Shown: positions 1-45,130 of the stretch, piece after piece
Layout of the letters: each line of letters starts with the position of its first letter
How positions within the stretch are numbered: position 1 is the first letter of the stretch
Assembly (NCBI GenBank): GCA_015064015.1
Contig: SVTB01000002.1
Location: 1 to 45,130 of the forward strand
Source of the DNA: Oscillospiraceae bacterium
GTDB lineage: Bacteria; Bacillota; Clostridia; Oscillospirales; CAG-272
Length of the DNA stretch: 45,130 nucleotides
Direction of reading: 5' to 3'
Translations under genes and position numbers: made by a program
Notes under the pieces: model-generated
Database searches by the model: none
What the model was told of the DNA's origin: nothing
Seen by the model: the letters and a program-made list of their open reading frames with translations, nothing else

Positions 1-77
1 ATATGAATTTGTTTTAAGAGTTTTTGAAGGGGGGATGGGGGAAACTTTTTGCAAAAAGTTTCCCCCGGCCGTACCCC
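1..77 (+). repeat. Left copy of a 77-nt repeat that recurs perfectly, in inverted orientation, at 44965..45041. It contains a 30-nt perfect palindrome at 37..66 (GGGGGAAACTTTTTGCAAAAAGTTTCCCCC).
   Basis: The reverse complement of 44965..45041 is identical base for base to 1..77. Identity stops at position 78 (C here, T in the other copy). The repeat touches the window edge, so its true length is unknown. Confidence 0.9.
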
Positions 78-115
78 CCATAAGCAACAATTTACCTTTT
101 CTTAAAGGAGATTTT

Positions 116-985
116 ATGACTAAAACGGTAAAGAAAAAAAGCGCTTCCCTCTTTGAGGGAGAACCAACCGCGGCGGAAAAACTGCATTTTCAATGTATTG
201 CCCGTGAAATTTCCATGATGCCACGGCACAACAGCCCCTGCCCGTCCGAAGAAACAACTGCCCCCCTCATCGGCACTTTGCAGGAAAAACGACTTCACGC
301 CGTCATCAAGCACTACCTCTGTGAAGACGAAAGCACCCACGAAATTCCCCTGCAAAATCTTGCTACAAGCCATACTGCACCCAGCACCAAGATGGTAGCC
401 GATGTATTGACGGAAGATCATATTTATGAGGTACAAACCGGAAGTTTTTATCCCTTGAAGAAAAAAATCCAATGGTACTTAGATCATACCAATTACGAAA
501 TTACCGTGGTACACCCCATGGCGGGAATCAAGTACCTTTCCTGGGTAAACCCCGCCGACGGAAATATTGCCAGCCGTAATCCTGTCAAAAAGCGCGGCAA
601 AGTCAAGGATATAGCCAGAGAGCTTTACTGGCTCTCAGACTTTATTGGAAATCCTCGTTTTTCCTTACGCCTTCTCCTACTGGAAATTGAAGAATACCGC
701 ATCCTGGACGGCTACGGTTCCGATAAGAAAAAGCGCGCCAGCAAATATGAGCGATTTCCCATATCGCTTTTGGGAGATGTTCGCCTGTACGAGCCGGAGG
801 ATTATGCTTTCTATTTCCTTCCGGATTCTTTAGGCTACGTGCCTTTTACCGCCGCGGAATACGGAAAAGCCTCCGGCATCCGCGGAAAGGCAGCTTACGG
901 TACTCTGCATCTTTTGGTCAAGCTGGGCTTCCTCGAAGAAGGAGAAAAGCGAGGTCGTAGCATAACTTTTGTCAAAAAATCTTGA
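116..985 (+). CDS. Hypothetical protein, 289 aa; possible PD-(D/E)xK-like nuclease core with a C-terminal winged-helix-like tail.
   Basis: ATG at 116 follows AAAGGAG (103..109). The ORF-track start at 35 lies inside the repeat and is probably an artefact. The motif ADVLTEDHIYEVQTG resembles hhD..(n)..E-x-K/Q nuclease cores. No family was recognised with certainty. Confidence 0.6.
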   Translation: MTKTVKKKSASLFEGEPTAAEKLHFQCIAREISMMPRHNSPCPSEETTAPLIGTLQEKRLHAVIKHYLCEDESTHEIPLQNLATSHTAPSTKMVADVLTEDHIYEVQTGSFYPLKKKIQWYLDHTNYEITVVHPMAGIKYLSWVNPADGNIASRNPVKKRGKVKDIARELYWLSDFIGNPRFSLRLLLLEIEEYRILDGYGSDKKKRASKYERFPISLLGDVRLYEPEDYAFYFLPDSLGYVPFTAAEYGKASGIRGKAAYGTLHLLVKLGFLEEGEKRGRSITFVKKS

Positions 986-1095
986 TTGGCAAAGCAATCT
1001 ATTGCGTATCCTTACAAAGTATGCCCATATCCCTCTCATATTTGTTGCAATATCACGATTTTTCAAATGGAAAATTGAAAATACCTTGAAACATA

Positions 1096-1124
1096 TTGAC
1101 ATTTCAGGAAAATCAGGTTATAAT
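1096..1124 (+). promoter_or_regulatory. Consensus sigma-A promoter (TTGACA-17 nt-TATAAT).
   Basis: TTGACA at 1096..1101, 17-nt spacer, TATAAT at 1119..1124. The next gene on this strand is yloV, about 290 nt downstream. Confidence 0.6.
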
Positions 1125-1245
1125 AAGATGAGAATTTGTGTTTAGCATAAGGTTATTTTCGCCTTTGGCTATAAAAACCCAAAGACGGATCCTCTCGATA
1201 TCACGGATCTGCTTTGATTTTTTTCGGGGCTCCGCCTACACCTCG

Positions 1246-1275
1246 CACAAGAAATTTCCAAAAAAGTTTCTTGTG
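1246..1275. repeat. Hairpin related to the dispersed AAAnTTT..AAAAAGTTT palindromic family.
   Basis: CACAAGAAA (1246..1254) pairs with TTTCTTGTG (1267..1275). The loop TTTCCAAAAAAG resembles the core of the 37..66 palindrome. Confidence 0.5.
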
Positions 1276-1337
1276 TATCCTTATAAATAATCCCTGATTT
1301 TTCCTCACAAATTCCAGTTTAATATTTTATGCCGAAA

Positions 1338-1383
1338 GTTTTGAAGGGTTCAAGGGGAAGTTTTTCAAAAAGTTCCTCTTGCC
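1338..1383 (+). repeat. Degenerate copy of the dispersed repeat family (TTTTGAAGGGTTCAAGGGGAAGTTTTTCAAAAAGTTCCTCTTGCC).
   Basis: It aligns by eye with 21..70 (TTTTTGAAGGGGGGATGGGGGAAACTTTTTGCAAAAAGTTTCCCCCGGCC), but the hairpin is decayed. Confidence 0.5.
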
Positions 1384-1417
1384 ACGCTCCAATATGTACG
1401 AAAGGTAGGTTAACACT

Positions 1418-3070
1418 ATGGTTATCGACGGCGAGCAATTCCAAAAAATGTGTGCGTCCGCAGCCAATTCTATTGACAGCCAAAAAACCGAGATCAACAA
1501 TCTGAATGTATTCCCCGTACCCGACGGCGACACAGGCATCAACATGAGCCTGACCATGAAGCCTGTCCGCAAGATTCACTTTGCTCCCGGCCCCCTGTCT
1601 GAAACCGCAGGTAAAGTAGCTGACAGTGTCCTTCGTTCAGCTCGCGGCAACTCAGGTGCCATCCTGTCCCTGTTCTTCCGCGGTATGGCCAAAGCCTTCA
1701 AGGGCTTGGATAAGGCCGACTCCAAGGATATCGCCAAGGCGATCCGTAGCGGTACCAACGAGGCTTACCGTGCCGTAAGCGCGCCTACCGAAGGCACCAT
1801 CCTCACCGTCATGCGCGGTTGTGCCGACGTGGCCGAGGCAGAAGCTGAGAACTATACGGACGATCCTGTAGCCTTCTTTGAACTGCTGGTGAAGAATGCC
1901 GAGGAGGTACTGAACAAGACCCCCGAGATGCTTCCTGTCCTTAAACAGGCCAAGGTAGTGGACGCGGGCGGCAGCGGCTTTGTGGCTATTCTCAAGGGTA
2001 TGCTGGCATCTCTTCGCGGCCAGGATGTTCCCGAAGTTGCCGATAGTGACAGCGCCGGAGAGAGCCAGAATCAAGCTGATTTCTCGGAGTTTAATACCGA
2101 ATCCATCAAATTTGCATACTGCACTGAATGTATCGTAGGCAAATCCAAGAATTTCACGGGTGAAGGCAAGGCTACCACTTTCCGGGATACCATTGCCCCT
2201 TGGGGTGACAGCATGGTTTTCATCGACGACGAGGAGATCATCAAGCTCCACATCCACACCAACGATCCCGGCCGCGTGCTGAGCGAGGCACTCAAATACG
2301 GTGCTCTAGAAACCGTCAAGATCGAGAACATGAGAAGCCAGCACTCAGCTTTGACCGATGCAGGTGAAGCGGCTGCTGAAGAGCCTGTTGATACCACCAC
2401 CGTAGAAGCGCCCTTTGGCTTTGTGGCCGTTTGTCTCGGCGAGGGTACTGCCAATATGTTCCACGACTTAGGCGTTAACCAAATCGTTACCGGTGGCCAG
2501 ACCATGAATCCCTCTACTGACGACATTTTGAACGCCGTACATCGTACCAAGGCAGAGGTTGTTTACGTTCTGCCCAACAATAAGAACATCATCATGGTGG
2601 CCAACCAAGCCGCCGAGATCATTAAGGAAGGCGGCGTTCGCCGTTTGGTGGTACTGGAGACCCGTAGTGTTCCCGAGGGCATGGCCGCTATGCTGGCCTT
2701 TGATGAATCTGCCACTCCCGAAGAAAATGCTGCCGCTATGACCGAGGCCTTTGGCAACGTCCATACTCTGTCGGTCACCCGTGCCGTGAAGGATGCCGCC
2801 ATCGACGGTATGTCCATCAAGGCAGGCGAATACATGGGTCTGTGCGACAGAAAGATCGGCTACACCGGCACCGGTCGCCGCGCCATCGTTCTGCGTATGC
2901 TGGAGAACTTCCCCGACGCTTCCTTCGTCACCGTTCTCTACGGTGCTGATGTCACCGAGGAAGCCGCCAATAAGCTGCTGGCCAGAATGCAGGAAAAACT
3001 GCCCGATGCCGAGTTTGCCATGATCAAGGGCGGTCAACCTTTGTACGATTACGTCATTTCCGTAGAATAA
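1418..3070 (+). CDS. yloV: DAK2-domain protein of the YloV family, 550 aa.
   Basis: The N-terminus (INNLNVFPVPDGDTGINMSLTM, RGNSG) is typical of YloV/DAK2 fusion proteins. An AAAGGTAGG RBS lies upstream. Confidence 0.85.
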   Translation: MVIDGEQFQKMCASAANSIDSQKTEINNLNVFPVPDGDTGINMSLTMKPVRKIHFAPGPLSETAGKVADSVLRSARGNSGAILSLFFRGMAKAFKGLDKADSKDIAKAIRSGTNEAYRAVSAPTEGTILTVMRGCADVAEAEAENYTDDPVAFFELLVKNAEEVLNKTPEMLPVLKQAKVVDAGGSGFVAILKGMLASLRGQDVPEVADSDSAGESQNQADFSEFNTESIKFAYCTECIVGKSKNFTGEGKATTFRDTIAPWGDSMVFIDDEEIIKLHIHTNDPGRVLSEALKYGALETVKIENMRSQHSALTDAGEAAAEEPVDTTTVEAPFGFVAVCLGEGTANMFHDLGVNQIVTGGQTMNPSTDDILNAVHRTKAEVVYVLPNNKNIIMVANQAAEIIKEGGVRRLVVLETRSVPEGMAAMLAFDESATPEENAAAMTEAFGNVHTLSVTRAVKDAAIDGMSIKAGEYMGLCDRKIGYTGTGRRAIVLRMLENFPDASFVTVLYGADVTEEAANKLLARMQEKLPDAEFAMIKGGQPLYDYVISVE

Positions 3071-3081
3071 TTTCATAAAAA

Positions 3082-3140
3082 AACGCTCTCGATAGGAATC
3101 ACGGCACACTGCCGCGAAACCCCGTCGAGGGCGTTTTGTT
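3082..3140 (+). terminator. Branched stem followed by a T-rich tail, downstream of yloV.
   Basis: AACGCTCTCGA (3082..3092) pairs with TCGAGGGCGTT (3125..3135). An inner hairpin is CGGCA-CAC-TGCCG. TTGTTTGTT follows. Confidence 0.45.
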
Positions 3141-3353
3141 TGTTACAAAAGGATGGTAAAGGTGTAAATCGCTACGGACAAAGGATAAGCCACGGCGTAC
3201 CCAATAGCCAACGCTTTGGGGAAAAGGCGCTTGGTAGCGTGGGGGCCTCTTTTAAAATATCAAGGCGGCAAAAACAAGACAAAGTAGCTCCAATGCAGCC
3301 CAAAAGTAGTCAAATGATTGTGCTTAAATTTCTTCAGGGAAAATTATCCCCGG

Positions 3354-4484
3354 TCATAACAACTTCCGTTTGATATACTTGAGGGTCTTTTCTACCGTCC
3401 TTTGTTCAAATTCTGCGTATACATCAAAATTAGAGAAAGTGCCGCCCTCCTCGGAAGCCCAGCCGATCAACCATTGGCCTTTTCGTGCGTCCTCCAGATT
3501 GTCGCTATGAGACTTGAAGCGGAAAATATAGTAGAGCTCCTTCTTCTTGACCTGACCGAGATATTCAATTTCCTCGGGCATCTCCCCCAGCTCGGTAGGA
3601 TAGACCAGCCAGCGGATCATAGTGCTTTGGGCCAAATACTCCTTCTCGGCATATGCAGACGGGAACCGCTTGAGCATTCCGTATTGCTCTAAAAGTGAAT
3701 AGGTCATGGAGGCGTATTCCAAGTCTGCAGCAAGGGCGGCGAGCGCCTCATCAGGCACCGATTTTCCGGCCTTCAAAAGAGAACGGACGGCGTAAAAGCA
3801 AAGGTTGGCACGTCCCGTTTTCAATACTTCATACATGAGATCGAGAAGTTCATTTGTCCGCAGGCAACCGCACACATCGCAAGCTACTTCTAAGGCATTG
3901 ATAACGTCTTCGCTCGGTTGTACCGAAAGATAGCGTTTGATCTCGGCAGCTATATAGGCCTCCAAAACAGCCATGGCATCATCAGGGATAGCCGCCACTT
4001 TGTCCTTGTAGTGGAGCAAACCGTTGTACAGAAGTCCTCTTTGGAATTCGTCCTTCACAGGAGACAGCACCTCTACAAGGTGCTCCATCTCGTATTTGCT
4101 GTGATGACCTTCGCCGATGACATGATCCACCTCGCGTTCCACGAAGCGCTCCTTGTCCACGGTCAGCCGGAAGGATCTAAGATCATCCATACGTTCTACG
4201 GGTACATCGGAGGGGGAGGGATAACAATGCGTAATCAAAGCAAATAGCTCGTCTCCGTAAGCCAACGCGGCATCCTTTTCTTTATAGGCAGTCATATGGG
4301 ACATTTGGTCGCCAATCTTTGAAATCTCGGCAAAAGCCACGGTAGAAATCTCAATTTTATCATCTGAGGTCAACCTCAACCGTTTCGCTTCGATGTTTCG
4401 CAAAAGATAGGTAGTAAATTGGGATTTTTCGGAATACTTTTCGGCTTGTTTCATGGTTTGAAGGAGAGAAGTCAAATGGGACAT
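3354..4484 (-). CDS. Hypothetical soluble protein, 376 aa.
   Basis: The MSHLTSLLQ start at 4484 follows AAAGGCGG. The longer ORF-track start at 4571 lacks an RBS. No motif recognised. Confidence 0.65.
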   Translation of the reverse strand: MSHLTSLLQTMKQAEKYSEKSQFTTYLLRNIEAKRLRLTSDDKIEISTVAFAEISKIGDQMSHMTAYKEKDAALAYGDELFALITHCYPSPSDVPVERMDDLRSFRLTVDKERFVEREVDHVIGEGHHSKYEMEHLVEVLSPVKDEFQRGLLYNGLLHYKDKVAAIPDDAMAVLEAYIAAEIKRYLSVQPSEDVINALEVACDVCGCLRTNELLDLMYEVLKTGRANLCFYAVRSLLKAGKSVPDEALAALAADLEYASMTYSLLEQYGMLKRFPSAYAEKEYLAQSTMIRWLVYPTELGEMPEEIEYLGQVKKKELYYIFRFKSHSDNLEDARKGQWLIGWASEEGGTFSNFDVYAEFEQRTVEKTLKYIKRKLL

Positions 4485-4520
4485 GATATACCGCCTTTCG
4501 TTTTCAAAGCTGTTTTCACC

Positions 4521-4549
4521 ATTATAGCATAGATCTGTCAATTCTGCAA
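4521..4549 (-). promoter_or_regulatory. Sigma-A promoter for the 3354..4484 gene (TTGCAG-17-TGcTATAAT).
   Basis: On the minus strand: TTGCAG (4549..4544), 17-nt spacer, extended -10 TGC-TATAAT (4526..4521). Confidence 0.55.
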
Positions 4550-4621
4550 GCCCCCAAATATTCACAAACAACTTTTATGGCATTTGCTTTTTTAAAAAAT
4601 TGGGATTCGACAAAAATGCCC

Positions 4622-4650
4622 TTGACAAAAAGAGCGAAATGGTATATAAT
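4622..4650 (+). promoter_or_regulatory. Consensus sigma-A promoter for tRNA-Gly.
   Basis: TTGACA at 4622..4627, 17-nt spacer, TATAAT at 4645..4650, about 25 nt upstream of the tRNA. Confidence 0.7.
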
Positions 4651-4675
4651 AAGTGCGTTGTTCAGATATTTGAGC

Positions 4676-4749
4676 GCGGGTATAGTCTAATGGCAAAACT
4701 CCAGCTTCCCAAGCTGGCTATGCGGGTTCGATTCCCGTTACCCGCTCCA
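4676..4749 (+). tRNA. tRNA-Gly (anticodon CCC).
   Basis: 74 nt. Acceptor stem GCGGGTA/TACCCGC. Anticodon stem CCAGC/GCTGG with loop TTCCCAA. T-arm GCGGG-TTCGATT-CCCGT. Discriminator T and an encoded CCA. Confidence 0.9.
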
Positions 4750-4757
4750 CAAAAAAA

Positions 4758-4799
4758 CCATAATATTGATACGAAAAATATCGGTATTATGGCTTTTTT
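4758..4799 (+). terminator. Intrinsic terminator after tRNA-Gly.
   Basis: CCATAATA (4758..4765) pairs with TATTATGG (4785..4792), extended by an inner stem. CTTTTTT follows. Confidence 0.7.
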
Positions 4800-4845
4800 A
4801 TTGCCAAAATAAGGGGATTTTGCCGTTTTCCTTGAATTTAACAGT

Positions 4846-4893
4846 AAAAAAGTAGGCTTGCCGGGATGGTTTTCGTCCTTGCAAGCCTTTTTT
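4846..4893. terminator. Terminator-like hairpin flanked by an A-tract and a T-tract (bidirectional).
   Basis: AGGCTTGC (4854..4861) pairs with GCAAGCCT (4881..4888). AAAAAA lies upstream and TTTTTT downstream. Which transcript it ends is unclear. Confidence 0.4.
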
Positions 4894-5025
4894 GTTTTAT
4901 CGACAAAAAACAAATCGTTCAATTTGTGGGTAATCGTTCAATTATTTGCATAGTGCTTATATGAATCAATTTTAGTTTTTATATCACTTTTCATTGATTT
5001 TTCTTTTAAAATGTGAAACCGTAGA

Positions 5026-5053
5026 TTGATTTTCTGCATTTTTGTGCTATAAT
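5026..5053 (+). promoter_or_regulatory. Sigma-A promoter with extended -10 (TTGATT-16-TGcTATAAT) in the AT-rich spacer between the two tRNAs.
   Basis: TTGATT at 5026..5031, TG at 5045..5046, TATAAT at 5048..5053. No ORF with an RBS follows. Confidence 0.5.
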
Positions 5054-5059
5054 ATTCTG

Positions 5060-5148
5060 TTCGATGACAAAATCGAGATCTTCTACAAATATTCGCAAAA
5101 CAATAATCCCGACGAAATCTCACAAGAGATCCGTCGGGATTTCTGTTT
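5060..5148 (+). ncRNA. Candidate small RNA of about 90 nt, defined only by a promoter plus a terminator.
   Basis: The promoter is at 5026..5053. The stem AATCCCGACG (5105..5114) pairs with CGTCGGGATT (5132..5141) and is followed by TCTGTTT. The same hairpin could instead serve as a distal terminator for tRNA-Val on the other strand. Confidence 0.25.
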
Positions 5149-5212
5149 GCCTGCCGGTAAGATTCTGTCCGCAACATATCGGCATTTGATCTATGCTGCC
5201 GACTTTGGGACA

Positions 5213-5250
5213 CAAAGAAAAACCAGCCAAACCGTGTGGTTCGACTGGTT
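5213..5250 (-). terminator. Intrinsic terminator just downstream of tRNA-Val.
   Basis: On the minus strand, AACCAG..CTGGTT with an inner GGTT/AACC stem is followed by TTTTTCTTTG. Confidence 0.55.
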
Positions 5251-5256
5251 CTACTA

Positions 5257-5333
5257 TGGTGGAGACAGTTGGAATCGAACCAATGACCTCATGCATGTCA
5301 AGCATGCGCTCTAACCAGCTGAGCTATGCCTCC
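5257..5333 (-). tRNA. tRNA-Val (anticodon GAC).
   Basis: The reverse complement reads GGAGGCATAGCTCAGCTGGTTAGAGCGCATGCTTGACATGCATGAGGTCATTGGTTCGATTCCAACTGTCTCCACCA. It has the canonical D and T arms, anticodon loop TTGACAT and an encoded CCA. Confidence 0.9.
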
Positions 5334-5357
5334 ATATGCCGCTCTCGCAACGATGGT

Positions 5358-5386
5358 ATTATATCACATTCCCGTATAAATGTCAA
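5358..5386 (-). promoter_or_regulatory. Consensus sigma-A promoter for tRNA-Val.
   Basis: On the minus strand: TTGACA (5386..5381), 17 nt, TATAAT (5363..5358). Confidence 0.7.
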
Positions 5387-5438
5387 TAGCTTTTTTGAAG
5401 TTTTTTATTTATTTTCCATTCAAAATCATGCGTCTCTA

Positions 5439-5467
5439 TTGACAATCCCCCTTGTATGGGGTATAAT
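5439..5467 (+). promoter_or_regulatory. Consensus sigma-A promoter for the riboswitch-folT-folC transcript.
   Basis: TTGACA at 5439..5444, 17-nt spacer, TATAAT at 5462..5467. Confidence 0.75.
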
Positions 5468-5503
5468 ATATATACATTCACTTACTTACCAAGGTGAAAA
5501 TTA

Positions 5504-5607
5504 GAAGAGTAAAAGCACAGGCGTCAAGTGCCGACGGGACGGGGAGTTGCCGGTCGGACGAAGGTTGATAGCATTTCAACTGCGGTCTTTGCTTTGCATC
5601 CCGCTTC
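5504..5607 (+). promoter_or_regulatory. THF (tetrahydrofolate) riboswitch aptamer.
   Basis: The blocks GAAGAGTA .. GCGTCAAGTG .. GGGA .. ACGAAGG .. TGCGG .. TTGCATCCCGCTTC match the conserved THF-I core blocks as I recall them. P1 is GAAGAG/CGCTTC. It sits directly upstream of a folate ECF S-component gene, the classic context. Confidence 0.8.
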
Positions 5608-5643
5608 GTAAGGCAAAAGCGCTTCCCTTCTCTCAAGGGACAG

Positions 5644-5688
5644 CCTCCTTCCTGCCATATGCAGCAGGAAAGGAGGTATTTCTTTTTT
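5644..5688 (+). promoter_or_regulatory. Riboswitch expression platform: a hairpin that sequesters the folT SD, followed by a T-tract.
   Basis: CCTCCTTCCTGC (5644..5655) pairs with GCAGGAAAGGAGG (5664..5676), which contains the AGGAGG SD. TATTTCTTTTTT then runs into the ATG at 5689. Confidence 0.6.
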
Positions 5689-6231
5689 ATGGCCAAAACA
5701 TCCCGTAGCTCTGTTATTTTCGGAAGTATCGCACGGCTGGTGCTCTCCGCTATGCTCGTGGCGATGAGCGTGGTTATCGGAATTTTCTGCAAAAATTTTA
5801 TGAATTTTGCCGGCGGTCTTTTCCGTATTACCTTTGAAAACTTGCCTATTCTTTTGGCGGGTATTTATTTGGGTCCTGTGATCGGAGGGCTCGTGGGCCT
5901 CGCATCGGATCTGGTCAGTTATTTCATGTCCTCACAAATATATCCCCCCAATCTCGTGGTCACCATCGGTGCCTGTGCCGTAGGTGTCATTTCCGGTGTG
6001 ATGGCCAAATACGTGATTAAGCAACGCGGTTCCAAGCAGATTATTATATCCTCTGCCTCTGCCCACATCATTGGCTCCATGATCATCAAAACATGGGGGC
6101 TTTATACCATTTACGGCACAGCCGTACTGGTGCGTATCCCGCTTTATATCGTAATCGCCACCGTGGAAATTACCCTTATCTGCCTGCTATGGCACAAGCA
6201 ATCCTTCCGCCGTTTGTTTGAAAAGCTGTAA
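5689..6231 (+). CDS. folT: Folate ECF-transporter S component (FolT-like), 180 aa.
   Basis: Multi-TM protein starting MAKTSRSSVIFGSIARLVL. It lies downstream of a THF riboswitch and upstream of folC. The ATG at 5689 follows AGGAGG. Confidence 0.8.
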   Translation: MAKTSRSSVIFGSIARLVLSAMLVAMSVVIGIFCKNFMNFAGGLFRITFENLPILLAGIYLGPVIGGLVGLASDLVSYFMSSQIYPPNLVVTIGACAVGVISGVMAKYVIKQRGSKQIIISSASAHIIGSMIIKTWGLYTIYGTAVLVRIPLYIVIATVEITLICLLWHKQSFRRLFEKL

Positions 6232-6247
6232 AGGAGTTTTGTTTCCC

Positions 6248-7576
6248 ATGACCTATACCCAAGCACTTGACTATATTCATTCGGTTTCCTGGAAGGGTAG
6301 CCGCCCGGGGCTCAGCCGCATTAAAGAGTTGTGTCAGCGGATCGGCAACCCCCAAAATGACTTGAAATTTATCCATGTTGCCGGAACCAATGGCAAAGGA
6401 TCTACCTCAGCCATGCTATCGAGCATCCTCATCCATGCCGGCTACCGTGTGGGGCTGTTTACATCTCCTTTCATTGTTCGATTTAATGAACGCATGAAGG
6501 TGAACGGATGCGACATTGAGGATGATACGTTGGCAGAAGTCACCGCCTTTGTCCGTCCTCACGCCGACGCTATGGCAGATGCCCCCACCGAGTTTGAACT
6601 CATCACGGCCATCGCCTTTGAGTTTTTTAAACGGGAGGGCTGCGACGTGGTGGTACTGGAGGTAGGCATGGGCGGCCGGTTGGATTCCACCAACATCATT
6701 CCCCCTTCCTCGGTTCTTTTGTCCATCATTACAGGCATCGCCATGGACCATACCGCTTTTTTGGGAGATACCCCTGAGGCGATCGCCAGAGAAAAGGCGG
6801 GGATCATCAAGGAAGATGTTCCTGTCTTGTTTGGAGGCGCGCACCCCGCCGTGGGATCAGATGCACGCACCGCCGTCAACCACGTATCGGTGGCGCAGGT
6901 AATTCAATCTGTAGCAGATGAAAAACGGGCACCCTGTACCATTACCGAACACGACCTCCTTTCGGAGGTCTCCTGTGATTTGACGGGCGCTGTCTTTTCT
7001 TTCGGCGCCTTCCAAAAAGTGCGCCTATCCCTTCCCGGAGTATATCAGCCCTATAACGCCGCCACGGTACTGACAGCTTGTAAAATTTTGGATCAGCAAG
7101 GATTGCTTCTGTCTGAAGACCATATCCGCAAAGGGCTGGAAAGCGTATCCTGGCCCGGCAGATTTGAGATCCTTTCTCAGAATCCTCTGGTCATTTCCGA
7201 TGGTGGACATAATCCCGAAGGGGTGGACGCAGCGGTGGCCGGGATCAAATGCCTTTTCCCCAATGGCAAGGTCTTTCTGCTGTCCGGAGTGATGGCTGAT
7301 AAGGATTTCCTTCCCATGGTTCGGCGGATGTGTGAAGTAGCCGAACAGGTATTTACTGTACGTCCCGACAATAGCCGCGCCATGAGTGCCGAAGCCTACG
7401 CAGAGGTGTTCCGCGCTCAAGGGCTCCCTGCCCAAGGCTACGACAGCATCGAGGCCGCTGTACACGCCGCCATGAAAGCCTGCCTCGCTCAACACAAACC
7501 CCTGCTAACCCTGGGATCCTTATATATGTACGGAGAAATCAGGGCAGCTGTGGTATCCTTTGCTGAAAGGAATTGA
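6248..7576 (+). CDS. folC: Folylpolyglutamate synthase / dihydrofolate synthase.
   Basis: HVAGTNGKGST P-loop and Mur-ligase-like layout. The MTYTQALDYIHS start at 6248 follows AAAGGAG. Confidence 0.9.
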   Translation: MTYTQALDYIHSVSWKGSRPGLSRIKELCQRIGNPQNDLKFIHVAGTNGKGSTSAMLSSILIHAGYRVGLFTSPFIVRFNERMKVNGCDIEDDTLAEVTAFVRPHADAMADAPTEFELITAIAFEFFKREGCDVVVLEVGMGGRLDSTNIIPPSSVLLSIITGIAMDHTAFLGDTPEAIAREKAGIIKEDVPVLFGGAHPAVGSDARTAVNHVSVAQVIQSVADEKRAPCTITEHDLLSEVSCDLTGAVFSFGAFQKVRLSLPGVYQPYNAATVLTACKILDQQGLLLSEDHIRKGLESVSWPGRFEILSQNPLVISDGGHNPEGVDAAVAGIKCLFPNGKVFLLSGVMADKDFLPMVRRMCEVAEQVFTVRPDNSRAMSAEAYAEVFRAQGLPAQGYDSIEAAVHAAMKACLAQHKPLLTLGSLYMYGEIRAAVVSFAERN

Positions 7577-8136
7577 TGATGAAACGTATATGCACCTGTT
7601 TACTCTGCCTTATTTTGGTACTCGCCGCAGTGACAAGTTTCTCCTCTTGTAGCATCTACGGACAGCGTCGTGTCGCTGACCCCTCCTATATGGCAGCCCG
7701 CCAAGACGTACTCACAGCCCCCCGTCCCACTGAAAGTAAGGACTTCTTTTTCTATACCGCCATTGTAGACATAGATGCCGGAGACCATGTCAGAACGCTG
7801 GTGTGTCATTTCGACGGCACCACCGAGCTTCATTTGTCCACGGGAGAGGTTTACGCGGGATTAGAGGTCTATGATCCGGCCATTGTCGGCATGACCCAAG
7901 ACTTTCTGAAAGGCTTGTCACAAAACACCGACTACATCTACTGGCAGGACAAAACTTCTCTTGCCCTTCCTCGCACAGGATGCCACAGTATTTATGCGGC
8001 AGGAACCCAAGGCATCTACCATCTGTCCCTCAATCCTCAAAAAATCCCCGCAACCCCCGTTTCGGAAATCTACGGGCTTTATATGCTCCTCTATGAAGCA
8101 GTAACCGCGTTGGTGGTAGAAAACACCTCTCCATAA
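7576..8136 (+). CDS. Hypothetical lipoprotein, about 186 aa.
   Basis: Signal peptide with lipobox FSSC. The start overlaps the folC stop (TGATG). ATG 7576 and ATG 7579 are equally possible. Confidence 0.7.
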   Translation: MMKRICTCLLCLILVLAAVTSFSSCSIYGQRRVADPSYMAARQDVLTAPRPTESKDFFFYTAIVDIDAGDHVRTLVCHFDGTTELHLSTGEVYAGLEVYDPAIVGMTQDFLKGLSQNTDYIYWQDKTSLALPRTGCHSIYAAGTQGIYHLSLNPQKIPATPVSEIYGLYMLLYEAVTALVVENTSP

Positions 8137-8140
8137 TTCC

Positions 8141-8170
8141 AAGCGCAGTCTTTTGAGACTGCGCTTTTCT
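8141..8170 (+). terminator. Intrinsic terminator of the folT-folC-lipoprotein operon.
   Basis: AAGCGCAGTC (8141..8150), loop TTTTGA, GACTGCGCTT (8157..8166), then TTCT. Confidence 0.8.
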
Positions 8171-8257
8171 ATCATCTGCCGAGGGGGAAATACCGCACAA
8201 AAATGATCCTCATAAATTGTACAAGCCTACAAAATTTCAAAGGTTTCTCAAAAGTGA

Positions 8258-8286
8258 TTGAAAAATAAAGCGCCATAAGGTAAAAT
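8258..8286 (+). promoter_or_regulatory. Sigma-A promoter (TTGAAA-17-TAAAAT).
   Basis: TTGAAA at 8258..8263 and TAAAAT at 8281..8286, upstream of the oxidoreductase gene. Confidence 0.55.
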
Positions 8287-8355
8287 ATGGGTAATCCCCT
8301 TTGGGGAAAAGCATTTGTGTTTATCATAAAAAATCAAAAATAAGGAGATATAATC

Positions 8356-9447
8356 ATGGCCAACACAAGAACAGTTCGTATCGGTATCATCGGTTGCGGC
8401 GGCATTGCCAACGGCAAGCATATGCCCTCCCTCAAGAAGCTTCCCAATGTCGAAATGGTCGCCTTCTGCGATATCATCGTAGAACGCGCCGAGGCCGCCA
8501 AGGCCAAATACGGCACCCCCGATGCCAAGATCTACAAAGACTACAAAGAGCTTCTCAAGGACGAGACCATCGAGGTGGTTCACGTCTGTACCCCCAACCG
8601 CTCCCACAGCTTCATCACCGTAGACGCTTTGGATGCAGGCAAGCACGTCATGTGCGAGAAGCCCATGGCTATCAACACAGCTGAGGCTCAAAAGATGCTG
8701 GACGCCCAAAAGCGTAGCGGCAAGAAGTTGACCATCGGTTACCAATCTCGTCAGGCCGCAGGTGCTCAGTACCTCAAAAAAGAGGCCGAGGACGGTACCT
8801 TTGGTGAGATCTACTACGCCAAGGCCACCGCACTTCGGCGCAGAGCTGTTCCCACCTGGGGTGTATTCCTCAATGAATATGAACAGGGCGGCGGTCCCCT
8901 CATCGACATCGGTACCCACTCCCTTGACCTGACCCTTTGGCTCATGGATAACTATAAGCCCAAGTACTGTGTGGGCACTTCCTACCACAAGCTGAACAAA
9001 GATACCAACCAAGGCAATGCCTGGGGCAACTGGGATCCCGACAAGTTCACAGTTGAAGACTCCGCCTTCGGCTTTATCGTCATGGAAAACGGCGCAACCA
9101 TCAATTTGGAAGCATCCTGGGCCATCAATATGCTGGATGTGCGCGAGGCAACCACCCTCATCTGCGGCACCAAGGCAGGCGCTGACCTCTATGACGGTGT
9201 GCGCATCAACGGCATCCGCAACAACAGCCAGTATGTGCTCCGTCCCTCTCTGAATCCTCAGGGTGCGGCCTTCTACGAGGGCGTCAACACCGGCGACCCC
9301 TCTGCCATGGAAGCAGCTCAATGGATCAACGCTGTGGTAACAGACACCGATCCTTGCGTACTGCCCGAGCAAGCCTTCACCATCACCCGCATTCTGGAGG
9401 GTATCTACGAGTCCGCCAAGACAGGCCAGCCCTACTATTTTGATTAA
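8356..9447 (+). CDS. Gfo/Idh/MocA-family NAD(P)-dependent oxidoreductase.
   Basis: RIGIIGCGGIANGKHMP Rossmann motif and the EKP motif (MCEKPMA) typical of the family. TAAGGAG RBS. Confidence 0.85.
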   Translation: MANTRTVRIGIIGCGGIANGKHMPSLKKLPNVEMVAFCDIIVERAEAAKAKYGTPDAKIYKDYKELLKDETIEVVHVCTPNRSHSFITVDALDAGKHVMCEKPMAINTAEAQKMLDAQKRSGKKLTIGYQSRQAAGAQYLKKEAEDGTFGEIYYAKATALRRRAVPTWGVFLNEYEQGGGPLIDIGTHSLDLTLWLMDNYKPKYCVGTSYHKLNKDTNQGNAWGNWDPDKFTVEDSAFGFIVMENGATINLEASWAINMLDVREATTLICGTKAGADLYDGVRINGIRNNSQYVLRPSLNPQGAAFYEGVNTGDPSAMEAAQWINAVVTDTDPCVLPEQAFTITRILEGIYESAKTGQPYYFD

Positions 9448-9480
9448 GTCATCATCAGTCGAGCACGGGAGGACACGCCT

Positions 9481-11013
9481 ATGAAAATCACCAAGCTTTT
9501 CTCCCTCGGTCTGTGTATGATCCTTTTGTGTACGGGGCTTGGCGGTTGTGTCAGCCCTCAAACACCTTCGGGAAATACGGATCTGCCGGAAAATTCCGAG
9601 CCTTCCACAATTCCCGTTACCGAGCTTCCCCAAGAAACGGCTCCCCCCACGATTGAAGAAACCCTTCCCATGACCGCAGCTCCCACCGAAGAAGCCACCC
9701 AAAGTCCTGAGGAAGCGGAGGCACAGAAGCAGGCAATGATGAAAGAAATTTATGATGCAACCGAAGGTATTCAGCTTCCTATCGGCGGCTGGTCTACCCC
9801 TGCCTCCGCCCTGCGAGACGGATATACAGGAGTGACAGGCAGTTACGACAAAGTGTTCGAGGTCATTGCCGCTTCGGGCATCAACTACATGATCACCTTA
9901 GAGGAATGGAGCTCGGGCTCTTGGCCGCTGGAATCGCTGTCCTCTGCCAAAAAGGCGGGCCTTCGACTTTGGTATAACTGCGTGGGTCAATCCGCCGACT
10001 ACTCGCTGGAAAAGATCAATGCTCTCCTGTCTTCAGAATACGCCGATGCGCTGTCAGGCATTTACGTTAAGGACGAGCCCACGCTGGGTGATATCCCGGA
10101 CTTAGCCGAGCTAACTTCCGCCATCCGTACGGGATTGGGAGAAGATTTTGACCGTCCCGTTTTCTCCAATCTTTTGCCCACTTATGCCACCTCGGGCATG
10201 ATCGGTAATGATTACAGAGCCTATGTTCGCTCCTATTTGGATGCCGTCAAGCCTGACCGCCTCATGTTTGATTATTATCCTTATCAAATAGGCAACGGCG
10301 ACTCTCTCCCCTCCATGATGGCCAATATCGCCATAGCACGCGAGGAAGCTGAAAAGAATGGTATTGAGCTGTACACCTACATTCAATCCTCCGGAAATCC
10401 CTCCACCCGCGAGCCGGACTTGGAAGAGCTCACCCTTAATGCCCATCTGAATTTGGCTATGGGGGTCAAGGGTATCGCCTACTTCCTTGTCTGCGAGCAC
10501 TACGACGGTTGGGATTATACCAACATGATCGACTATGAGGGGAACCCCACCCCCATGTACGATAAGATCAAGGCCGTCAACGATGGGCTTAATGCCATGA
10601 AAGGCGTGTATTTAGCCTACGACTTTGACGGCATGATCTTATGCAATTATCAAAAAGGCTCCCAAGCCTTGAAAAGAGCAGACTGTCAAACCGAAATCAC
10701 CACCCATGAAAGCGGCCCGCTACTTTCGGCTTTGCATCTCAACAAACGATCTCAAATTGCCGTGGGATGCTTTACAAATCCTGCAAAAGAAAATGATTGG
10801 GGCTACTATTTGGTCAATTTGAATTACCAATTCCAAAGTAAGGTCACCCTGACCTTCTCGGAAGCTGTCAGCTATCAGCTTTGGGGAAGCGATGGTTTGG
10901 AGGATATGGGTACCGCCACCTTAAACGCCGACGGTAGCTATACCCTTGACCTTACCCTGAAAAACGGGGAGGGCGCATTTTTGAAAGTCTCTCTCGCCAC
11001 AGAAAACCAATGA
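9481..11013 (+). CDS. Secreted lipoprotein, 510 aa, with a Pro/Glu/Thr-rich linker and a possible clan-A (TIM-barrel) glycoside-hydrolase-like domain.
   Basis: Lipobox LGGC. The motifs YVKDEP and FDYYPY, plus the alternating strand/helix pattern, are reminiscent of GH5/GH42-like folds. No family recognised with certainty. Confidence 0.6.
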   Translation: MKITKLFSLGLCMILLCTGLGGCVSPQTPSGNTDLPENSEPSTIPVTELPQETAPPTIEETLPMTAAPTEEATQSPEEAEAQKQAMMKEIYDATEGIQLPIGGWSTPASALRDGYTGVTGSYDKVFEVIAASGINYMITLEEWSSGSWPLESLSSAKKAGLRLWYNCVGQSADYSLEKINALLSSEYADALSGIYVKDEPTLGDIPDLAELTSAIRTGLGEDFDRPVFSNLLPTYATSGMIGNDYRAYVRSYLDAVKPDRLMFDYYPYQIGNGDSLPSMMANIAIAREEAEKNGIELYTYIQSSGNPSTREPDLEELTLNAHLNLAMGVKGIAYFLVCEHYDGWDYTNMIDYEGNPTPMYDKIKAVNDGLNAMKGVYLAYDFDGMILCNYQKGSQALKRADCQTEITTHESGPLLSALHLNKRSQIAVGCFTNPAKENDWGYYLVNLNYQFQSKVTLTFSEAVSYQLWGSDGLEDMGTATLNADGSYTLDLTLKNGEGAFLKVSLATENQ

Positions 11014-11029
11014 AAGAAGGAATATCATT

Positions 11030-11998
11030 ATGAAATTAAGTGTTTTAGCTAACTTATACGGCTCCAAGACACTGGAAGAAACGCTGCAAATCCTCACGAG
11101 TTTGGGCATCCACACCGTGGAGCTGGGTGCGGGCGGTTACCCCGGCAAGGCTCATTGCAATCCCGCCGAGCTTTTGGCCGCCCCTGCCAAGTATGATGAA
11201 TTCATCGCCACCCTGAAGAAGTACGACGTAGAGGTGTGCGCCCTGGCCTGCCACGGCAACGCCCTGCATCCCGACAAGGCCATCGCCGAGTCCTTTGACA
11301 CCGACTTCCGCAACGCGGTACTTCTGGCCGAGAAGATGGGCGTGGACACCGTCATCACCTTCTCGGGCTGCCCCGGTGACCACGAGGGCGCCAAGTACCC
11401 CAACTGGGTCACCTGCCCTTGGCCGGAGGATTTCCTTGCTATTCTGGATTGGCAATGGAACGAGAAGGTCATTCCCTACTGGAAGGAAGTAGGCGCCTTC
11501 GCGCTGGCTCACAACGTCCCCCACATCGCCTTTGAGATGCACCCCGGATTCTGCGTGTACAATCCCGCCACTCTGCTTCGTCTCCGTGAGGCTGTCGGTC
11601 CCGTGATTGGTGCAAACTTCGATCCTTCTCACCTCGTTTGGCAAGGCATGGATCCCGTGGCGGCCATTCGCGAGCTGAAGGGTGCCATTTACCACGTCCA
11701 CGCCAAGGACACCAAGATCGACAAGTACAACACCGCCGCCAACGGTGTTTTGGATACCAAGCACTACAGCGACGAGCTGAACCGCGCGTGGATCTTCCGC
11801 ACCGTGGGCTACGGCAACGGCGAGACCTACTGGAGAGACATGATCTCCAACCTCCGTCTCTGCGGCTACGACAAGGTACTGTCCATCGAGCACGAGGACA
11901 GCATCATGACCATCGACGAGGGTCTGCAGAAAGCGATCACCTTCCTCAAGGGCGTTTGCATCTTTGAAGAGAAGCCTACGACTATGAGTTGGGCGTAA
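11030..11998 (+). CDS. Sugar phosphate isomerase/epimerase (xylose-isomerase-like TIM barrel).
   Basis: The GIHTVELGAG, FEMHPG, HVHAKD and SIEHED motifs are typical of AP-endonuclease-2 / xylose-isomerase-like TIM barrels. Confidence 0.8.
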   Translation: MKLSVLANLYGSKTLEETLQILTSLGIHTVELGAGGYPGKAHCNPAELLAAPAKYDEFIATLKKYDVEVCALACHGNALHPDKAIAESFDTDFRNAVLLAEKMGVDTVITFSGCPGDHEGAKYPNWVTCPWPEDFLAILDWQWNEKVIPYWKEVGAFALAHNVPHIAFEMHPGFCVYNPATLLRLREAVGPVIGANFDPSHLVWQGMDPVAAIRELKGAIYHVHAKDTKIDKYNTAANGVLDTKHYSDELNRAWIFRTVGYGNGETYWRDMISNLRLCGYDKVLSIEHEDSIMTIDEGLQKAITFLKGVCIFEEKPTTMSWA

Positions 11999-12017
11999 AT
12001 TCACCATATCAAAATGG

Positions 12018-12039
12018 GGGAGCTTATGTAAAAGCTCCC
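12018..12039. terminator. Bidirectional hairpin between convergent genes.
   Basis: GGGAGCTT (12018..12025) pairs with AAGCTCCC (12032..12039). AAAAT lies upstream and TCATTCTTT downstream. Confidence 0.6.
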
Positions 12040-12062
12040 TCATTCTTTATCATTTGATGTCT

Positions 12063-13670
12063 TCAAAAAGGTTCATCAGTAAACACCTCCCCACCTGGAA
12101 ACAAGGGGAACAGCGTATATCCGTTCGCCAAATAACTTTGGAAAGTTCCGACACCCAAGGCATCGTACATTGCCATAAAGTCGTCATAGCTGATCTCGTG
12201 TCTCTCTTCGTTGGCCACCATATAATAAGCAACCGGGTCACTGTCGTCGGTGAGATCCTTATCAAACGTTCCAAATTCATGCACCGTCACAAGCTGACCT
12301 GAGACCAGTTTCTGAACACGGATATAGAGATGGTCGTCTTTTCCGCCATAGGTATGGCAAACAGCCCCATATGCCGGCAGATAGCCGAAATATGTCTCGT
12401 CTTTGGCTTCGTATCCCGTATCTATAGGGATACCATACGCCATGCTAAACAGCGCAAATACGCGGGTATTGGAAGACAGTAGCAACAGCTCGTCTTCTCC
12501 GTCCAGATTCACGTCCGCGATGATATAGTTCACGTCTTTTCCCCGATAGGTGTCGGCGTGAGCTTTCAGGGCACGGTAAATGGCATCATCGTTTTCATTC
12601 GTTACCTGGATCTTTTCATTTTCGGGAGCATCGGCGGGTTCCTCACTCATCAGATGGCGGAACACACGGATGATATCCTCATGGGTAAAAAACAGACGTT
12701 CCATGGGCCAAATGGGAGCGTAGTAGGATCGTAATGATTGATTGAATGTATTTTGACCAAAAGTGGCGAAGGGAATACCGTTCAGTCGCAAATCGTATAC
12801 TTCCTCGGAAATATAGTACGCCTCGTCTGCTGTCCTGTAATAATACAGAACATTTCCCTCCGTATTCTGACCGACGATGGCAAGAGATTCTTCAAAAACA
12901 AGCTGTCTTGTAGCGGCATCCATCCGGTATATACTCCGCTCGCCGCGAGGAGGATCGCTGTAACTATCGACGACCATTAGTTGACCGTTGTCATTGACAA
13001 ATCCTGTATGTTTGTTCCCAAAGGTTTCCAACAATACAGGTCGATCGTCAGCACGCAGGGTAAATATAGCCACGATGGTCATGTCCTTTGTGAGCAGGAA
13101 CAATTCATCAACGCCGTCACGGTTGATGTCCTTGATCGCATAGCCGAAATGAAGGTGTCCCGCGGGATCACATTCCAGCATATCATTTTGGGGATAAAAT
13201 GCCGCAATAGATATGCTCATCGCCATATACCAATGCCTTGCGATGCTGTCCGGAAATGCAAATTGGGCATCAACTTTCGCCTGTTCATCATCCTTCATCC
13301 ATTCGGGGCTAAGCTCTACCATTTTTCGATACATCATCAGAATGGACTCATAGCTATCAAAATCCGCAGAAATCTGTTCGGGGTAAGTATCCTCTTGGGT
13401 TTCGCTTTCTGCGGGGATGCTTTCGCTGACAGGAGGTCTCGTATACTCCCCTCGGTTCAGCAAAATCACAGCCACGATACCGATGGATATAAAGGTACAA
13501 AGAGCAGCCACCATTGCGGGATGATTAACAAAGGCTAAAAAACGACCTCGCCGTTGGGGCTTAACAGATCGGAACGCACCGCCACGGATATCACTTTCAG
13601 TGATCAGGTCCTCGCTCATGTGGCTCATCAGCGCGGCAACGGATAAAACTCGATCATTGGCGTACATCAT
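12063..13670 (-). CDS. Putative anti-sigma factor: cytoplasmic N-terminus, one TM helix, large extracytoplasmic domain with FG-GAP/VCBS-like Asp-rich loops.
   Basis: The start overlaps the sigma-factor stop (ATGA at 13667..13670). The TM helix is AALCTFISIGIVAVILL. DINRDGVDELFLL and DVNLDGEDELLLL are repeated. Confidence 0.6.
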   Translation of the reverse strand: MMYANDRVLSVAALMSHMSEDLITESDIRGGAFRSVKPQRRGRFLAFVNHPAMVAALCTFISIGIVAVILLNRGEYTRPPVSESIPAESETQEDTYPEQISADFDSYESILMMYRKMVELSPEWMKDDEQAKVDAQFAFPDSIARHWYMAMSISIAAFYPQNDMLECDPAGHLHFGYAIKDINRDGVDELFLLTKDMTIVAIFTLRADDRPVLLETFGNKHTGFVNDNGQLMVVDSYSDPPRGERSIYRMDAATRQLVFEESLAIVGQNTEGNVLYYYRTADEAYYISEEVYDLRLNGIPFATFGQNTFNQSLRSYYAPIWPMERLFFTHEDIIRVFRHLMSEEPADAPENEKIQVTNENDDAIYRALKAHADTYRGKDVNYIIADVNLDGEDELLLLSSNTRVFALFSMAYGIPIDTGYEAKDETYFGYLPAYGAVCHTYGGKDDHLYIRVQKLVSGQLVTVHEFGTFDKDLTDDSDPVAYYMVANEERHEISYDDFMAMYDALGVGTFQSYLANGYTLFPLFPGGEVFTDEPF

Positions 13671-14218
13671 ATGGTGTGCCCCCTTTCCGTGAGATAAATA
13701 CGCAATTTTTCCCGTGTACGGGTCAGGCGTTTGGTGACGGCATTGGGTGTCAGCCCATAATGCTTAGCCAACGCTTTAACGCTGCAAGCGTGCCAATAAC
13801 GCCCCATGAACAGCTTGCGACTCATGGCGTCCTCCCCTCGCAAAAAAGCCTCCATCAGGGAAATAATCTCGCCCTCCGTTTCGGCTGGGGCAGGCAGACA
13901 TTCGGCAAGCTCGGCCAACGTGATTTCAAAATTCATATGTTTTTTGACCGTACGGTTTTGACGGTAGCGGTCAATTGAAAGACGGCGAATGATCACTGCC
14001 AGATAGTTTTTAAGAGATGGGGGGCGTTTAGGCGGTATAGTGTCCCATGCCCTCAGGTAGGTATCGTTGAGGCATTCCTCGGCATCGGCGCGGTTACCCA
14101 GAATACCCTGGGAAAGGCTCAAACAAAATTTTCCGTAGACACGATCTGTTTCAATGATAGCGCGCTCGTCTCTTGCTAAATACAGCGCCAAAATCTGTTG
14201 GGTAATTTGAGGATTCAT
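13667..14218 (-). CDS. ECF-type sigma-70 family RNA polymerase sigma factor.
   Basis: Region 2 (DAEECLNDTYLRAWD, RRLSIDRYRQ) and a region 4 HTH (VKALAKHYGLTPNAVTKRLTRTREKL). The MNPQ start at 14218 follows AAGGAGG. Confidence 0.85.
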   Translation of the reverse strand: MNPQITQQILALYLARDERAIIETDRVYGKFCLSLSQGILGNRADAEECLNDTYLRAWDTIPPKRPPSLKNYLAVIIRRLSIDRYRQNRTVKKHMNFEITLAELAECLPAPAETEGEIISLMEAFLRGEDAMSRKLFMGRYWHACSVKALAKHYGLTPNAVTKRLTRTREKLRIYLTERGHTI

Positions 14219-14439
14219 ATATCCACCTCCTTGGAAGGTCTTCATCTATTATAACGGATGTGAACATAAAAATCTGCCTCTTAAAATGAATTTTTCTTGC
14301 TTTTTTGTGTTTTTATTTTAAATACCCCAAAGCTATGACACGGTGCTTTTTCTCCCTTGTTTTGCAAAAATTGGTGACATTGAACAAAAACACCTTGCCA
14401 ATTTCTACATTCCATCATACAAAAGATCAAAAACACATC

Positions 14440-14468
14440 TTGAAATAATCGCAAAAATATAGTATAAT
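14440..14468 (+). promoter_or_regulatory. Sigma-A promoter (TTGAAA-17-TATAAT) for the EF-G paralog.
   Basis: TTGAAA at 14440..14445 and TATAAT at 14463..14468. This leaves a leader of about 150 nt. Confidence 0.6.
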
Positions 14469-14620
14469 ATTCTTGTTGTTCGGATATTGTACCGTATTTT
14501 CGCGATTATTTCGTATATCGGACAGAATTTGAACGAAAAATTTACACCTAAAAAAGAAAGGTGTCTGCCCCTGTCCCGAGGAGAGCTCGGGGTGCGGTGG
14601 GTGGACAAAGGTGAACAACC

Positions 14621-16669
14621 ATGGCTGATTTCAACACCAAGCAAATTCGTAACTTAGCCCTCTTGGGTCACGGCGGTAGCGGTAAGACCTCTCTTGCCGA
14701 AGCAATGCTCTTCGCCACCGGCGGCACCGATCGTCTCGGCAATATTACCCAAGGCAACACCGTCTGCGACTATGATGCAGAGGAAAAGGCAAGAGGCTTT
14801 ACGCTGTCCGCTACCCCCGCTTACATGACTTGGAAGGATACCAAGATCAACGTTTTGGATACCCCCGGCTTCCTTGATTTCGCAGGCGAAGTCAAACAGG
14901 CTGTCCGTGTGGCTGATGCCGCCGTCATTTGCGTTGACGGTAAGGCAGGCGTTGAGGTTGGTACAGAGCTTGCGTGGGACGCTGCTTGCATCGCTGGTAT
15001 TCCCAAGGCTTTCTTTATCAATAAGTGCGACGATCCCGAAACCAAGTTTGCCCGCGTGTTCCACCAGATCCACGCTACCTTCGGCGTATCGGTCTGCCCC
15101 GTGTTCATTCCTGTGGAAACCGGCAAGGACGTCACTATGATCGACCTCATTGATATGCAGGCCTTCAAGTATGACGAAAAAGGCAAGCGCCAGTCGGTTC
15201 CCATGAAGATCAACTGGGAGCAGACCGCTCACGACTACAAGGATGCCCTTAATGAGGCTCTGGCAGGTACCTCCGATGAACTGATGGAGAAGTACTTTGA
15301 GGGTGAATCCTTCACCAAGGAAGAGGCCGAAGAGGCGCTTCACAACGGTATTATTCAGGGTACCATCGTGCCCGTATACTGCGGCTCCGCCACAAATATG
15401 TGGGGCGTTGTTGCTATGCTGGATGCCATTGCAGGCTCCTTCCCCCGTCCTACCGCCCGCAAGGTGGAAAAGGATATGGGCGGCAAGCCCGTGGCTATCG
15501 ATGTGGAAGGCGATCCCGCCATCTTCGTCTACAAGACCATCGCCGATCCCTTTGTGGGTAAGATGACCTTCTTTAAGGTCATGACAGGCGTTCTCCGCCG
15601 TGATATGGTTCTCCGTAACATCCGCACAGGTGCTACCGAAAAGATGGCACACATTTATATCATGAAGGGCAAGGAGCAGATTGAGGTTGAAGAACTTGCT
15701 TGCGGTGATCTGGGTATGATTGCCAAGCTCGCCAACACTAACACCAATGACACTCTGCGTCTCAGCGGTGACACCGTTTATGCTCCCACCAAGTACGCAA
15801 CTCCCTATATGTGCAAGGGTATCACTCCCGAGACCGCTAAGGACGAATCCAAGATCTCCCAGGCCATCGCTAAGATGCTGGAGGAAGATATGACCCTGCG
15901 CTATGAAAACAACCCCGAAACCAAGCAGATGCTGATTTACGGTATCGGTGATATGCACCTGTCTGTTCTGGCAGCCAAGCTGAAGTCCCGCTTCGGCACC
16001 AACATCAAGCTGGACGAACCCAAGATCGCTTACCGTGAAACCATCACCAAGAAGTGCGACGTAGAAGGCAAGCACAAGAAACAGAACGGCGGTTCCGGTC
16101 AGTACGGTCACGTTAAGATTCGCTTCGCTCCCGGCGAGGACGAGGGTCTGACCTTCGTGGATGCCACCGTGGGCGGCTCCGTTCCCAAGAACTTTATCCC
16201 TGCCGTCCAGAAGGGTCTGGAAGATGCCATGGCCAAGGGTGCCGTAGGCTTCCCCCTGGTTCGTCTGAAGGCCGAGCTGTACGACGGTAGTTTCCATGCC
16301 GTTGACTCTGATGAAATGTCCTTCAAGACCGCTGCCAACCTGGCTTACAAGAAGTGCCTCGAGCAGTCCGCTCCCGTACTTCTGGAGCCCGTGGGCGATC
16401 TGGAGGTCACCGTGCCCGATGCACTTGTGGGCGATGTTATGGGTGACATGAACAAGCGCCGCGGCAGCGTTATGGGTATGAATCCTTACGAGGGCAAGGT
16501 CGGTTACACTACCATTCAGGTACAGGTGCCCAAGTCTGAGATCGCTGACTATCCCATCTCCCTGCGCGCTATGTCTCAGGGCCGCGGATGGTTCGAGTTC
16601 GTGGAGACCGGCTACGATCAGGTGCCTGCCAACGTGGCAAGCAAGGTCATTGCCGCTCTGCAGCAGTAA
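14621..16669 (+). CDS. Elongation factor G family GTPase, stand-alone paralog (EF-G2-like), 682 aa.
   Basis: G1 GHGGSGKTS, G3 DTPG, G4 NKCD, and EF-G domains II-V by length and motifs. It is not in an rpsL-rpsG-fusA-tuf context. Confidence 0.85.
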   Translation: MADFNTKQIRNLALLGHGGSGKTSLAEAMLFATGGTDRLGNITQGNTVCDYDAEEKARGFTLSATPAYMTWKDTKINVLDTPGFLDFAGEVKQAVRVADAAVICVDGKAGVEVGTELAWDAACIAGIPKAFFINKCDDPETKFARVFHQIHATFGVSVCPVFIPVETGKDVTMIDLIDMQAFKYDEKGKRQSVPMKINWEQTAHDYKDALNEALAGTSDELMEKYFEGESFTKEEAEEALHNGIIQGTIVPVYCGSATNMWGVVAMLDAIAGSFPRPTARKVEKDMGGKPVAIDVEGDPAIFVYKTIADPFVGKMTFFKVMTGVLRRDMVLRNIRTGATEKMAHIYIMKGKEQIEVEELACGDLGMIAKLANTNTNDTLRLSGDTVYAPTKYATPYMCKGITPETAKDESKISQAIAKMLEEDMTLRYENNPETKQMLIYGIGDMHLSVLAAKLKSRFGTNIKLDEPKIAYRETITKKCDVEGKHKKQNGGSGQYGHVKIRFAPGEDEGLTFVDATVGGSVPKNFIPAVQKGLEDAMAKGAVGFPLVRLKAELYDGSFHAVDSDEMSFKTAANLAYKKCLEQSAPVLLEPVGDLEVTVPDALVGDVMGDMNKRRGSVMGMNPYEGKVGYTTIQVQVPKSEIADYPISLRAMSQGRGWFEFVETGYDQVPANVASKVIAALQQ

Positions 16670-16680
16670 TTAGATTTTTT

Positions 16681-16726
16681 CGGGGGAAACTTCTTGAAAG
16701 AAGTTTCCCCCGTACCCCTTTCAAGG
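16681..16726 (-). repeat. Copy of the dispersed palindromic repeat family, inverted relative to 1..77.
   Basis: CGGGGGAAACTTCTTGAAAGAAGTTTCCCCCGTACCCCTTTCAAGG. It shares the GGGGGAAAC..GTTTCCCCC stem, the GTACCCC flank and the TTCAA flank with the terminal copies. Confidence 0.7.
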
Positions 16727-16736
16727 ACTTTCAAAT

Positions 16737-16782
16737 AAAAAGCTGTCCCGGATACCAAGCGGTACTCGGGACAGCTTTTTTG
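16737..16782. terminator. Bidirectional intrinsic terminator between the EF-G paralog and the SH3 lipoprotein gene.
   Basis: AGCTGTCCCG (16741..16750) pairs with CGGGACAGCT (16767..16776). It is flanked by AAAA and TTTTTT. Confidence 0.8.
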
Positions 16783-16799
16783 ATATGATTTTGCTTGAT

Positions 16800-17537
16800 T
16801 TAAGCCTTAACCTCTTCGGTAGCGGCAGTGGTGCCGGTTGCCTCGGACTTAATGCACTCGTTGATGATGAAGTACTGCTTCACGGTCTCGACAGGCTTGC
16901 CGTCAGCAGTGGTTTCGGTCTCAGACTTCACAGTGAACAGGATGCAGCTCCAAGTCTCACCCTTAGCCACGCGGGTCACCTTGGTACCCTTGGTCAGGCC
17001 GCCTCTGATGGTCAGATCGCCACCGTCGGTAGAGGGGAAGGTACGGACGTTAACGTCGGCGGAAATTTCAATTTCCTCATTGTCAACGGGAGTCATACCT
17101 GCAATCAGCGCATAGTCGCCGGCCACAGTCTTGGCAATGTAGCGAGTCTCGCCCTCATAGGTGATGCGGTACCACTTCTCACTCTCGCCGGTGGCGGTGA
17201 GCTGCGTGCCTTCGGTTGTCCAAGCTACGGCATAGTCCTCACCCAGCTTGGTTTCGGTACGGATGGTTGCGTTGGCAACCCAAACATACAGCGTCTTGTT
17301 GATGTCTGTAAAAGTGGGGTTCTCTTCGGAGATATTGTCCTCTCCGGGAGCATCGGTCGCGTCGGGGACAATGGTTACAATCTCACCGTTGGTATCGGTC
17401 ACCACATTTTCATTGCCGGTACCGACGGGGATCTGAACGCCTTCATTGGTAGATTCGCTCTCGCTGCCGCCACTGCAGGCTGCTGCAGAAACGACCAGAA
17501 GTGCAGCGCACAATACGATCAAAAGCTTCTTTTTCAT
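16800..17537 (-). CDS. Lipoprotein with two SH3b-like domains.
   Basis: Lipobox AAAC. Two segments fit the pattern 'x-V-x-A-x-x-[LV]-N-[IV]-R-T ... W-Y-R-I', as in bacterial SH3_3 domains. Confidence 0.7.
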   Translation of the reverse strand: MKKKLLIVLCAALLVVSAAACSGGSESESTNEGVQIPVGTGNENVVTDTNGEIVTIVPDATDAPGEDNISEENPTFTDINKTLYVWVANATIRTETKLGEDYAVAWTTEGTQLTATGESEKWYRITYEGETRYIAKTVAGDYALIAGMTPVDNEEIEISADVNVRTFPSTDGGDLTIRGGLTKGTKVTRVAKGETWSCILFTVKSETETTADGKPVETVKQYFIINECIKSEATGTTAATEEVKA

Positions 17538-17665
17538 TTTTGTTCCTCCTTATTTTTTGGGGTTTCTTTGAGATACATTCCCTTCATTCTTCAATATATG
17601 GGGGCAAACATGGTACAAAACCCCAATATCCTGTTGTCACGAGGTCATTTCTCATTACAACTTTC

Positions 17666-17694
17666 ATTATATCACAATGTTTCTTATCTGTCAA
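17666..17694 (-). promoter_or_regulatory. Consensus sigma-A promoter with extended -10 for the SH3 lipoprotein gene.
   Basis: On the minus strand: TTGACA (17694..17689), 17 nt, TGaTATAAT (-10 at 17671..17666). The leader is about 125 nt. Confidence 0.7.
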
Positions 17695-17759
17695 GCAGAA
17701 AACGGGGTAAAAATCATTTTCGCGCAAGTTTTTTAAAGATTTTTTCCCAACCTTCTCTG

Positions 17760-18404
17760 TCATTCAAAATATGGCATCAGCTCAGGGATTTCCGAAATCA
17801 ACGTCTTTCCGCAAGCCGACAGCCGGACGGCGGATTGGTGCCCTCCAAGATACAAAAATCCGTCTGCCCCCAAAACATCCGCGAGGGCAGCATCATGGTC
17901 AGTATCTCCTACCGACAAGACCACCGCTTCGGGATGGGCCTTACGCCATATCTCGGCAAGCTGTGTTTTAGATGCCGCATAAAAATTGTCCAACCCCAGA
18001 ATCTCGGAGAAATATTCTGTAATGCCGAGCCTCTCCAGTTGTCCTTTTAGTTGATCTGTTTTGGTTGCGGATAAAACAATTTGGGTGATGCCGGCGGACT
18101 TAGCGGCATTGAGGGTTTCAAGCACACCCGGCATCATACCGCAGCTTTCCTCACCCTCCAAATATAAGTTTACCCATTCGGGTGCCAAAATTTCATAATA
18201 ATCTTCGGTTTTCATGTCAAAGCCCAAATCTCGATAATAGTCGATGACAGGAAACCTCATAATCCTTCGATATGCTTCCACGCTGTCTAAAGTAGGAAGG
18301 CTTCTTTTTTTCAGCATCACATTGACACAGTTGATACACAACTGTATGTCATCCAAAATAGTACCGTTGAAATCCCATATAATATGTGTATAGTTCTTTT
18401 TCAC
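17760..18404 (-). CDS. HAD-superfamily hydrolase (phosphoglycolate-phosphatase-like).
   Basis: DFNGTILDD motif I and a late GDTDHD motif. GTG start at 18404 preceded by CAGGAGAGAG. Confidence 0.8.
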   Translation of the reverse strand: MKKNYTHIIWDFNGTILDDIQLCINCVNVMLKKRSLPTLDSVEAYRRIMRFPVIDYYRDLGFDMKTEDYYEILAPEWVNLYLEGEESCGMMPGVLETLNAAKSAGITQIVLSATKTDQLKGQLERLGITEYFSEILGLDNFYAASKTQLAEIWRKAHPEAVVLSVGDTDHDAALADVLGADGFLYLGGHQSAVRLSACGKTLISEIPELMPYFE

Positions 18405-18426
18405 GTCTCTCTCCTGTTAATCGGAC

Positions 18427-18460
18427 ACAAAAGGGTAACCCGTGGGGGCTACCCTTTTTT
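18427..18460 (-). terminator. Intrinsic terminator after the 808-aa binding-protein gene.
   Basis: On the minus strand: AAAAAAGGGTAGCC-CCCACG-GGTTACCCTTTTGT. Confidence 0.7.
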
Positions 18461-18481
18461 GTATCATAAGTTTTGGTTTGA

Positions 18482-20908
18482 TCAGGTGGTAGACTGGGGG
18501 ACGTATGCGTAGCCATACTGATTCAGCCAAGATTGGTAAACCGTGTAAGGCGAGCTACCACTGGTATCAGGCTTCTGATCGTCACCGCCATCGGGACCCA
18601 AAGGTGCAGAAGGATCATAGTCGGATTTGGTTGCCTTGTACATCTTGTTGTTACCATTATTCATAACATCCGTGGGGGAATAGATCTTCTTAAAGCCGTT
18701 GGTGGAGTTATTCAAAAGATAATCCAGATCGTCCAAGGTGGTGCAGGTGGAAATCTGGTTCCAAGCGTTACGACTCTCGGTATTGATATAGTCAATCAAA
18801 GCGATATCCAAACCGTAGTCTGCATCCTCGGTCATGGTATTGAAATCAAAGCCCAACAGAGGATTGATCAGAGAATCATTGTTCTGCATCTTGGCGTAGA
18901 CCCAAGCATCAGCGCCACCCATTTCCTTGGTGGGGGTAGCGATGAAACAGTTACCGGTCTTTTCAATTTGCATACGGTAAGTACCGTACTTTTCTTCAGA
19001 GGAACCGGGCAAGAGGTTTACCACATATTTGGTGGTCTCAACGCCCTTATCATTTTTCTCAATGACCTTTTCGCGCTCGTAGTGCTGACCCTCAATACCG
19101 TACTGCAGAAGATCACGGAATTCGCTGTTGGTGTTCAGGTAAGTAACGACCTTCATGCTGCGGGACAGATGATTGGAGTTTGCGTACACAGCAAACATAT
19201 TGCCGTACAGCTCTTCCTCGGTTGCTTCGGGATATGCAGCCACAATGGCATAGTACTCACGCTTAGTCTCGGGATCGACGTAAACGCCGTTCTCTTCATA
19301 TTCCAGCTTAATGCGAGCGTCACCCTTCACAAAGGACACGGCCGCACGCTGGCCTTCCTTCACTTCGCCATAGAAGTCCTTGTACTCATAGCTCATGAGC
19401 TTGGTGAGCACGTTGCGGTAATCTTCCTTGGTAAACAGGCTATCGAATGCCAGATTGATACCGCCACGGGTACGAGTGGAGGGATCCAGCTGGAGAGTGC
19501 CGAGCAGGGAGAAATCAGAGGCCTTTTCGTAGCTATAGTTGTAAGTAGGTTTGGTATTACCGTAGGAGTCCATAGCGGTTTCGCCATCGATCACAACACG
19601 CTTGTCGTTATCGGGAGTTACGGTGTTACCGTTGGCATCCACCAAATACATGGAATAGTCAATCTCTTCTTCGTACTTGGGATCGTCGTTATTCTTCGCC
19701 AAGAAGCCGCCTTCGGTATCCATCTCGTATCTGTAATCCAAAACGTTGCCATCGGCATCCAGGAAGTTACCGTTTTCATCGGTCAGATAGAGCTGATCGG
19801 GCTCAACCAAAGCGGTATAGTAGATCTGCTTCTCGACCTTAGTCTTTTCAGGATCCTCAGGATCGGCAACCTCAACCTCAACCTCGTACTTGGTCTGAAG
19901 AACGTAGTTTCTGCCGGTATCGGGATCAAAGTAGTTCTGGTAGACCGACATATCGGTATACTTCAGCTCCCAATACCATACCAACTGACGCATACAATCC
20001 TCGAAGGAAGATGCCAAAGGCACCACATAACCCTCGGAATCCGGAGTCTTGCCGTTATCGGCATTGTAGTTGGTCACGTCGTTGAGGAAGGTGCCGAGAT
20101 CCAACACGGTATTGACGTTGCTGATCTTCTGCTTGTACAGATCGAACAGCTCCTTTTCGATCATCATGTAGGTATACTCACCAATCGCCACGTTGTTAGG
20201 GATTGCGTATACGCCACCATCGATCTGCACGCCGTTCAGCAGGGAGGCGGAGATGTAGTCGGTAAGCTTCTTAGAAGAAGTGGAAAGTTCTTCACCCAGG
20301 GGAGCCAGCCACTCACTTTCGTAGTACTCCATGTACTTGTCGTAGCCGGACAGATAGAAAATATCCACCTGATTTTCCTTTTCATCGGGGTACTTGATTT
20401 CAACGATACCCCAGTCGCCGATCACGGTTTCTTCCTCGGTCTGCACTGCTTCCTCATCGTCTATTTCTTCTTCCATAGCCTGGAATTTGACATACTGAGG
20501 ATTCTCCGCATAGAAGTCTACCTTCAGCTCTTCATTGGACTTTTCGCCCTTATGGGTACGCAGATAGACACGGAGCTCTTTGTCATGTTTAGCCTTCAGC
20601 TCGATGTCAGCCTGATTGGCCTCAATAGCGGCTTCCAGTTTTTGATAGTATTCGTCCTCGGTGCAGAACTTAATGACCACGTTGGTCTTGAACTTAGCCT
20701 TGGTCACCTTAGTGAAGGCTTCGTTGACCAGCTTCTGCGCCTGGGGGGTGGTTTCATCTTCGGTCACTACCCACATGGTAATGGTCTTTGCGCTGTTATC
20801 TACTTCCTCGGTGGGTGTTTCGAGCGTTTTTTCGCCACCACAGCTCGTCAGCAGACAAGTCAGCAACATCAATATGCTTAGGGTCAAGCATACGAGTCTA
20901 CGTTTCAT
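18482..20908 (-). CDS. Large (808 aa) lipoprotein resembling a family-1 extracellular solute-binding protein; no permease or ATPase genes adjacent.
   Basis: Lipobox LTSC. The N-terminus TITMWVVTEDETTPQAQKLVNEAF and the YAIPNN motif are typical of sugar-type SBPs. There are long acidic insertions. Confidence 0.65.
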   Translation of the reverse strand: MKRRLVCLTLSILMLLTCLLTSCGGEKTLETPTEEVDNSAKTITMWVVTEDETTPQAQKLVNEAFTKVTKAKFKTNVVIKFCTEDEYYQKLEAAIEANQADIELKAKHDKELRVYLRTHKGEKSNEELKVDFYAENPQYVKFQAMEEEIDDEEAVQTEEETVIGDWGIVEIKYPDEKENQVDIFYLSGYDKYMEYYESEWLAPLGEELSTSSKKLTDYISASLLNGVQIDGGVYAIPNNVAIGEYTYMMIEKELFDLYKQKISNVNTVLDLGTFLNDVTNYNADNGKTPDSEGYVVPLASSFEDCMRQLVWYWELKYTDMSVYQNYFDPDTGRNYVLQTKYEVEVEVADPEDPEKTKVEKQIYYTALVEPDQLYLTDENGNFLDADGNVLDYRYEMDTEGGFLAKNNDDPKYEEEIDYSMYLVDANGNTVTPDNDKRVVIDGETAMDSYGNTKPTYNYSYEKASDFSLLGTLQLDPSTRTRGGINLAFDSLFTKEDYRNVLTKLMSYEYKDFYGEVKEGQRAAVSFVKGDARIKLEYEENGVYVDPETKREYYAIVAAYPEATEEELYGNMFAVYANSNHLSRSMKVVTYLNTNSEFRDLLQYGIEGQHYEREKVIEKNDKGVETTKYVVNLLPGSSEEKYGTYRMQIEKTGNCFIATPTKEMGGADAWVYAKMQNNDSLINPLLGFDFNTMTEDADYGLDIALIDYINTESRNAWNQISTCTTLDDLDYLLNNSTNGFKKIYSPTDVMNNGNNKMYKATKSDYDPSAPLGPDGGDDQKPDTSGSSPYTVYQSWLNQYGYAYVPQSTT

Positions 20909-20982
20909 ACAATTTCCTCCCTACTAATCTTCGCCGCCGCGCCTTTTTCAAGGCACAGGACAAGCGATATTCATACCAGTAT

Positions 20983-21011
20983 ATTTTACACTATTTTTAT
21001 CAATCTGTCAA
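20983..21011 (-). promoter_or_regulatory. Sigma-A promoter (TTGACA-17-TAAAAT) for the 808-aa lipoprotein gene.
   Basis: On the minus strand: TTGACA (21011..21006) and TAAAAT (20988..20983). Confidence 0.6.
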
Positions 21012-21019
21012 GTGAATTT

Positions 21020-21086
21020 TTCGAACACTTTTCTTCGAAATCAGACAAAACCCTGTGCCGTCCTTGTGTCTTTCGAACATTTTTCT
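21020..21086. repeat. Two direct copies of TTCGAACAyTTTTCT, 52 bp apart, just upstream of the -35.
   Basis: 21020..21034 is TTCGAACACTTTTCT and 21072..21086 is TTCGAACATTTTTCT. This could be an activator or repressor site. Confidence 0.35.
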
Positions 21087-21217
21087 CTTGTTTTGTGGCA
21101 CAAGACACAATTAGACAGCTCATAAATTGGTATTTGTCACGATTTTTTTGTTCAAATTTCCGATTTTTCAATTCTTAGTTTTAGCTAAATGACGAAAAAT
21201 CAGCAATCGGCGAAGAT

Positions 21218-22348
21218 TTAATCCAAAAAGCCCTTCAAATGTCTTGCGCGACTGGGGTGGCGGAGCTTACGAAGCGCCTTGGCCTCAATCTGGCGAATAC
21301 GCTCACGGGTGATATTGAATTTAGAGCCTACCTCCTCGAGGGTACGAGTACGGCCGTCGTAGAGACCGAAACGAAGCTTGATGACGTGTGCTTCGCGGGG
21401 AGTCAAGGTGCTGAGTTCTCTTTCGATGACCTCACGCAAAATGGCCTGAGAAGCAGCATCTGCGGGTGCGGGGGTATCCTCGTCCTGAATGAAGTCACCC
21501 AGGTGGCTGTCTTCCTCCTCACCAATGGGGGTCTCCAGAGATACGGGGTCCTGAGCGATCTTCATAATGTCACGCACCTTCTCGGCACTCATACCCATCT
21601 TGGCACCGATCTCCTCGGCGGTTGCCTCGCGGCCATACTCCTGAAGAAGCTGGCGAGAATAGCGGGATACCTTATGGATGGTTTCCACCATGTGCACAGG
21701 GATACGAATGGTTCTTGCCTGATCCGCAATAGCGCGGGTGATGGCCTGACGGATCCACCAAGTTGCATAGGTGGAGAACTTATATCCCTTGGTGTAGTCG
21801 AACTTATCCACGGCCTTCATAAGACCCAAGTTACCTTCCTGAATCAAATCCAAGAAGAACATACCGCGACCAACGTATCTCTTTGCAATAGAAACAACCA
21901 AACGGAGGTTGGCTTCTACCAATTCATTTTTAGCAGCCTTAGCCTTTGCGGGATCCTCCGACATCATCATGATCTCAGCCAATTCATGCTCTCTCTCGGG
22001 GGTGAGCAGGGGCACACGTCCAATCTCCTTGAGGTACAGGCGGACAGGGTCATCCACCAGACCCTCCTGCTCCAAAATGCGCTCCATATTCTCACTGCTG
22101 CCGAAACGCTCCACTTCCTGTTCAATCTCAGTCAGCTCGGAGCTTGCCATATCGCTGGCAGTGGGACCACCCGAGCGCTCTAAAAACAGCTCATCAATGG
22201 CATCCACATCATAACCCATTTCCTCCATGACAGCATCCATATCCGCTTCGGTCAGGGTCTCCTTACCGGCCACAATTTTTTCAACGGCGGCCTTGCTTAC
22301 ACTTACTTCTTCATTGGCGTCTTTCATCTCACGCTTGTTTTCACTCAT
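21218..22348 (-). CDS. rpoD: Primary RNA polymerase sigma factor (sigma-70/SigA).
   Basis: [27 protein letters not shown] (region 2.4/3) and [30 protein letters not shown] (region 4.2). The MSENKRE start at 22348 follows GAAAAGGAAG. The ORF-track start at 22498 overlaps dnaG. Confidence 0.95.
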
Positions 22349-22418
22349 GACTCTTACTTCCTTTTCTCTTTCCTTTGACTCCGATCCATCGGAGCCTATT
22401 TTGAAGGCTCTGCCGAGG

Positions 22419-24212
22419 TCACGCCTCGTCCGCAGGCCTTTTGATCTTTTTTCGCTTGCCCTCCAGGAGCATTTGCAGACCGTCCATAGCAGGCGCATCC
22501 TTCACGGCCTTCTTTTCCTTGGCAGCGGCCAAGGTTTCAGCTGCGCCACGCAAAACTACCGTTCCGTTTTCGGTTAGTGCACGGCGCTTTTGCTCCAATT
22601 TTGCCAATCTTCCCATTTCGTCGGGGCTAAAAAACTCACCCAAGAAGGCAAAATCAAATCCGCCTTCCCCCGCTTCCAAGGCCATAATCGCCTCAAAGGC
22701 ACGGCGATTGAAGGCCGTGACAAAGCTATCGGAGCTCAGGGGCACCACACCGCTTCTGATGGCTTTTCGATGCTCACCGTACAAAAGCATCAACCCAATG
22801 ATGATATCCTCGGCGGCGGCGGCTTGCACGCTTCCCGCAGCCTCGGGGTTGATCTTATCTCCCAAATTCATGGCGGTAAGATGAGCCTGCCGGCTCTGTT
22901 GCTGCTGATCGGCTTTGATATGCTGACGTCGGATGCGCTCCACATCGCCTTGAAGGCTATCGGTGGAAATTCCCAACTGATCTGCAACGGCATGGATGTA
23001 TACCTCACGCTCTGCAGCAGAGTATACCCGAGCAATAATCTCGCACAGATCGGCAGCAGCCTTGATCTTTTCCTCAGGCCGGGTCACGTCATACCTCGAC
23101 AGCACGGTTTGCAATTTGAAATTGAAGCCCGTACTGCTCTTCTTCAAAAGCTGGCGGAACCTGTCGGCTCCGAATTTTTTGATATACTCATCCGGGTCTT
23201 TCGCACCCTCCATTTGCAGGATGCGCACGTCCAATCCCACCTTGGCAAAAATGGCCATGGCACGGTGGGCGGCTCTTTGCCCTGCCTCGTCAGAATCATA
23301 AGCAAGAATGACCTGCTTGGTGTATTTTGCCATGATCCGCGCGTGGTCGTCTGTCAGAGCGGTTCCCAAAGAAGCAACAGCGTTTTCAAAGCCTGCGGCA
23401 TGAAGGGCCACCACGTCCATGTTACCCTCGCAGAGGATCAGCTCGTCGGCACAATGGTTTTTGGCAAAATTCAGTGCATACAGATGCTTGCGCTTCTGGA
23501 AGCCGGGGGTATCCGAGGAATTTAGATATTTGGCCTTGGAATCTCCTCCCACGTCACGGCCACTGAAGGCCACCACGTTACCCGTGGTATCAATGACGGG
23601 GAACATGATACGATTGCGAAAATAATCGTAGGCCCGTCCGCTCTTTTGACTGATGCCGCAAAGGAAGGCTTCTTTCATTTCTTGATCCGTATATCCCTCT
23701 TTTTTGAGGACGGTCACCAGAGCGGTAAAATCGTTGGGCGCAAATCCCAGCCCAAAGCGGCGGATGACAGGCACACTCAAGCCGCGCTTTTCCTGTAGAT
23801 AGGCCATGCCTTCCCTGCCCAAAACGGGGTCGAAAAGACATTCTCTGAAAAAGCGGGCGGCGATCAGGTTCATTTCATAAACACGCTTGCGTGAAAGTCC
23901 CCGCTTTTCCTCTTCGGCAGATCGGGGAATGTCCACTCCCGTGCGTTTGGCTAAAAATTCAATAGCATTTGGATAATCCAGATTTTCCGAACGCATAATA
24001 AAGGTGAAGGCATCCCCGCCCGCCTCGCAACCGAAGCAGAAAAAGCTCTGGGAATCGGGGAAAACCGTAAAGGACGGTGTTTTTTCGCTATGGAAGGGGC
24101 AGGAACCGTTATAGTTCGACCCCGCGCGGCGCAGGGTAACGTAAGACCCGATAAGGTCTACGATATCGCACCGGTCCTTGATGGCCTCCACCACTTCATG
24201 TGGGATCCTCAT
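22419..24212 (-). CDS. dnaG: DNA primase.
   Basis: Zinc-ribbon [17 protein letters not shown], and a TOPRIM domain ([16 protein letters not shown]). The ATG at 24212 overlaps the dgt stop (ATGA). Confidence 0.95.
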
Positions 24213-25258
24213 TCGTGCAACCCCCTCCAAACCCTGGGGATGAACAGCTCCCCGTAAGTCTCAATGGCATAGCGGTCGGTCATGCCCGAAATGAAATCGG
24301 CTACACAGCGCTCCACCGCCTCACCGTCCTGCACCATGCGAACATACAGGGGCGGCATTTTATCAGGGTGCTTGACAAAGTGGTCAAAGAGGGCGTATAC
24401 CAGCTCCTTGGCCTTGGCTTCCTCTCCTTTAGCCACAGGGTTTTTATAAACATTTTCAAATAAAAACGCCCGTAGTCGATCCGTTGCCGCTTGCACCTCA
24501 GAGGTCATGGATATCTCAGCTTTGCCGTCGCTGGCGGCGATGACCGAGGACACCATGGTATCAATACGGTCGCCGTGGGTGTTACCCAGCACGGCACATA
24601 TATCCCGAGGAATATCGTCCGGACGGAGGATACCCGCGCGGCAAGCATCGTCAATGTCGTGATTGATATAAGCGATACGGTCGGCAAATTTAATAAGCAC
24701 ACCCTCAGGGGTAGAGGCTATGCTTTTACCCGTATGATTGACAATGGCATCCCGCACTTCCCATGTGAGATTTAGGCCCTTGCCGTTATTTTCCAAACAT
24801 TCCACGACACGCAGGCTCTGCTCGTAATGAGCAAAGTTAGGGTCATAGCATTGGCGGAGAGCATCCTCTCCCGCGTGACCGAAGGGCGTGTGTCCCAAGT
24901 CGTGACCCAAGGCAGCAGCCTCGGTAAGATCCTCGTTGAGACGCAGAGCGCGGGCCATGGTACGTGCCACCTGACAAACCTCCAGGGTATGGGTCAGGCG
25001 GGTGCGGTAATGATCGCCGGCGGGAGCTAAGAACACTTGCGTCTTATACATCAGGCGACGGAATGATTGGCAATGGATGATGCGGTCACGGTCGCGCTGG
25101 AATTCGGTACGCATGGGACAAGGCTCCATAGGACGTTCCCTGCCCTTGGTAGATGCGCTGTGGGTAGCGTAAGGCGAATCCTCCAGGATCATCTCTTCCC
25201 GGAGTTCAAAACGCCGACGCAAATCGGCCTCGTTGAGCTTCACACGATCCTTGGACAT
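24209..25258 (-). CDS. dgt: dGTP triphosphohydrolase-like HD-domain protein.
   Basis: FQRDRDRIIH, RTRLTHTLEV and GHDLGHTPFGH HD motifs. It is the first gene of the dgt-dnaG-rpoD arrangement. Confidence 0.9.
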   Translation of the reverse strand: MSKDRVKLNEADLRRRFELREEMILEDSPYATHSASTKGRERPMEPCPMRTEFQRDRDRIIHCQSFRRLMYKTQVFLAPAGDHYRTRLTHTLEVCQVARTMARALRLNEDLTEAAALGHDLGHTPFGHAGEDALRQCYDPNFAHYEQSLRVVECLENNGKGLNLTWEVRDAIVNHTGKSIASTPEGVLIKFADRIAYINHDIDDACRAGILRPDDIPRDICAVLGNTHGDRIDTMVSSVIAASDGKAEISMTSEVQAATDRLRAFLFENVYKNPVAKGEEAKAKELVYALFDHFVKHPDKMPPLYVRMVQDGEAVERCVADFISGMTDRYAIETYGELFIPRVWRGLHE

Positions 25259-25415
25259 TCATCATCACTCCTTCCCAAACTTGACTTGATACCGAAATCA
25301 TACTTCGCTACATTCATAATATACGCAGGATTTTCTCTTTTTACTTTTCATTCAGCATTTATTTTGCAGGAAAATTTATTATTTTGATGTTTTGAAAAAA
25401 AGAAGTGCGCAAAGC

Positions 25416-25446
25416 GCAAAAAAGGGGCGAACACAGTTCGCCCCTT
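25416..25446 (-). terminator. Strong intrinsic terminator closing the membrane-protein cluster.
   Basis: On the minus strand: AGGGGCGAAC-TGT-GTTCGCCCCT followed by TTTTTTG. Confidence 0.8.
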
Positions 25447-25458
25447 TGGTCATCAATT

Positions 25459-25980
25459 TTAATCTTCTCCTGCAAAAGGTCTGTGAGCTTCCACGAAATC
25501 GTTGAGCCCGGCGCGGCGAAGCATCTGCTTTTCGTCGGGATGAATCGCGACAACAATACAATTTTTACCGCTTCTCTCCCCTGCCTTAGCGGAGAAATAG
25601 AGGTAATATTGCTCTTTGTGGTGGTATCTCGGGCGCATCAATACCGAGGTGATCCCCCAACTTTTGACGTATTTCCAAGGCATTTCCCGTTTGCAACGAC
25701 CAAAGCGGTACAGACGCACGCCATTGTTATCCACAACAACACGCTGACCCAAGGAAACGCAGAAAAAATAGCCCCCAATACCCCCAAGTCCTACAGAGCA
25801 GACAATCGCGAGCCAAAGCTCGCCTGTTTCATCGGGCATGCCGCTGATGGCAAACGCCACCCACGGCAGAGCCGCAACAGAGAGCATCAAAAGAAAAAGG
25901 AGTGACATCATCCCTTGAAAAAATTTGCTATGGTACAGGACGTAGCCTGTGTCGGTCTTTTCAATTTTGATATGCTTCAT
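25459..25980 (-). CDS. Uncharacterised 2-TM protein, paralog 1 of 4 (173 aa).
   Basis: The MKHIKIEKTDTGYVL start at 25980 follows AAGAAAGGAA. Two hydrophobic helices. C-terminal motifs GVRLY and WKYVKSWG are shared with 25994.., 26592.. and 29288... Confidence 0.75.
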   Translation of the reverse strand: MKHIKIEKTDTGYVLYHSKFFQGMMSLLFLLMLSVAALPWVAFAISGMPDETGELWLAIVCSVGLGGIGGYFFCVSLGQRVVVDNNGVRLYRFGRCKREMPWKYVKSWGITSVLMRPRYHHKEQYYLYFSAKAGERSGKNCIVVAIHPDEKQMLRRAGLNDFVEAHRPFAGED

Positions 25981-25993
25981 CGTCGTTCCTTTC

Positions 25994-26578
25994 TTATTCA
26001 TCAGTCTTTCGATTGACAAGCTCACGGCCGCCAATGCTTGTGCCGACCCGTTTGGCTTTATGGGGGATTCGGTCTACGCAGAAGTCCATTAGCTCGCTTT
26101 GAAGGATGCTCACAGATTCACGGGGCGACAGTTCTATGCTGATGCGTTTTCCGTCAGCGGCGTTTTTTCTGTCCGAGGACACAAAAAACTCATATCTCTC
26201 CTCGGCGCGCCGATAGTGGTACGAAACCGTAGACACATCCATCACGCCCCACGACTTGATCTCCCGCCACGTCAAAGCAGAAACGCGACAGAACAAGCGA
26301 TAAAAGCGCACGCCCTTTTGGTCGAACACCAGTTTTGCTCCGACGGTCAGCCAAAAGGCATACCCCCCAAGCGCCATACCCCCAAGACCGACCACGCACC
26401 AGAAGATACCGGGAAGCTTAAACGCAAGTTGTCCGTCCTTAACCCACCATGGCATAGAAAAGGTAAAAATGCTCAACCCGAGAATCATCGCGGCGCTTAT
26501 CCCTTTTAGCAGCGTATGTCCGATGCTTTGGCGCAGCACGTAGCCCTCGGCGGTCTTGACAATTTTGACTTTTTTCAT
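25994..26578 (-). CDS. Uncharacterised 2-TM protein, paralog 2 of 4 (194 aa).
   Basis: Starts MKKVKIVKTAEGYVL. Motifs GVRFY and WREIKSWG. TAAGGAG RBS. 13-nt spacer to the next gene. Confidence 0.75.
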   Translation of the reverse strand: MKKVKIVKTAEGYVLRQSIGHTLLKGISAAMILGLSIFTFSMPWWVKDGQLAFKLPGIFWCVVGLGGMALGGYAFWLTVGAKLVFDQKGVRFYRLFCRVSALTWREIKSWGVMDVSTVSYHYRRAEERYEFFVSSDRKNAADGKRISIELSPRESVSILQSELMDFCVDRIPHKAKRVGTSIGGRELVNRKTDE

Positions 26579-26591
26579 TGCGGTTCACTCC

Positions 26592-27218
26592 TTATCTGTC
26601 AATCGCCCCGTATCTGTCAAGCTCCCCGTACAGGGGATAGTCCGACCTGAACATAGGCACGTAGGCTTCATCGTCGCCGTCCAAGTGCGCGCGGCAGTAA
26701 GGGATCAGTCCCGAATTTCGGAGTGCCTCGGTATCCTCAAGGTAGACTGCAATGGCCACCCCTCGGAATTTACGGGGGAACTTCTTGGTTTTGCTATTTC
26801 GCATTTGCATAACCTCCGGAGAAAAATAGAAACGGTATGCCGTGCCGTGGTATTTCACATAACCCCAATAAGAAAATCCCCAATCCTTGATCTCCGACCA
26901 ACGTATGATCACGGGCTTTTGGCGACGGTAACAGACGGTGATGCCATCCTCGTCCAGCCGCCACGGCGTTGTGGCGAAATCCTCCGCGACCAAGGAGAAG
27001 ACAATCCCCGCACCGCAAAAGCAAGCCATCACGATGAAAAGAATCATGCCCGGAAGCTCCTTCACCACGAAGGAAAAGACGATCGCACCGCTTGCACAAA
27101 ACAAAAAATAAACCGAAGACATACAGAGCAAAAAGATTCGGCTGAAATTCGCGCCTCGCGCGCGGAGATGGTAGCCTCCCTCGGGGAGCTTGGTAATGTC
27201 AAGACGGAATTTTTTCAT
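26592..27218 (-). CDS. Uncharacterised 2-TM protein, paralog 3 of 4 (208 aa).
   Basis: N-terminus MKKFRLDITKLPEGGYHL. Motifs GITVCY, WSEIKDWG and YCRAH. AAAGGAG RBS. Confidence 0.75.
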   Translation of the reverse strand: MKKFRLDITKLPEGGYHLRARGANFSRIFLLCMSSVYFLFCASGAIVFSFVVKELPGMILFIVMACFCGAGIVFSLVAEDFATTPWRLDEDGITVCYRRQKPVIIRWSEIKDWGFSYWGYVKYHGTAYRFYFSPEVMQMRNSKTKKFPRKFRGVAIAVYLEDTEALRNSGLIPYCRAHLDGDDEAYVPMFRSDYPLYGELDRYGAIDR

Positions 27219-27258
27219 AGGAGGCTCCTTTCAGAAAATGTATAGCGGTTCAATGCTT

Positions 27259-28263
27259 TCACACAGCCACCGCCACCGCGACGATCACCGACAAAAAGGC
27301 AATAATGAACGACCCCCATCCGATCATATACCAATGATCAAAGACGGTCCGCTCCTCCTCGGGGATGGAAAGACGGTCTGACATATTTGCAAAAATAACG
27401 TTGACCACGATAAAATGGAGTGCCAGCGGTATGATCCCGATGCAAAGAATGCCCCCAAACCAAAGACCGAAGACCACGTTCAAAGCGGCATAGACCAGAT
27501 GGACGGCAGCATTGACACGGCAATAGGCGGTCATCACCCTCGCCTTTCGGTTGGTGAAAAGCGTTTTGATACGGACTTTGGTCGGAGCTTCGGCGGTTTG
27601 CTGCTCCACAACCTTTTTGTACGCCTTGCGTTGTTCAAGAAACAAGAGAATACCAACACCCGCAAACCCGCCAAAGCCCACCATCCAGCACAGACCGAAG
27701 TTAAAGATCCAATGCCACCAAGGGCGGGACACGATGGTCGTAAGATTCCCATCGGCATCGGCACGATAGACCTGATAGGTACTGAAATAGATCTCTCCCG
27801 CTTGAAATTCCCCCGTGGATTCGTTTTCCCAATCATAGGAAAGATCGAGGGAATTACTGGGGATTTTTCGGATAAATGCACCGCTTTGGGCATTGTAAAT
27901 ATAGGCATTGTCGTTGCCGTAGATCACCAATTCCTCGGGGTGGATCTCAAAATAGGCGTTTCTCAAATAGGGCGTGGAGACCGCCCAGAGAAACTCACCG
28001 TTTTCGGTGTATGCGTTGACGTAGGAAGCGTCGTTATAGCACACGTAGATCATACCGAGGGGCTCGTGATGCAAAACCGTCTTTATCTCGTCGGGGGCGG
28101 TCAGCTCGGGCTGGAGGTTTTCATAGTCTTGGGTGTCCACCATGCAAAGGCTTCGACCGATCACCCCCATAACCCCTGAGGCAAAGATCATGAAAATGAA
28201 AAGATAGACAAGGGGGATCTTGAAGAGGTCTTTGCATTTGAATCTGATCTTATTGTTTTCCAT
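27259..28263 (-). CDS. Uncharacterised polytopic membrane protein, 334 aa: N-terminal TM helix, beta-rich extracytoplasmic domain of about 170 aa, then 3-4 C-terminal TM helices.
   Basis: Hydrophobic segments IPLVYLFIFMIFASGVMGVIG, WWHWIFNFGLCWMVGFGGFAGVGILLFL, VVFGLWFGGILCIGIIPLALHFIVV and IGWGSFIIAFLSVIVAVAVAV. AAAGGGAAG RBS. Confidence 0.7.
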   Translation of the reverse strand: MENNKIRFKCKDLFKIPLVYLFIFMIFASGVMGVIGRSLCMVDTQDYENLQPELTAPDEIKTVLHHEPLGMIYVCYNDASYVNAYTENGEFLWAVSTPYLRNAYFEIHPEELVIYGNDNAYIYNAQSGAFIRKIPSNSLDLSYDWENESTGEFQAGEIYFSTYQVYRADADGNLTTIVSRPWWHWIFNFGLCWMVGFGGFAGVGILLFLEQRKAYKKVVEQQTAEAPTKVRIKTLFTNRKARVMTAYCRVNAAVHLVYAALNVVFGLWFGGILCIGIIPLALHFIVVNVIFANMSDRLSIPEEERTVFDHWYMIGWGSFIIAFLSVIVAVAVAV

Positions 28264-28282
28264 GGACTTCCCTTTCGCGGCT

Positions 28283-29131
28283 TTAAATCAACCGCAGCTT
28301 CTCCGCCACCCGCTTGCCGTCAAAGATGATATAGCTGTGGCTGTCGTCGTCATATCCCACGTGGATCTCGTGGCCGTCCACCGTGGCACAAAGATCGTGT
28401 TCAAACTCAATCACAGACTTCATCTCGTCGTAGACCACGCCGTTCACGATCAGCTCGTTGGTACTACCCACGCGGCGATAGCAGATGCGGTAGTACCCAA
28501 CCGTCTTTTCCAGCAGGATCTTGCATTTGATCCCCATGTTGGCGCGGCGCAGACCCGTATCGTCCACGCCGTGGGTTCGTCTTTTGTCACGCTTTTTCAA
28601 GCGGTCGGCTTCTTTGCGTTTATGGGTCGATTGGATGACGGCGTAGACAATGAAGAACACACCGCAAAAGATCACGAAAACACCGATGAAAATATAGCCG
28701 TTGTCGAAGGCATCCAGCTCCTCTTGGGAGGTCTCGAAATTCATCAGTTCTTGGGTGTCGGTTTTGATCTCCACCACGTAGCCGTTGTTGGGATTGACCA
28801 TCAAGTAAAGCCGCGTGCCTTTCTCCAGGGAATTCATGGCCTTGCGGAGATCCGAGCTTTCGGTGTGGGGGTAGATCTCGTACGTTGATCCATCCGTGAA
28901 GTGGATGGTACAGTCATTCCGCGCGGTCGTGTATTTTTCGAACTTTCCCTCATAAGCGACGGCCTCTTCACGGGGGATGGGCTTGTTATCCTGTTGCGGA
29001 ATGATAAAGAAAACGCCCATGAGAAAGCACAAAAGCGCAACGATCAGGGTGGCGGGCAGAGAATTCAAGATAGTATCTGCCATGGCGCTCTTAGAGTTTC
29101 TGTACTCGCTGTTTTTCTTGTTCTTTTTCAT
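28283..29131 (-). CDS. Uncharacterised bitopic/2-TM protein, 282 aa, with a basic juxtamembrane stretch and a C-terminal beta-rich domain.
   Basis: TM helices LPATLIVALLCFLMGVFFII and YIFIGVFVIFCGVFFIVYAVI. Basic stretch HKRKEADRLKKRDKRR. C-terminal motifs ELIVNGVVYDE and YIIFDGKRV. AAAGGAG RBS. Confidence 0.7.
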   Translation of the reverse strand: MKKNKKNSEYRNSKSAMADTILNSLPATLIVALLCFLMGVFFIIPQQDNKPIPREEAVAYEGKFEKYTTARNDCTIHFTDGSTYEIYPHTESSDLRKAMNSLEKGTRLYLMVNPNNGYVVEIKTDTQELMNFETSQEELDAFDNGYIFIGVFVIFCGVFFIVYAVIQSTHKRKEADRLKKRDKRRTHGVDDTGLRRANMGIKCKILLEKTVGYYRICYRRVGSTNELIVNGVVYDEMKSVIEFEHDLCATVDGHEIHVGYDDDSHSYIIFDGKRVAEKLRLI

Positions 29132-29287
29132 GAAGGCTCCTTTCGAGAGGGTTTCACTTATATATAAACGCTAAAGAATTGAAAATCTTACAAATTCACA
29201 ATCACTTCTTCGGGATCCACCACCTCACAGCCAATGGCAAAGAGGGCTACCTCCCAAGGGGCTTTTTCTGCCCTTACCAACCCTTGA

Positions 29288-29845
29288 TTACCCCTGCTTC
29301 GCCGTCAGCCATCGGTCCCGCTCTGCGGGGGCACTGTCCCCTTGGGAGGCGGCGATATGAGTGCGGCAGTAGGAAAGAAAGCCGGATTCCTCCAGTACTT
29401 CACGGTCGAACTTGACCAGCTCAATGATGTGGGAGCAGGTGGAGGCATCCTCGGCAGTGACGCGGGGGACGTTTGAGAAGAACAGGAGCGTGCGGGGGTG
29501 GTATAGACTGTAGCGTCCCTTATGGAGGACGACGACGGTGCCCCAATCCTTCACTTCAGCCCAGCGGAGCAACTCGTCCTCACGGGCACGCTTGTTGTGG
29601 ACGCGAATGCCCTCACTTGTGACGGTGAGACGGCACCGCCGCTCGCGGATGATGGCCTTAAGGCCTGCCGCGTAGAGGAGGGCACAGCCCGCCAACATGA
29701 GGAGAGTCTCGGGAAAGTAGCGAGAGAGGTCGGAGAGGGTCAGGATCAATCCCAGGGTGGCGGCGGCCAAAATAACGGAGGAGATCACGGTCTCGGAGGG
29801 GGCGTGGCGAAGAATATAGCCGTTGGGTGCCTGATCAATTTTCAT
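29288..29845 (-). CDS. Uncharacterised 2-TM protein, paralog 4 of 4 (185 aa); first gene after flotillin.
   Basis: Starts MKIDQAPNGYIL. Motifs GIRVH, WAEVKDWG and YCRTH. GAAAGGAG RBS. Confidence 0.75.
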   Translation of the reverse strand: MKIDQAPNGYILRHAPSETVISSVILAAATLGLILTLSDLSRYFPETLLMLAGCALLYAAGLKAIIRERRCRLTVTSEGIRVHNKRAREDELLRWAEVKDWGTVVVLHKGRYSLYHPRTLLFFSNVPRVTAEDASTCSHIIELVKFDREVLEESGFLSYCRTHIAASQGDSAPAERDRWLTAKQG

Positions 29846-29873
29846 GGCGGCTCCTTTCTATGTGTGAGTGGGT

Positions 29874-29953
29874 GATACAGAGATACGACATACCAGATAC
29901 CACGCAAGGCGGGTCACGGCCCACCCGTATCTTATATCTCGTATCCTTGTATC
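29874..29953. promoter_or_regulatory. Mirror-symmetric pentamer array: GATAC-3-GATAC-2-CATAC-2-GATAC, a 26-nt GC-rich centre, then GTATC-2-ATATC-2-GTATC-3-GTATC.
   Basis: Pentamers start at 29874, 29882, 29889 and 29896, and at 29927, 29934, 29941 and 29949. The 27-nt arms are complementary at 22 of 27 positions. The centre holds a CGGGT-CACGGCC-ACCCG hairpin. The array lies between the flotillin terminator and the RBS of 29288..29845. Confidence 0.6.
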
Positions 29954-29954
29954 T

Positions 29955-29990
29955 AAAAAATTGCCCCCTCCCCCATTACGGGAGAGGGGG
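29955..29990 (-). terminator. Intrinsic terminator of the flotillin gene.
   Basis: On the minus strand: CCCCCTCTCCC-GTAATG-GGGGAGGGGG followed by CAATTTTTT. Confidence 0.8.
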
Positions 29991-30034
29991 TGACTCCGAC
30001 AGGATCCATCCTGCCGCTTGGGTCTATCTAAGAA

Positions 30035-31525
30035 TTACTTCTTTTCTTCGGTTGCGGCTGCGGCCTTACCGCCCACGAAACCGGAGATCATGCTCTTGAC
30101 GTCCAGGCCGGTGGCTTCCTCCAGGCCTTCCATGATCTGGTTGGAGGAGTTCATGACGTCACGCAGCAGCTTGGTGGAATTGCCGTCGCCGTACATAACG
30201 ATCTTGTCGGTCTGTGCCAGGGGTGCGGCGGCGTTCTTGACCACCTCGGGGAGTGCCTGCAGGTACATTTCCAAGACGGAGGCTTCGCCCATCTTCTTCT
30301 GAGCTTCTGCCTTCTTCTCGATGGCCTCTGCCTCGGCAAGACCCACGGCGCGGATACCTTCCGCTTCCTTCATCTTGGCGTAAGCCTCAGCCTCTGCGAT
30401 GGCGCGCTTGGCCTCAGCCTGACGCTCCTGCTCGTACTTCTCGGCTTCCGCAGCCTTCATACGAGCCATAGCGGCCTGCTCTTCCTCGTAACGCTTTGCC
30501 TCGGATTCCTTCTGACGGCGGATGAGATCTGCTTCGGCTCTCTTCTCGGCCTCGTACTTGAGTGCGTCGGCCTTCTTTTTGATCTCTGCGTCCAGCTTCT
30601 TTTCCTGGAGAGCGATCTCTTTTTCGAACAGCTCGGCTTCCTTTTCACGGCGAGCGATATCAGCATTGGCGGAGGTGACTTCGATGGTCTTTCTCTGCTC
30701 CTGCTTCTGGATATCGTAAGCGGCGTCGGCTTCTGCCTTCTTGATGTCGGCGTCTTTCTTCAGCTCTGCCTCACGGATGGCCAGGGTGGTGTTCTGCTCG
30801 GCGATGCGCTGGTTGGCCTCCACGGCCACTTTGTTGGCAGACTCGCGGGCGTTGGCCTCGGCGATGGCGATGTCACGGGCGGCCTCAGCCTTGGCAATTT
30901 GGGCAGCCTTGCGGATCTGCTCCACGTTATCAATACCCATGTTCTCGATGGTGCCTGCGCCGTCCTTGAAGTTCTGAATATTGAAGTTGACGATCTCAAT
31001 ACCCAGCTTCATCATATCAGGGATGGCATTTTCCTTGATCTTTTCAGCGACGATCTGACGCTCCTGAACCATTTCCTTCAGGCCCACGGAGCCTACGATC
31101 TCACGCATATTACCTTCCAGCACCTGGGTGACCAGGAAGATGAGCTGACGCTGATCCATGCCAAGGAGAGCCTCAGCGGCCTTCTCCAAAAGCTCGGGGT
31201 TAGAGGAAATCTTGATGTTGGCGACACCGTCTACGGTGACGTTGATGAACTCGTTGGTGGGGATGGCTTCACTGGTCTTGATGTCCACCTGCATGACGTC
31301 CAGAGACAGTTTATCCAGACGCTCGATGAGGGGGATGCGGATGCCGGCTTTACCAATCAGGATCTTCTTCTTTTTGCGAACACCGGAGATGATGTACGCA
31401 CGGTTCGGGGGGGCCTTGACGTAGCCTGCGATAAAGAACAGCAGGATGAAGGCGGCAACGCCGATGATGATCCCTATGACATAGTTGGGCAGAGCCAATG
31501 CCATGAGACTGATGTGGTTGAACAT
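30035..31525 (-). CDS. floT: Flotillin-family SPFH (band 7) protein, 496 aa.
   Basis: N-terminal hydrophobic hairpin. The SPFH domain includes YVKAPPNRAYIISG and VDGVANIKI. A long Ala/Glu/Lys-rich flotillin-repeat coiled coil follows. AAAGGAGG RBS. Confidence 0.85.
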   Translation of the reverse strand: MFNHISLMALALPNYVIGIIIGVAAFILLFFIAGYVKAPPNRAYIISGVRKKKKILIGKAGIRIPLIERLDKLSLDVMQVDIKTSEAIPTNEFINVTVDGVANIKISSNPELLEKAAEALLGMDQRQLIFLVTQVLEGNMREIVGSVGLKEMVQERQIVAEKIKENAIPDMMKLGIEIVNFNIQNFKDGAGTIENMGIDNVEQIRKAAQIAKAEAARDIAIAEANARESANKVAVEANQRIAEQNTTLAIREAELKKDADIKKAEADAAYDIQKQEQRKTIEVTSANADIARREKEAELFEKEIALQEKKLDAEIKKKADALKYEAEKRAEADLIRRQKESEAKRYEEEQAAMARMKAAEAEKYEQERQAEAKRAIAEAEAYAKMKEAEGIRAVGLAEAEAIEKKAEAQKKMGEASVLEMYLQALPEVVKNAAAPLAQTDKIVMYGDGNSTKLLRDVMNSSNQIMEGLEEATGLDVKSMISGFVGGKAAAATEEKK

Positions 31526-31673
31526 AGTGGTTCCTCCTTTAAATTTTTTCGATGGCTATGTACCGTCCATGGGACGGCAGGGATCCGATGGCTGTGTCAC
31601 GGCGGTTGCAACCGTCGTGACGGTGGTCTCGGATACCACAGCATCGGACGCAGCTGCAAGGCCACCCGATGTT
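31526..31673 (-). promoter_or_regulatory. Highly structured 5' leader of about 150 nt in front of floT (unclassified).
   Basis: Nested stems on the minus strand: CATCGG..CCGATG, CTGTG..CACAG, GTCACG-ACGGTTGCAACCGC-CGTGAC and CCGTCC-CATG-GGACGG. CATCG(G) occurs three times against one CCGATG, which allows alternative pairings. Confidence 0.35.
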
Positions 31674-31679
31674 GTAATT

Positions 31680-31708
31680 ATTATATCACACGGTCACGCG
31701 ATTGTCAA
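31680..31708 (-). promoter_or_regulatory. Consensus sigma-A promoter for floT.
   Basis: On the minus strand: TTGACA (31708..31703), 17 nt, TATAAT (31685..31680). Confidence 0.7.
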
Positions 31709-31865
31709 TAGGAATTCAAAGAATTTTCGCGTAGTTTTCAAATTTCGGCATTTTCGCTATATTTCCAAAGGGCGATTTGTGTATATTGAGGGTGGGTTAT
31801 ATAGGTCCGTATGATGCAGACGATTTTTTCTAACAGAATCGCCTATAAAAATGAAAAATCCCCCC

Positions 31866-31906
31866 AAAAAGCAAAACGCTTCCCCCTTTGGAAGAAGCGT
31901 TTTTTA
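31866..31906 (-). terminator. Intrinsic terminator after the XRE-S24 repressor gene.
   Basis: AACGCTTC (31875..31882) pairs with GAAGCGTT (31894..31901). On the minus strand it is followed by TTTTGCTTTTTG. Confidence 0.7.
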
Positions 31907-31915
31907 CGATCATTT

Positions 31916-32896
31916 TTATTTTCTCTTCAATTTCCCTACCACACGGCCGCAACAGCTCACGTCGGAAAAATCCTTCAGCATGATGGGTGCGTAAGCGGTA
32001 TTGAGGGAAACCAACCGATCTCCGGCATATTTTTTGAAGTAGCCCGAGCCGTCCAAAACGAAAATACCCAGCTCGCCCTCTTCCACAAAATCACAGCTTT
32101 CCACCAGCAAAACGTCGCCCGAATGATACTTGGGCTCCATGCTGTCACCCGAAATACGCAACGCGTAGTCGGCCTCGCGGGTCTTAGGCGCATCGGGAAT
32201 GAAAATATCCGTTCCCGTATTCTCGGACAAAAACTCGCCCACGCCGGCAGATACCGGCATATCGTACAGGGAAATCTTCCGTCTGCCCACACCGGCAGGC
32301 AAAGAGCCTCGGATGATCCGCCGTTCGGGTGCAGCAGCTTCGGCAACCGGCACAACGGGCGCGGGACGAACCGTTGCAACGACGGCAGCGGGCGTTTCAG
32401 CTTCGGGAGACTCGGAGGTTTCAAACTGATATCGGAAGGATTCACTTTGCTTGATAGCGGCCGCCACGGCACGTTGAGCCGCATCCCCTCGACGCCCCCT
32501 GCGATTAACCTGCTGCTGTTCAGCCAAATTGCGGAGCAATAGCGCTTCCTCTGCGGCCTGGCGAGTACTGCGGTCACGCTCCTTCTCAGCAACGGTAACC
32601 ACCATGGAACGGCCGTAGGCATCCAGCAAGCGGTAGTTTTCCACCAAATGAATTTCATCGGCGTCCAATGTATAATTGTTGGTATTCTCCGGCTCACCCG
32701 TCATCAAATAATCCAAAGAACATTCCAAAGCGCGGCAAATGGCCACCATGTTCACAAGCTTGGGAGAATCGCTGATACCCGCCAGCAATTTGGACAGAGT
32801 TCCCAGGGGAATCCCCGTCATATCCGACAGCTTTTCGTTGGTGATTTTTCTCTCGCTTTTGATTTTTTTGATTCTATCCAGATAGGTTTCCTGCAT
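31916..32896 (-). CDS. XRE-family HTH repressor fused to an S24 (LexA/CI-like) self-cleaving peptidase domain through a low-complexity linker of about 130 aa.
   Basis: The HTH is ITNEKLSDMTGIPLGTLSKLLAG. The S24 domain has the cleavage-site region PVSAGVGEF, the Ser motif GDSMEP and the Lys region GYFKKY. The MQETY start at 32896 is chosen over the ORF-track start at 33061. Confidence 0.8.
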   Translation of the reverse strand: MQETYLDRIKKIKSERKITNEKLSDMTGIPLGTLSKLLAGISDSPKLVNMVAICRALECSLDYLMTGEPENTNNYTLDADEIHLVENYRLLDAYGRSMVVTVAEKERDRSTRQAAEEALLLRNLAEQQQVNRRGRRGDAAQRAVAAAIKQSESFRYQFETSESPEAETPAAVVATVRPAPVVPVAEAAAPERRIIRGSLPAGVGRRKISLYDMPVSAGVGEFLSENTGTDIFIPDAPKTREADYALRISGDSMEPKYHSGDVLLVESCDFVEEGELGIFVLDGSGYFKKYAGDRLVSLNTAYAPIMLKDFSDVSCCGRVVGKLKRK

Positions 32897-32929
32897 GGCA
32901 CATCCCCCGATGATTCTTTCTTTGGAATT

Positions 32930-32957
32930 ATTATAGCACATAATTTGCGATTTGTAA
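32930..32957 (-). promoter_or_regulatory. Sigma-A promoter with extended -10 (TTACAA-16-TGcTATAAT) for the repressor gene.
   Basis: On the minus strand: TTACAA (32957..32952) and TGC-TATAAT (-10 at 32935..32930). Confidence 0.55.
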
Positions 32958-33111
32958 AGGGGTTTTCCAAAATTTGTTCCGATTTTTGACATTTCCGTTT
33001 TGCGAAACCCTTTTTTCTTCCTCCTGCTTTTCCGGAGCGGCAAATCATGGACTCGAGACACAAGAATTTTGTGAACTTTTCATTTTTTACATATAATTCA
33101 CGGGTTTCATA

Positions 33112-33140
33112 TTGCATTTTTTCAAACCTTATGTTATACT
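33112..33140 (+). promoter_or_regulatory. Sigma-A promoter (TTGCAT-17-TATACT) for the DUF1846 gene.
   Basis: TTGCAT at 33112..33117 and TATACT at 33135..33140. Confidence 0.5.
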
Positions 33141-33204
33141 AAATATGTATTTTTTATTTATCGGGGAAGGATGGTGCTCGTCTTCGGCGGGCGGGAATGA
33201 CATT

Positions 33205-34715
33205 ATGGCACAAGTAGACATAACCCGTGAGCAACGCAAGCAGGAGGGCTTCAGCAACGAGACCTACATCAAGCTGCAGTCTCAAAAAATCCGAGACAGA
33301 ATTGACACTTTCGGTGGCAAATTGTACATGGAATTTGGCGGCAAACTCTTTGACGATTATCACGCCGCCCGTGTTCTTCCCGGCTTCGCACCGGACGCGA
33401 AGCTCTGTATGCTGCAGGCCTTGGCCGACGAAGCCGAAATCGTCATCGCCATCAACGCCGCAGACATCGAAAACAACAAATATCGCGGTGATCTGGGGAT
33501 TACATATGACCGTGAGGTCATGCGCCTGATTGATTGCTTCCGCCGCGTCGGCCTATACGTCGGCAGTGTTGTCTTGACGCGTTACACGGGTCAGCACGCC
33601 GCTGATTCTTTCAAAAAGACCATGGAAAATCTGGGCGTTAAGGTGTACCGTCACTATCAAATCAACAATTATCCTTCCGATGTGGCCCACATCGTCAGCG
33701 AAGAGGGATTTGGCCGCAACGACTATATCGAAACCTCCCGTTCCTTAGTCGTGGTCACGGCTCCCCGGGTAGCGGCAAAATGGCCACCTGTCTCTCCCAA
33801 CTTTACCACGAGCACAAGCGAGGCGTGGCTGCGGGATACGCCAAATTCGAAACCTTCCCCGTATGGAACCTTTCCTTGAAGCATCCTGTTAATTTGGCTT
33901 ATGAGGCCGCGACGGCTGATTTGGCTGATGTCAATATGATCGACCCCTATCACTTGGAAGCATACGGGCAAATATCGGTCAATTACAACCGCGACATTGA
34001 GATTTTTCGCGTGCTGGAATCCATGATGACCCGTATTTTCGGCAAGTGTCCCTACAAGAGCCCTACGGATATGGGTGTCAACATGGCGGGATACGCCATT
34101 TATGACGATCAAGCTGTCAGCGAGGCTTCCAAACAGGAAATCATCCGCCGCTATTTCAAAACCGCCTGTTCCCGTTGCAAAGGACAAGCCGACCCCGAAG
34201 AAATTCGCAAAATCGAACTTCTCATGGATGAGGCAGGTATTACCCCCGAATGCCGCCCCACCGTTCCGGCCGCCAGACAAGTGGTTCAACGCACCGGCCG
34301 CCCTGCTGTGGCCATCCAGCTTCCCGACGGACACATGGTCACAGGCAAGACCACCGATCTTTTAGGCGCGTCCTCAGCCGCAATTCTCAACGCGCTGAAA
34401 TATCTGGCACAAATTCCCGATGAGATCAAGCTCATTTCTCCTGAGGTCATCGAGCCTATCATGCATCTCAAAACCCATTTGGGAAGCCGCAACCCCCGTA
34501 TGCACACCGATGAGCTGCTCATCGCGCTCTCCATCTGTGCCGTGACCGATGAATACGCCGCCCGCGCCATGGAGGAGCTGGACAAAATACGCGGCAGCGA
34601 AATTCACTCCACCGTCATCCTCGCACACGCCGATGAAAAACTGTTCGGCAAGCTGGGTGCTCGCGTCACCAGCGACCCAGTATTTGAGGAAAAACGCCTG
34701 TACCACGGTGTTTGA
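33205..34715 (+). pseudogene. DUF1846 / UPF0371-family gene interrupted by a frameshift in a C4G3 homopolymer run (33763..33769).
   Basis: ORFs 33112..33879 and 33780..34715 are the N- and C-terminal halves of one protein. Frame 1 reads ..SLVVVTAP, then frame 2 reads GSGKMATCLSQLYHEHKRG... Two nucleotides (C33766, G33767) are left over between the frames. Confidence 0.75.
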
Positions 34716-34784
34716 CAGAAGGGTATCTTCCAATCGTACAAACCAAGGGCTTTCCTATCCGGGAAAGCCCTTTTTCTATGTATA

Positions 34785-35972
34785 TCAAGGTGACCACAGC
34801 TGTGCCAACGCATCCGCCAACGGACGCATAGCTCCCAGCGCTTCTTCGTAAGTATTACCGGCGGCACCAATTTCTACGGTCAGAAGGACAACCTGTGGGC
34901 TTTCGGTCAACACAGCTCCCTGCTTCAGACATACGGGGGCGCTGAGGGTTTGGCTTTTTCGATACAGACCTCGGCGCAAAAGAACCGCCATATCCAAATC
35001 TCTCAGCCCCACGCTTTCGTCACGGTTGGTATCTACGGATATTTTTATTTGAGCGATTGACTCGTCTTGATAGAACCCCTGCGTACGCAAAATATCTCCC
35101 TCGGGCATTTCGGCACTTCGCCGCAAATCCAAAACCATACGGATACGAGGATAGCGGGTCAGCATCTCCGAAATTTTTTGTTGTGAAATTTCATACGTAT
35201 CCAAGTGAGATGTGCCGGCATCCTCTGCGATGGTCAAATGATACACTTCTCTACCACGCAGGCGAAAAAGTGCCGTCAAGTGCTCTCCAAGAGTGACCAC
35301 GCCTCGCTCGGGATATCCCCCGTCCTCGGGAATCTCTACCGCAAATCCATGCAATCCCTCCGTTGCGATATCTCCTCCATCTCCGTATGTTTCATACGGA
35401 TGGCTATGTAGAATCAGCACCGCCGCCTCCCTCGGGAGAAGAGGAATCTCCTTTTGGGGCGCCTCCTTGACCTCTCCCGATAAGCCTAATATACAGTCCT
35501 CTCCCAGCCACCATTGGCTGATATCTTTGGATACCACGAAACTCCCCTGCGGTCTTTCGAGGGGGGGGAGTGTATCCAACTCCTGCGGAGGGGACGGCGG
35601 AGCAGTCGTGGAATCGGTTGTCCCCACAGAGGTCGGCATTTCTAACGGCAACTCATTGTTAAAAGGGTAGTTCCCGGTCGGAGGCAAGCGGTGCGACAAT
35701 ATTCCCAGCATGATTTGATGCTGTATCTCCCCCTTGGAAAGGCCTTCGCCCAGCACGATCATTCGGCCGAGCAGAGATCCTACTGCCAGAAAAAACCCCA
35801 AAAGCAATACTCCCCACACCACCCAAAGGCACGTCAATTTCTCTCTTGGCAATGAAGTCTCCCCCGCTTCCTGCACTTTAAAATTGATGCAGGATTCTTT
35901 TCGTTCATCCGCAGGCGCATATTCTGCGATTTGTGTTTCCTCCGGAATTTGCGACAGCCATTGTTTTTTCAT
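34785..35972 (-). CDS. spoIIP: Stage II sporulation protein P (SpoIIP-like amidase).
   Basis: N-terminal TM helix, LILHSHPYETY and DLRRS motifs, and a position directly downstream of gpr as in Bacillus. The MKKQW start at 35972 follows AGAGGGGG. Confidence 0.75.
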   Translation of the reverse strand: MKKQWLSQIPEETQIAEYAPADERKESCINFKVQEAGETSLPREKLTCLWVVWGVLLLGFFLAVGSLLGRMIVLGEGLSKGEIQHQIMLGILSHRLPPTGNYPFNNELPLEMPTSVGTTDSTTAPPSPPQELDTLPPLERPQGSFVVSKDISQWWLGEDCILGLSGEVKEAPQKEIPLLPREAAVLILHSHPYETYGDGGDIATEGLHGFAVEIPEDGGYPERGVVTLGEHLTALFRLRGREVYHLTIAEDAGTSHLDTYEISQQKISEMLTRYPRIRMVLDLRRSAEMPEGDILRTQGFYQDESIAQIKISVDTNRDESVGLRDLDMAVLLRRGLYRKSQTLSAPVCLKQGAVLTESPQVVLLTVEIGAAGNTYEEALGAMRPLADALAQLWSP

Positions 35973-36032
35973 GCGAGCCCCCTCTTTATACATTATTATA
36001 AAGAGCTTATGCGGGTCTTGAGCATTTCATGC

Positions 36033-36926
36033 TCACAGCATTCCCACGCCGAAAGCATAATTGATAGCGCCTGCCAACAGACGACAAGAGATCTCCGTAA
36101 TACTGTCCCCATCCTTTGGAGATACCACAAAGCTCCTTCCCTGCTCCAACACCGCTTCCAAAGCCGGCGAAAGCTTCTCTGCCATTCCTGCATTCGAGAG
36201 CGCATCATACACCAAAGTAGCGGAATCCACCACGGTAGGAATCCCAATGCCTATGACAGGGCATCCCATGCTCTCATGATCCAAAGCGAGACGGTTATTT
36301 CCAATGCCCGCGCCCGGAGAAATACCTCCGTCCGAAAGCTGAACCGTGGTGGCTAAGCGGTCGCAACTCCGTGCCGCCAGCGCATCCACCGCCAACACCA
36401 AATGGGGCTTGACATACTCCGCCGCACCTTGCACCAACGTCACAGATTCGATACCTGTTTGTCCCAACACACCCGGCATAACGGCCGACAGCTCACAGCA
36501 CCCCAATGAACCGTACAGTGCGCGGTCTTGGCTTTTCATGTGGCGCGTCGCGGTCAATCTCCGCACGGTTCCCGGGCCTATGGCATCAGGGGTCATATCT
36601 GCGTTGCCCAGACCCGCCACCAAAATTCGGGTGTTCTCGCGAGGTTGATATCCCAGCATCTCCGCAGCCAGCTTGCGCATCTCATCTCCCAAAATTCGAC
36701 ACAGCGCCGAAAGCGCCGCCTCCCCCAACAAGGTGACACGCCCGCAAGAGAGCGTGATATAGCGTCTGCCGTCATGCTCTCGACATCGAAGAATCGTAAC
36801 ATCTTCATACCCATCGGCCAAGAACACCCGCTCCTCATGGCGGTGTGTTTCCGGACGGCCCGCCTCGCACGCAAGATCAGTTCTGGTATAAGCGTAATCC
36901 ACATATACGGCATCATTTTTGTTCAT
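36033..36926 (-). CDS. gpr: Germination protease (GPR endopeptidase).
   Basis: RTDLACEA at the N-terminus, GLGNADMTPDAIGP, and IGIGIPTVVD. The MNKND start at 36926 follows GAAGGGAG. Confidence 0.85.
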   Translation of the reverse strand: MNKNDAVYVDYAYTRTDLACEAGRPETHRHEERVFLADGYEDVTILRCREHDGRRYITLSCGRVTLLGEAALSALCRILGDEMRKLAAEMLGYQPRENTRILVAGLGNADMTPDAIGPGTVRRLTATRHMKSQDRALYGSLGCCELSAVMPGVLGQTGIESVTLVQGAAEYVKPHLVLAVDALAARSCDRLATTVQLSDGGISPGAGIGNNRLALDHESMGCPVIGIGIPTVVDSATLVYDALSNAGMAEKLSPALEAVLEQGRSFVVSPKDGDSITEISCRLLAGAINYAFGVGML

Positions 36927-37009
36927 TATAGCTCCCTTCAACGGTGTTTTTTTATCAAAATTCCCCTTCTTTTGTGCGGCACACACCTGCTTTTATATTT
37001 CCCCGTTTC

Positions 37010-37039
37010 TATTTTTCCGCTACAAAGCGTTTCTTATGC
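37010..37039 (-). promoter_or_regulatory. Possible forespore (sigma-F/sigma-G type) promoter upstream of gpr.
   Basis: On the minus strand: GCATA (37039..37035), 16 nt, GGAAAAATA (37018..37010). This resembles GCATR..GGnRAnAHTR. The spacing relative to consensus is uncertain. Confidence 0.35.
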
Positions 37040-37143
37040 AAAAAATATATTCTTCTCCCCGCCAAACCGTATGCAAAATGCACAGTTTTTAGGCGTCAAA
37101 GTTGTGCAACCGTCCGAAACTAAAAAACATATGAATTATCTTA

Positions 37144-37172
37144 TTGATAAAAAAAGGATTGTATGATATAAT
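37144..37172 (+). promoter_or_regulatory. Sigma-A promoter with extended -10 (TTGATA-17-TGaTATAAT).
   Basis: TTGATA at 37144..37149, TG at 37164..37165, TATAAT at 37167..37172. Confidence 0.65.
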
Positions 37173-37250
37173 AAGTAGGAGATAACTACATAGGATGGGT
37201 CATTGTCCGTAAGTGTCCCGTTCAAATACTCGAGGAGGTTTGATCACACC

Positions 37251-39500
37251 ATGATGAAGCGTATTTTAGCTGTGCTTCTTTGCGTCGCCACCCTGCTGAC
37301 AACCTTTGTTTCCTGCGCCAAGGAAGACGAGGAATATAAGGGTCAGTACATCACCGCATACATCACCGACAATGTATACGATTTTGACCCTGTCAAGGCT
37401 TACAAGAACGAGTCCTTGGCCAAGATTGTCAGCCTGATGTTCGACACACTCTTTGTGCTGGACAGCAACGGCAAGGTCAAGAAGTCTCTTGTCAAGGATT
37501 ACTGGACAGAAGAAAATGAAAGTGCGGGCGAGTACAAAATGTATCTGCGCCTCAACAATACCAACTGGTCCGACGGCACCGCCGTTTCCGCCAACGACAT
37601 CGTTTTCGCTTGGAAGCGTCTGCTGGAGGTTGATGCCGACCAGGAGGCCGCATCCCTGCTGTTTGATATCAAAAACGCCCGTGCCGCCAAGGAAGGCGAT
37701 GCCTCCATCGACGACGTGGCCATTTACCCCTCCGAAACTCAGCTTTTGGAAATCCAATTCGAAGGCAAGATCAACTATGATCAGTTCCTCTTGAACCTCA
37801 CCAGCTTGGCATTGGCTCCTCTGCGTGATGATATCGTTTCCAAGAGTGAAGACTGGGCCAAAAAGCCCGGTACCATGGTTTGCAGCGGCCCCTTCAAGCT
37901 GGGCCGTATCAACTGGAAGCTTATGGGTTCCAAGTCCGAAGATCCCACCGCCGTGTCCACCGACAAAGACGGTAATTTGATCTACGACGAAGACGGTATC
38001 CTTGTGACCGGCGGCGAGTTCAGCAATCAGCAGGTCACCGACTTCATTTTGGAGCGTAATGTATATTACTATCGTGAGAACAATCCCGAAGTCAGCATCT
38101 TCAAGTCTGTTAAACCCTATCGAATCTGCGTAGACTGCTCCCTCACCGACGAGCAGCTGGTCGCTGCTTACGAGGCCGGTATGCTGATGTACGTCAGCGA
38201 TATTCCCCTGAGCATCCGTAACCAGAGCAACGCCCTGACCGACAACGCTACCGTGGCATCCACCTCCATGTCCACCAACGCCATCTACTTCAACCAGAAC
38301 GCTATGATCGCCGACGGCTCCGAGACCGGTTCTGCCCTCTTTGCAATTCCTGAAGTCAGACAGGCTCTGTCCATGGCCATTGATCGTCAGGATTTGGTCA
38401 ATACGGTCAAGTACGCCGAAGTAGCTACCGGTTATGTTCCTACCGGCGTATTCAATACCAACAATAAGAAAAACACCTTTAGAGCTTCCGCAGGAAGCAC
38501 CTCCGAGTACCTCACTACCAACATTGACAATGCAAAGAGCCTGCTTTCCGGCGCCGGTGTGACTGCTTCCAACTACACCTTCACCCTGAAGTACGCTGCT
38601 TACGATGAGGTTCACGAGGCCATCGCAAAGGCTATTGCTGAGTCTTGGAAGGCTCTGGGCTTCAATGTCGAAGCCGTGGCTCGCCACACTATTGAGAACA
38701 ATGACTTCTACAAGTACACCAAGGAAACCCCCAAGGATATCTGCGATGACTTGTACGCACAGGATCTGCAGACCGGTAACTTTGAGGCCATTCTGTTCGA
38801 TAACGTAGCTTACTCCGCTGATGCTTACTCGGTACTCGCCTCCTTCGCTCTGGCATTCTCCGGCAAGGCAATGGATATGTCCAATACCGACAACTATCAG
38901 TTGACCCCCCATATCACCGGTTACAATTCCACCAAGTACAACGAGATTATGGAAGCAGTTCACTTCCTGCAGTACTACAACAAGTTCAACTCTCCCAACG
39001 GCGTGCTTGCCACCACCTACTTCAACCAGAACGAGAGCACCGAGGCCAACGCCGCCGCCGAGAAGGCCATGTATGACACCATCAAGGCAATCTATGAGGA
39101 ATATGGTATTTCCACCGACTCCAAAAACTATCTGGAATCCAGAGCCAAGCTCCTCCACGCCGCAGAAGATATCTTGATGAAGGATCTTCCCGTAGTTCCC
39201 GTGCTCTTCAATTTGGATGCTACCGTTACCGCTGACAGCCTGAAGGGTCTGAGCAGCACCTACTATATGCCCGCCAACTTCAAGAATGCGGAGATCAAGA
39301 AGTACGAAGATTACCTCGCAAGTGGTAAGGCATACATCAACGAGAACTTCTCTTCCATGAAGTTTACCGAGGCTAAGGAATGCCAGTATACTGATTTCGA
39401 GCTCTTCAAGACCGCCAACACCATCTATGCCCAGTTCTATCTGGACGAGAAGGAAGCCATCACCCTGCCTCCCAAGGAGACTGCGGCTGAAGCGAAGTAA
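37251..39500 (+). CDS. Family-5 (OppA/DppA-like) peptide/oligosaccharide-binding lipoprotein, 749 aa, orphan.
   Basis: Lipobox FVSC. YDFDPVKAY, SLMFDTLFVLDSNGKVKKSLVKDY and NWSDGTAVSANDIVFAW are typical SBP_bac_5 N-terminal motifs. No permease genes nearby. Confidence 0.75.
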   Translation: MMKRILAVLLCVATLLTTFVSCAKEDEEYKGQYITAYITDNVYDFDPVKAYKNESLAKIVSLMFDTLFVLDSNGKVKKSLVKDYWTEENESAGEYKMYLRLNNTNWSDGTAVSANDIVFAWKRLLEVDADQEAASLLFDIKNARAAKEGDASIDDVAIYPSETQLLEIQFEGKINYDQFLLNLTSLALAPLRDDIVSKSEDWAKKPGTMVCSGPFKLGRINWKLMGSKSEDPTAVSTDKDGNLIYDEDGILVTGGEFSNQQVTDFILERNVYYYRENNPEVSIFKSVKPYRICVDCSLTDEQLVAAYEAGMLMYVSDIPLSIRNQSNALTDNATVASTSMSTNAIYFNQNAMIADGSETGSALFAIPEVRQALSMAIDRQDLVNTVKYAEVATGYVPTGVFNTNNKKNTFRASAGSTSEYLTTNIDNAKSLLSGAGVTASNYTFTLKYAAYDEVHEAIAKAIAESWKALGFNVEAVARHTIENNDFYKYTKETPKDICDDLYAQDLQTGNFEAILFDNVAYSADAYSVLASFALAFSGKAMDMSNTDNYQLTPHITGYNSTKYNEIMEAVHFLQYYNKFNSPNGVLATTYFNQNESTEANAAAEKAMYDTIKAIYEEYGISTDSKNYLESRAKLLHAAEDILMKDLPVVPVLFNLDATVTADSLKGLSSTYYMPANFKNAEIKKYEDYLASGKAYINENFSSMKFTEAKECQYTDFELFKTANTIYAQFYLDEKEAITLPPKETAAEAK

Positions 39501-39514
39501 AAAAATCAACCCAA

Positions 39515-39546
39515 ATCCCCGATGCGACTGCATCGGGGATTTTTTA
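39515..39546 (+). terminator. Intrinsic terminator of the OppA-like gene.
   Basis: ATCCCCGATGC-GACT-GCATCGGGGAT followed by TTTTT. Confidence 0.85.
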
Positions 39547-39563
39547 CTTATCATTGACGCATA

Positions 39564-39598
39564 TTAAAACCGAGCCCCTCACTCATGTGAGGGGCTCG
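39564..39598 (-). terminator. Hairpin terminator of the CotH-RCC1 gene.
   Basis: CGAGCCCCTCAC (39571..39582) pairs with GTGAGGGGCTCG (39587..39598). On the minus strand it is followed by GTTTTAA. Confidence 0.6.
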
Positions 39599-39648
39599 AG
39601 CGTTTAAGCAGGATTGTGGTTCAGGAGCATTTTGCCCCTGCATGGCGT

Positions 39649-42600
39649 TTATACGTCAGCCTCGGTGAAATCCACATGACCGCCGATTTTGCCTGTACCG
39701 CTTTGTCCGTAGGTGTTATCACCTAACACGCGAATGGATCCGTCATCGCAGAAGTAAGCAGTAAAGCTGTAGCCTGCGGCAACATCCACTACACCGGAGT
39801 AGATCTTTTTGCACGTACCGCCCGTAACAGGAGAACCGATGCCGCCGTCCTGGTTAAGGCCGTATACATAAGCATCGCCGTTTTCGGAGAGAATCACCAT
39901 GTTAGAGAAGTAGATATCTGCCTTTTCAACACCGCTCATCACCTTACGGAGGGTGGGATTATTGCCGCCGCCCTGGTTAAAACTATTGAAATCACGCCAG
40001 CCGGCATAGTAAAGATCGCCTTTTTCGGTGACAGCCAACATTTGATGCTCACCGGAATCAATATAGACCACGTTCTCAAGCAACAGAACGGGGGTAGTAA
40101 TGATATCGCCGTGGTTCTGAGAAAGCTTCTTCCAGCGGTTGTCGCCAAGGCCGTAGAGCTTATCGTTGTCATCCACAAAGACAGTGGAACGGCGTCCTGC
40201 GGAGATCATAGATACGTTTTCGGCAATCTTCTGGAAGGTTTGAGTGGTACCGCCTTGGTTTTTGGAACCCATTTGGCCATTGGAGTTGGAGCCGATACCC
40301 CACATAACGCCCTTATCGTCAATGATCAGCATATGGTCATATCCTACGCTAACATCCACGATCTTTCCGTTGAAAGGAACAAGATCAAGTCTTGCATCAT
40401 CGGTTTTTCCATTACGACCCAACTGACCGCAGGAATTGGAACCAACCGTATAAAGCTTCCCGTCCTTGGTAAGGATGGCGGTCATCAAAACCGAGTCTCC
40501 GTTTTCGATCGCCGCGCCTTGGGTCGTAGACACCTTAGCCACATTGTTCATTACAAAGGTGGGTGTTGTCACAGCGTTGCTGCTACTGTTCAGCGCAAGG
40601 ATACCGTTTCGGTTATCACCCCAAGCATACAGCTCTCCGGCGCCTGTCAAGTAGAACATATAGTTAGAACCCGAGATCAGCTGACCGTTGGTATCAGCAG
40701 GGCCGGCTTTATCGCGCTTAGCAAAGACGGAAATGACACCGGAAGTTGTGACCTTGAAGGTAGCCGAGGTTTTTTGATCCTCTCTTTGTGTGGCACCACT
40801 GTTGGCCGTCCAAACGATACCATTGAGGGCATAGCCTGCTTTGACAGTCACACTCACTTCAAACTCGCGTTCCGTATCCTCAAATCGGAACTGGGTACCG
40901 TTGGGCACGGACTGACCGTTGACATAAACATCCACGCGATCGGGATTATATGAAATGGTAACACGGCGGAAGGACATATTTTCCATCTCTTCTGCAGAAG
41001 TGCCAAAGAAACTATAGAAGAAGGAAAGCGCATATTGGGCACGGTTGGAAATAAAGCTGCGGATACTGCTGACAGCGGCATTCCAAGTGCTGAGAGAGTA
41101 GCCCCAACGCTTTACCTGCAAAGGCATAAGGGGATTACGTTCGGTTACCAATGCCTCAAATTCAGCCGACATATACTCCGATGTCAAATAGTCGTTGACA
41201 ATCTCGTAGTAACGGAGCATGAACTTCTCTTTGAAATCGATATTTTTCAAAAGATCACGCATCATCTGCCCACAAACAGAGCCGCTATTGCTGATAAACC
41301 AGAAGAAGTTAGCACCCTCAGTCGTGTTCGCACCGTCATTTTGGGGGAAGAAGGAGAGACCCATGTCCATATCCAAAAGGGTGAAGTGCCACTTGGTATC
41401 AAAGCCTGAGGGATCATCGGGGTTACGGTTGCGCCAGACCTTCATATTATTCTCGGGCCAGTCGCGGGCGTTAAAGAACAAACGAACGACCCACATATCA
41501 ATGAAGGAGTCAATGTCCATCTGACTGCACACATAGGCGTAGGCCTCGGGATCTGCCAGGTTGTGGCTTCTCATGTAGGCGGTCATGGCGTTAAAGGAAT
41601 CAGCATCGCCTTCAATTCCTGCAGACACCACGTAATTCGCCATATGGTCGGAATGTACCTTGGAGTAGTCACTCTCAATGACAGCCACGTTTTCTTTATC
41701 CACACCGTAGTGGCTTTCCACATATTCAGGAGAATAACGCTCACGGATATTGTAAACACCCCAAAATTCTCCATTGATGAACACCAAGGTGGAGGCGGAT
41801 TCCATGTAATCCACGTTGGTATCCGCACAGACTCTTTGCATATAGGCATCTCGAATGAAGGAATTGCCATAATCGTTACCGGAATTACGGAGCAAGAGAC
41901 GGTCGAAGGTGGTAATAGCCTGTCCCAAATGATCTTTGGCTCGACCGTCAAAGAGGTCGTAGTCTAAGTTCCCTTCTCTGCCGCCGTCTTCATTCAAATG
42001 ACCCTTGTAGTAGATCCGAAAAGACTTCATGGGAAGTCCCGAAGAACCGTTACCGCTAACGGCTAACTCTACGGTAGAGTTACCCACGCGGTCACCGTCG
42101 GTATCGAAAACCTCCATGATGGCCGTACCTCTGCGGCGACCGCCCGTGATATTATGGGGATCCAGCAGATAATTGTTATAAAAACCTTCTCCTCCGAAGA
42201 TCTCATCCACGGGCATGGAGATAGACATAACGGTCACGCCGTAGTCGCACAATTCGGGGATAACAAAATAAGTATTCGTATAGACAGGGGTAGATTCCGT
42301 ACCGTTGGTTGCATAAGCCTTGATAACGTAACCACCGGGGAGCGTAGAAGAGGCGGGGGAGCCGATATATTTGTTGCCTGCCTTGATGGTAGGGCCCCAT
42401 GCCATGTTGGAAGAATCCTTTAGCTGAATAGCTCCCGTATACTGCTTGCCGTTGACGGTAGGATCACTGCCGTCAGTAGTATAATAGATGCGATAGCCGC
42501 TTTGGGCCTTGAGGCTCAAAGCAAACGCCTTGTCATACACACCGGCGGGCTGAGAGAAGGTAACCTCGTTGATACGGGGAGAGATGACGGGATTGACACG

Positions 42601-43578
42601 GTTGCCCGAAGCCATGGGAGCGGCCTTTTGCAACTCCCCTGTGGCGCGCTCCGCTAAATTCACGGTATGATAGCCACTGTACTTTTTGAGAGCAGTACGA
42701 ACAGCGATCTTATTCTTTGACATACCGTCCACAGCGTAGACGGATTCATTGTAGCTTTCGGTAGCCACAAAGACCGAAATCGCATCGTCAAAGAGCAGTA
42801 TATTTTCATCACGGCCTATAGCCCAGCCAGAAGGGGCCAGGAGCAGACGGATCTCATGGTTGTCAATGACAGTATCCCACTCGGCATCATAATATTCCAT
42901 ACCAATGACCGCCATGGAGCTATCATAGTTAGCGACAGACTCACACTTGACAAGATAGTACCCGCCGGGAGCGATCGCGGCGTCCTCGGGAAATACAAAC
43001 TGGTCAAAAGGAGCCGCTCCGTCAGACTTATAGTACAGAGACGCGCCCTTGAGAGAAACGGTATACATACTGGTGTTATAAAGCTGAACGAATCCCGATT
43101 CCATAACTGCGTCCGTATTCTTCTTGCCTGTTCCGTATACAGCGGAGATCATAACACCGTCGTAATCGTCGGCATTGCCGGGATGCAGAGAAGGATCGTA
43201 GGGCAATGTCTCCTCGGGCTCGGTAGCCTCAGGATCACCGGGGTTCAAAGGAGGCAAAGTAATCACGGGAGGACGGGTGATCTCGCCGGGATTGCTGTCG
43301 CCCGTAGGCGTTTGAGTGGAAATTTCTCCGGGATTCTCGGTTTCGTCCGGATCATCGACCGTCTCCATAGACCCGCCGGAAGAATCATCTCCTGTGACTG
43401 TCCCCGAAATCGCGGGCGAGGTTGCATCTCCTTCTTCGGTTTCGGGTATAGCCGTAGGGTCGCCGGGCGTGGGAATATCCATTGTACACGCCACAAGGCT
43501 TAACATCAAAACCAATACCAAACCTAATATAAGTAAAATCCATTTGACATTTCTTTGGGATTTTTTGTTTACCATCAT
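39649..43578 (-). CDS. 1309-aa secreted lipoprotein. Domain order: Pro/Glu/Thr linker, lamin-tail-like domain, chitobiase/Fn3-associated segment, CotH kinase-like domain, Ig-like spacer, C-terminal RCC1-repeat beta-propeller.
   Basis: Lipobox LVAC. LTD-like segment: GFVQLYNTSMYTVSLKGASLYY. YRIYYTTDGSDPT. CotH-like segment: LLLRNSGNDYGNSFIRDAYMQRV..VFINGEFWGVYNIRERY. At least six repeats of the [GD]-x-N-x-x-G-[QI]-[LM]-G type (YAWGDNRNGILA, VGSNSCGQLG, IGSNSNGQMG, LGDNTYGQSG). Confidence 0.75.
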   Translation of the reverse strand: MMVNKKSQRNVKWILLILGLVLVLMLSLVACTMDIPTPGDPTAIPETEEGDATSPAISGTVTGDDSSGGSMETVDDPDETENPGEISTQTPTGDSNPGEITRPPVITLPPLNPGDPEATEPEETLPYDPSLHPGNADDYDGVMISAVYGTGKKNTDAVMESGFVQLYNTSMYTVSLKGASLYYKSDGAAPFDQFVFPEDAAIAPGGYYLVKCESVANYDSSMAVIGMEYYDAEWDTVIDNHEIRLLLAPSGWAIGRDENILLFDDAISVFVATESYNESVYAVDGMSKNKIAVRTALKKYSGYHTVNLAERATGELQKAAPMASGNRVNPVISPRINEVTFSQPAGVYDKAFALSLKAQSGYRIYYTTDGSDPTVNGKQYTGAIQLKDSSNMAWGPTIKAGNKYIGSPASSTLPGGYVIKAYATNGTESTPVYTNTYFVIPELCDYGVTVMSISMPVDEIFGGEGFYNNYLLDPHNITGGRRRGTAIMEVFDTDGDRVGNSTVELAVSGNGSSGLPMKSFRIYYKGHLNEDGGREGNLDYDLFDGRAKDHLGQAITTFDRLLLRNSGNDYGNSFIRDAYMQRVCADTNVDYMESASTLVFINGEFWGVYNIRERYSPEYVESHYGVDKENVAVIESDYSKVHSDHMANYVVSAGIEGDADSFNAMTAYMRSHNLADPEAYAYVCSQMDIDSFIDMWVVRLFFNARDWPENNMKVWRNRNPDDPSGFDTKWHFTLLDMDMGLSFFPQNDGANTTEGANFFWFISNSGSVCGQMMRDLLKNIDFKEKFMLRYYEIVNDYLTSEYMSAEFEALVTERNPLMPLQVKRWGYSLSTWNAAVSSIRSFISNRAQYALSFFYSFFGTSAEEMENMSFRRVTISYNPDRVDVYVNGQSVPNGTQFRFEDTEREFEVSVTVKAGYALNGIVWTANSGATQREDQKTSATFKVTTSGVISVFAKRDKAGPADTNGQLISGSNYMFYLTGAGELYAWGDNRNGILALNSSSNAVTTPTFVMNNVAKVSTTQGAAIENGDSVLMTAILTKDGKLYTVGSNSCGQLGRNGKTDDARLDLVPFNGKIVDVSVGYDHMLIIDDKGVMWGIGSNSNGQMGSKNQGGTTQTFQKIAENVSMISAGRRSTVFVDDNDKLYGLGDNRWKKLSQNHGDIITTPVLLLENVVYIDSGEHQMLAVTEKGDLYYAGWRDFNSFNQGGGNNPTLRKVMSGVEKADIYFSNMVILSENGDAYVYGLNQDGGIGSPVTGGTCKKIYSGVVDVAAGYSFTAYFCDDGSIRVLGDNTYGQSGTGKIGGHVDFTEADV

Positions 43579-43661
43579 GTACCTGCACTTTCTCCCCTAA
43601 AGGGAATTGCGTAGATTCCAAAATCATATTGACTTGACCACAGGAGACAAGTATTCAATGT

Positions 43662-43690
43662 ATTATAGCATCAATATGATGATTTGTCAA
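43662..43690 (-). promoter_or_regulatory. Consensus sigma-A promoter with extended -10 for the CotH-RCC1 gene.
   Basis: On the minus strand: TTGACA (43690..43685), 17 nt, TGcTATAAT (-10 at 43667..43662). Confidence 0.7.
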
Positions 43691-43745
43691 CATATCTCGT
43701 GCGTTTTTGGCACAATGCACAATACCGATTGAGGACTATGATTAT

Positions 43746-43776
43746 ACAAAAAATCCCCCGACCTTTGTCGGGGGAT
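43746..43776 (-). terminator. Intrinsic terminator after the LamG-like gene.
   Basis: On the minus strand: ATCCCCCGAC-AAAG-GTCGGGGGAT followed by TTTTTTG. Confidence 0.85.
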
Positions 43777-43808
43777 TGAATACAGCGCAGGATCACTTTA
43801 AGTCAATT

Positions 43809-44864
43809 TTAATCTTTTTTCTTCAAAACGACGGCAGCCATAGCGGCGGTCATCACGACCAGAGCGGCACTCATACTCATCATCGCGCCACAGCCCTTGG
43901 GGGCAGCGGGATCCTTACTCGCGTCATCCGTAGCAGGAGCTTGGGTGGAAGCTTCGGTAGGTACCTTGGTAGGTGCTTCGGTGGGTGCTTCGGTAGGCTC
44001 CTCGGTAGGTGCTTCGGTAGGCTCCTCGGTAGGTGCTTCGGTGGGTGCTTCGGTAGGAGCCTCGGTGGGCGCTTCGGTAGGTGCTTCGGTAGGCGCTTCA
44101 GTGGGCTCCTCGTAGGGACCCTCAGCGGTGCCGTTAGCAACCGAGCTATTATAGGCCACTTCCTCGGCGGTCAGAACACGATCGTACACGCGGATGTTCT
44201 TAAATAGGGCAGTCTGGGTATGAGTCTCTTTGTAGTGCCCGAAGAAGAAATTATCGGCACCCATATCGTAATTGAGGAAACGCTCGTCAATCAGCTCGCC
44301 GTCAATGTAGATACAGCAAAACTCACCGGGCTCATATGTCACGGTAACGGTGGAATTCTTCAAAAGTTCCACGCCGCCGGGAATCTCAGGGCGCTCCTCA
44401 CGAGGACGACCGGAATACTTGAACTCCAGGCATCCGCTGTCAACGCGGACAAACAGGGAGAAATTATCATTGTCGCAGTTGAGGAAAGTGTGATATCTTG
44501 TGCCCGTACCCACAAAGTCGGCAAAATCGACTTCGATGGTGAACGCATCGCTGTTGATAACATCTACCACGTTCTGAGGAAAGAACTGGCGGTTGTTGGT
44601 AACCTGAAATCCTCCCTCGACAAACTTGTCATCCGCATCGGGCTCAAGAATAATGTTCCAAGAATCATCGGGATTGGCCTTGTTAACCCAAGTATCGGCA
44701 GCAAGATCAGGTGTGCCGTTGGCTTGGTTGTCAGCGCCGTCATACCATGCCACAAGACCTTTATCAATAAAGGCGGGGGCGACGGCATCATCGGCGGGTG
44801 TTACGATGATAGCGGCAGAAGTCAAAAGCAGGACTGTCAAAATGCAAAGAAGCAATTTTTTCAT
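43809..44864 (-). CDS. Secreted LamG/concanavalin-like domain protein with a (PTEA)n linker and a C-terminal hydrophobic anchor.
   Basis: Signal peptide MKKLLLCILTVLLLTSAAI. Beta-sandwich-like body (LVAWYDG.., FSLFVRVDSGCLEFKY, IRVYDRVLTAEEV). About 13 PTEA/PTEE repeats. The tail is GAMMSMSAALVVMTAAMAAVVLKKKD. Confidence 0.7.
   Translation of the reverse strand: MKKLLLCILTVLLLTSAAIIVTPADDAVAPAFIDKGLVAWYDGADNQANGTPDLAADTWVNKANPDDSWNIILEPDADDKFVEGGFQVTNNRQFFPQNVVDVINSDAFTIEVDFADFVGTGTRYHTFLNCDNDNFSLFVRVDSGCLEFKYSGRPREERPEIPGGVELLKNSTVTVTYEPGEFCCIYIDGELIDERFLNYDMGADNFFFGHYKETHTQTALFKNIRVYDRVLTAEEVAYNSSVANGTAEGPYEEPTEAPTEAPTEAPTEAPTEAPTEAPTEEPTEAPTEEPTEAPTEAPTKVPTEASTQAPATDDASKDPAAPKGCGAMMSMSAALVVMTAAMAAVVLKKKD
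43948..44112. repeat. Coding tandem repeat of about 14 units of 12 bp (GCTTCGGTAGGT-like, encoding PTEA), with a 60-bp higher-order period.
   Basis: Read directly from the sequence. 43971..44030 and 44031..44090 are near-identical 60-mers built from 12-mers. Confidence 0.9.
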
Positions 44865-44902
44865 TTTCTTAATCCTTTCCGAAATAGTGATGGGGATTTG
44901 AT

Positions 44903-44924
44903 GATTCTATTATATAATAGAATC
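44903..44924. promoter_or_regulatory. Perfect 22-bp palindrome GATTCTATTATATAATAGAATC centred on the -10 box (candidate operator).
   Basis: The first 11 nt (GATTCTATTAT) are the exact reverse complement of the last 11 (ATAATAGAATC). The palindrome overlaps TATAAT at 44909..44914. Confidence 0.5.
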
Positions 44925-44937
44925 AAGGGTTTGTCAA
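44909..44937 (-). promoter_or_regulatory. Consensus sigma-A promoter for the LamG-like gene.
   Basis: On the minus strand: TTGACA (44937..44932), 17 nt, TATAAT (44914..44909). Confidence 0.7.
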
Positions 44938-44964
44938 GAGACCAATGGTAAATTGTTGTTTGTA

Positions 44965-45041
44965 GGGGTACGGCCGGGGGAAACTTTTTGCAAAAAGTTT
45001 CCCCCATCCCCCCTTCAAAAACTCTTAAAACAAATTCATAT
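44965..45041 (-). repeat. Right copy, inverted, of the 77-nt repeat found at 1..77.
   Basis: It is the perfect reverse complement of 1..77. ORF 44861..45079 merely translates it (..GGMGETFCKKFPPAVP..). Confidence 0.9.
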
Positions 45042-45108
45042 TGATGAAAGTTTTTAGAGTTCCAAGAACCTTTTTTCAAGCGTTGCTTGCAACGCGAGGT
45101 TCATTGGT

Positions 45109-45130
45109 GGGGTTCAGGGGCAAAGCCCCT
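45109..45130. repeat. Partial further member of the repeat family at the window edge (GGGGTTCAGGGGCAAAGCCCCT).
   Basis: The GGGTTCA(A)GGGG lead-in resembles 1346..1357. It includes the short hairpin AGGGGC-AAA-GCCCCT and is truncated by the window end. Confidence 0.3.

Follow-up and report, generated by a model that had tools for sequence, protein, structure and literature searches.

The six genes directly downstream of a flotillin gene in the analysed window (the whole stretch of 45,130 nt), from an uncultured gut Clostridia bacterium, encode small proteins of the cytoplasmic membrane and form an array that is specific to its lineage and rapidly reshuffled. Comparison of seven loci long enough to be judged (the window included) has shown that its recurrent core consists of three to four paralogs, here called family A (P1, P2, P3 and P6), together with one or two proteins in which the C-terminal domain of P5 (family B) follows a membrane helix. 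Among the bacterial PH-domain membrane proteins of the YdbS/YdbT type, family A makes up a divergent branch that lacks annotation and is nearest to Pfam bPH_6. Our best explanation, to which we assign a probability of roughly 0.4, is that the array could encode an unfused, multi-module complex resembling YdbS/YdbT, which would protect the cell against membrane-active peptides and would belong to an envelope-stress neighbourhood.

The layout of the locus given in the original prediction was found again at the sequence level: six ORFs with the same boundaries, all on the minus strand and all starting with ATG (Table 1), spacers of 13, 13, 40, 19 and 156 nt between successive genes (from P1 to P6), a Shine-Dalgarno sequence of the GAAAGGAG type before each gene (weaker for P1 and P4) and terminators on both sides. 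The 156-nt P6-P5 spacer has the length originally given, but it is not empty, since it contains the relic of a decayed gene. The 28 amino acids of this relic are 79% identical to the C-terminus of a gene of locus L001 (E 1.6e-10), where the counterpart is an intact 170-aa 2TM gene (L001 3032-3544). The 13-40 nt spacers, the common strand and the lack of a terminator before the end indicate that the genes from P5 to P1 are co-transcribed. No promoter for the array itself was identified in the sequence. The 189-nt floT-P6 spacer (29846-30034), which contains the floT terminator and a palindrome of GATAC repeats, folds with a z of -5.4. The palindrome motif occurs once in the window, its region has no match in Rfam, and it is kept in L001, L003 and L019 and absent from L002, L004 and L005; it might act as an operator or form an RNA hairpin. 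The GC content of P6 (~0.60) is higher than that of the rest of the array (0.50-0.52 for P1-P5).

Table 1. Positions of the array genes and associated features in the window.
Feature	Position	Strand	Characteristics
Array-closing intrinsic terminator, downstream of P1	~25418..25447	-	GGGGCGAAC-TGT-GTTCGCCCC and then TTTTTT, as seen in the sequence itself
P1	25459..25980	-	173 aa; family A paralog with N-terminal beta-hairpin, 2TM hairpin and PH-like domain; ORF with ATG and SD
P2	25994..26578	-	194 aa; family A paralog; protein modelled with AF2
P3	26592..27218	-	208 aa; family A paralog
P4	27259..28263	-	334 aa; polytopic membrane protein (hydropathy)
P5	28283..29131	-	282 aa; TM1, then an OB-like barrel, a long helix that includes TM2 and the eight-strand family B domain at the C-terminus
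Gene relic	29191..29274	-	28 codons, inside the P6-P5 spacer (tblastn)
P6	29288..29845	-	185 aa; family A paralog
Long imperfect palindrome of GATAC repeats	29874..29953		Between the floT terminator and P6
floT intrinsic terminator	29964..29990	-	12-bp stem with 9 G-C pairs, followed by a T-run
floT-like flotillin gene	30035..31525	-	496 aa; neighbour, outside the array; Pfam Band_7 and Flot above cut-off
Consensus sigma-70 promoter upstream of floT	31680..31708	-	TTGACA-17-TATAAT with extended TG, 12/12 positions

None of the proteins P1-P6 matched a Pfam, NCBIfam, PADLOC or PHROG family above threshold. The proposed paralogy of P1, P2, P3 and P6 was confirmed by pairwise BLASTP (E from 1e-20, the value for P1-P2, to 1e-4, with P2/P3 as the sole weak pair at 0.01) and by an alignment (21-33% identity) in which the invariant residues are M1, K2, I6, G12, Y13, L15, G87, W102, K106, W108 and G109. 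The motifs G-[VI]-[RT]-x, W-x-[EY]-[IV]-K-[SD]-W-G and [FY]-[CV]-x-x-[HR] were recovered, but P6 has an imperfect version of the Y-x-x-[FY]-[FV]-S strand. P1 matches the family HMM with an E-value of 3e-72 and has orthologs of 61-65% identity in L001 and L005; those of P3 are 84% (L001), 67% (L005) and 49% (L004) identical, and those of P6 (76-77%, in L002 and L003) are located at the far end of their arrays.

Prediction returned the same layout as described earlier for the paralogs, i.e. a transmembrane hairpin and a small beta domain. Hydropathy analysis revealed two TM segments in P1, P3, P6 and P5, one clear peak in P2 and about five segments in P4. In place of the single clear peak, the AF2 model of P2 (pLDDT 79.4, pTM 0.69) contains two membrane helices (residues 19-41 and 55-78), preceded by strands 4-8 and 13-17 and followed by six strands across 81-150 and C-terminal helices. 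The charge distribution and the model suggest that the PH-like domain of family A faces the cytoplasm.

The top Foldseek matches of the P2 model are nearly all of the PH superfold (PTB, FERM-F3, TFIIH p62 PH, GRP1 PH), with probabilities of up to 0.99, E-values of at least 0.012 (not significant) and target-normalised TM-scores below 0.5. Weak matches to bPH_6 were obtained for 14 of 31 family A members (best E 0.0032). Within the window, P3 gave faint hints of bPH_6 (E 0.17; 12.3 bits versus a gathering score of 22) and STM3941_fam (E 0.01), while P1, P2 and P6 did not match bPH_6; bPH_2 was matched neither by the window proteins nor by the 31 relatives. An exhaustive search with the family A profile yielded 350 representatives at E<=1e-3, including YdbT-sized proteins (423-499 aa), three of which (P0390, P0395 and P0416) matched the profile in three separate stretches each. 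These three and P0410 score 30-36 bits on bPH_6 (cut-off 22), and two further relatives (P0306 and P0313) are fused two-module proteins. The resemblance to YdbS/YdbT-type PH proteins, at first only loosely perceived, is thus upheld by the PH-superfold matches, the weak bPH_6 matches and the reach of the profile into proteins above the bPH_6 threshold. A separate model would be needed for family A.

The two larger proteins are of a different kind. In P4, TM1 is followed by a ~150-aa beta-rich domain with a predicted extracellular location and then by four more TM segments. None of its 127 homologs has a Pfam domain, and their alignment revealed invariant residues in the soluble domain (C75, W93, P98, Y99) and, within a TM helix, two near-invariant ones (P279, H283). 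The AF2 model of P5 (pLDDT 90.8) contains a barrel that, at the domain level, matches OB folds such as IF1, TiaS and OBody in Foldseek (probability 0.97-1.0, E ~0.01-0.1), and weak DUF3592 matches were found in 11 of 41 relatives. An extracellular location is also predicted for the OB-like domain, which the 190-aa members of family B lack. The eight-strand C-terminal domain of P5, for which no relative was detectable, recurs in all seven array loci. Homologs of P4 and P5 elsewhere are mostly solitary genes in unrelated contexts. P4 and the outer OB-like domain of P5 are accessory modules, present independently in many other Clostridia.

In all seven loci, the three to four family A genes and one or two family B genes lie on one strand with tight spacing. 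Gene order is shuffled between loci, composition and order differ in every one of them, and the array proteins are 21-90% identical between loci, versus 90-95% for FloT. In L001, the next gene after the array encodes an ECF sigma factor, which we count in favour of our best explanation. The six genes together do not form a conserved unit; the recurring part is limited to family A and the P5 C-terminal domain, P4 being present only in the window and L001.

The product of the flotillin gene exceeds the cut-offs of Pfam Band_7 (73 bits) and Flot (38 bits), and scores 257 bits on NCBIfam FloT, below the equivalog cut-off of 700. As originally noted, no NfeD gene adjoins floT in the window, and none was found among the called neighbours of the related loci. 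Proteins of family A and/or B might dock on a FloT scaffold in place of NfeD and recruit or regulate FloT clients, a proposal that we judge to be quite unlikely. It would agree with the position of floT directly upstream of the array in six of seven loci, despite differing genes on the flanks of floT and array, and with the OB-like barrel of P5, which is the fold type of NfeD. Moreover, the same slot is occupied in L001 and L019 by a gene of the Bax1-I family, to which E. coli YccA, an interaction partner of HflKC and FtsH, belongs. As a rule, the operon of an SPFH2 flotillin also encodes a small partner composed of TM and beta domains (PMC2636767). However, nfeD is usually located upstream, whereas the array lies downstream of floT, behind a strong terminator whose stem is kept in all six floT-linked loci. 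These loci all come from a single narrow clade, so that plain inheritance could account for the adjacency. It is absent in L005 (a sister species), which keeps the array at the same dGTPase-dnaG position with metG upstream, and in one remote relative, where the genes lie at the end of a corrinoid methyltransferase operon. Furthermore, no array protein matches an NfeD profile, the family A domain is PH-like and not OB, and the OB-like domain of P5 has the predicted location and patchy occurrence described above.

An alternative with a somewhat better, though still low, chance of being correct is that there is no joint function, and that unrelated, dispensable membrane-protein genes accumulate, duplicate and decay in a permissive chromosomal spot, their co-orientation and proximity to floT being accidental. 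This might account for the variable composition and order, the confinement of P4 to two loci, the solitary homologs of P4 and P5, the gene relic, the hairpin-rich intergenic regions, and the deviation of P6 in GC content and in position from its orthologs. It is less readily reconciled with the joint occurrence of families A and B in every locus, including that of the more distant L005 species, with the arrangement pointing to co-transcription, or with intact reading frames and motifs kept in the paralogs despite deep divergence. Two other proposals appear highly improbable. The array might represent the export and self-immunity machinery of a leaderless-bacteriocin producer cluster (as in the EntDD14, lacticin Q and aureocin A53 loci), of which 2TM-PH proteins are a hallmark (PMC8657885); however, neither a small cationic peptide ORF (the intergenic spaces hold only the relic and hairpins) nor an adjacent ABC transporter gene was found, and there was no match on plasmids or phages. 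Equally slim is the chance of an anti-phage or abortive-infection membrane module: defence islands do contain variable arrays of small membrane proteins, and P5 gave a very weak PADLOC hint of a "2TM effector" (E 0.027), but no PADLOC or PHROG family was significant, no sensor, nuclease or NTPase gene lies nearby, and the neighbours are housekeeping genes (that for a predicted dGTPase-like HD-domain phosphohydrolase, dnaG, sigA, and the genes of the sporulation proteins SpoIIP and germination protease).

Returning to the protective YdbS/YdbT-like complex, the single-module paralogs would probably form a hetero-oligomeric complex in the membrane by way of their conserved cytoplasmic PH-like domains, as judged only by analogy with the fused relatives and YdbS/YdbT. 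Such a complex would be the unfused counterpart of YdbS (one module) and YdbT (three modules), or of DdE and DdF, with specificity supplied by the poorly conserved transmembrane hairpins. By analogy with YdbST, DdE/DdF, LnqC/D and Orf7/8, it might protect the cell from membrane-active peptides or expel them. Export of the leaderless bacteriocin EntDD14 requires the 2TM-PH proteins DdE/DdF, homologs of which are also present in the aureocin A53 and lacticin Q clusters (PMC8657885), while protection is provided by YdbST against amylocyclicin and by the floA operon against sublancin (PMC8144471). In the light of these roles, the initial reading of the array as an immunity or protection module is plausible (PMC8657885, PMC8144471). 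Both ydbST and yuaF-floT-yuaI are members of the Bacillus subtilis sigma-W regulon (PMC3498285), and the location beside floT might likewise reflect a shared envelope-stress neighbourhood, a physical complex with flotillin not being required. Counting against this explanation are the distant homology on which the analogy depends (family A stays below the bPH_6 gathering score), the corrinoid methyltransferase operon of the remote relative, which has no obvious envelope-stress connection, and the fact that neither the array nor its flanks contain a gene for a bacteriocin precursor, an ABC transporter or a toxin.

The find is a modest one and not a new kind of system, family A being a branch of PH-domain proteins known for the handling of antimicrobial peptides. 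NfeD/YuaF, the partner that bacterial SPFH/flotillin genes usually have in their operon, is likewise small, anchored in the membrane, all-beta in its soluble domain and encoded beside flotillin (PMC2636767), but it has an OB fold and an upstream gene in the same operon, whereas family A is PH-like and encoded downstream of floT, behind a terminator. The N-terminal half of P5 has the layout of DUF3592-type proteins (membrane helix, beta-barrel, membrane helix), although all matches are sub-threshold and P5 adds the conserved eight-strand domain. bPH_6 (PF10756) is the sole Pfam family matched repeatedly by family A relatives, with a PH-like fold prediction in common; its threshold is passed by remote profile matches, while the window proteins remain far below it. 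The closest parallel is provided by YdbS/YdbT of B. subtilis, DdE/DdF, LnqC/D and Orf7/8 (Pfam bPH_2, COG3402/COG3428), in which, as in family A, each module has a small PH-like domain after a two-helix membrane hairpin. These systems, too, have their genes side by side on one strand and combine multiple modules (one plus three in YdbS/YdbT, four separate single-module genes in the window); according to published work, they serve in the resistance to membrane-active peptides or in their export (PMC8657885, PMC8144471), and ydbST shares sigma-W control with floT in B. subtilis (PMC3498285). Family A differs in having bPH_6 rather than bPH_2 as its nearest Pfam model, in the unfused state of all window modules, in an extra conserved N-terminal beta-hairpin (K-I-x-K-x-x-x-G-Y-x-L) before the membrane hairpin, in the signature W-x-E-[IV]-K-[DS]-W-G, and in its setting beside a flotillin gene instead of a bacteriocin or ABC transporter gene.

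The locus harbours a divergent family of bacterial PH-domain membrane proteins, present as a diversifying array next to a flotillin gene (floT). The array comprises six ORFs (P1-P6, numbered by rising coordinate), which are separated by spacers of 13, 13, 40, 19 and 156 nt (from P1 to P6), and each of which is preceded by a ribosome-binding site of the GAAAGGAG-like type. The original prediction was accurate as regards the ORFs, their coordinates and spacers, the Shine-Dalgarno sites and the flanking terminators. Its claim that four of the genes are paralogs was also borne out: P1, P2, P3 and P6 (family A) align over their full length with 21-33% identity, and pairwise BLASTP yields E values of 1e-20 to 1e-4, with a weak match for P2/P3. 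The motif G-Y-x-L and the residues G87, W102, K106, W108 and G109 are invariant across the four paralogs.

Features of the array and its borders
Feature	Coordinates	Strand	Remarks
P1	25459-25980	minus	173 aa, ATG start
P2	25994-26578	minus	194 aa, ATG start
P3	26592-27218	minus	208 aa, ATG start
P4	27259-28263	minus	334 aa, ATG start
P5	28283-29131	minus	282 aa, ATG start
P6	29288-29845	minus	185 aa, ATG start
Array terminator	~25447-25418	minus	3' of P1; read from sequence
Gene relic, 28 codons	29191-29274	minus	79% identity (E 1.6e-10) to C-terminus of 170-aa gene of locus L001
floT terminator, strong	29990-29964	minus	3' of floT

Hydropathy analysis revealed a two-helix membrane hairpin in P1, P3 and P6; P2 gave one clear peak, but its AlphaFold2 model (built on 31 sequences; pLDDT 79, pTM 0.69) contains two helices. 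This model consists of an N-terminal beta-hairpin (residues 4-17), membrane helices at 19-41 and 55-78, six strands and C-terminal helices. Nearly all of its top matches in the PDB (Foldseek) were of the PH-superfold (probability up to 0.99, E of 0.012 or higher, target-normalised TM-score of 0.48 or lower), and they included the PTB domains of ICAP1, Numb and SNT, FERM F3 lobes, and the PH domains of TFIIH p62 and GRP1. The N-terminal hairpin may complete the PH sandwich.

Scans of all six proteins with Pfam, NCBIfam, PADLOC and PHROG gave nothing above threshold, and a word-indexed search of 5.8 billion proteins returned only 30 relatives of family A, none of them annotated. The bPH_6 model (PF10756) has a gathering score of 22 bits, which the family A proteins of the window do not reach (P3, 12.3 bits, E 0.17; no match for P1, P2 and P6); weak matches occur in 14 of 31 family A relatives (best E 0.0032). 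When 1.84 billion representatives were searched exhaustively with the family A profile, 350 proteins were retrieved at E<=1e-3. Four proteins of 423-499 aa matched by the family A profile (P0390, P0395, P0410 and P0416; E 1e-6 to 5e-6) score 30-36 bits on bPH_6, above its cut-off, and three of them match the profile in three separate stretches, a size and layout resembling that of YdbT. Fused two- and three-module proteins are found among the remote family A relatives only. Judged from these intermediate sequences, the homology of family A to bona fide bPH_6 members is traceable. Taken together, the fold matches, the weak bPH_6 matches and a profile search that reaches proteins passing bPH_6 place family A, with good confidence, among the bacterial PH-domain membrane proteins, as a divergent branch not covered by any model; this likeness had been loosely proposed before. 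Sub-family alignments, when scanned against genomes and metagenomes, matched only two species-representative genomes and three short metagenome contigs, and the close family is therefore rare.

The AlphaFold2 model of P5 (pLDDT 90.8) shows a membrane helix, a barrel (residues 58-130, in the order strand-strand-strand-helix-strand-strand), a long helix of which the second membrane segment is a part, and eight strands forming four hairpins (204-279); the two membrane helices are also apparent from hydropathy. Domain-level Foldseek searches found OB folds (IF1, TiaS, OBody; probability 0.97-1.0, E of approximately 0.01-0.1), which we infer from the strand order of the model to belong to the 58-130 domain. 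The charge distribution predicts an extracellular barrel and a cytoplasmic C-terminal domain. P5 itself has no DUF3592 match, and those of 11 of its 41 relatives are weak (best E 0.015, none above threshold). Comparison of the model with viral structures (Foldseek) gave uncharacterised or OB-type matches only. Family A and family B (the proteins with the P5 C-terminal domain) shared no common domain in hhalign. Sequence profiles of the three families (A, P4 and P5) gave nothing significant against PDB chains, the best match being that of a PRC-barrel to the P5 C-terminal domain (E 0.066).

More than 160 homologs of P5 were found at approximately 50% identity, and 127 of P4. The latter has about five hydrophobic segments by hydropathy, a membrane helix with a nearly invariant P-x-x-x-H, and a conserved beta-rich domain of approximately 150 aa that is predicted to be extracellular. 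The solitary P4 homolog of another genome, L014, is located (region 2079-9953) among small genes with DUF1963, DMP19 and DUF4304 domains, families of the immunity type in polymorphic toxin systems. If this assignment applies here, it hints that P4-type proteins reside in immunity-like islands.

Seven loci were long enough to be judged (the window, L001-L005 and L019). All seven contain three to four family A genes together with one or two genes encoding the P5 C-terminal domain, tightly packed on a single strand. P4 is shared by the window and L001 alone, L002-L004 have a 125-aa family instead of sharing it, four loci have a P5 homolog devoid of the OB-like domain, and the gene order is shuffled between loci. 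Elsewhere in Clostridia, full-length P4 and P5 homologs stand alone, in unrelated neighbourhoods. Because of this varying composition and order, and of the solitary homologs, the six-gene cluster is not a conserved unit; the recurrent core consists of families A and B. The array proteins show 21-90% identity between loci, compared with 90-95.5% for FloT. A mobile-element origin was rejected, since tblastn searches gave no match on plasmids (queries P5 and P2) or on phages (query P5).

The rapid turnover of the array is also visible within the window. The relic in the 156-nt P6-P5 spacer corresponds to an intact gene of L001 (3032-3544) encoding a 170-aa two-helix membrane protein, and since it matches this gene, the spacer is a decayed gene, which directly attests that genes of the array turn over. 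There is no clear foreign island by GC content in the window; only P6 is GC-richer (about 60% over ~29200-29800, versus 50-52% in P1-P5). In L002 and L003, the P6 orthologs occupy the array end distant from floT and not the place beside it, which, with the differing GC content, suggests that P6 reached its present position by recombination. In L005, the 620 nt 5' of the array (7322-7943) are crowded with long GC-rich palindromes that look like repetitive extragenic elements, a region that fits a recombination-prone junction.

A long, imperfect palindrome of GATAC repeats (29874-29953), unique in the window, directly follows the floT terminator. Folding of the 189-nt spacer in which it lies is much more favourable than that of shuffled sequences (z -5.4), and the palindrome is retained in L001, L003 and L019 and missing from L002, L004 and L005. 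An Rfam scan of the region, palindrome included, found no RNA family. It might serve as an RNA leader, or as an operator at which the array promoter is controlled.

The floT-like gene (30035-31525) passes the Pfam cut-offs for Band_7 (73 bits) and Flot (38 bits); on the NCBIfam FloT model it scores 257 bits, below the equivalog cut-off of 700. The proposed linkage to floT stands as far as adjacency is concerned, the gene being directly upstream of the array in six of the seven loci, with differing outer flanks. However, all six belong to one narrow clade, the floT terminator stem between gene and array is kept in each of them, and the L005 array occupies the same dGTPase-dnaG-sigA position as that of the window, but behind metG and without floT. 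The link is real but shallow, and agrees better with inheritance within the clade, or with a stress neighbourhood common to both, than with an obligate complex. A remote relative of family A comes last in a corrinoid methyltransferase operon. As had been noted, no NfeD gene flanks floT in the window.

Several observations concern the surroundings. Upstream of floT is a promoter sequence (31680-31708, minus strand) with a perfect sigma-70 consensus (TTGACA-17-TATAAT, extended TG), which points to strong housekeeping-type transcription and not to the ECF-type control known from Bacillus subtilis. A Bax1-I family gene lies directly 3' of floT in L001 (2342-3010) and L019 (386-1054). The L001 array is directly followed by two genes (together 7833-10441), one for an ECF sigma factor and one for a protein of 689 aa; the window homolog of this sigma gene (13667-14245, minus strand, within 12063-14245; 49% identity) is 11 kb away. 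Besides floT, the window neighbours of the array are genes for a LexA-like repressor and a predicted HD-domain phosphohydrolase (dGTPase-like), and dnaG. A DUF1846 gene (33112-34715, plus strand) is split into overlapping ORFs (33112-33879 and 33780-34715) matching the N- and C-terminal halves of the model, as a result of a frameshift, pseudogene formation or a sequencing error.

By analogy, the array may encode an unfused multi-module complex acting in protection against membrane-active peptides, to which we assign a probability of roughly 0.4. The conserved, putatively cytoplasmic domains would hold the single-module family A proteins together, specificity would come from the divergent membrane hairpins, and the complex so formed would shield the cell from such peptides. 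Paralogy, architecture, remote homology, the joint occurrence of families A and B and the fast turnover are shown by the analysis; oligomerisation, topology and function are inferred. This explanation is favoured because of the roles described for 2TM-PH proteins, the total of four modules, and the fused relatives of family A. DdE and DdF are both required for export of the leaderless bacteriocin EntDD14, and 2TM-PH homologs are present in the aureocin A53 and lacticin Q clusters (PMC8657885). In B. subtilis, YdbST protects against amylocyclicin and the floA operon against sublancin (PMC8144471), and the sigma-W regulon includes both ydbST and yuaF-floT-yuaI (PMC3498285). YdbS with YdbT, and DdE with DdF, each total four 2TM-PH modules, and the window has four single-module genes. 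Against protection speaks the finding of no peptide gene, ABC transporter or toxin near the array. The same holds for a bacteriocin producer cluster, which the DdE/DdF precedent might bring to mind and which we consider highly improbable: leaderless-bacteriocin clusters have an adjacent structural gene and ABC transporter, neither of which stands beside the array, and no plausible small precursor ORF was found in its intergenic spaces. Phage defence, for which the PADLOC scan gave nothing above threshold, deserves hardly any credence.

That the array is an accretion of unrelated genes is doubtful; the erratic presence of P4 would agree with it, the core of families A and B common to all loci would not. 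It is unlikely that the array proteins are flotillin adaptors replacing NfeD, a notion encouraged by the position next to an NfeD-lacking floT and weakened by the intervening terminator and the floT-less locus. A fuller version, in which a Clostridia clade would have replaced NfeD by diversifying 2TM-PH adaptors and a family B protein, docking to the FloT scaffold through conserved cytoplasmic domains and selecting different client proteins or lipids through the variable hairpins, appears very unlikely. If true, it would give a bacterial flotillin a modular “cargo-adaptor” system that is defined genetically; as it is, adjacency supplies candidate partners for an NfeD-lacking flotillin, and the evidence that the two are linked in function is weak.

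Databases hold no model for family A despite approximately 350 representative clusters at E<=1e-3. Family A, P4 and P5 (the last two with more than 100 members each) could receive profile models of their own, which would clear a block of “hypothetical proteins” from the genomes of gut Clostridia; the organisms with the array are known mainly from metagenome-assembled genomes. Should the unfused multi-module complex be the right explanation, the locus would be an unfused version of YdbS/YdbT-type complexes and a handle on the mechanism of bacteriocin export or resistance, with separate genes that lend themselves to dissection more readily than one protein of three fused modules.

Compared with known systems, the array differs from NfeD in several respects. 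NfeD has a C-terminal OB-fold following N-terminal TM helices, whereas the family A domain is predicted to be PH-like, and in P5 the OB-like barrel is flanked by a TM helix on either side. None of the six proteins matched the NfeD profile (searched to E<=1), nor was NfeD among the families most often matched by P5 relatives (E<=10). NfeD is usually co-transcribed with, and upstream of, the SPFH gene; the array, as read from sequence, lies downstream of floT, behind its conserved terminator. As regards the YdbS/YdbT type, no bPH_2 (COG3402/COG3428) match was found in the window proteins (searched to E<=1), and this family was not among the 25 most often matched by the 31 family A relatives (E<=10). 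The module architecture of YdbS is that of family A, with two TM helices directly before the predicted PH-like domain; the conserved N-terminal hairpin and the motif W-x-E-[IV]-K-[DS]-W-G are specific to the family A branch, and where the YdbS/YdbT type pairs a one-module gene with a fused three-module gene, the window has four separate single-module genes.

Follow-up and report, generated by a model that had tools for sequence, protein, structure and literature searches.

The BIMEs of E. coli, which are mosaics of REP sequences, and the REPINs are extragenic palindromes whose modules occur in varying combinations, mostly just after stop codons. They consist of two inverted halves that form a long hairpin. 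The ERIC/IRU elements of enterobacteria and the Correia/NEMIS elements of Neisseria are imperfect palindromes of ~100 to 150 bp that lie between genes in transcribed DNA. Orthologous sites can have or lack them, and their RNA hairpins can alter mRNA stability or be cut by RNase III. Correia elements are further marked by TA duplications and IHF sites. REP itself is described as a GC-rich palindrome of 20 to 40 nt with a GTAG or CGTC head (PMC3733652). ERIC/IRU and Correia/NEMIS are also named in a review that presents the "type II" prokaryotic MITEs (Chunjie, QMITE), families that share only their terminal inverted repeats (PMC10969869). Heptameric repeats are reported to be abundant in bacteria (PMC4692102). 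In Haemophilus influenzae, the (ATCTTTC)n tract of the hmw 5' UTR forms a long hairpin that is cut by RNase III and controls expression (PMC12721329). The parS/omega operators of pSM19035 are contiguous 7-bp heptads in direct and inverted orientation, of which at least four are needed, and they are bound by omega/ParB (PMC9499535).

We analyzed a stretch of 45,130 nucleotides of contig SVTB01000002.1 from an Oscillospiraceae bacterium, referred to here as the window. Its source genome is a 2.27-Mb MAG of 191 contigs that is 75% complete. An initial annotation of the window had drawn attention to a mirror-symmetric array of GATAC and GTATC pentamers downstream of a flotillin gene, and this array was confirmed (Table 1). 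A repeat search recovered both arms as described, each of 27 nt, complementary at 22 of 27 positions (81%) and separated by 26 nt. The eight pentamers, spaced 8-7-7 and 7-7-8, proved to be six exact and two single-mismatch units: exact GATAC starts at 29874, 29882 and 29896, with the one-off CATAC at 29889, and exact GTATC starts at 29927, 29941 and 29949, with the one-off ATATC at 29934. The hairpin that had been noted within the 26-nt center was found again, with seven pairs in the RNA fold and six in a terminator-type scan. The density of the pentamer was likewise above chance. GATAC/GTATC occurs at 2.3 per kb genome-wide with both strands counted, and the probability of finding at least six in 80 bp is 4.7e-8; thus, ~0.003 such stretches are expected in the 2.27-Mb genome.

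Table 1. Coordinates of the array and of the features around it in the window.
Feature	Position	Strand	Description
185-aa ORF	29288..29845	-	ATG at 29845; SD AAAGGAG at 29857-29851
Arm 2 on sense strand	29874..29900		GTATC-TG-GTATG-TC-GTATC-TCT-GTATC; + strand = GATAC, GATAC, CATAC, GATAC
Loop, 26 nt, GC-rich	29901..29926		Own apical hairpin; basis: RNA fold, terminator-type stem scan, alignment
Arm 1 on sense strand	29927..29953		AGATAC-AAG-GATAC-GA-GATAT-AA-GATAC; + strand = GTATC, ATATC, GTATC, GTATC
floT terminator T-run	29954..29962	-	CAATTTTTT on sense strand
floT intrinsic terminator hairpin	29964..29990	-	12 pairs, 9 GC; tail CAATTTTTTA
Flotillin-like gene floT	30035..31525	-	Band_7/SPFH and Flot domains; anchor for orthology
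XRE-S24 gene	31916-33061		Neighboring repressor gene

The order of floT terminator, array, SD and ATG is the one first described. With the genes on the minus strand, the transcript meets the GATAC-type arm (29953-29927) first. It is therefore the GUAUC-type arm (29900-29874) that adjoins the SD on the transcript, which corrects the initial annotation, and this arm terminates 16 nt upstream of the SD. The 185-aa ORF that follows gave no Pfam match. A promoter scan of 29600-30300 returned no sigma-70-type match, in line with the earlier statement that no good promoter fits there; for the same reason, the candidate promoter inside the array was rejected.

A loosened form of the motif, GATAC-N1-4-GATAC-N1-4-NATAC, gave matches in both the window's genome and its relatives. 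Seven matches were found in the window's genome, including two extra loci with facing arms on contigs C113 and C155; a reversed-pattern control detected no loci there. The genes located 3' of the three copies in this genome are mutually unrelated, which ruled out a shared function of the downstream genes. Within the same genus, the pattern was present in 19 of 24 sampled genomes, with 236 matches in G009 and 199 in G010, followed by 94, 84, 83 and 61 in the next congeners, and the reversed-pattern control gave 0 to 1 matches per genome. The other 16 families of the order gave essentially no pattern matches. A species-wide scan, with one genome per species for 185,579 species, yielded at least 120 stretches, 80 of which were examined. 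Among these 80 loci, arrays facing each other (>>>> <<<<) were restricted to gut MAGs of deer, goat and human faeces classed as Clostridia, Eubacteriales or Oscillospiraceae, except for some isolated inverted clusters seen in other phyla. Among the matches listed, one-directional GATACRA microsatellites occurred in many phyla.

The copies in the genus are closely similar. When two G010 loci served as BLAST queries against the genus, dozens of 141-bp matches were obtained, and ~141-bp copies at unrelated loci were 85 to 99% identical within and between G010, G017, G042, G009, G041, G043 and G001. Such a set of copies is the signature expected at the sequence level from recent copy-and-paste spread. 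In G010, six elements were present in 277 kb sampled at random. A profile HMM (nhmmer) was built from 15 copies, all from other genomes, and used to search the 2.27-Mb genome of the window. It returned exactly three significant loci: C155 (4.6e-16), C113 (2.7e-9) and the window at 29874-29961 (2.1e-5). As the weakest of the three matches, in a low-copy lineage, the window copy is thus a weak, truncated member. It has the layout of the family, namely, two facing arrays of at least three (R)RGATAC units with 7- to 8-bp spacing around a loop of 20 to 35 nt, and the same layout was seen in 50+ copies from G001 and G010. The initial annotation had stated that its reading would fall if the array were one copy of an abundant genome-wide REP/MITE unlinked in position to this operon. 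This is essentially what was observed at the genus level, although the window's own genome, with three copies, is not one in which the repeat is abundant. All genomes compared are MAGs, and since repeats break assemblies, the copy counts are lower bounds. Several G010 contigs begin inside a copy.

No match to the element was found in a phage collection. In Rfam, the window gave chance-level matches only, and full-length relatives gave sub-threshold matches to miRNA precursors, i.e., to generic long hairpins. A literature search with the element sequence returned unrelated chance primer matches only. As far as we could find, the repeat family is undescribed.

The anatomy of the family was established by reading ~50 copies from G001 and G010 and aligning 18 full-length copies. 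The full-length consensus is ~141 bp long and has defined ends. On the left, it reads TTCAAATTTGGGTTTATCGAAGA followed by GATACAA GATACGGA GATACAA GATACAA GATAT; the middle is a AGAAACGGCAGTCGCCGTAAGGGTTTTTAC loop; and the right side reads ATATCTT GTATCTTT GTATCTT GTAACTT GTATC followed by TCACCGAAAAACTGCAATTTGAA. We refer to it as the heptad element. Its modules are an outer frame (TTCAAATTTGGGTTTATCG ... AATTTGAA, with the right end also written CGGTAAAACTGCAATTTGAA), four to five (R)RGATAC heptads, a conserved ~30-nt loop that contains a small hairpin, and four to eight inverted heptads. The architecture is that of a nested palindrome in which the frame encloses the heptad arms and these enclose a loop with its own hairpin. 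Many copies also have an optional 16-bp GC palindrome, GCCGAGCAAGCTCGGC, between heptads of one or both arms, and some copies have no outer frame and begin directly at the stop codon. In the copies read, the heptad arms always faced each other and never pointed away. The pentamer core was nearly invariant, and the purine spacers (AA, GA, AAA, GGA) were variable and were not mirrored in the opposite arm.

The ends of the frame are related but imperfectly inverted (AAATTTGGGTTTATCG versus AAATTGCAGTTTTNCGG). The outer frame alone gave 228 matches in G010 versus 0 in the control, and it was also found as minimal palindromes of ~40 bp. In the window's own genome, the frame encloses different cassettes, including one composed, once more, of 7-bp units (AAATGCA). 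At all three orthologous loci compared (3/3), the frame was kept between species while the inner cassette differed. In one orthologous pair, only the GC palindrome had been gained or lost. This pattern could reflect gene conversion between copies whose frame ends are the same, repeated insertion of MITE families with shared ends, as in the type II MITEs (PMC10969869), or true cassette exchange.

We then compared the heptad element with the described repeats. Like MITEs, it is shorter than 500 bp, non-coding and intergenic, and it forms stable stem-loops. Its dispersed copies of high identity differ widely in number between close relatives, range from full-length to end-lacking and include several cassette types with the same ends. 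Unlike MITEs, it has no visible target-site duplication, and its body consists of tandem 7- to 8-bp units. Its ends are only loosely inverted, and no related autonomous IS was found in searches for Y1_Tnp, IS110 and TnpB. With the BIMEs and REPINs it shares the form of a modular extragenic palindrome with two inverted halves, in transcribed spacers near stop codons. However, it is without the GTAG or CGTC head of REP, and unlike in the REPIN-RAYT pairing, Y1/RAYT genes are missing from G010, occur in the element-poor G021 and have no repeats at their flanks. The likeness to ERIC and Correia elements extends to size, the imperfect palindrome, location in transcribed spacers and presence or absence at orthologous sites. 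The sequences are nevertheless unrelated, and ERIC and Correia elements have no internal tandem heptads.

The flotillin gene allowed the site of the array to be followed in relatives, as FloT is 85 to 96% identical across the genus and orthology is thus clear. In G010 and G015, the element lies at the same position as the window copy, directly after the same terminator. Arms and loop of the window, G010 and G015 copies align column by column; the arm at 29927..29953 corresponds in this way to the left arm of the two other copies, and the loop at 29901..29926 is homologous to theirs. Three different genes lie downstream of the element in the window's genome (G000), G010 and G015, and the 185-aa ORF is not the gene 3' of the element in either G010 or G015. 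The same element is thus accompanied by differing downstream genes, indicating that it travels with the 3' end of floT and not with the downstream cluster. In G007, the closest relative (FloT 96%), the site is empty and consists of the terminator, TTGTTTATCAC… and the SD. G044 also has no element after floT; a gene resembling the 185-aa ORF follows floT directly there and is a likely homologue, the similarity being judged by eye.

Other repeats occupy the same site in further relatives. G004, G017, G042 and G018 carry the same outer frame at the floT site with an unrelated palindromic cassette. In G002 and G016, floT lacks the terminator, and a different heptad copy begins at its stop codon. 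The G002/G016 copy is independent of the copy shared by the window, G010 and G015, and the region 3' of floT is a hot spot for such repeats. The number of heptads at the floT site also varies, with 4+4 in G000 (including the two one-off units), 4+5 in G010 and, in G015, 4+3 exact units plus two degenerate ones. No target-site duplication was visible at the filled and empty floT sites, nor beside 16 aligned copies. The element may have a fixed AATT(T) target.

The outer frame is missing from the window copy, where a possible AATTTTTT is the only remnant. Since the right end of the frame is still retained in the orthologous G015 copy (…TTTTTCTAATTTGAA), the window copy is a truncated member. The floT terminator hairpin is kept in relatives with and without the element and lies outside the repeat. 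Its T-run at 29954..29962 is probably also a remnant of the family's outer-frame end (AAATTT...); the counterpart of these positions is AAATTTTTGGA in G015, AAAATTTTGGA in G010 and TTGTTTAT at the empty site of G007. Compared to G010, the window copy has four lineage-specific arm substitutions. By our reading of the fold and the alignment, two of these give G·U pairs on the sense-strand RNA, and two break pairs. The four substitutions and the lost frame look like slow decay rather than maintenance.

The initial annotation had also considered a recombination- or replication-type structured site. Of its three readings, a recombination-type site comes closest in spirit, inasmuch as the array would be a relic of mobile DNA. 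The heptad element agrees with MITEs in its size below 500 bp, its non-coding sequence and its many dispersed copies of high identity. Its mobility would follow from this dispersal, from the high copy identity and from presence or absence at orthologous sites. No autonomous partner or mobilizing enzyme was found in searches for Y1_Tnp, IS110 and TnpB in these IS-poor MAGs. The RAYT/REPIN model was rejected, since Y1_Tnp is absent from G010 (199 matches, 96% complete) and present twice in G021 (one match); six Y1_Tnp loci contained no arrays and no frame ends. IS110 and TnpB gained no support as mobilizers, as neither follows the abundance of the element. An autonomous element in the window's own genome was sought as well, and the sole end-pair of ~2.5 kb, on C135, encloses ordinary genes and no transposase; one is, as judged by eye, a likely glycoside hydrolase, and another resembles a sugar-isomerase gene. 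At the sites of full-length G010 copies, relatives have the same frame with a different cassette (three loci) or, elsewhere, broken synteny, so that no target duplication is readable there.

It is also conceivable that the arrays are recognition sites, with one GATAC unit per subunit of a candidate transposase or RHH-type protein, inside a modular repeat system. In such a system, an outer palindromic frame at a fixed locus would accept interchangeable cassettes (heptads, the second 7-bp-periodic cassette, GC palindromes) by exchange inside the hairpin, without target duplication and without a Y1, IS110 or TnpB enzyme, and the window copy would be a dead member. We regard this scenario as unlikely, if not strikingly so.

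A multi-site operator for an oligomerizing regulator had been put forward initially as another reading of the array. A dedicated operator for the cluster is not supported, given the dispersed heptad architecture and the three different genes found 3' of the element at the floT site. In a broader form of this reading, the heptads would be contiguous sites for an oligomerizing DNA-binding protein, either an RHH protein wrapping DNA or the transposase of the family. They could then serve as an operator, a centromere-like site or a transposase-binding subterminal site, with an XRE-S24 or ECF operator as a special case. The nearly invariant pentamer core with its variable spacers, the constant facing of the arms and the typical number of at least four units per arm are in keeping with such a protein, and the heptad operators of pSM19035 provide a precedent (PMC9499535). 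BLAST of the full element against plasmids gave matches on 85 Bacillus cereus-group plasmids, which carry arrays of GATACAAAGATACAT followed by (GTATCTTT)n next to a ParA gene and a gene for a small protein that weakly matches RHH_9. In B. mycoides pBM88, a prgP-type ParA gene and the gene for a 107-aa protein, again weakly matching RHH_9, are flanked by strict 8-bp GTATCTTT arrays of 9, 31 and 16 copies, each placed after two inverted units. Together with the omega operators, the Bacillus plasmid arrays indicate that short-period arrays of similar look can be protein-binding sites.

Both of these systems resemble the heptad element in having at least four short units of 7 to 8 bp, direct and facing, and the Bacillus plasmid arrays additionally share its GATAC core and the >> <<<< layout. 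However, the omega and Bacillus arrays have a strict period, adjoin ParA/RHH genes and lie on plasmids, whereas the heptad element has mixed spacing, a loop between its arms, no partner gene nearby or detectable and hundreds of chromosomal copies. Its spacing mixes 7 and 8 bp (8-7-7 in the window, with one mutated unit per arm), and 20 to 35 bp of loop (26 nt in the window) split the arms. Among 29 genomes of the genus, none encodes a homologue of the Bacillus RHH-like protein, the ParA loci of five element-rich genomes are without arrays, the genes that flank the copies are mutually unrelated and the window's own genome has three arrays only. Moreover, the XRE-S24 gene adjoins only the window copy and thus cannot account for the other copies. 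We consider binding by an oligomerizing protein to be quite unlikely as the explanation of the heptads, although a generic RHH protein may bind them. The idea of a partition site was rejected, given that the Bacillus protein has no homologue in the genus and that no arrays lie near ParA; the resemblance is one of analogy only.

Tandem heptads might also arise as a simple-sequence contingency tract, in which slippage tunes the downstream gene by phase variation or as a volume knob. The number of heptads does vary between copies, including orthologous ones, one-directional GATACRA microsatellites exist in many phyla, and the hmw system is a precedent (PMC12721329). The element is also similar to the STRR of cyanobacteria, to other heptameric SSRs and to the hmw tract in consisting of tandem 7-nt units in intergenic or UTR DNA, and, as in hmw, a heptad tract forms one arm of a long RNA hairpin. 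In contrast, the STRR, SSR and hmw tracts are one-directional and are found at one or a few loci or as plain microsatellites, while the heptad element has facing arms, is dispersed and has defined ends. In addition, its units are interrupted by variable spacers and point mutations, which would suppress slippage. There are just three to four units per arm here, and the same architecture lies beside hundreds of unrelated genes. A contingency tract is thus highly improbable.

The third reading that had been offered was a long RNA hairpin controlling read-through from floT into the cluster. The sense-strand fold of the array comprises an imperfect 24-bp stem and a 7-bp apical stem, with an energy of -41 kcal/mol compared to -23.5±3.5 kcal/mol for shuffled sequences (z=-5.0), and this hairpin folds separately from that of the floT terminator. 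The sense strand 3' of the array reads ACCCACUCAC and is not a U-run, so that the array itself is not an intrinsic terminator. A long hairpin on floT read-through RNA is therefore physically plausible, but the fold is generic to the family.

The location of family members was assessed with a simple, crude ORF caller. Of 86 arrays scored, 25 were inside called ORFs, 15 were without a flanking gene call and 46 could be classified. By this approximate classification of the 46 intergenic copies, the neighboring genes ran in the same direction at 28, converged at 14 and diverged at 4. In the same-direction copies, the median distance from the stop codon to the array was 19 nt (at most 8 nt in 11 of 28), and the median distance from the array to the start codon was 41 nt. 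With such short distances, elements often occupy the entire stop-to-RBS spacer, so that they must be co-transcribed with the neighboring genes. Single-arm arrays were GATAC-sense in a ratio of 12:3, some of them being mis-split two-arm copies, and full elements between same-direction genes showed one orientation in a ratio of 9:3, which is suggestive and not significant. These biases are hints of a strand-specific function or insertion.

These data bear on the possibility that the hairpin is a selected cis-acting RNA element, family-wide or at this locus, that influences what becomes of the mRNA between neighboring genes. Candidate roles are those of a 3'-exonuclease barrier for the upstream message, an RNase III site that uncouples the messages, and a 5' stabilizer or translation modulator for the downstream gene, and the heptamer tract of H. 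influenzae hmw offers a precedent (PMC12721329). The strength of the fold would be expected of such an element, as would the location of copies in transcribed stop-to-RBS spacers and rarely in divergent promoter regions (4 of 46) and the orientation biases of full elements and single arms. A foldable element has been kept at the floT site in three species, which could be selection rather than chance; a second, independent copy lies in the same intergenic region of G002 and G016; and, of the four arm changes specific to G000, two preserve pairing as G·U. However, the arms are not strict mirrors, and the spacers AA, GGA and AAA are unmatched opposite. The window copy is paired at only 22 of 27 positions and has two pair-breaking substitutions, and the closest relative has no element and nothing in its place. 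Since the floT terminator precedes the hairpin, the majority of floT transcripts should stop short of the latter. Moreover, the range from 0 to >200 pattern matches within one genus fits selfish expansion better than a required function. On balance, we give selection for the hairpin a low probability.

We consider it probable that the array is a copy of a MITE/BIME/ERIC-like palindrome specific to this lineage, the heptad element, that this copy is vertically inherited and decaying, and that it has no dedicated regulatory role for the cluster. Genomes of related uncultured gut Oscillospiraceae contain dozens to hundreds of scattered copies, which makes it very unlikely that the array is a control site dedicated to this cluster. 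As non-autonomous DNA, the heptad element would have spread through part of an uncultured genus of gut Oscillospiraceae, and the family would land or survive almost only beside the 3' ends of genes, often filling the space from stop codon to RBS. The window copy would go back to an insertion at the T-tract of the floT terminator, made in a common ancestor of this genome, G010 and G015; it would then have lost its outer frame and gained its four arm substitutions, and would by now be neutral. Its sole likely effect would be passive, namely, a stable hairpin on floT read-through RNA that ends 16 nt upstream of the SD and that could serve as an exonuclease barrier or an RNase III substrate.

The array is thus a caution that a striking, symmetric and beyond-chance array beside a gene cluster can be repeat debris and not an operator, and a regulatory model for the cluster should not be built on it. 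Among bacterial interspersed repeats, the family is unusual in that its arms consist of tandem 7- to 8-bp units in nested modules and in that, at all three loci compared, species share the outer frame and differ in the inner cassette. As the family breaks MAG assemblies and inflates "novel motif" calls, a named family model would be of practical use for annotating gut Oscillospiraceae.

The outer frame of the heptad element, TTCAAATTTGGGTTTATCG…CGATAAACCCAAATTTGAA, was found to be very abundant on its own: a genome-wide pattern count in the congeneric genome G010 returned 228 matches compared to 0 for the control. In some places the frame stands alone as a palindrome of roughly 40 bp, and in others it encloses one of several palindromic cassettes, 100-300 bp in size and unrelated to one another. 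One such cassette in the own genome (C23:960-1180) has arms built of the 7-bp tandem units AAATGCA/AAATTCA and the inverse TTTTGCA, so that a 7-bp period recurs across cassette types.

The frame was kept across species while the inner cassette differed at all three orthologous intergenic sites that we compared, with one species carrying heptad arrays where the other has a nested palindrome rich in GC. The G010 and G042 copies differed solely by gain or loss of the 16-bp GC palindrome within the right arm. This insert showed a paired change between orthologous copies in G001 (L194) and G017 (L016), namely, GCCGAGCTTGCTCGGC versus GCCGAGTTTACTCGGC, in which a C-G pair is replaced by T-A and the stem is preserved.

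Outer-frame loci of the own genome and orthologous sites compared between congeneric genomes
Feature	Genome	Location or fetched loci
Outer frame	G000	C186:10936-10975
Outer frame	G000	C23:945-1199
Outer frame	G000	C61:5577-5893
Outer frame	G000	C103:15401-15748
Orthologous site 1	G010, G042, G004	L260/L284/L285
Orthologous site 2	G010, G017	L274/L338
Orthologous site 3	G010, G004	L268/L328

Several contigs start or stop within a heptad element (G010 C16, C40 and C62, with the element at positions 20-24, and the end of G001 C48). Because the repeat breaks short-read assemblies, copy numbers of the element in these MAGs are underestimates.

Across the genus, the stretch after the flotillin terminator was hypervariable: in the 24 genomes compared (L039-L062), the gene following floT varied by species, and at least four repeat types were inserted after the terminator. 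The initial annotation had placed an XRE-S24 repressor nearby, and this was confirmed, as the gene upstream of floT (31916-33061, minus strand) encodes a LexA/CI-like repressor with an HTH (Cro/C1-type) domain and Peptidase_S24. Among the heptad-repeat copies, this gene adjoins only the one in the window.

Outside the genus, Bacillus mycoides plasmid pBM88 (NZ_CP072063.1 81641-87986, L343) carries strict 8-bp GTATCTTT arrays with 9, 31, 2 and 16 units, and a pair of inverted GATAC units stands ahead of every array. These arrays flank a prgP ParA gene and a gene whose 107-aa product matches RHH_9 weakly, are of a type common to 85 Bacillus cereus-group plasmids, and are probably centromere or iteron arrays. 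Among the matches listed (L069-L146), GATACRA heptamer microsatellites running in one direction, with 4-16 units, occurred in many unrelated phyla, with hosts including Vibrio, Pirellulales, Chthonomonadaceae and Nitrospirae, along with a few isolated inverted clusters in Ardenticatenaceae (L104), Acidiferrobacterales (L114) and Smithella (L137).

In G010 (C20, L260) and G042 (C123, L284), the frame end GGAGATAAGTTGCAG contains the TAA stop of the upstream gene, and the opposite end, AAATTTGAAAGGA, is overlapped by the SD of the downstream gene. The frame provides functional signals of neighboring genes in some copies, such as these two.
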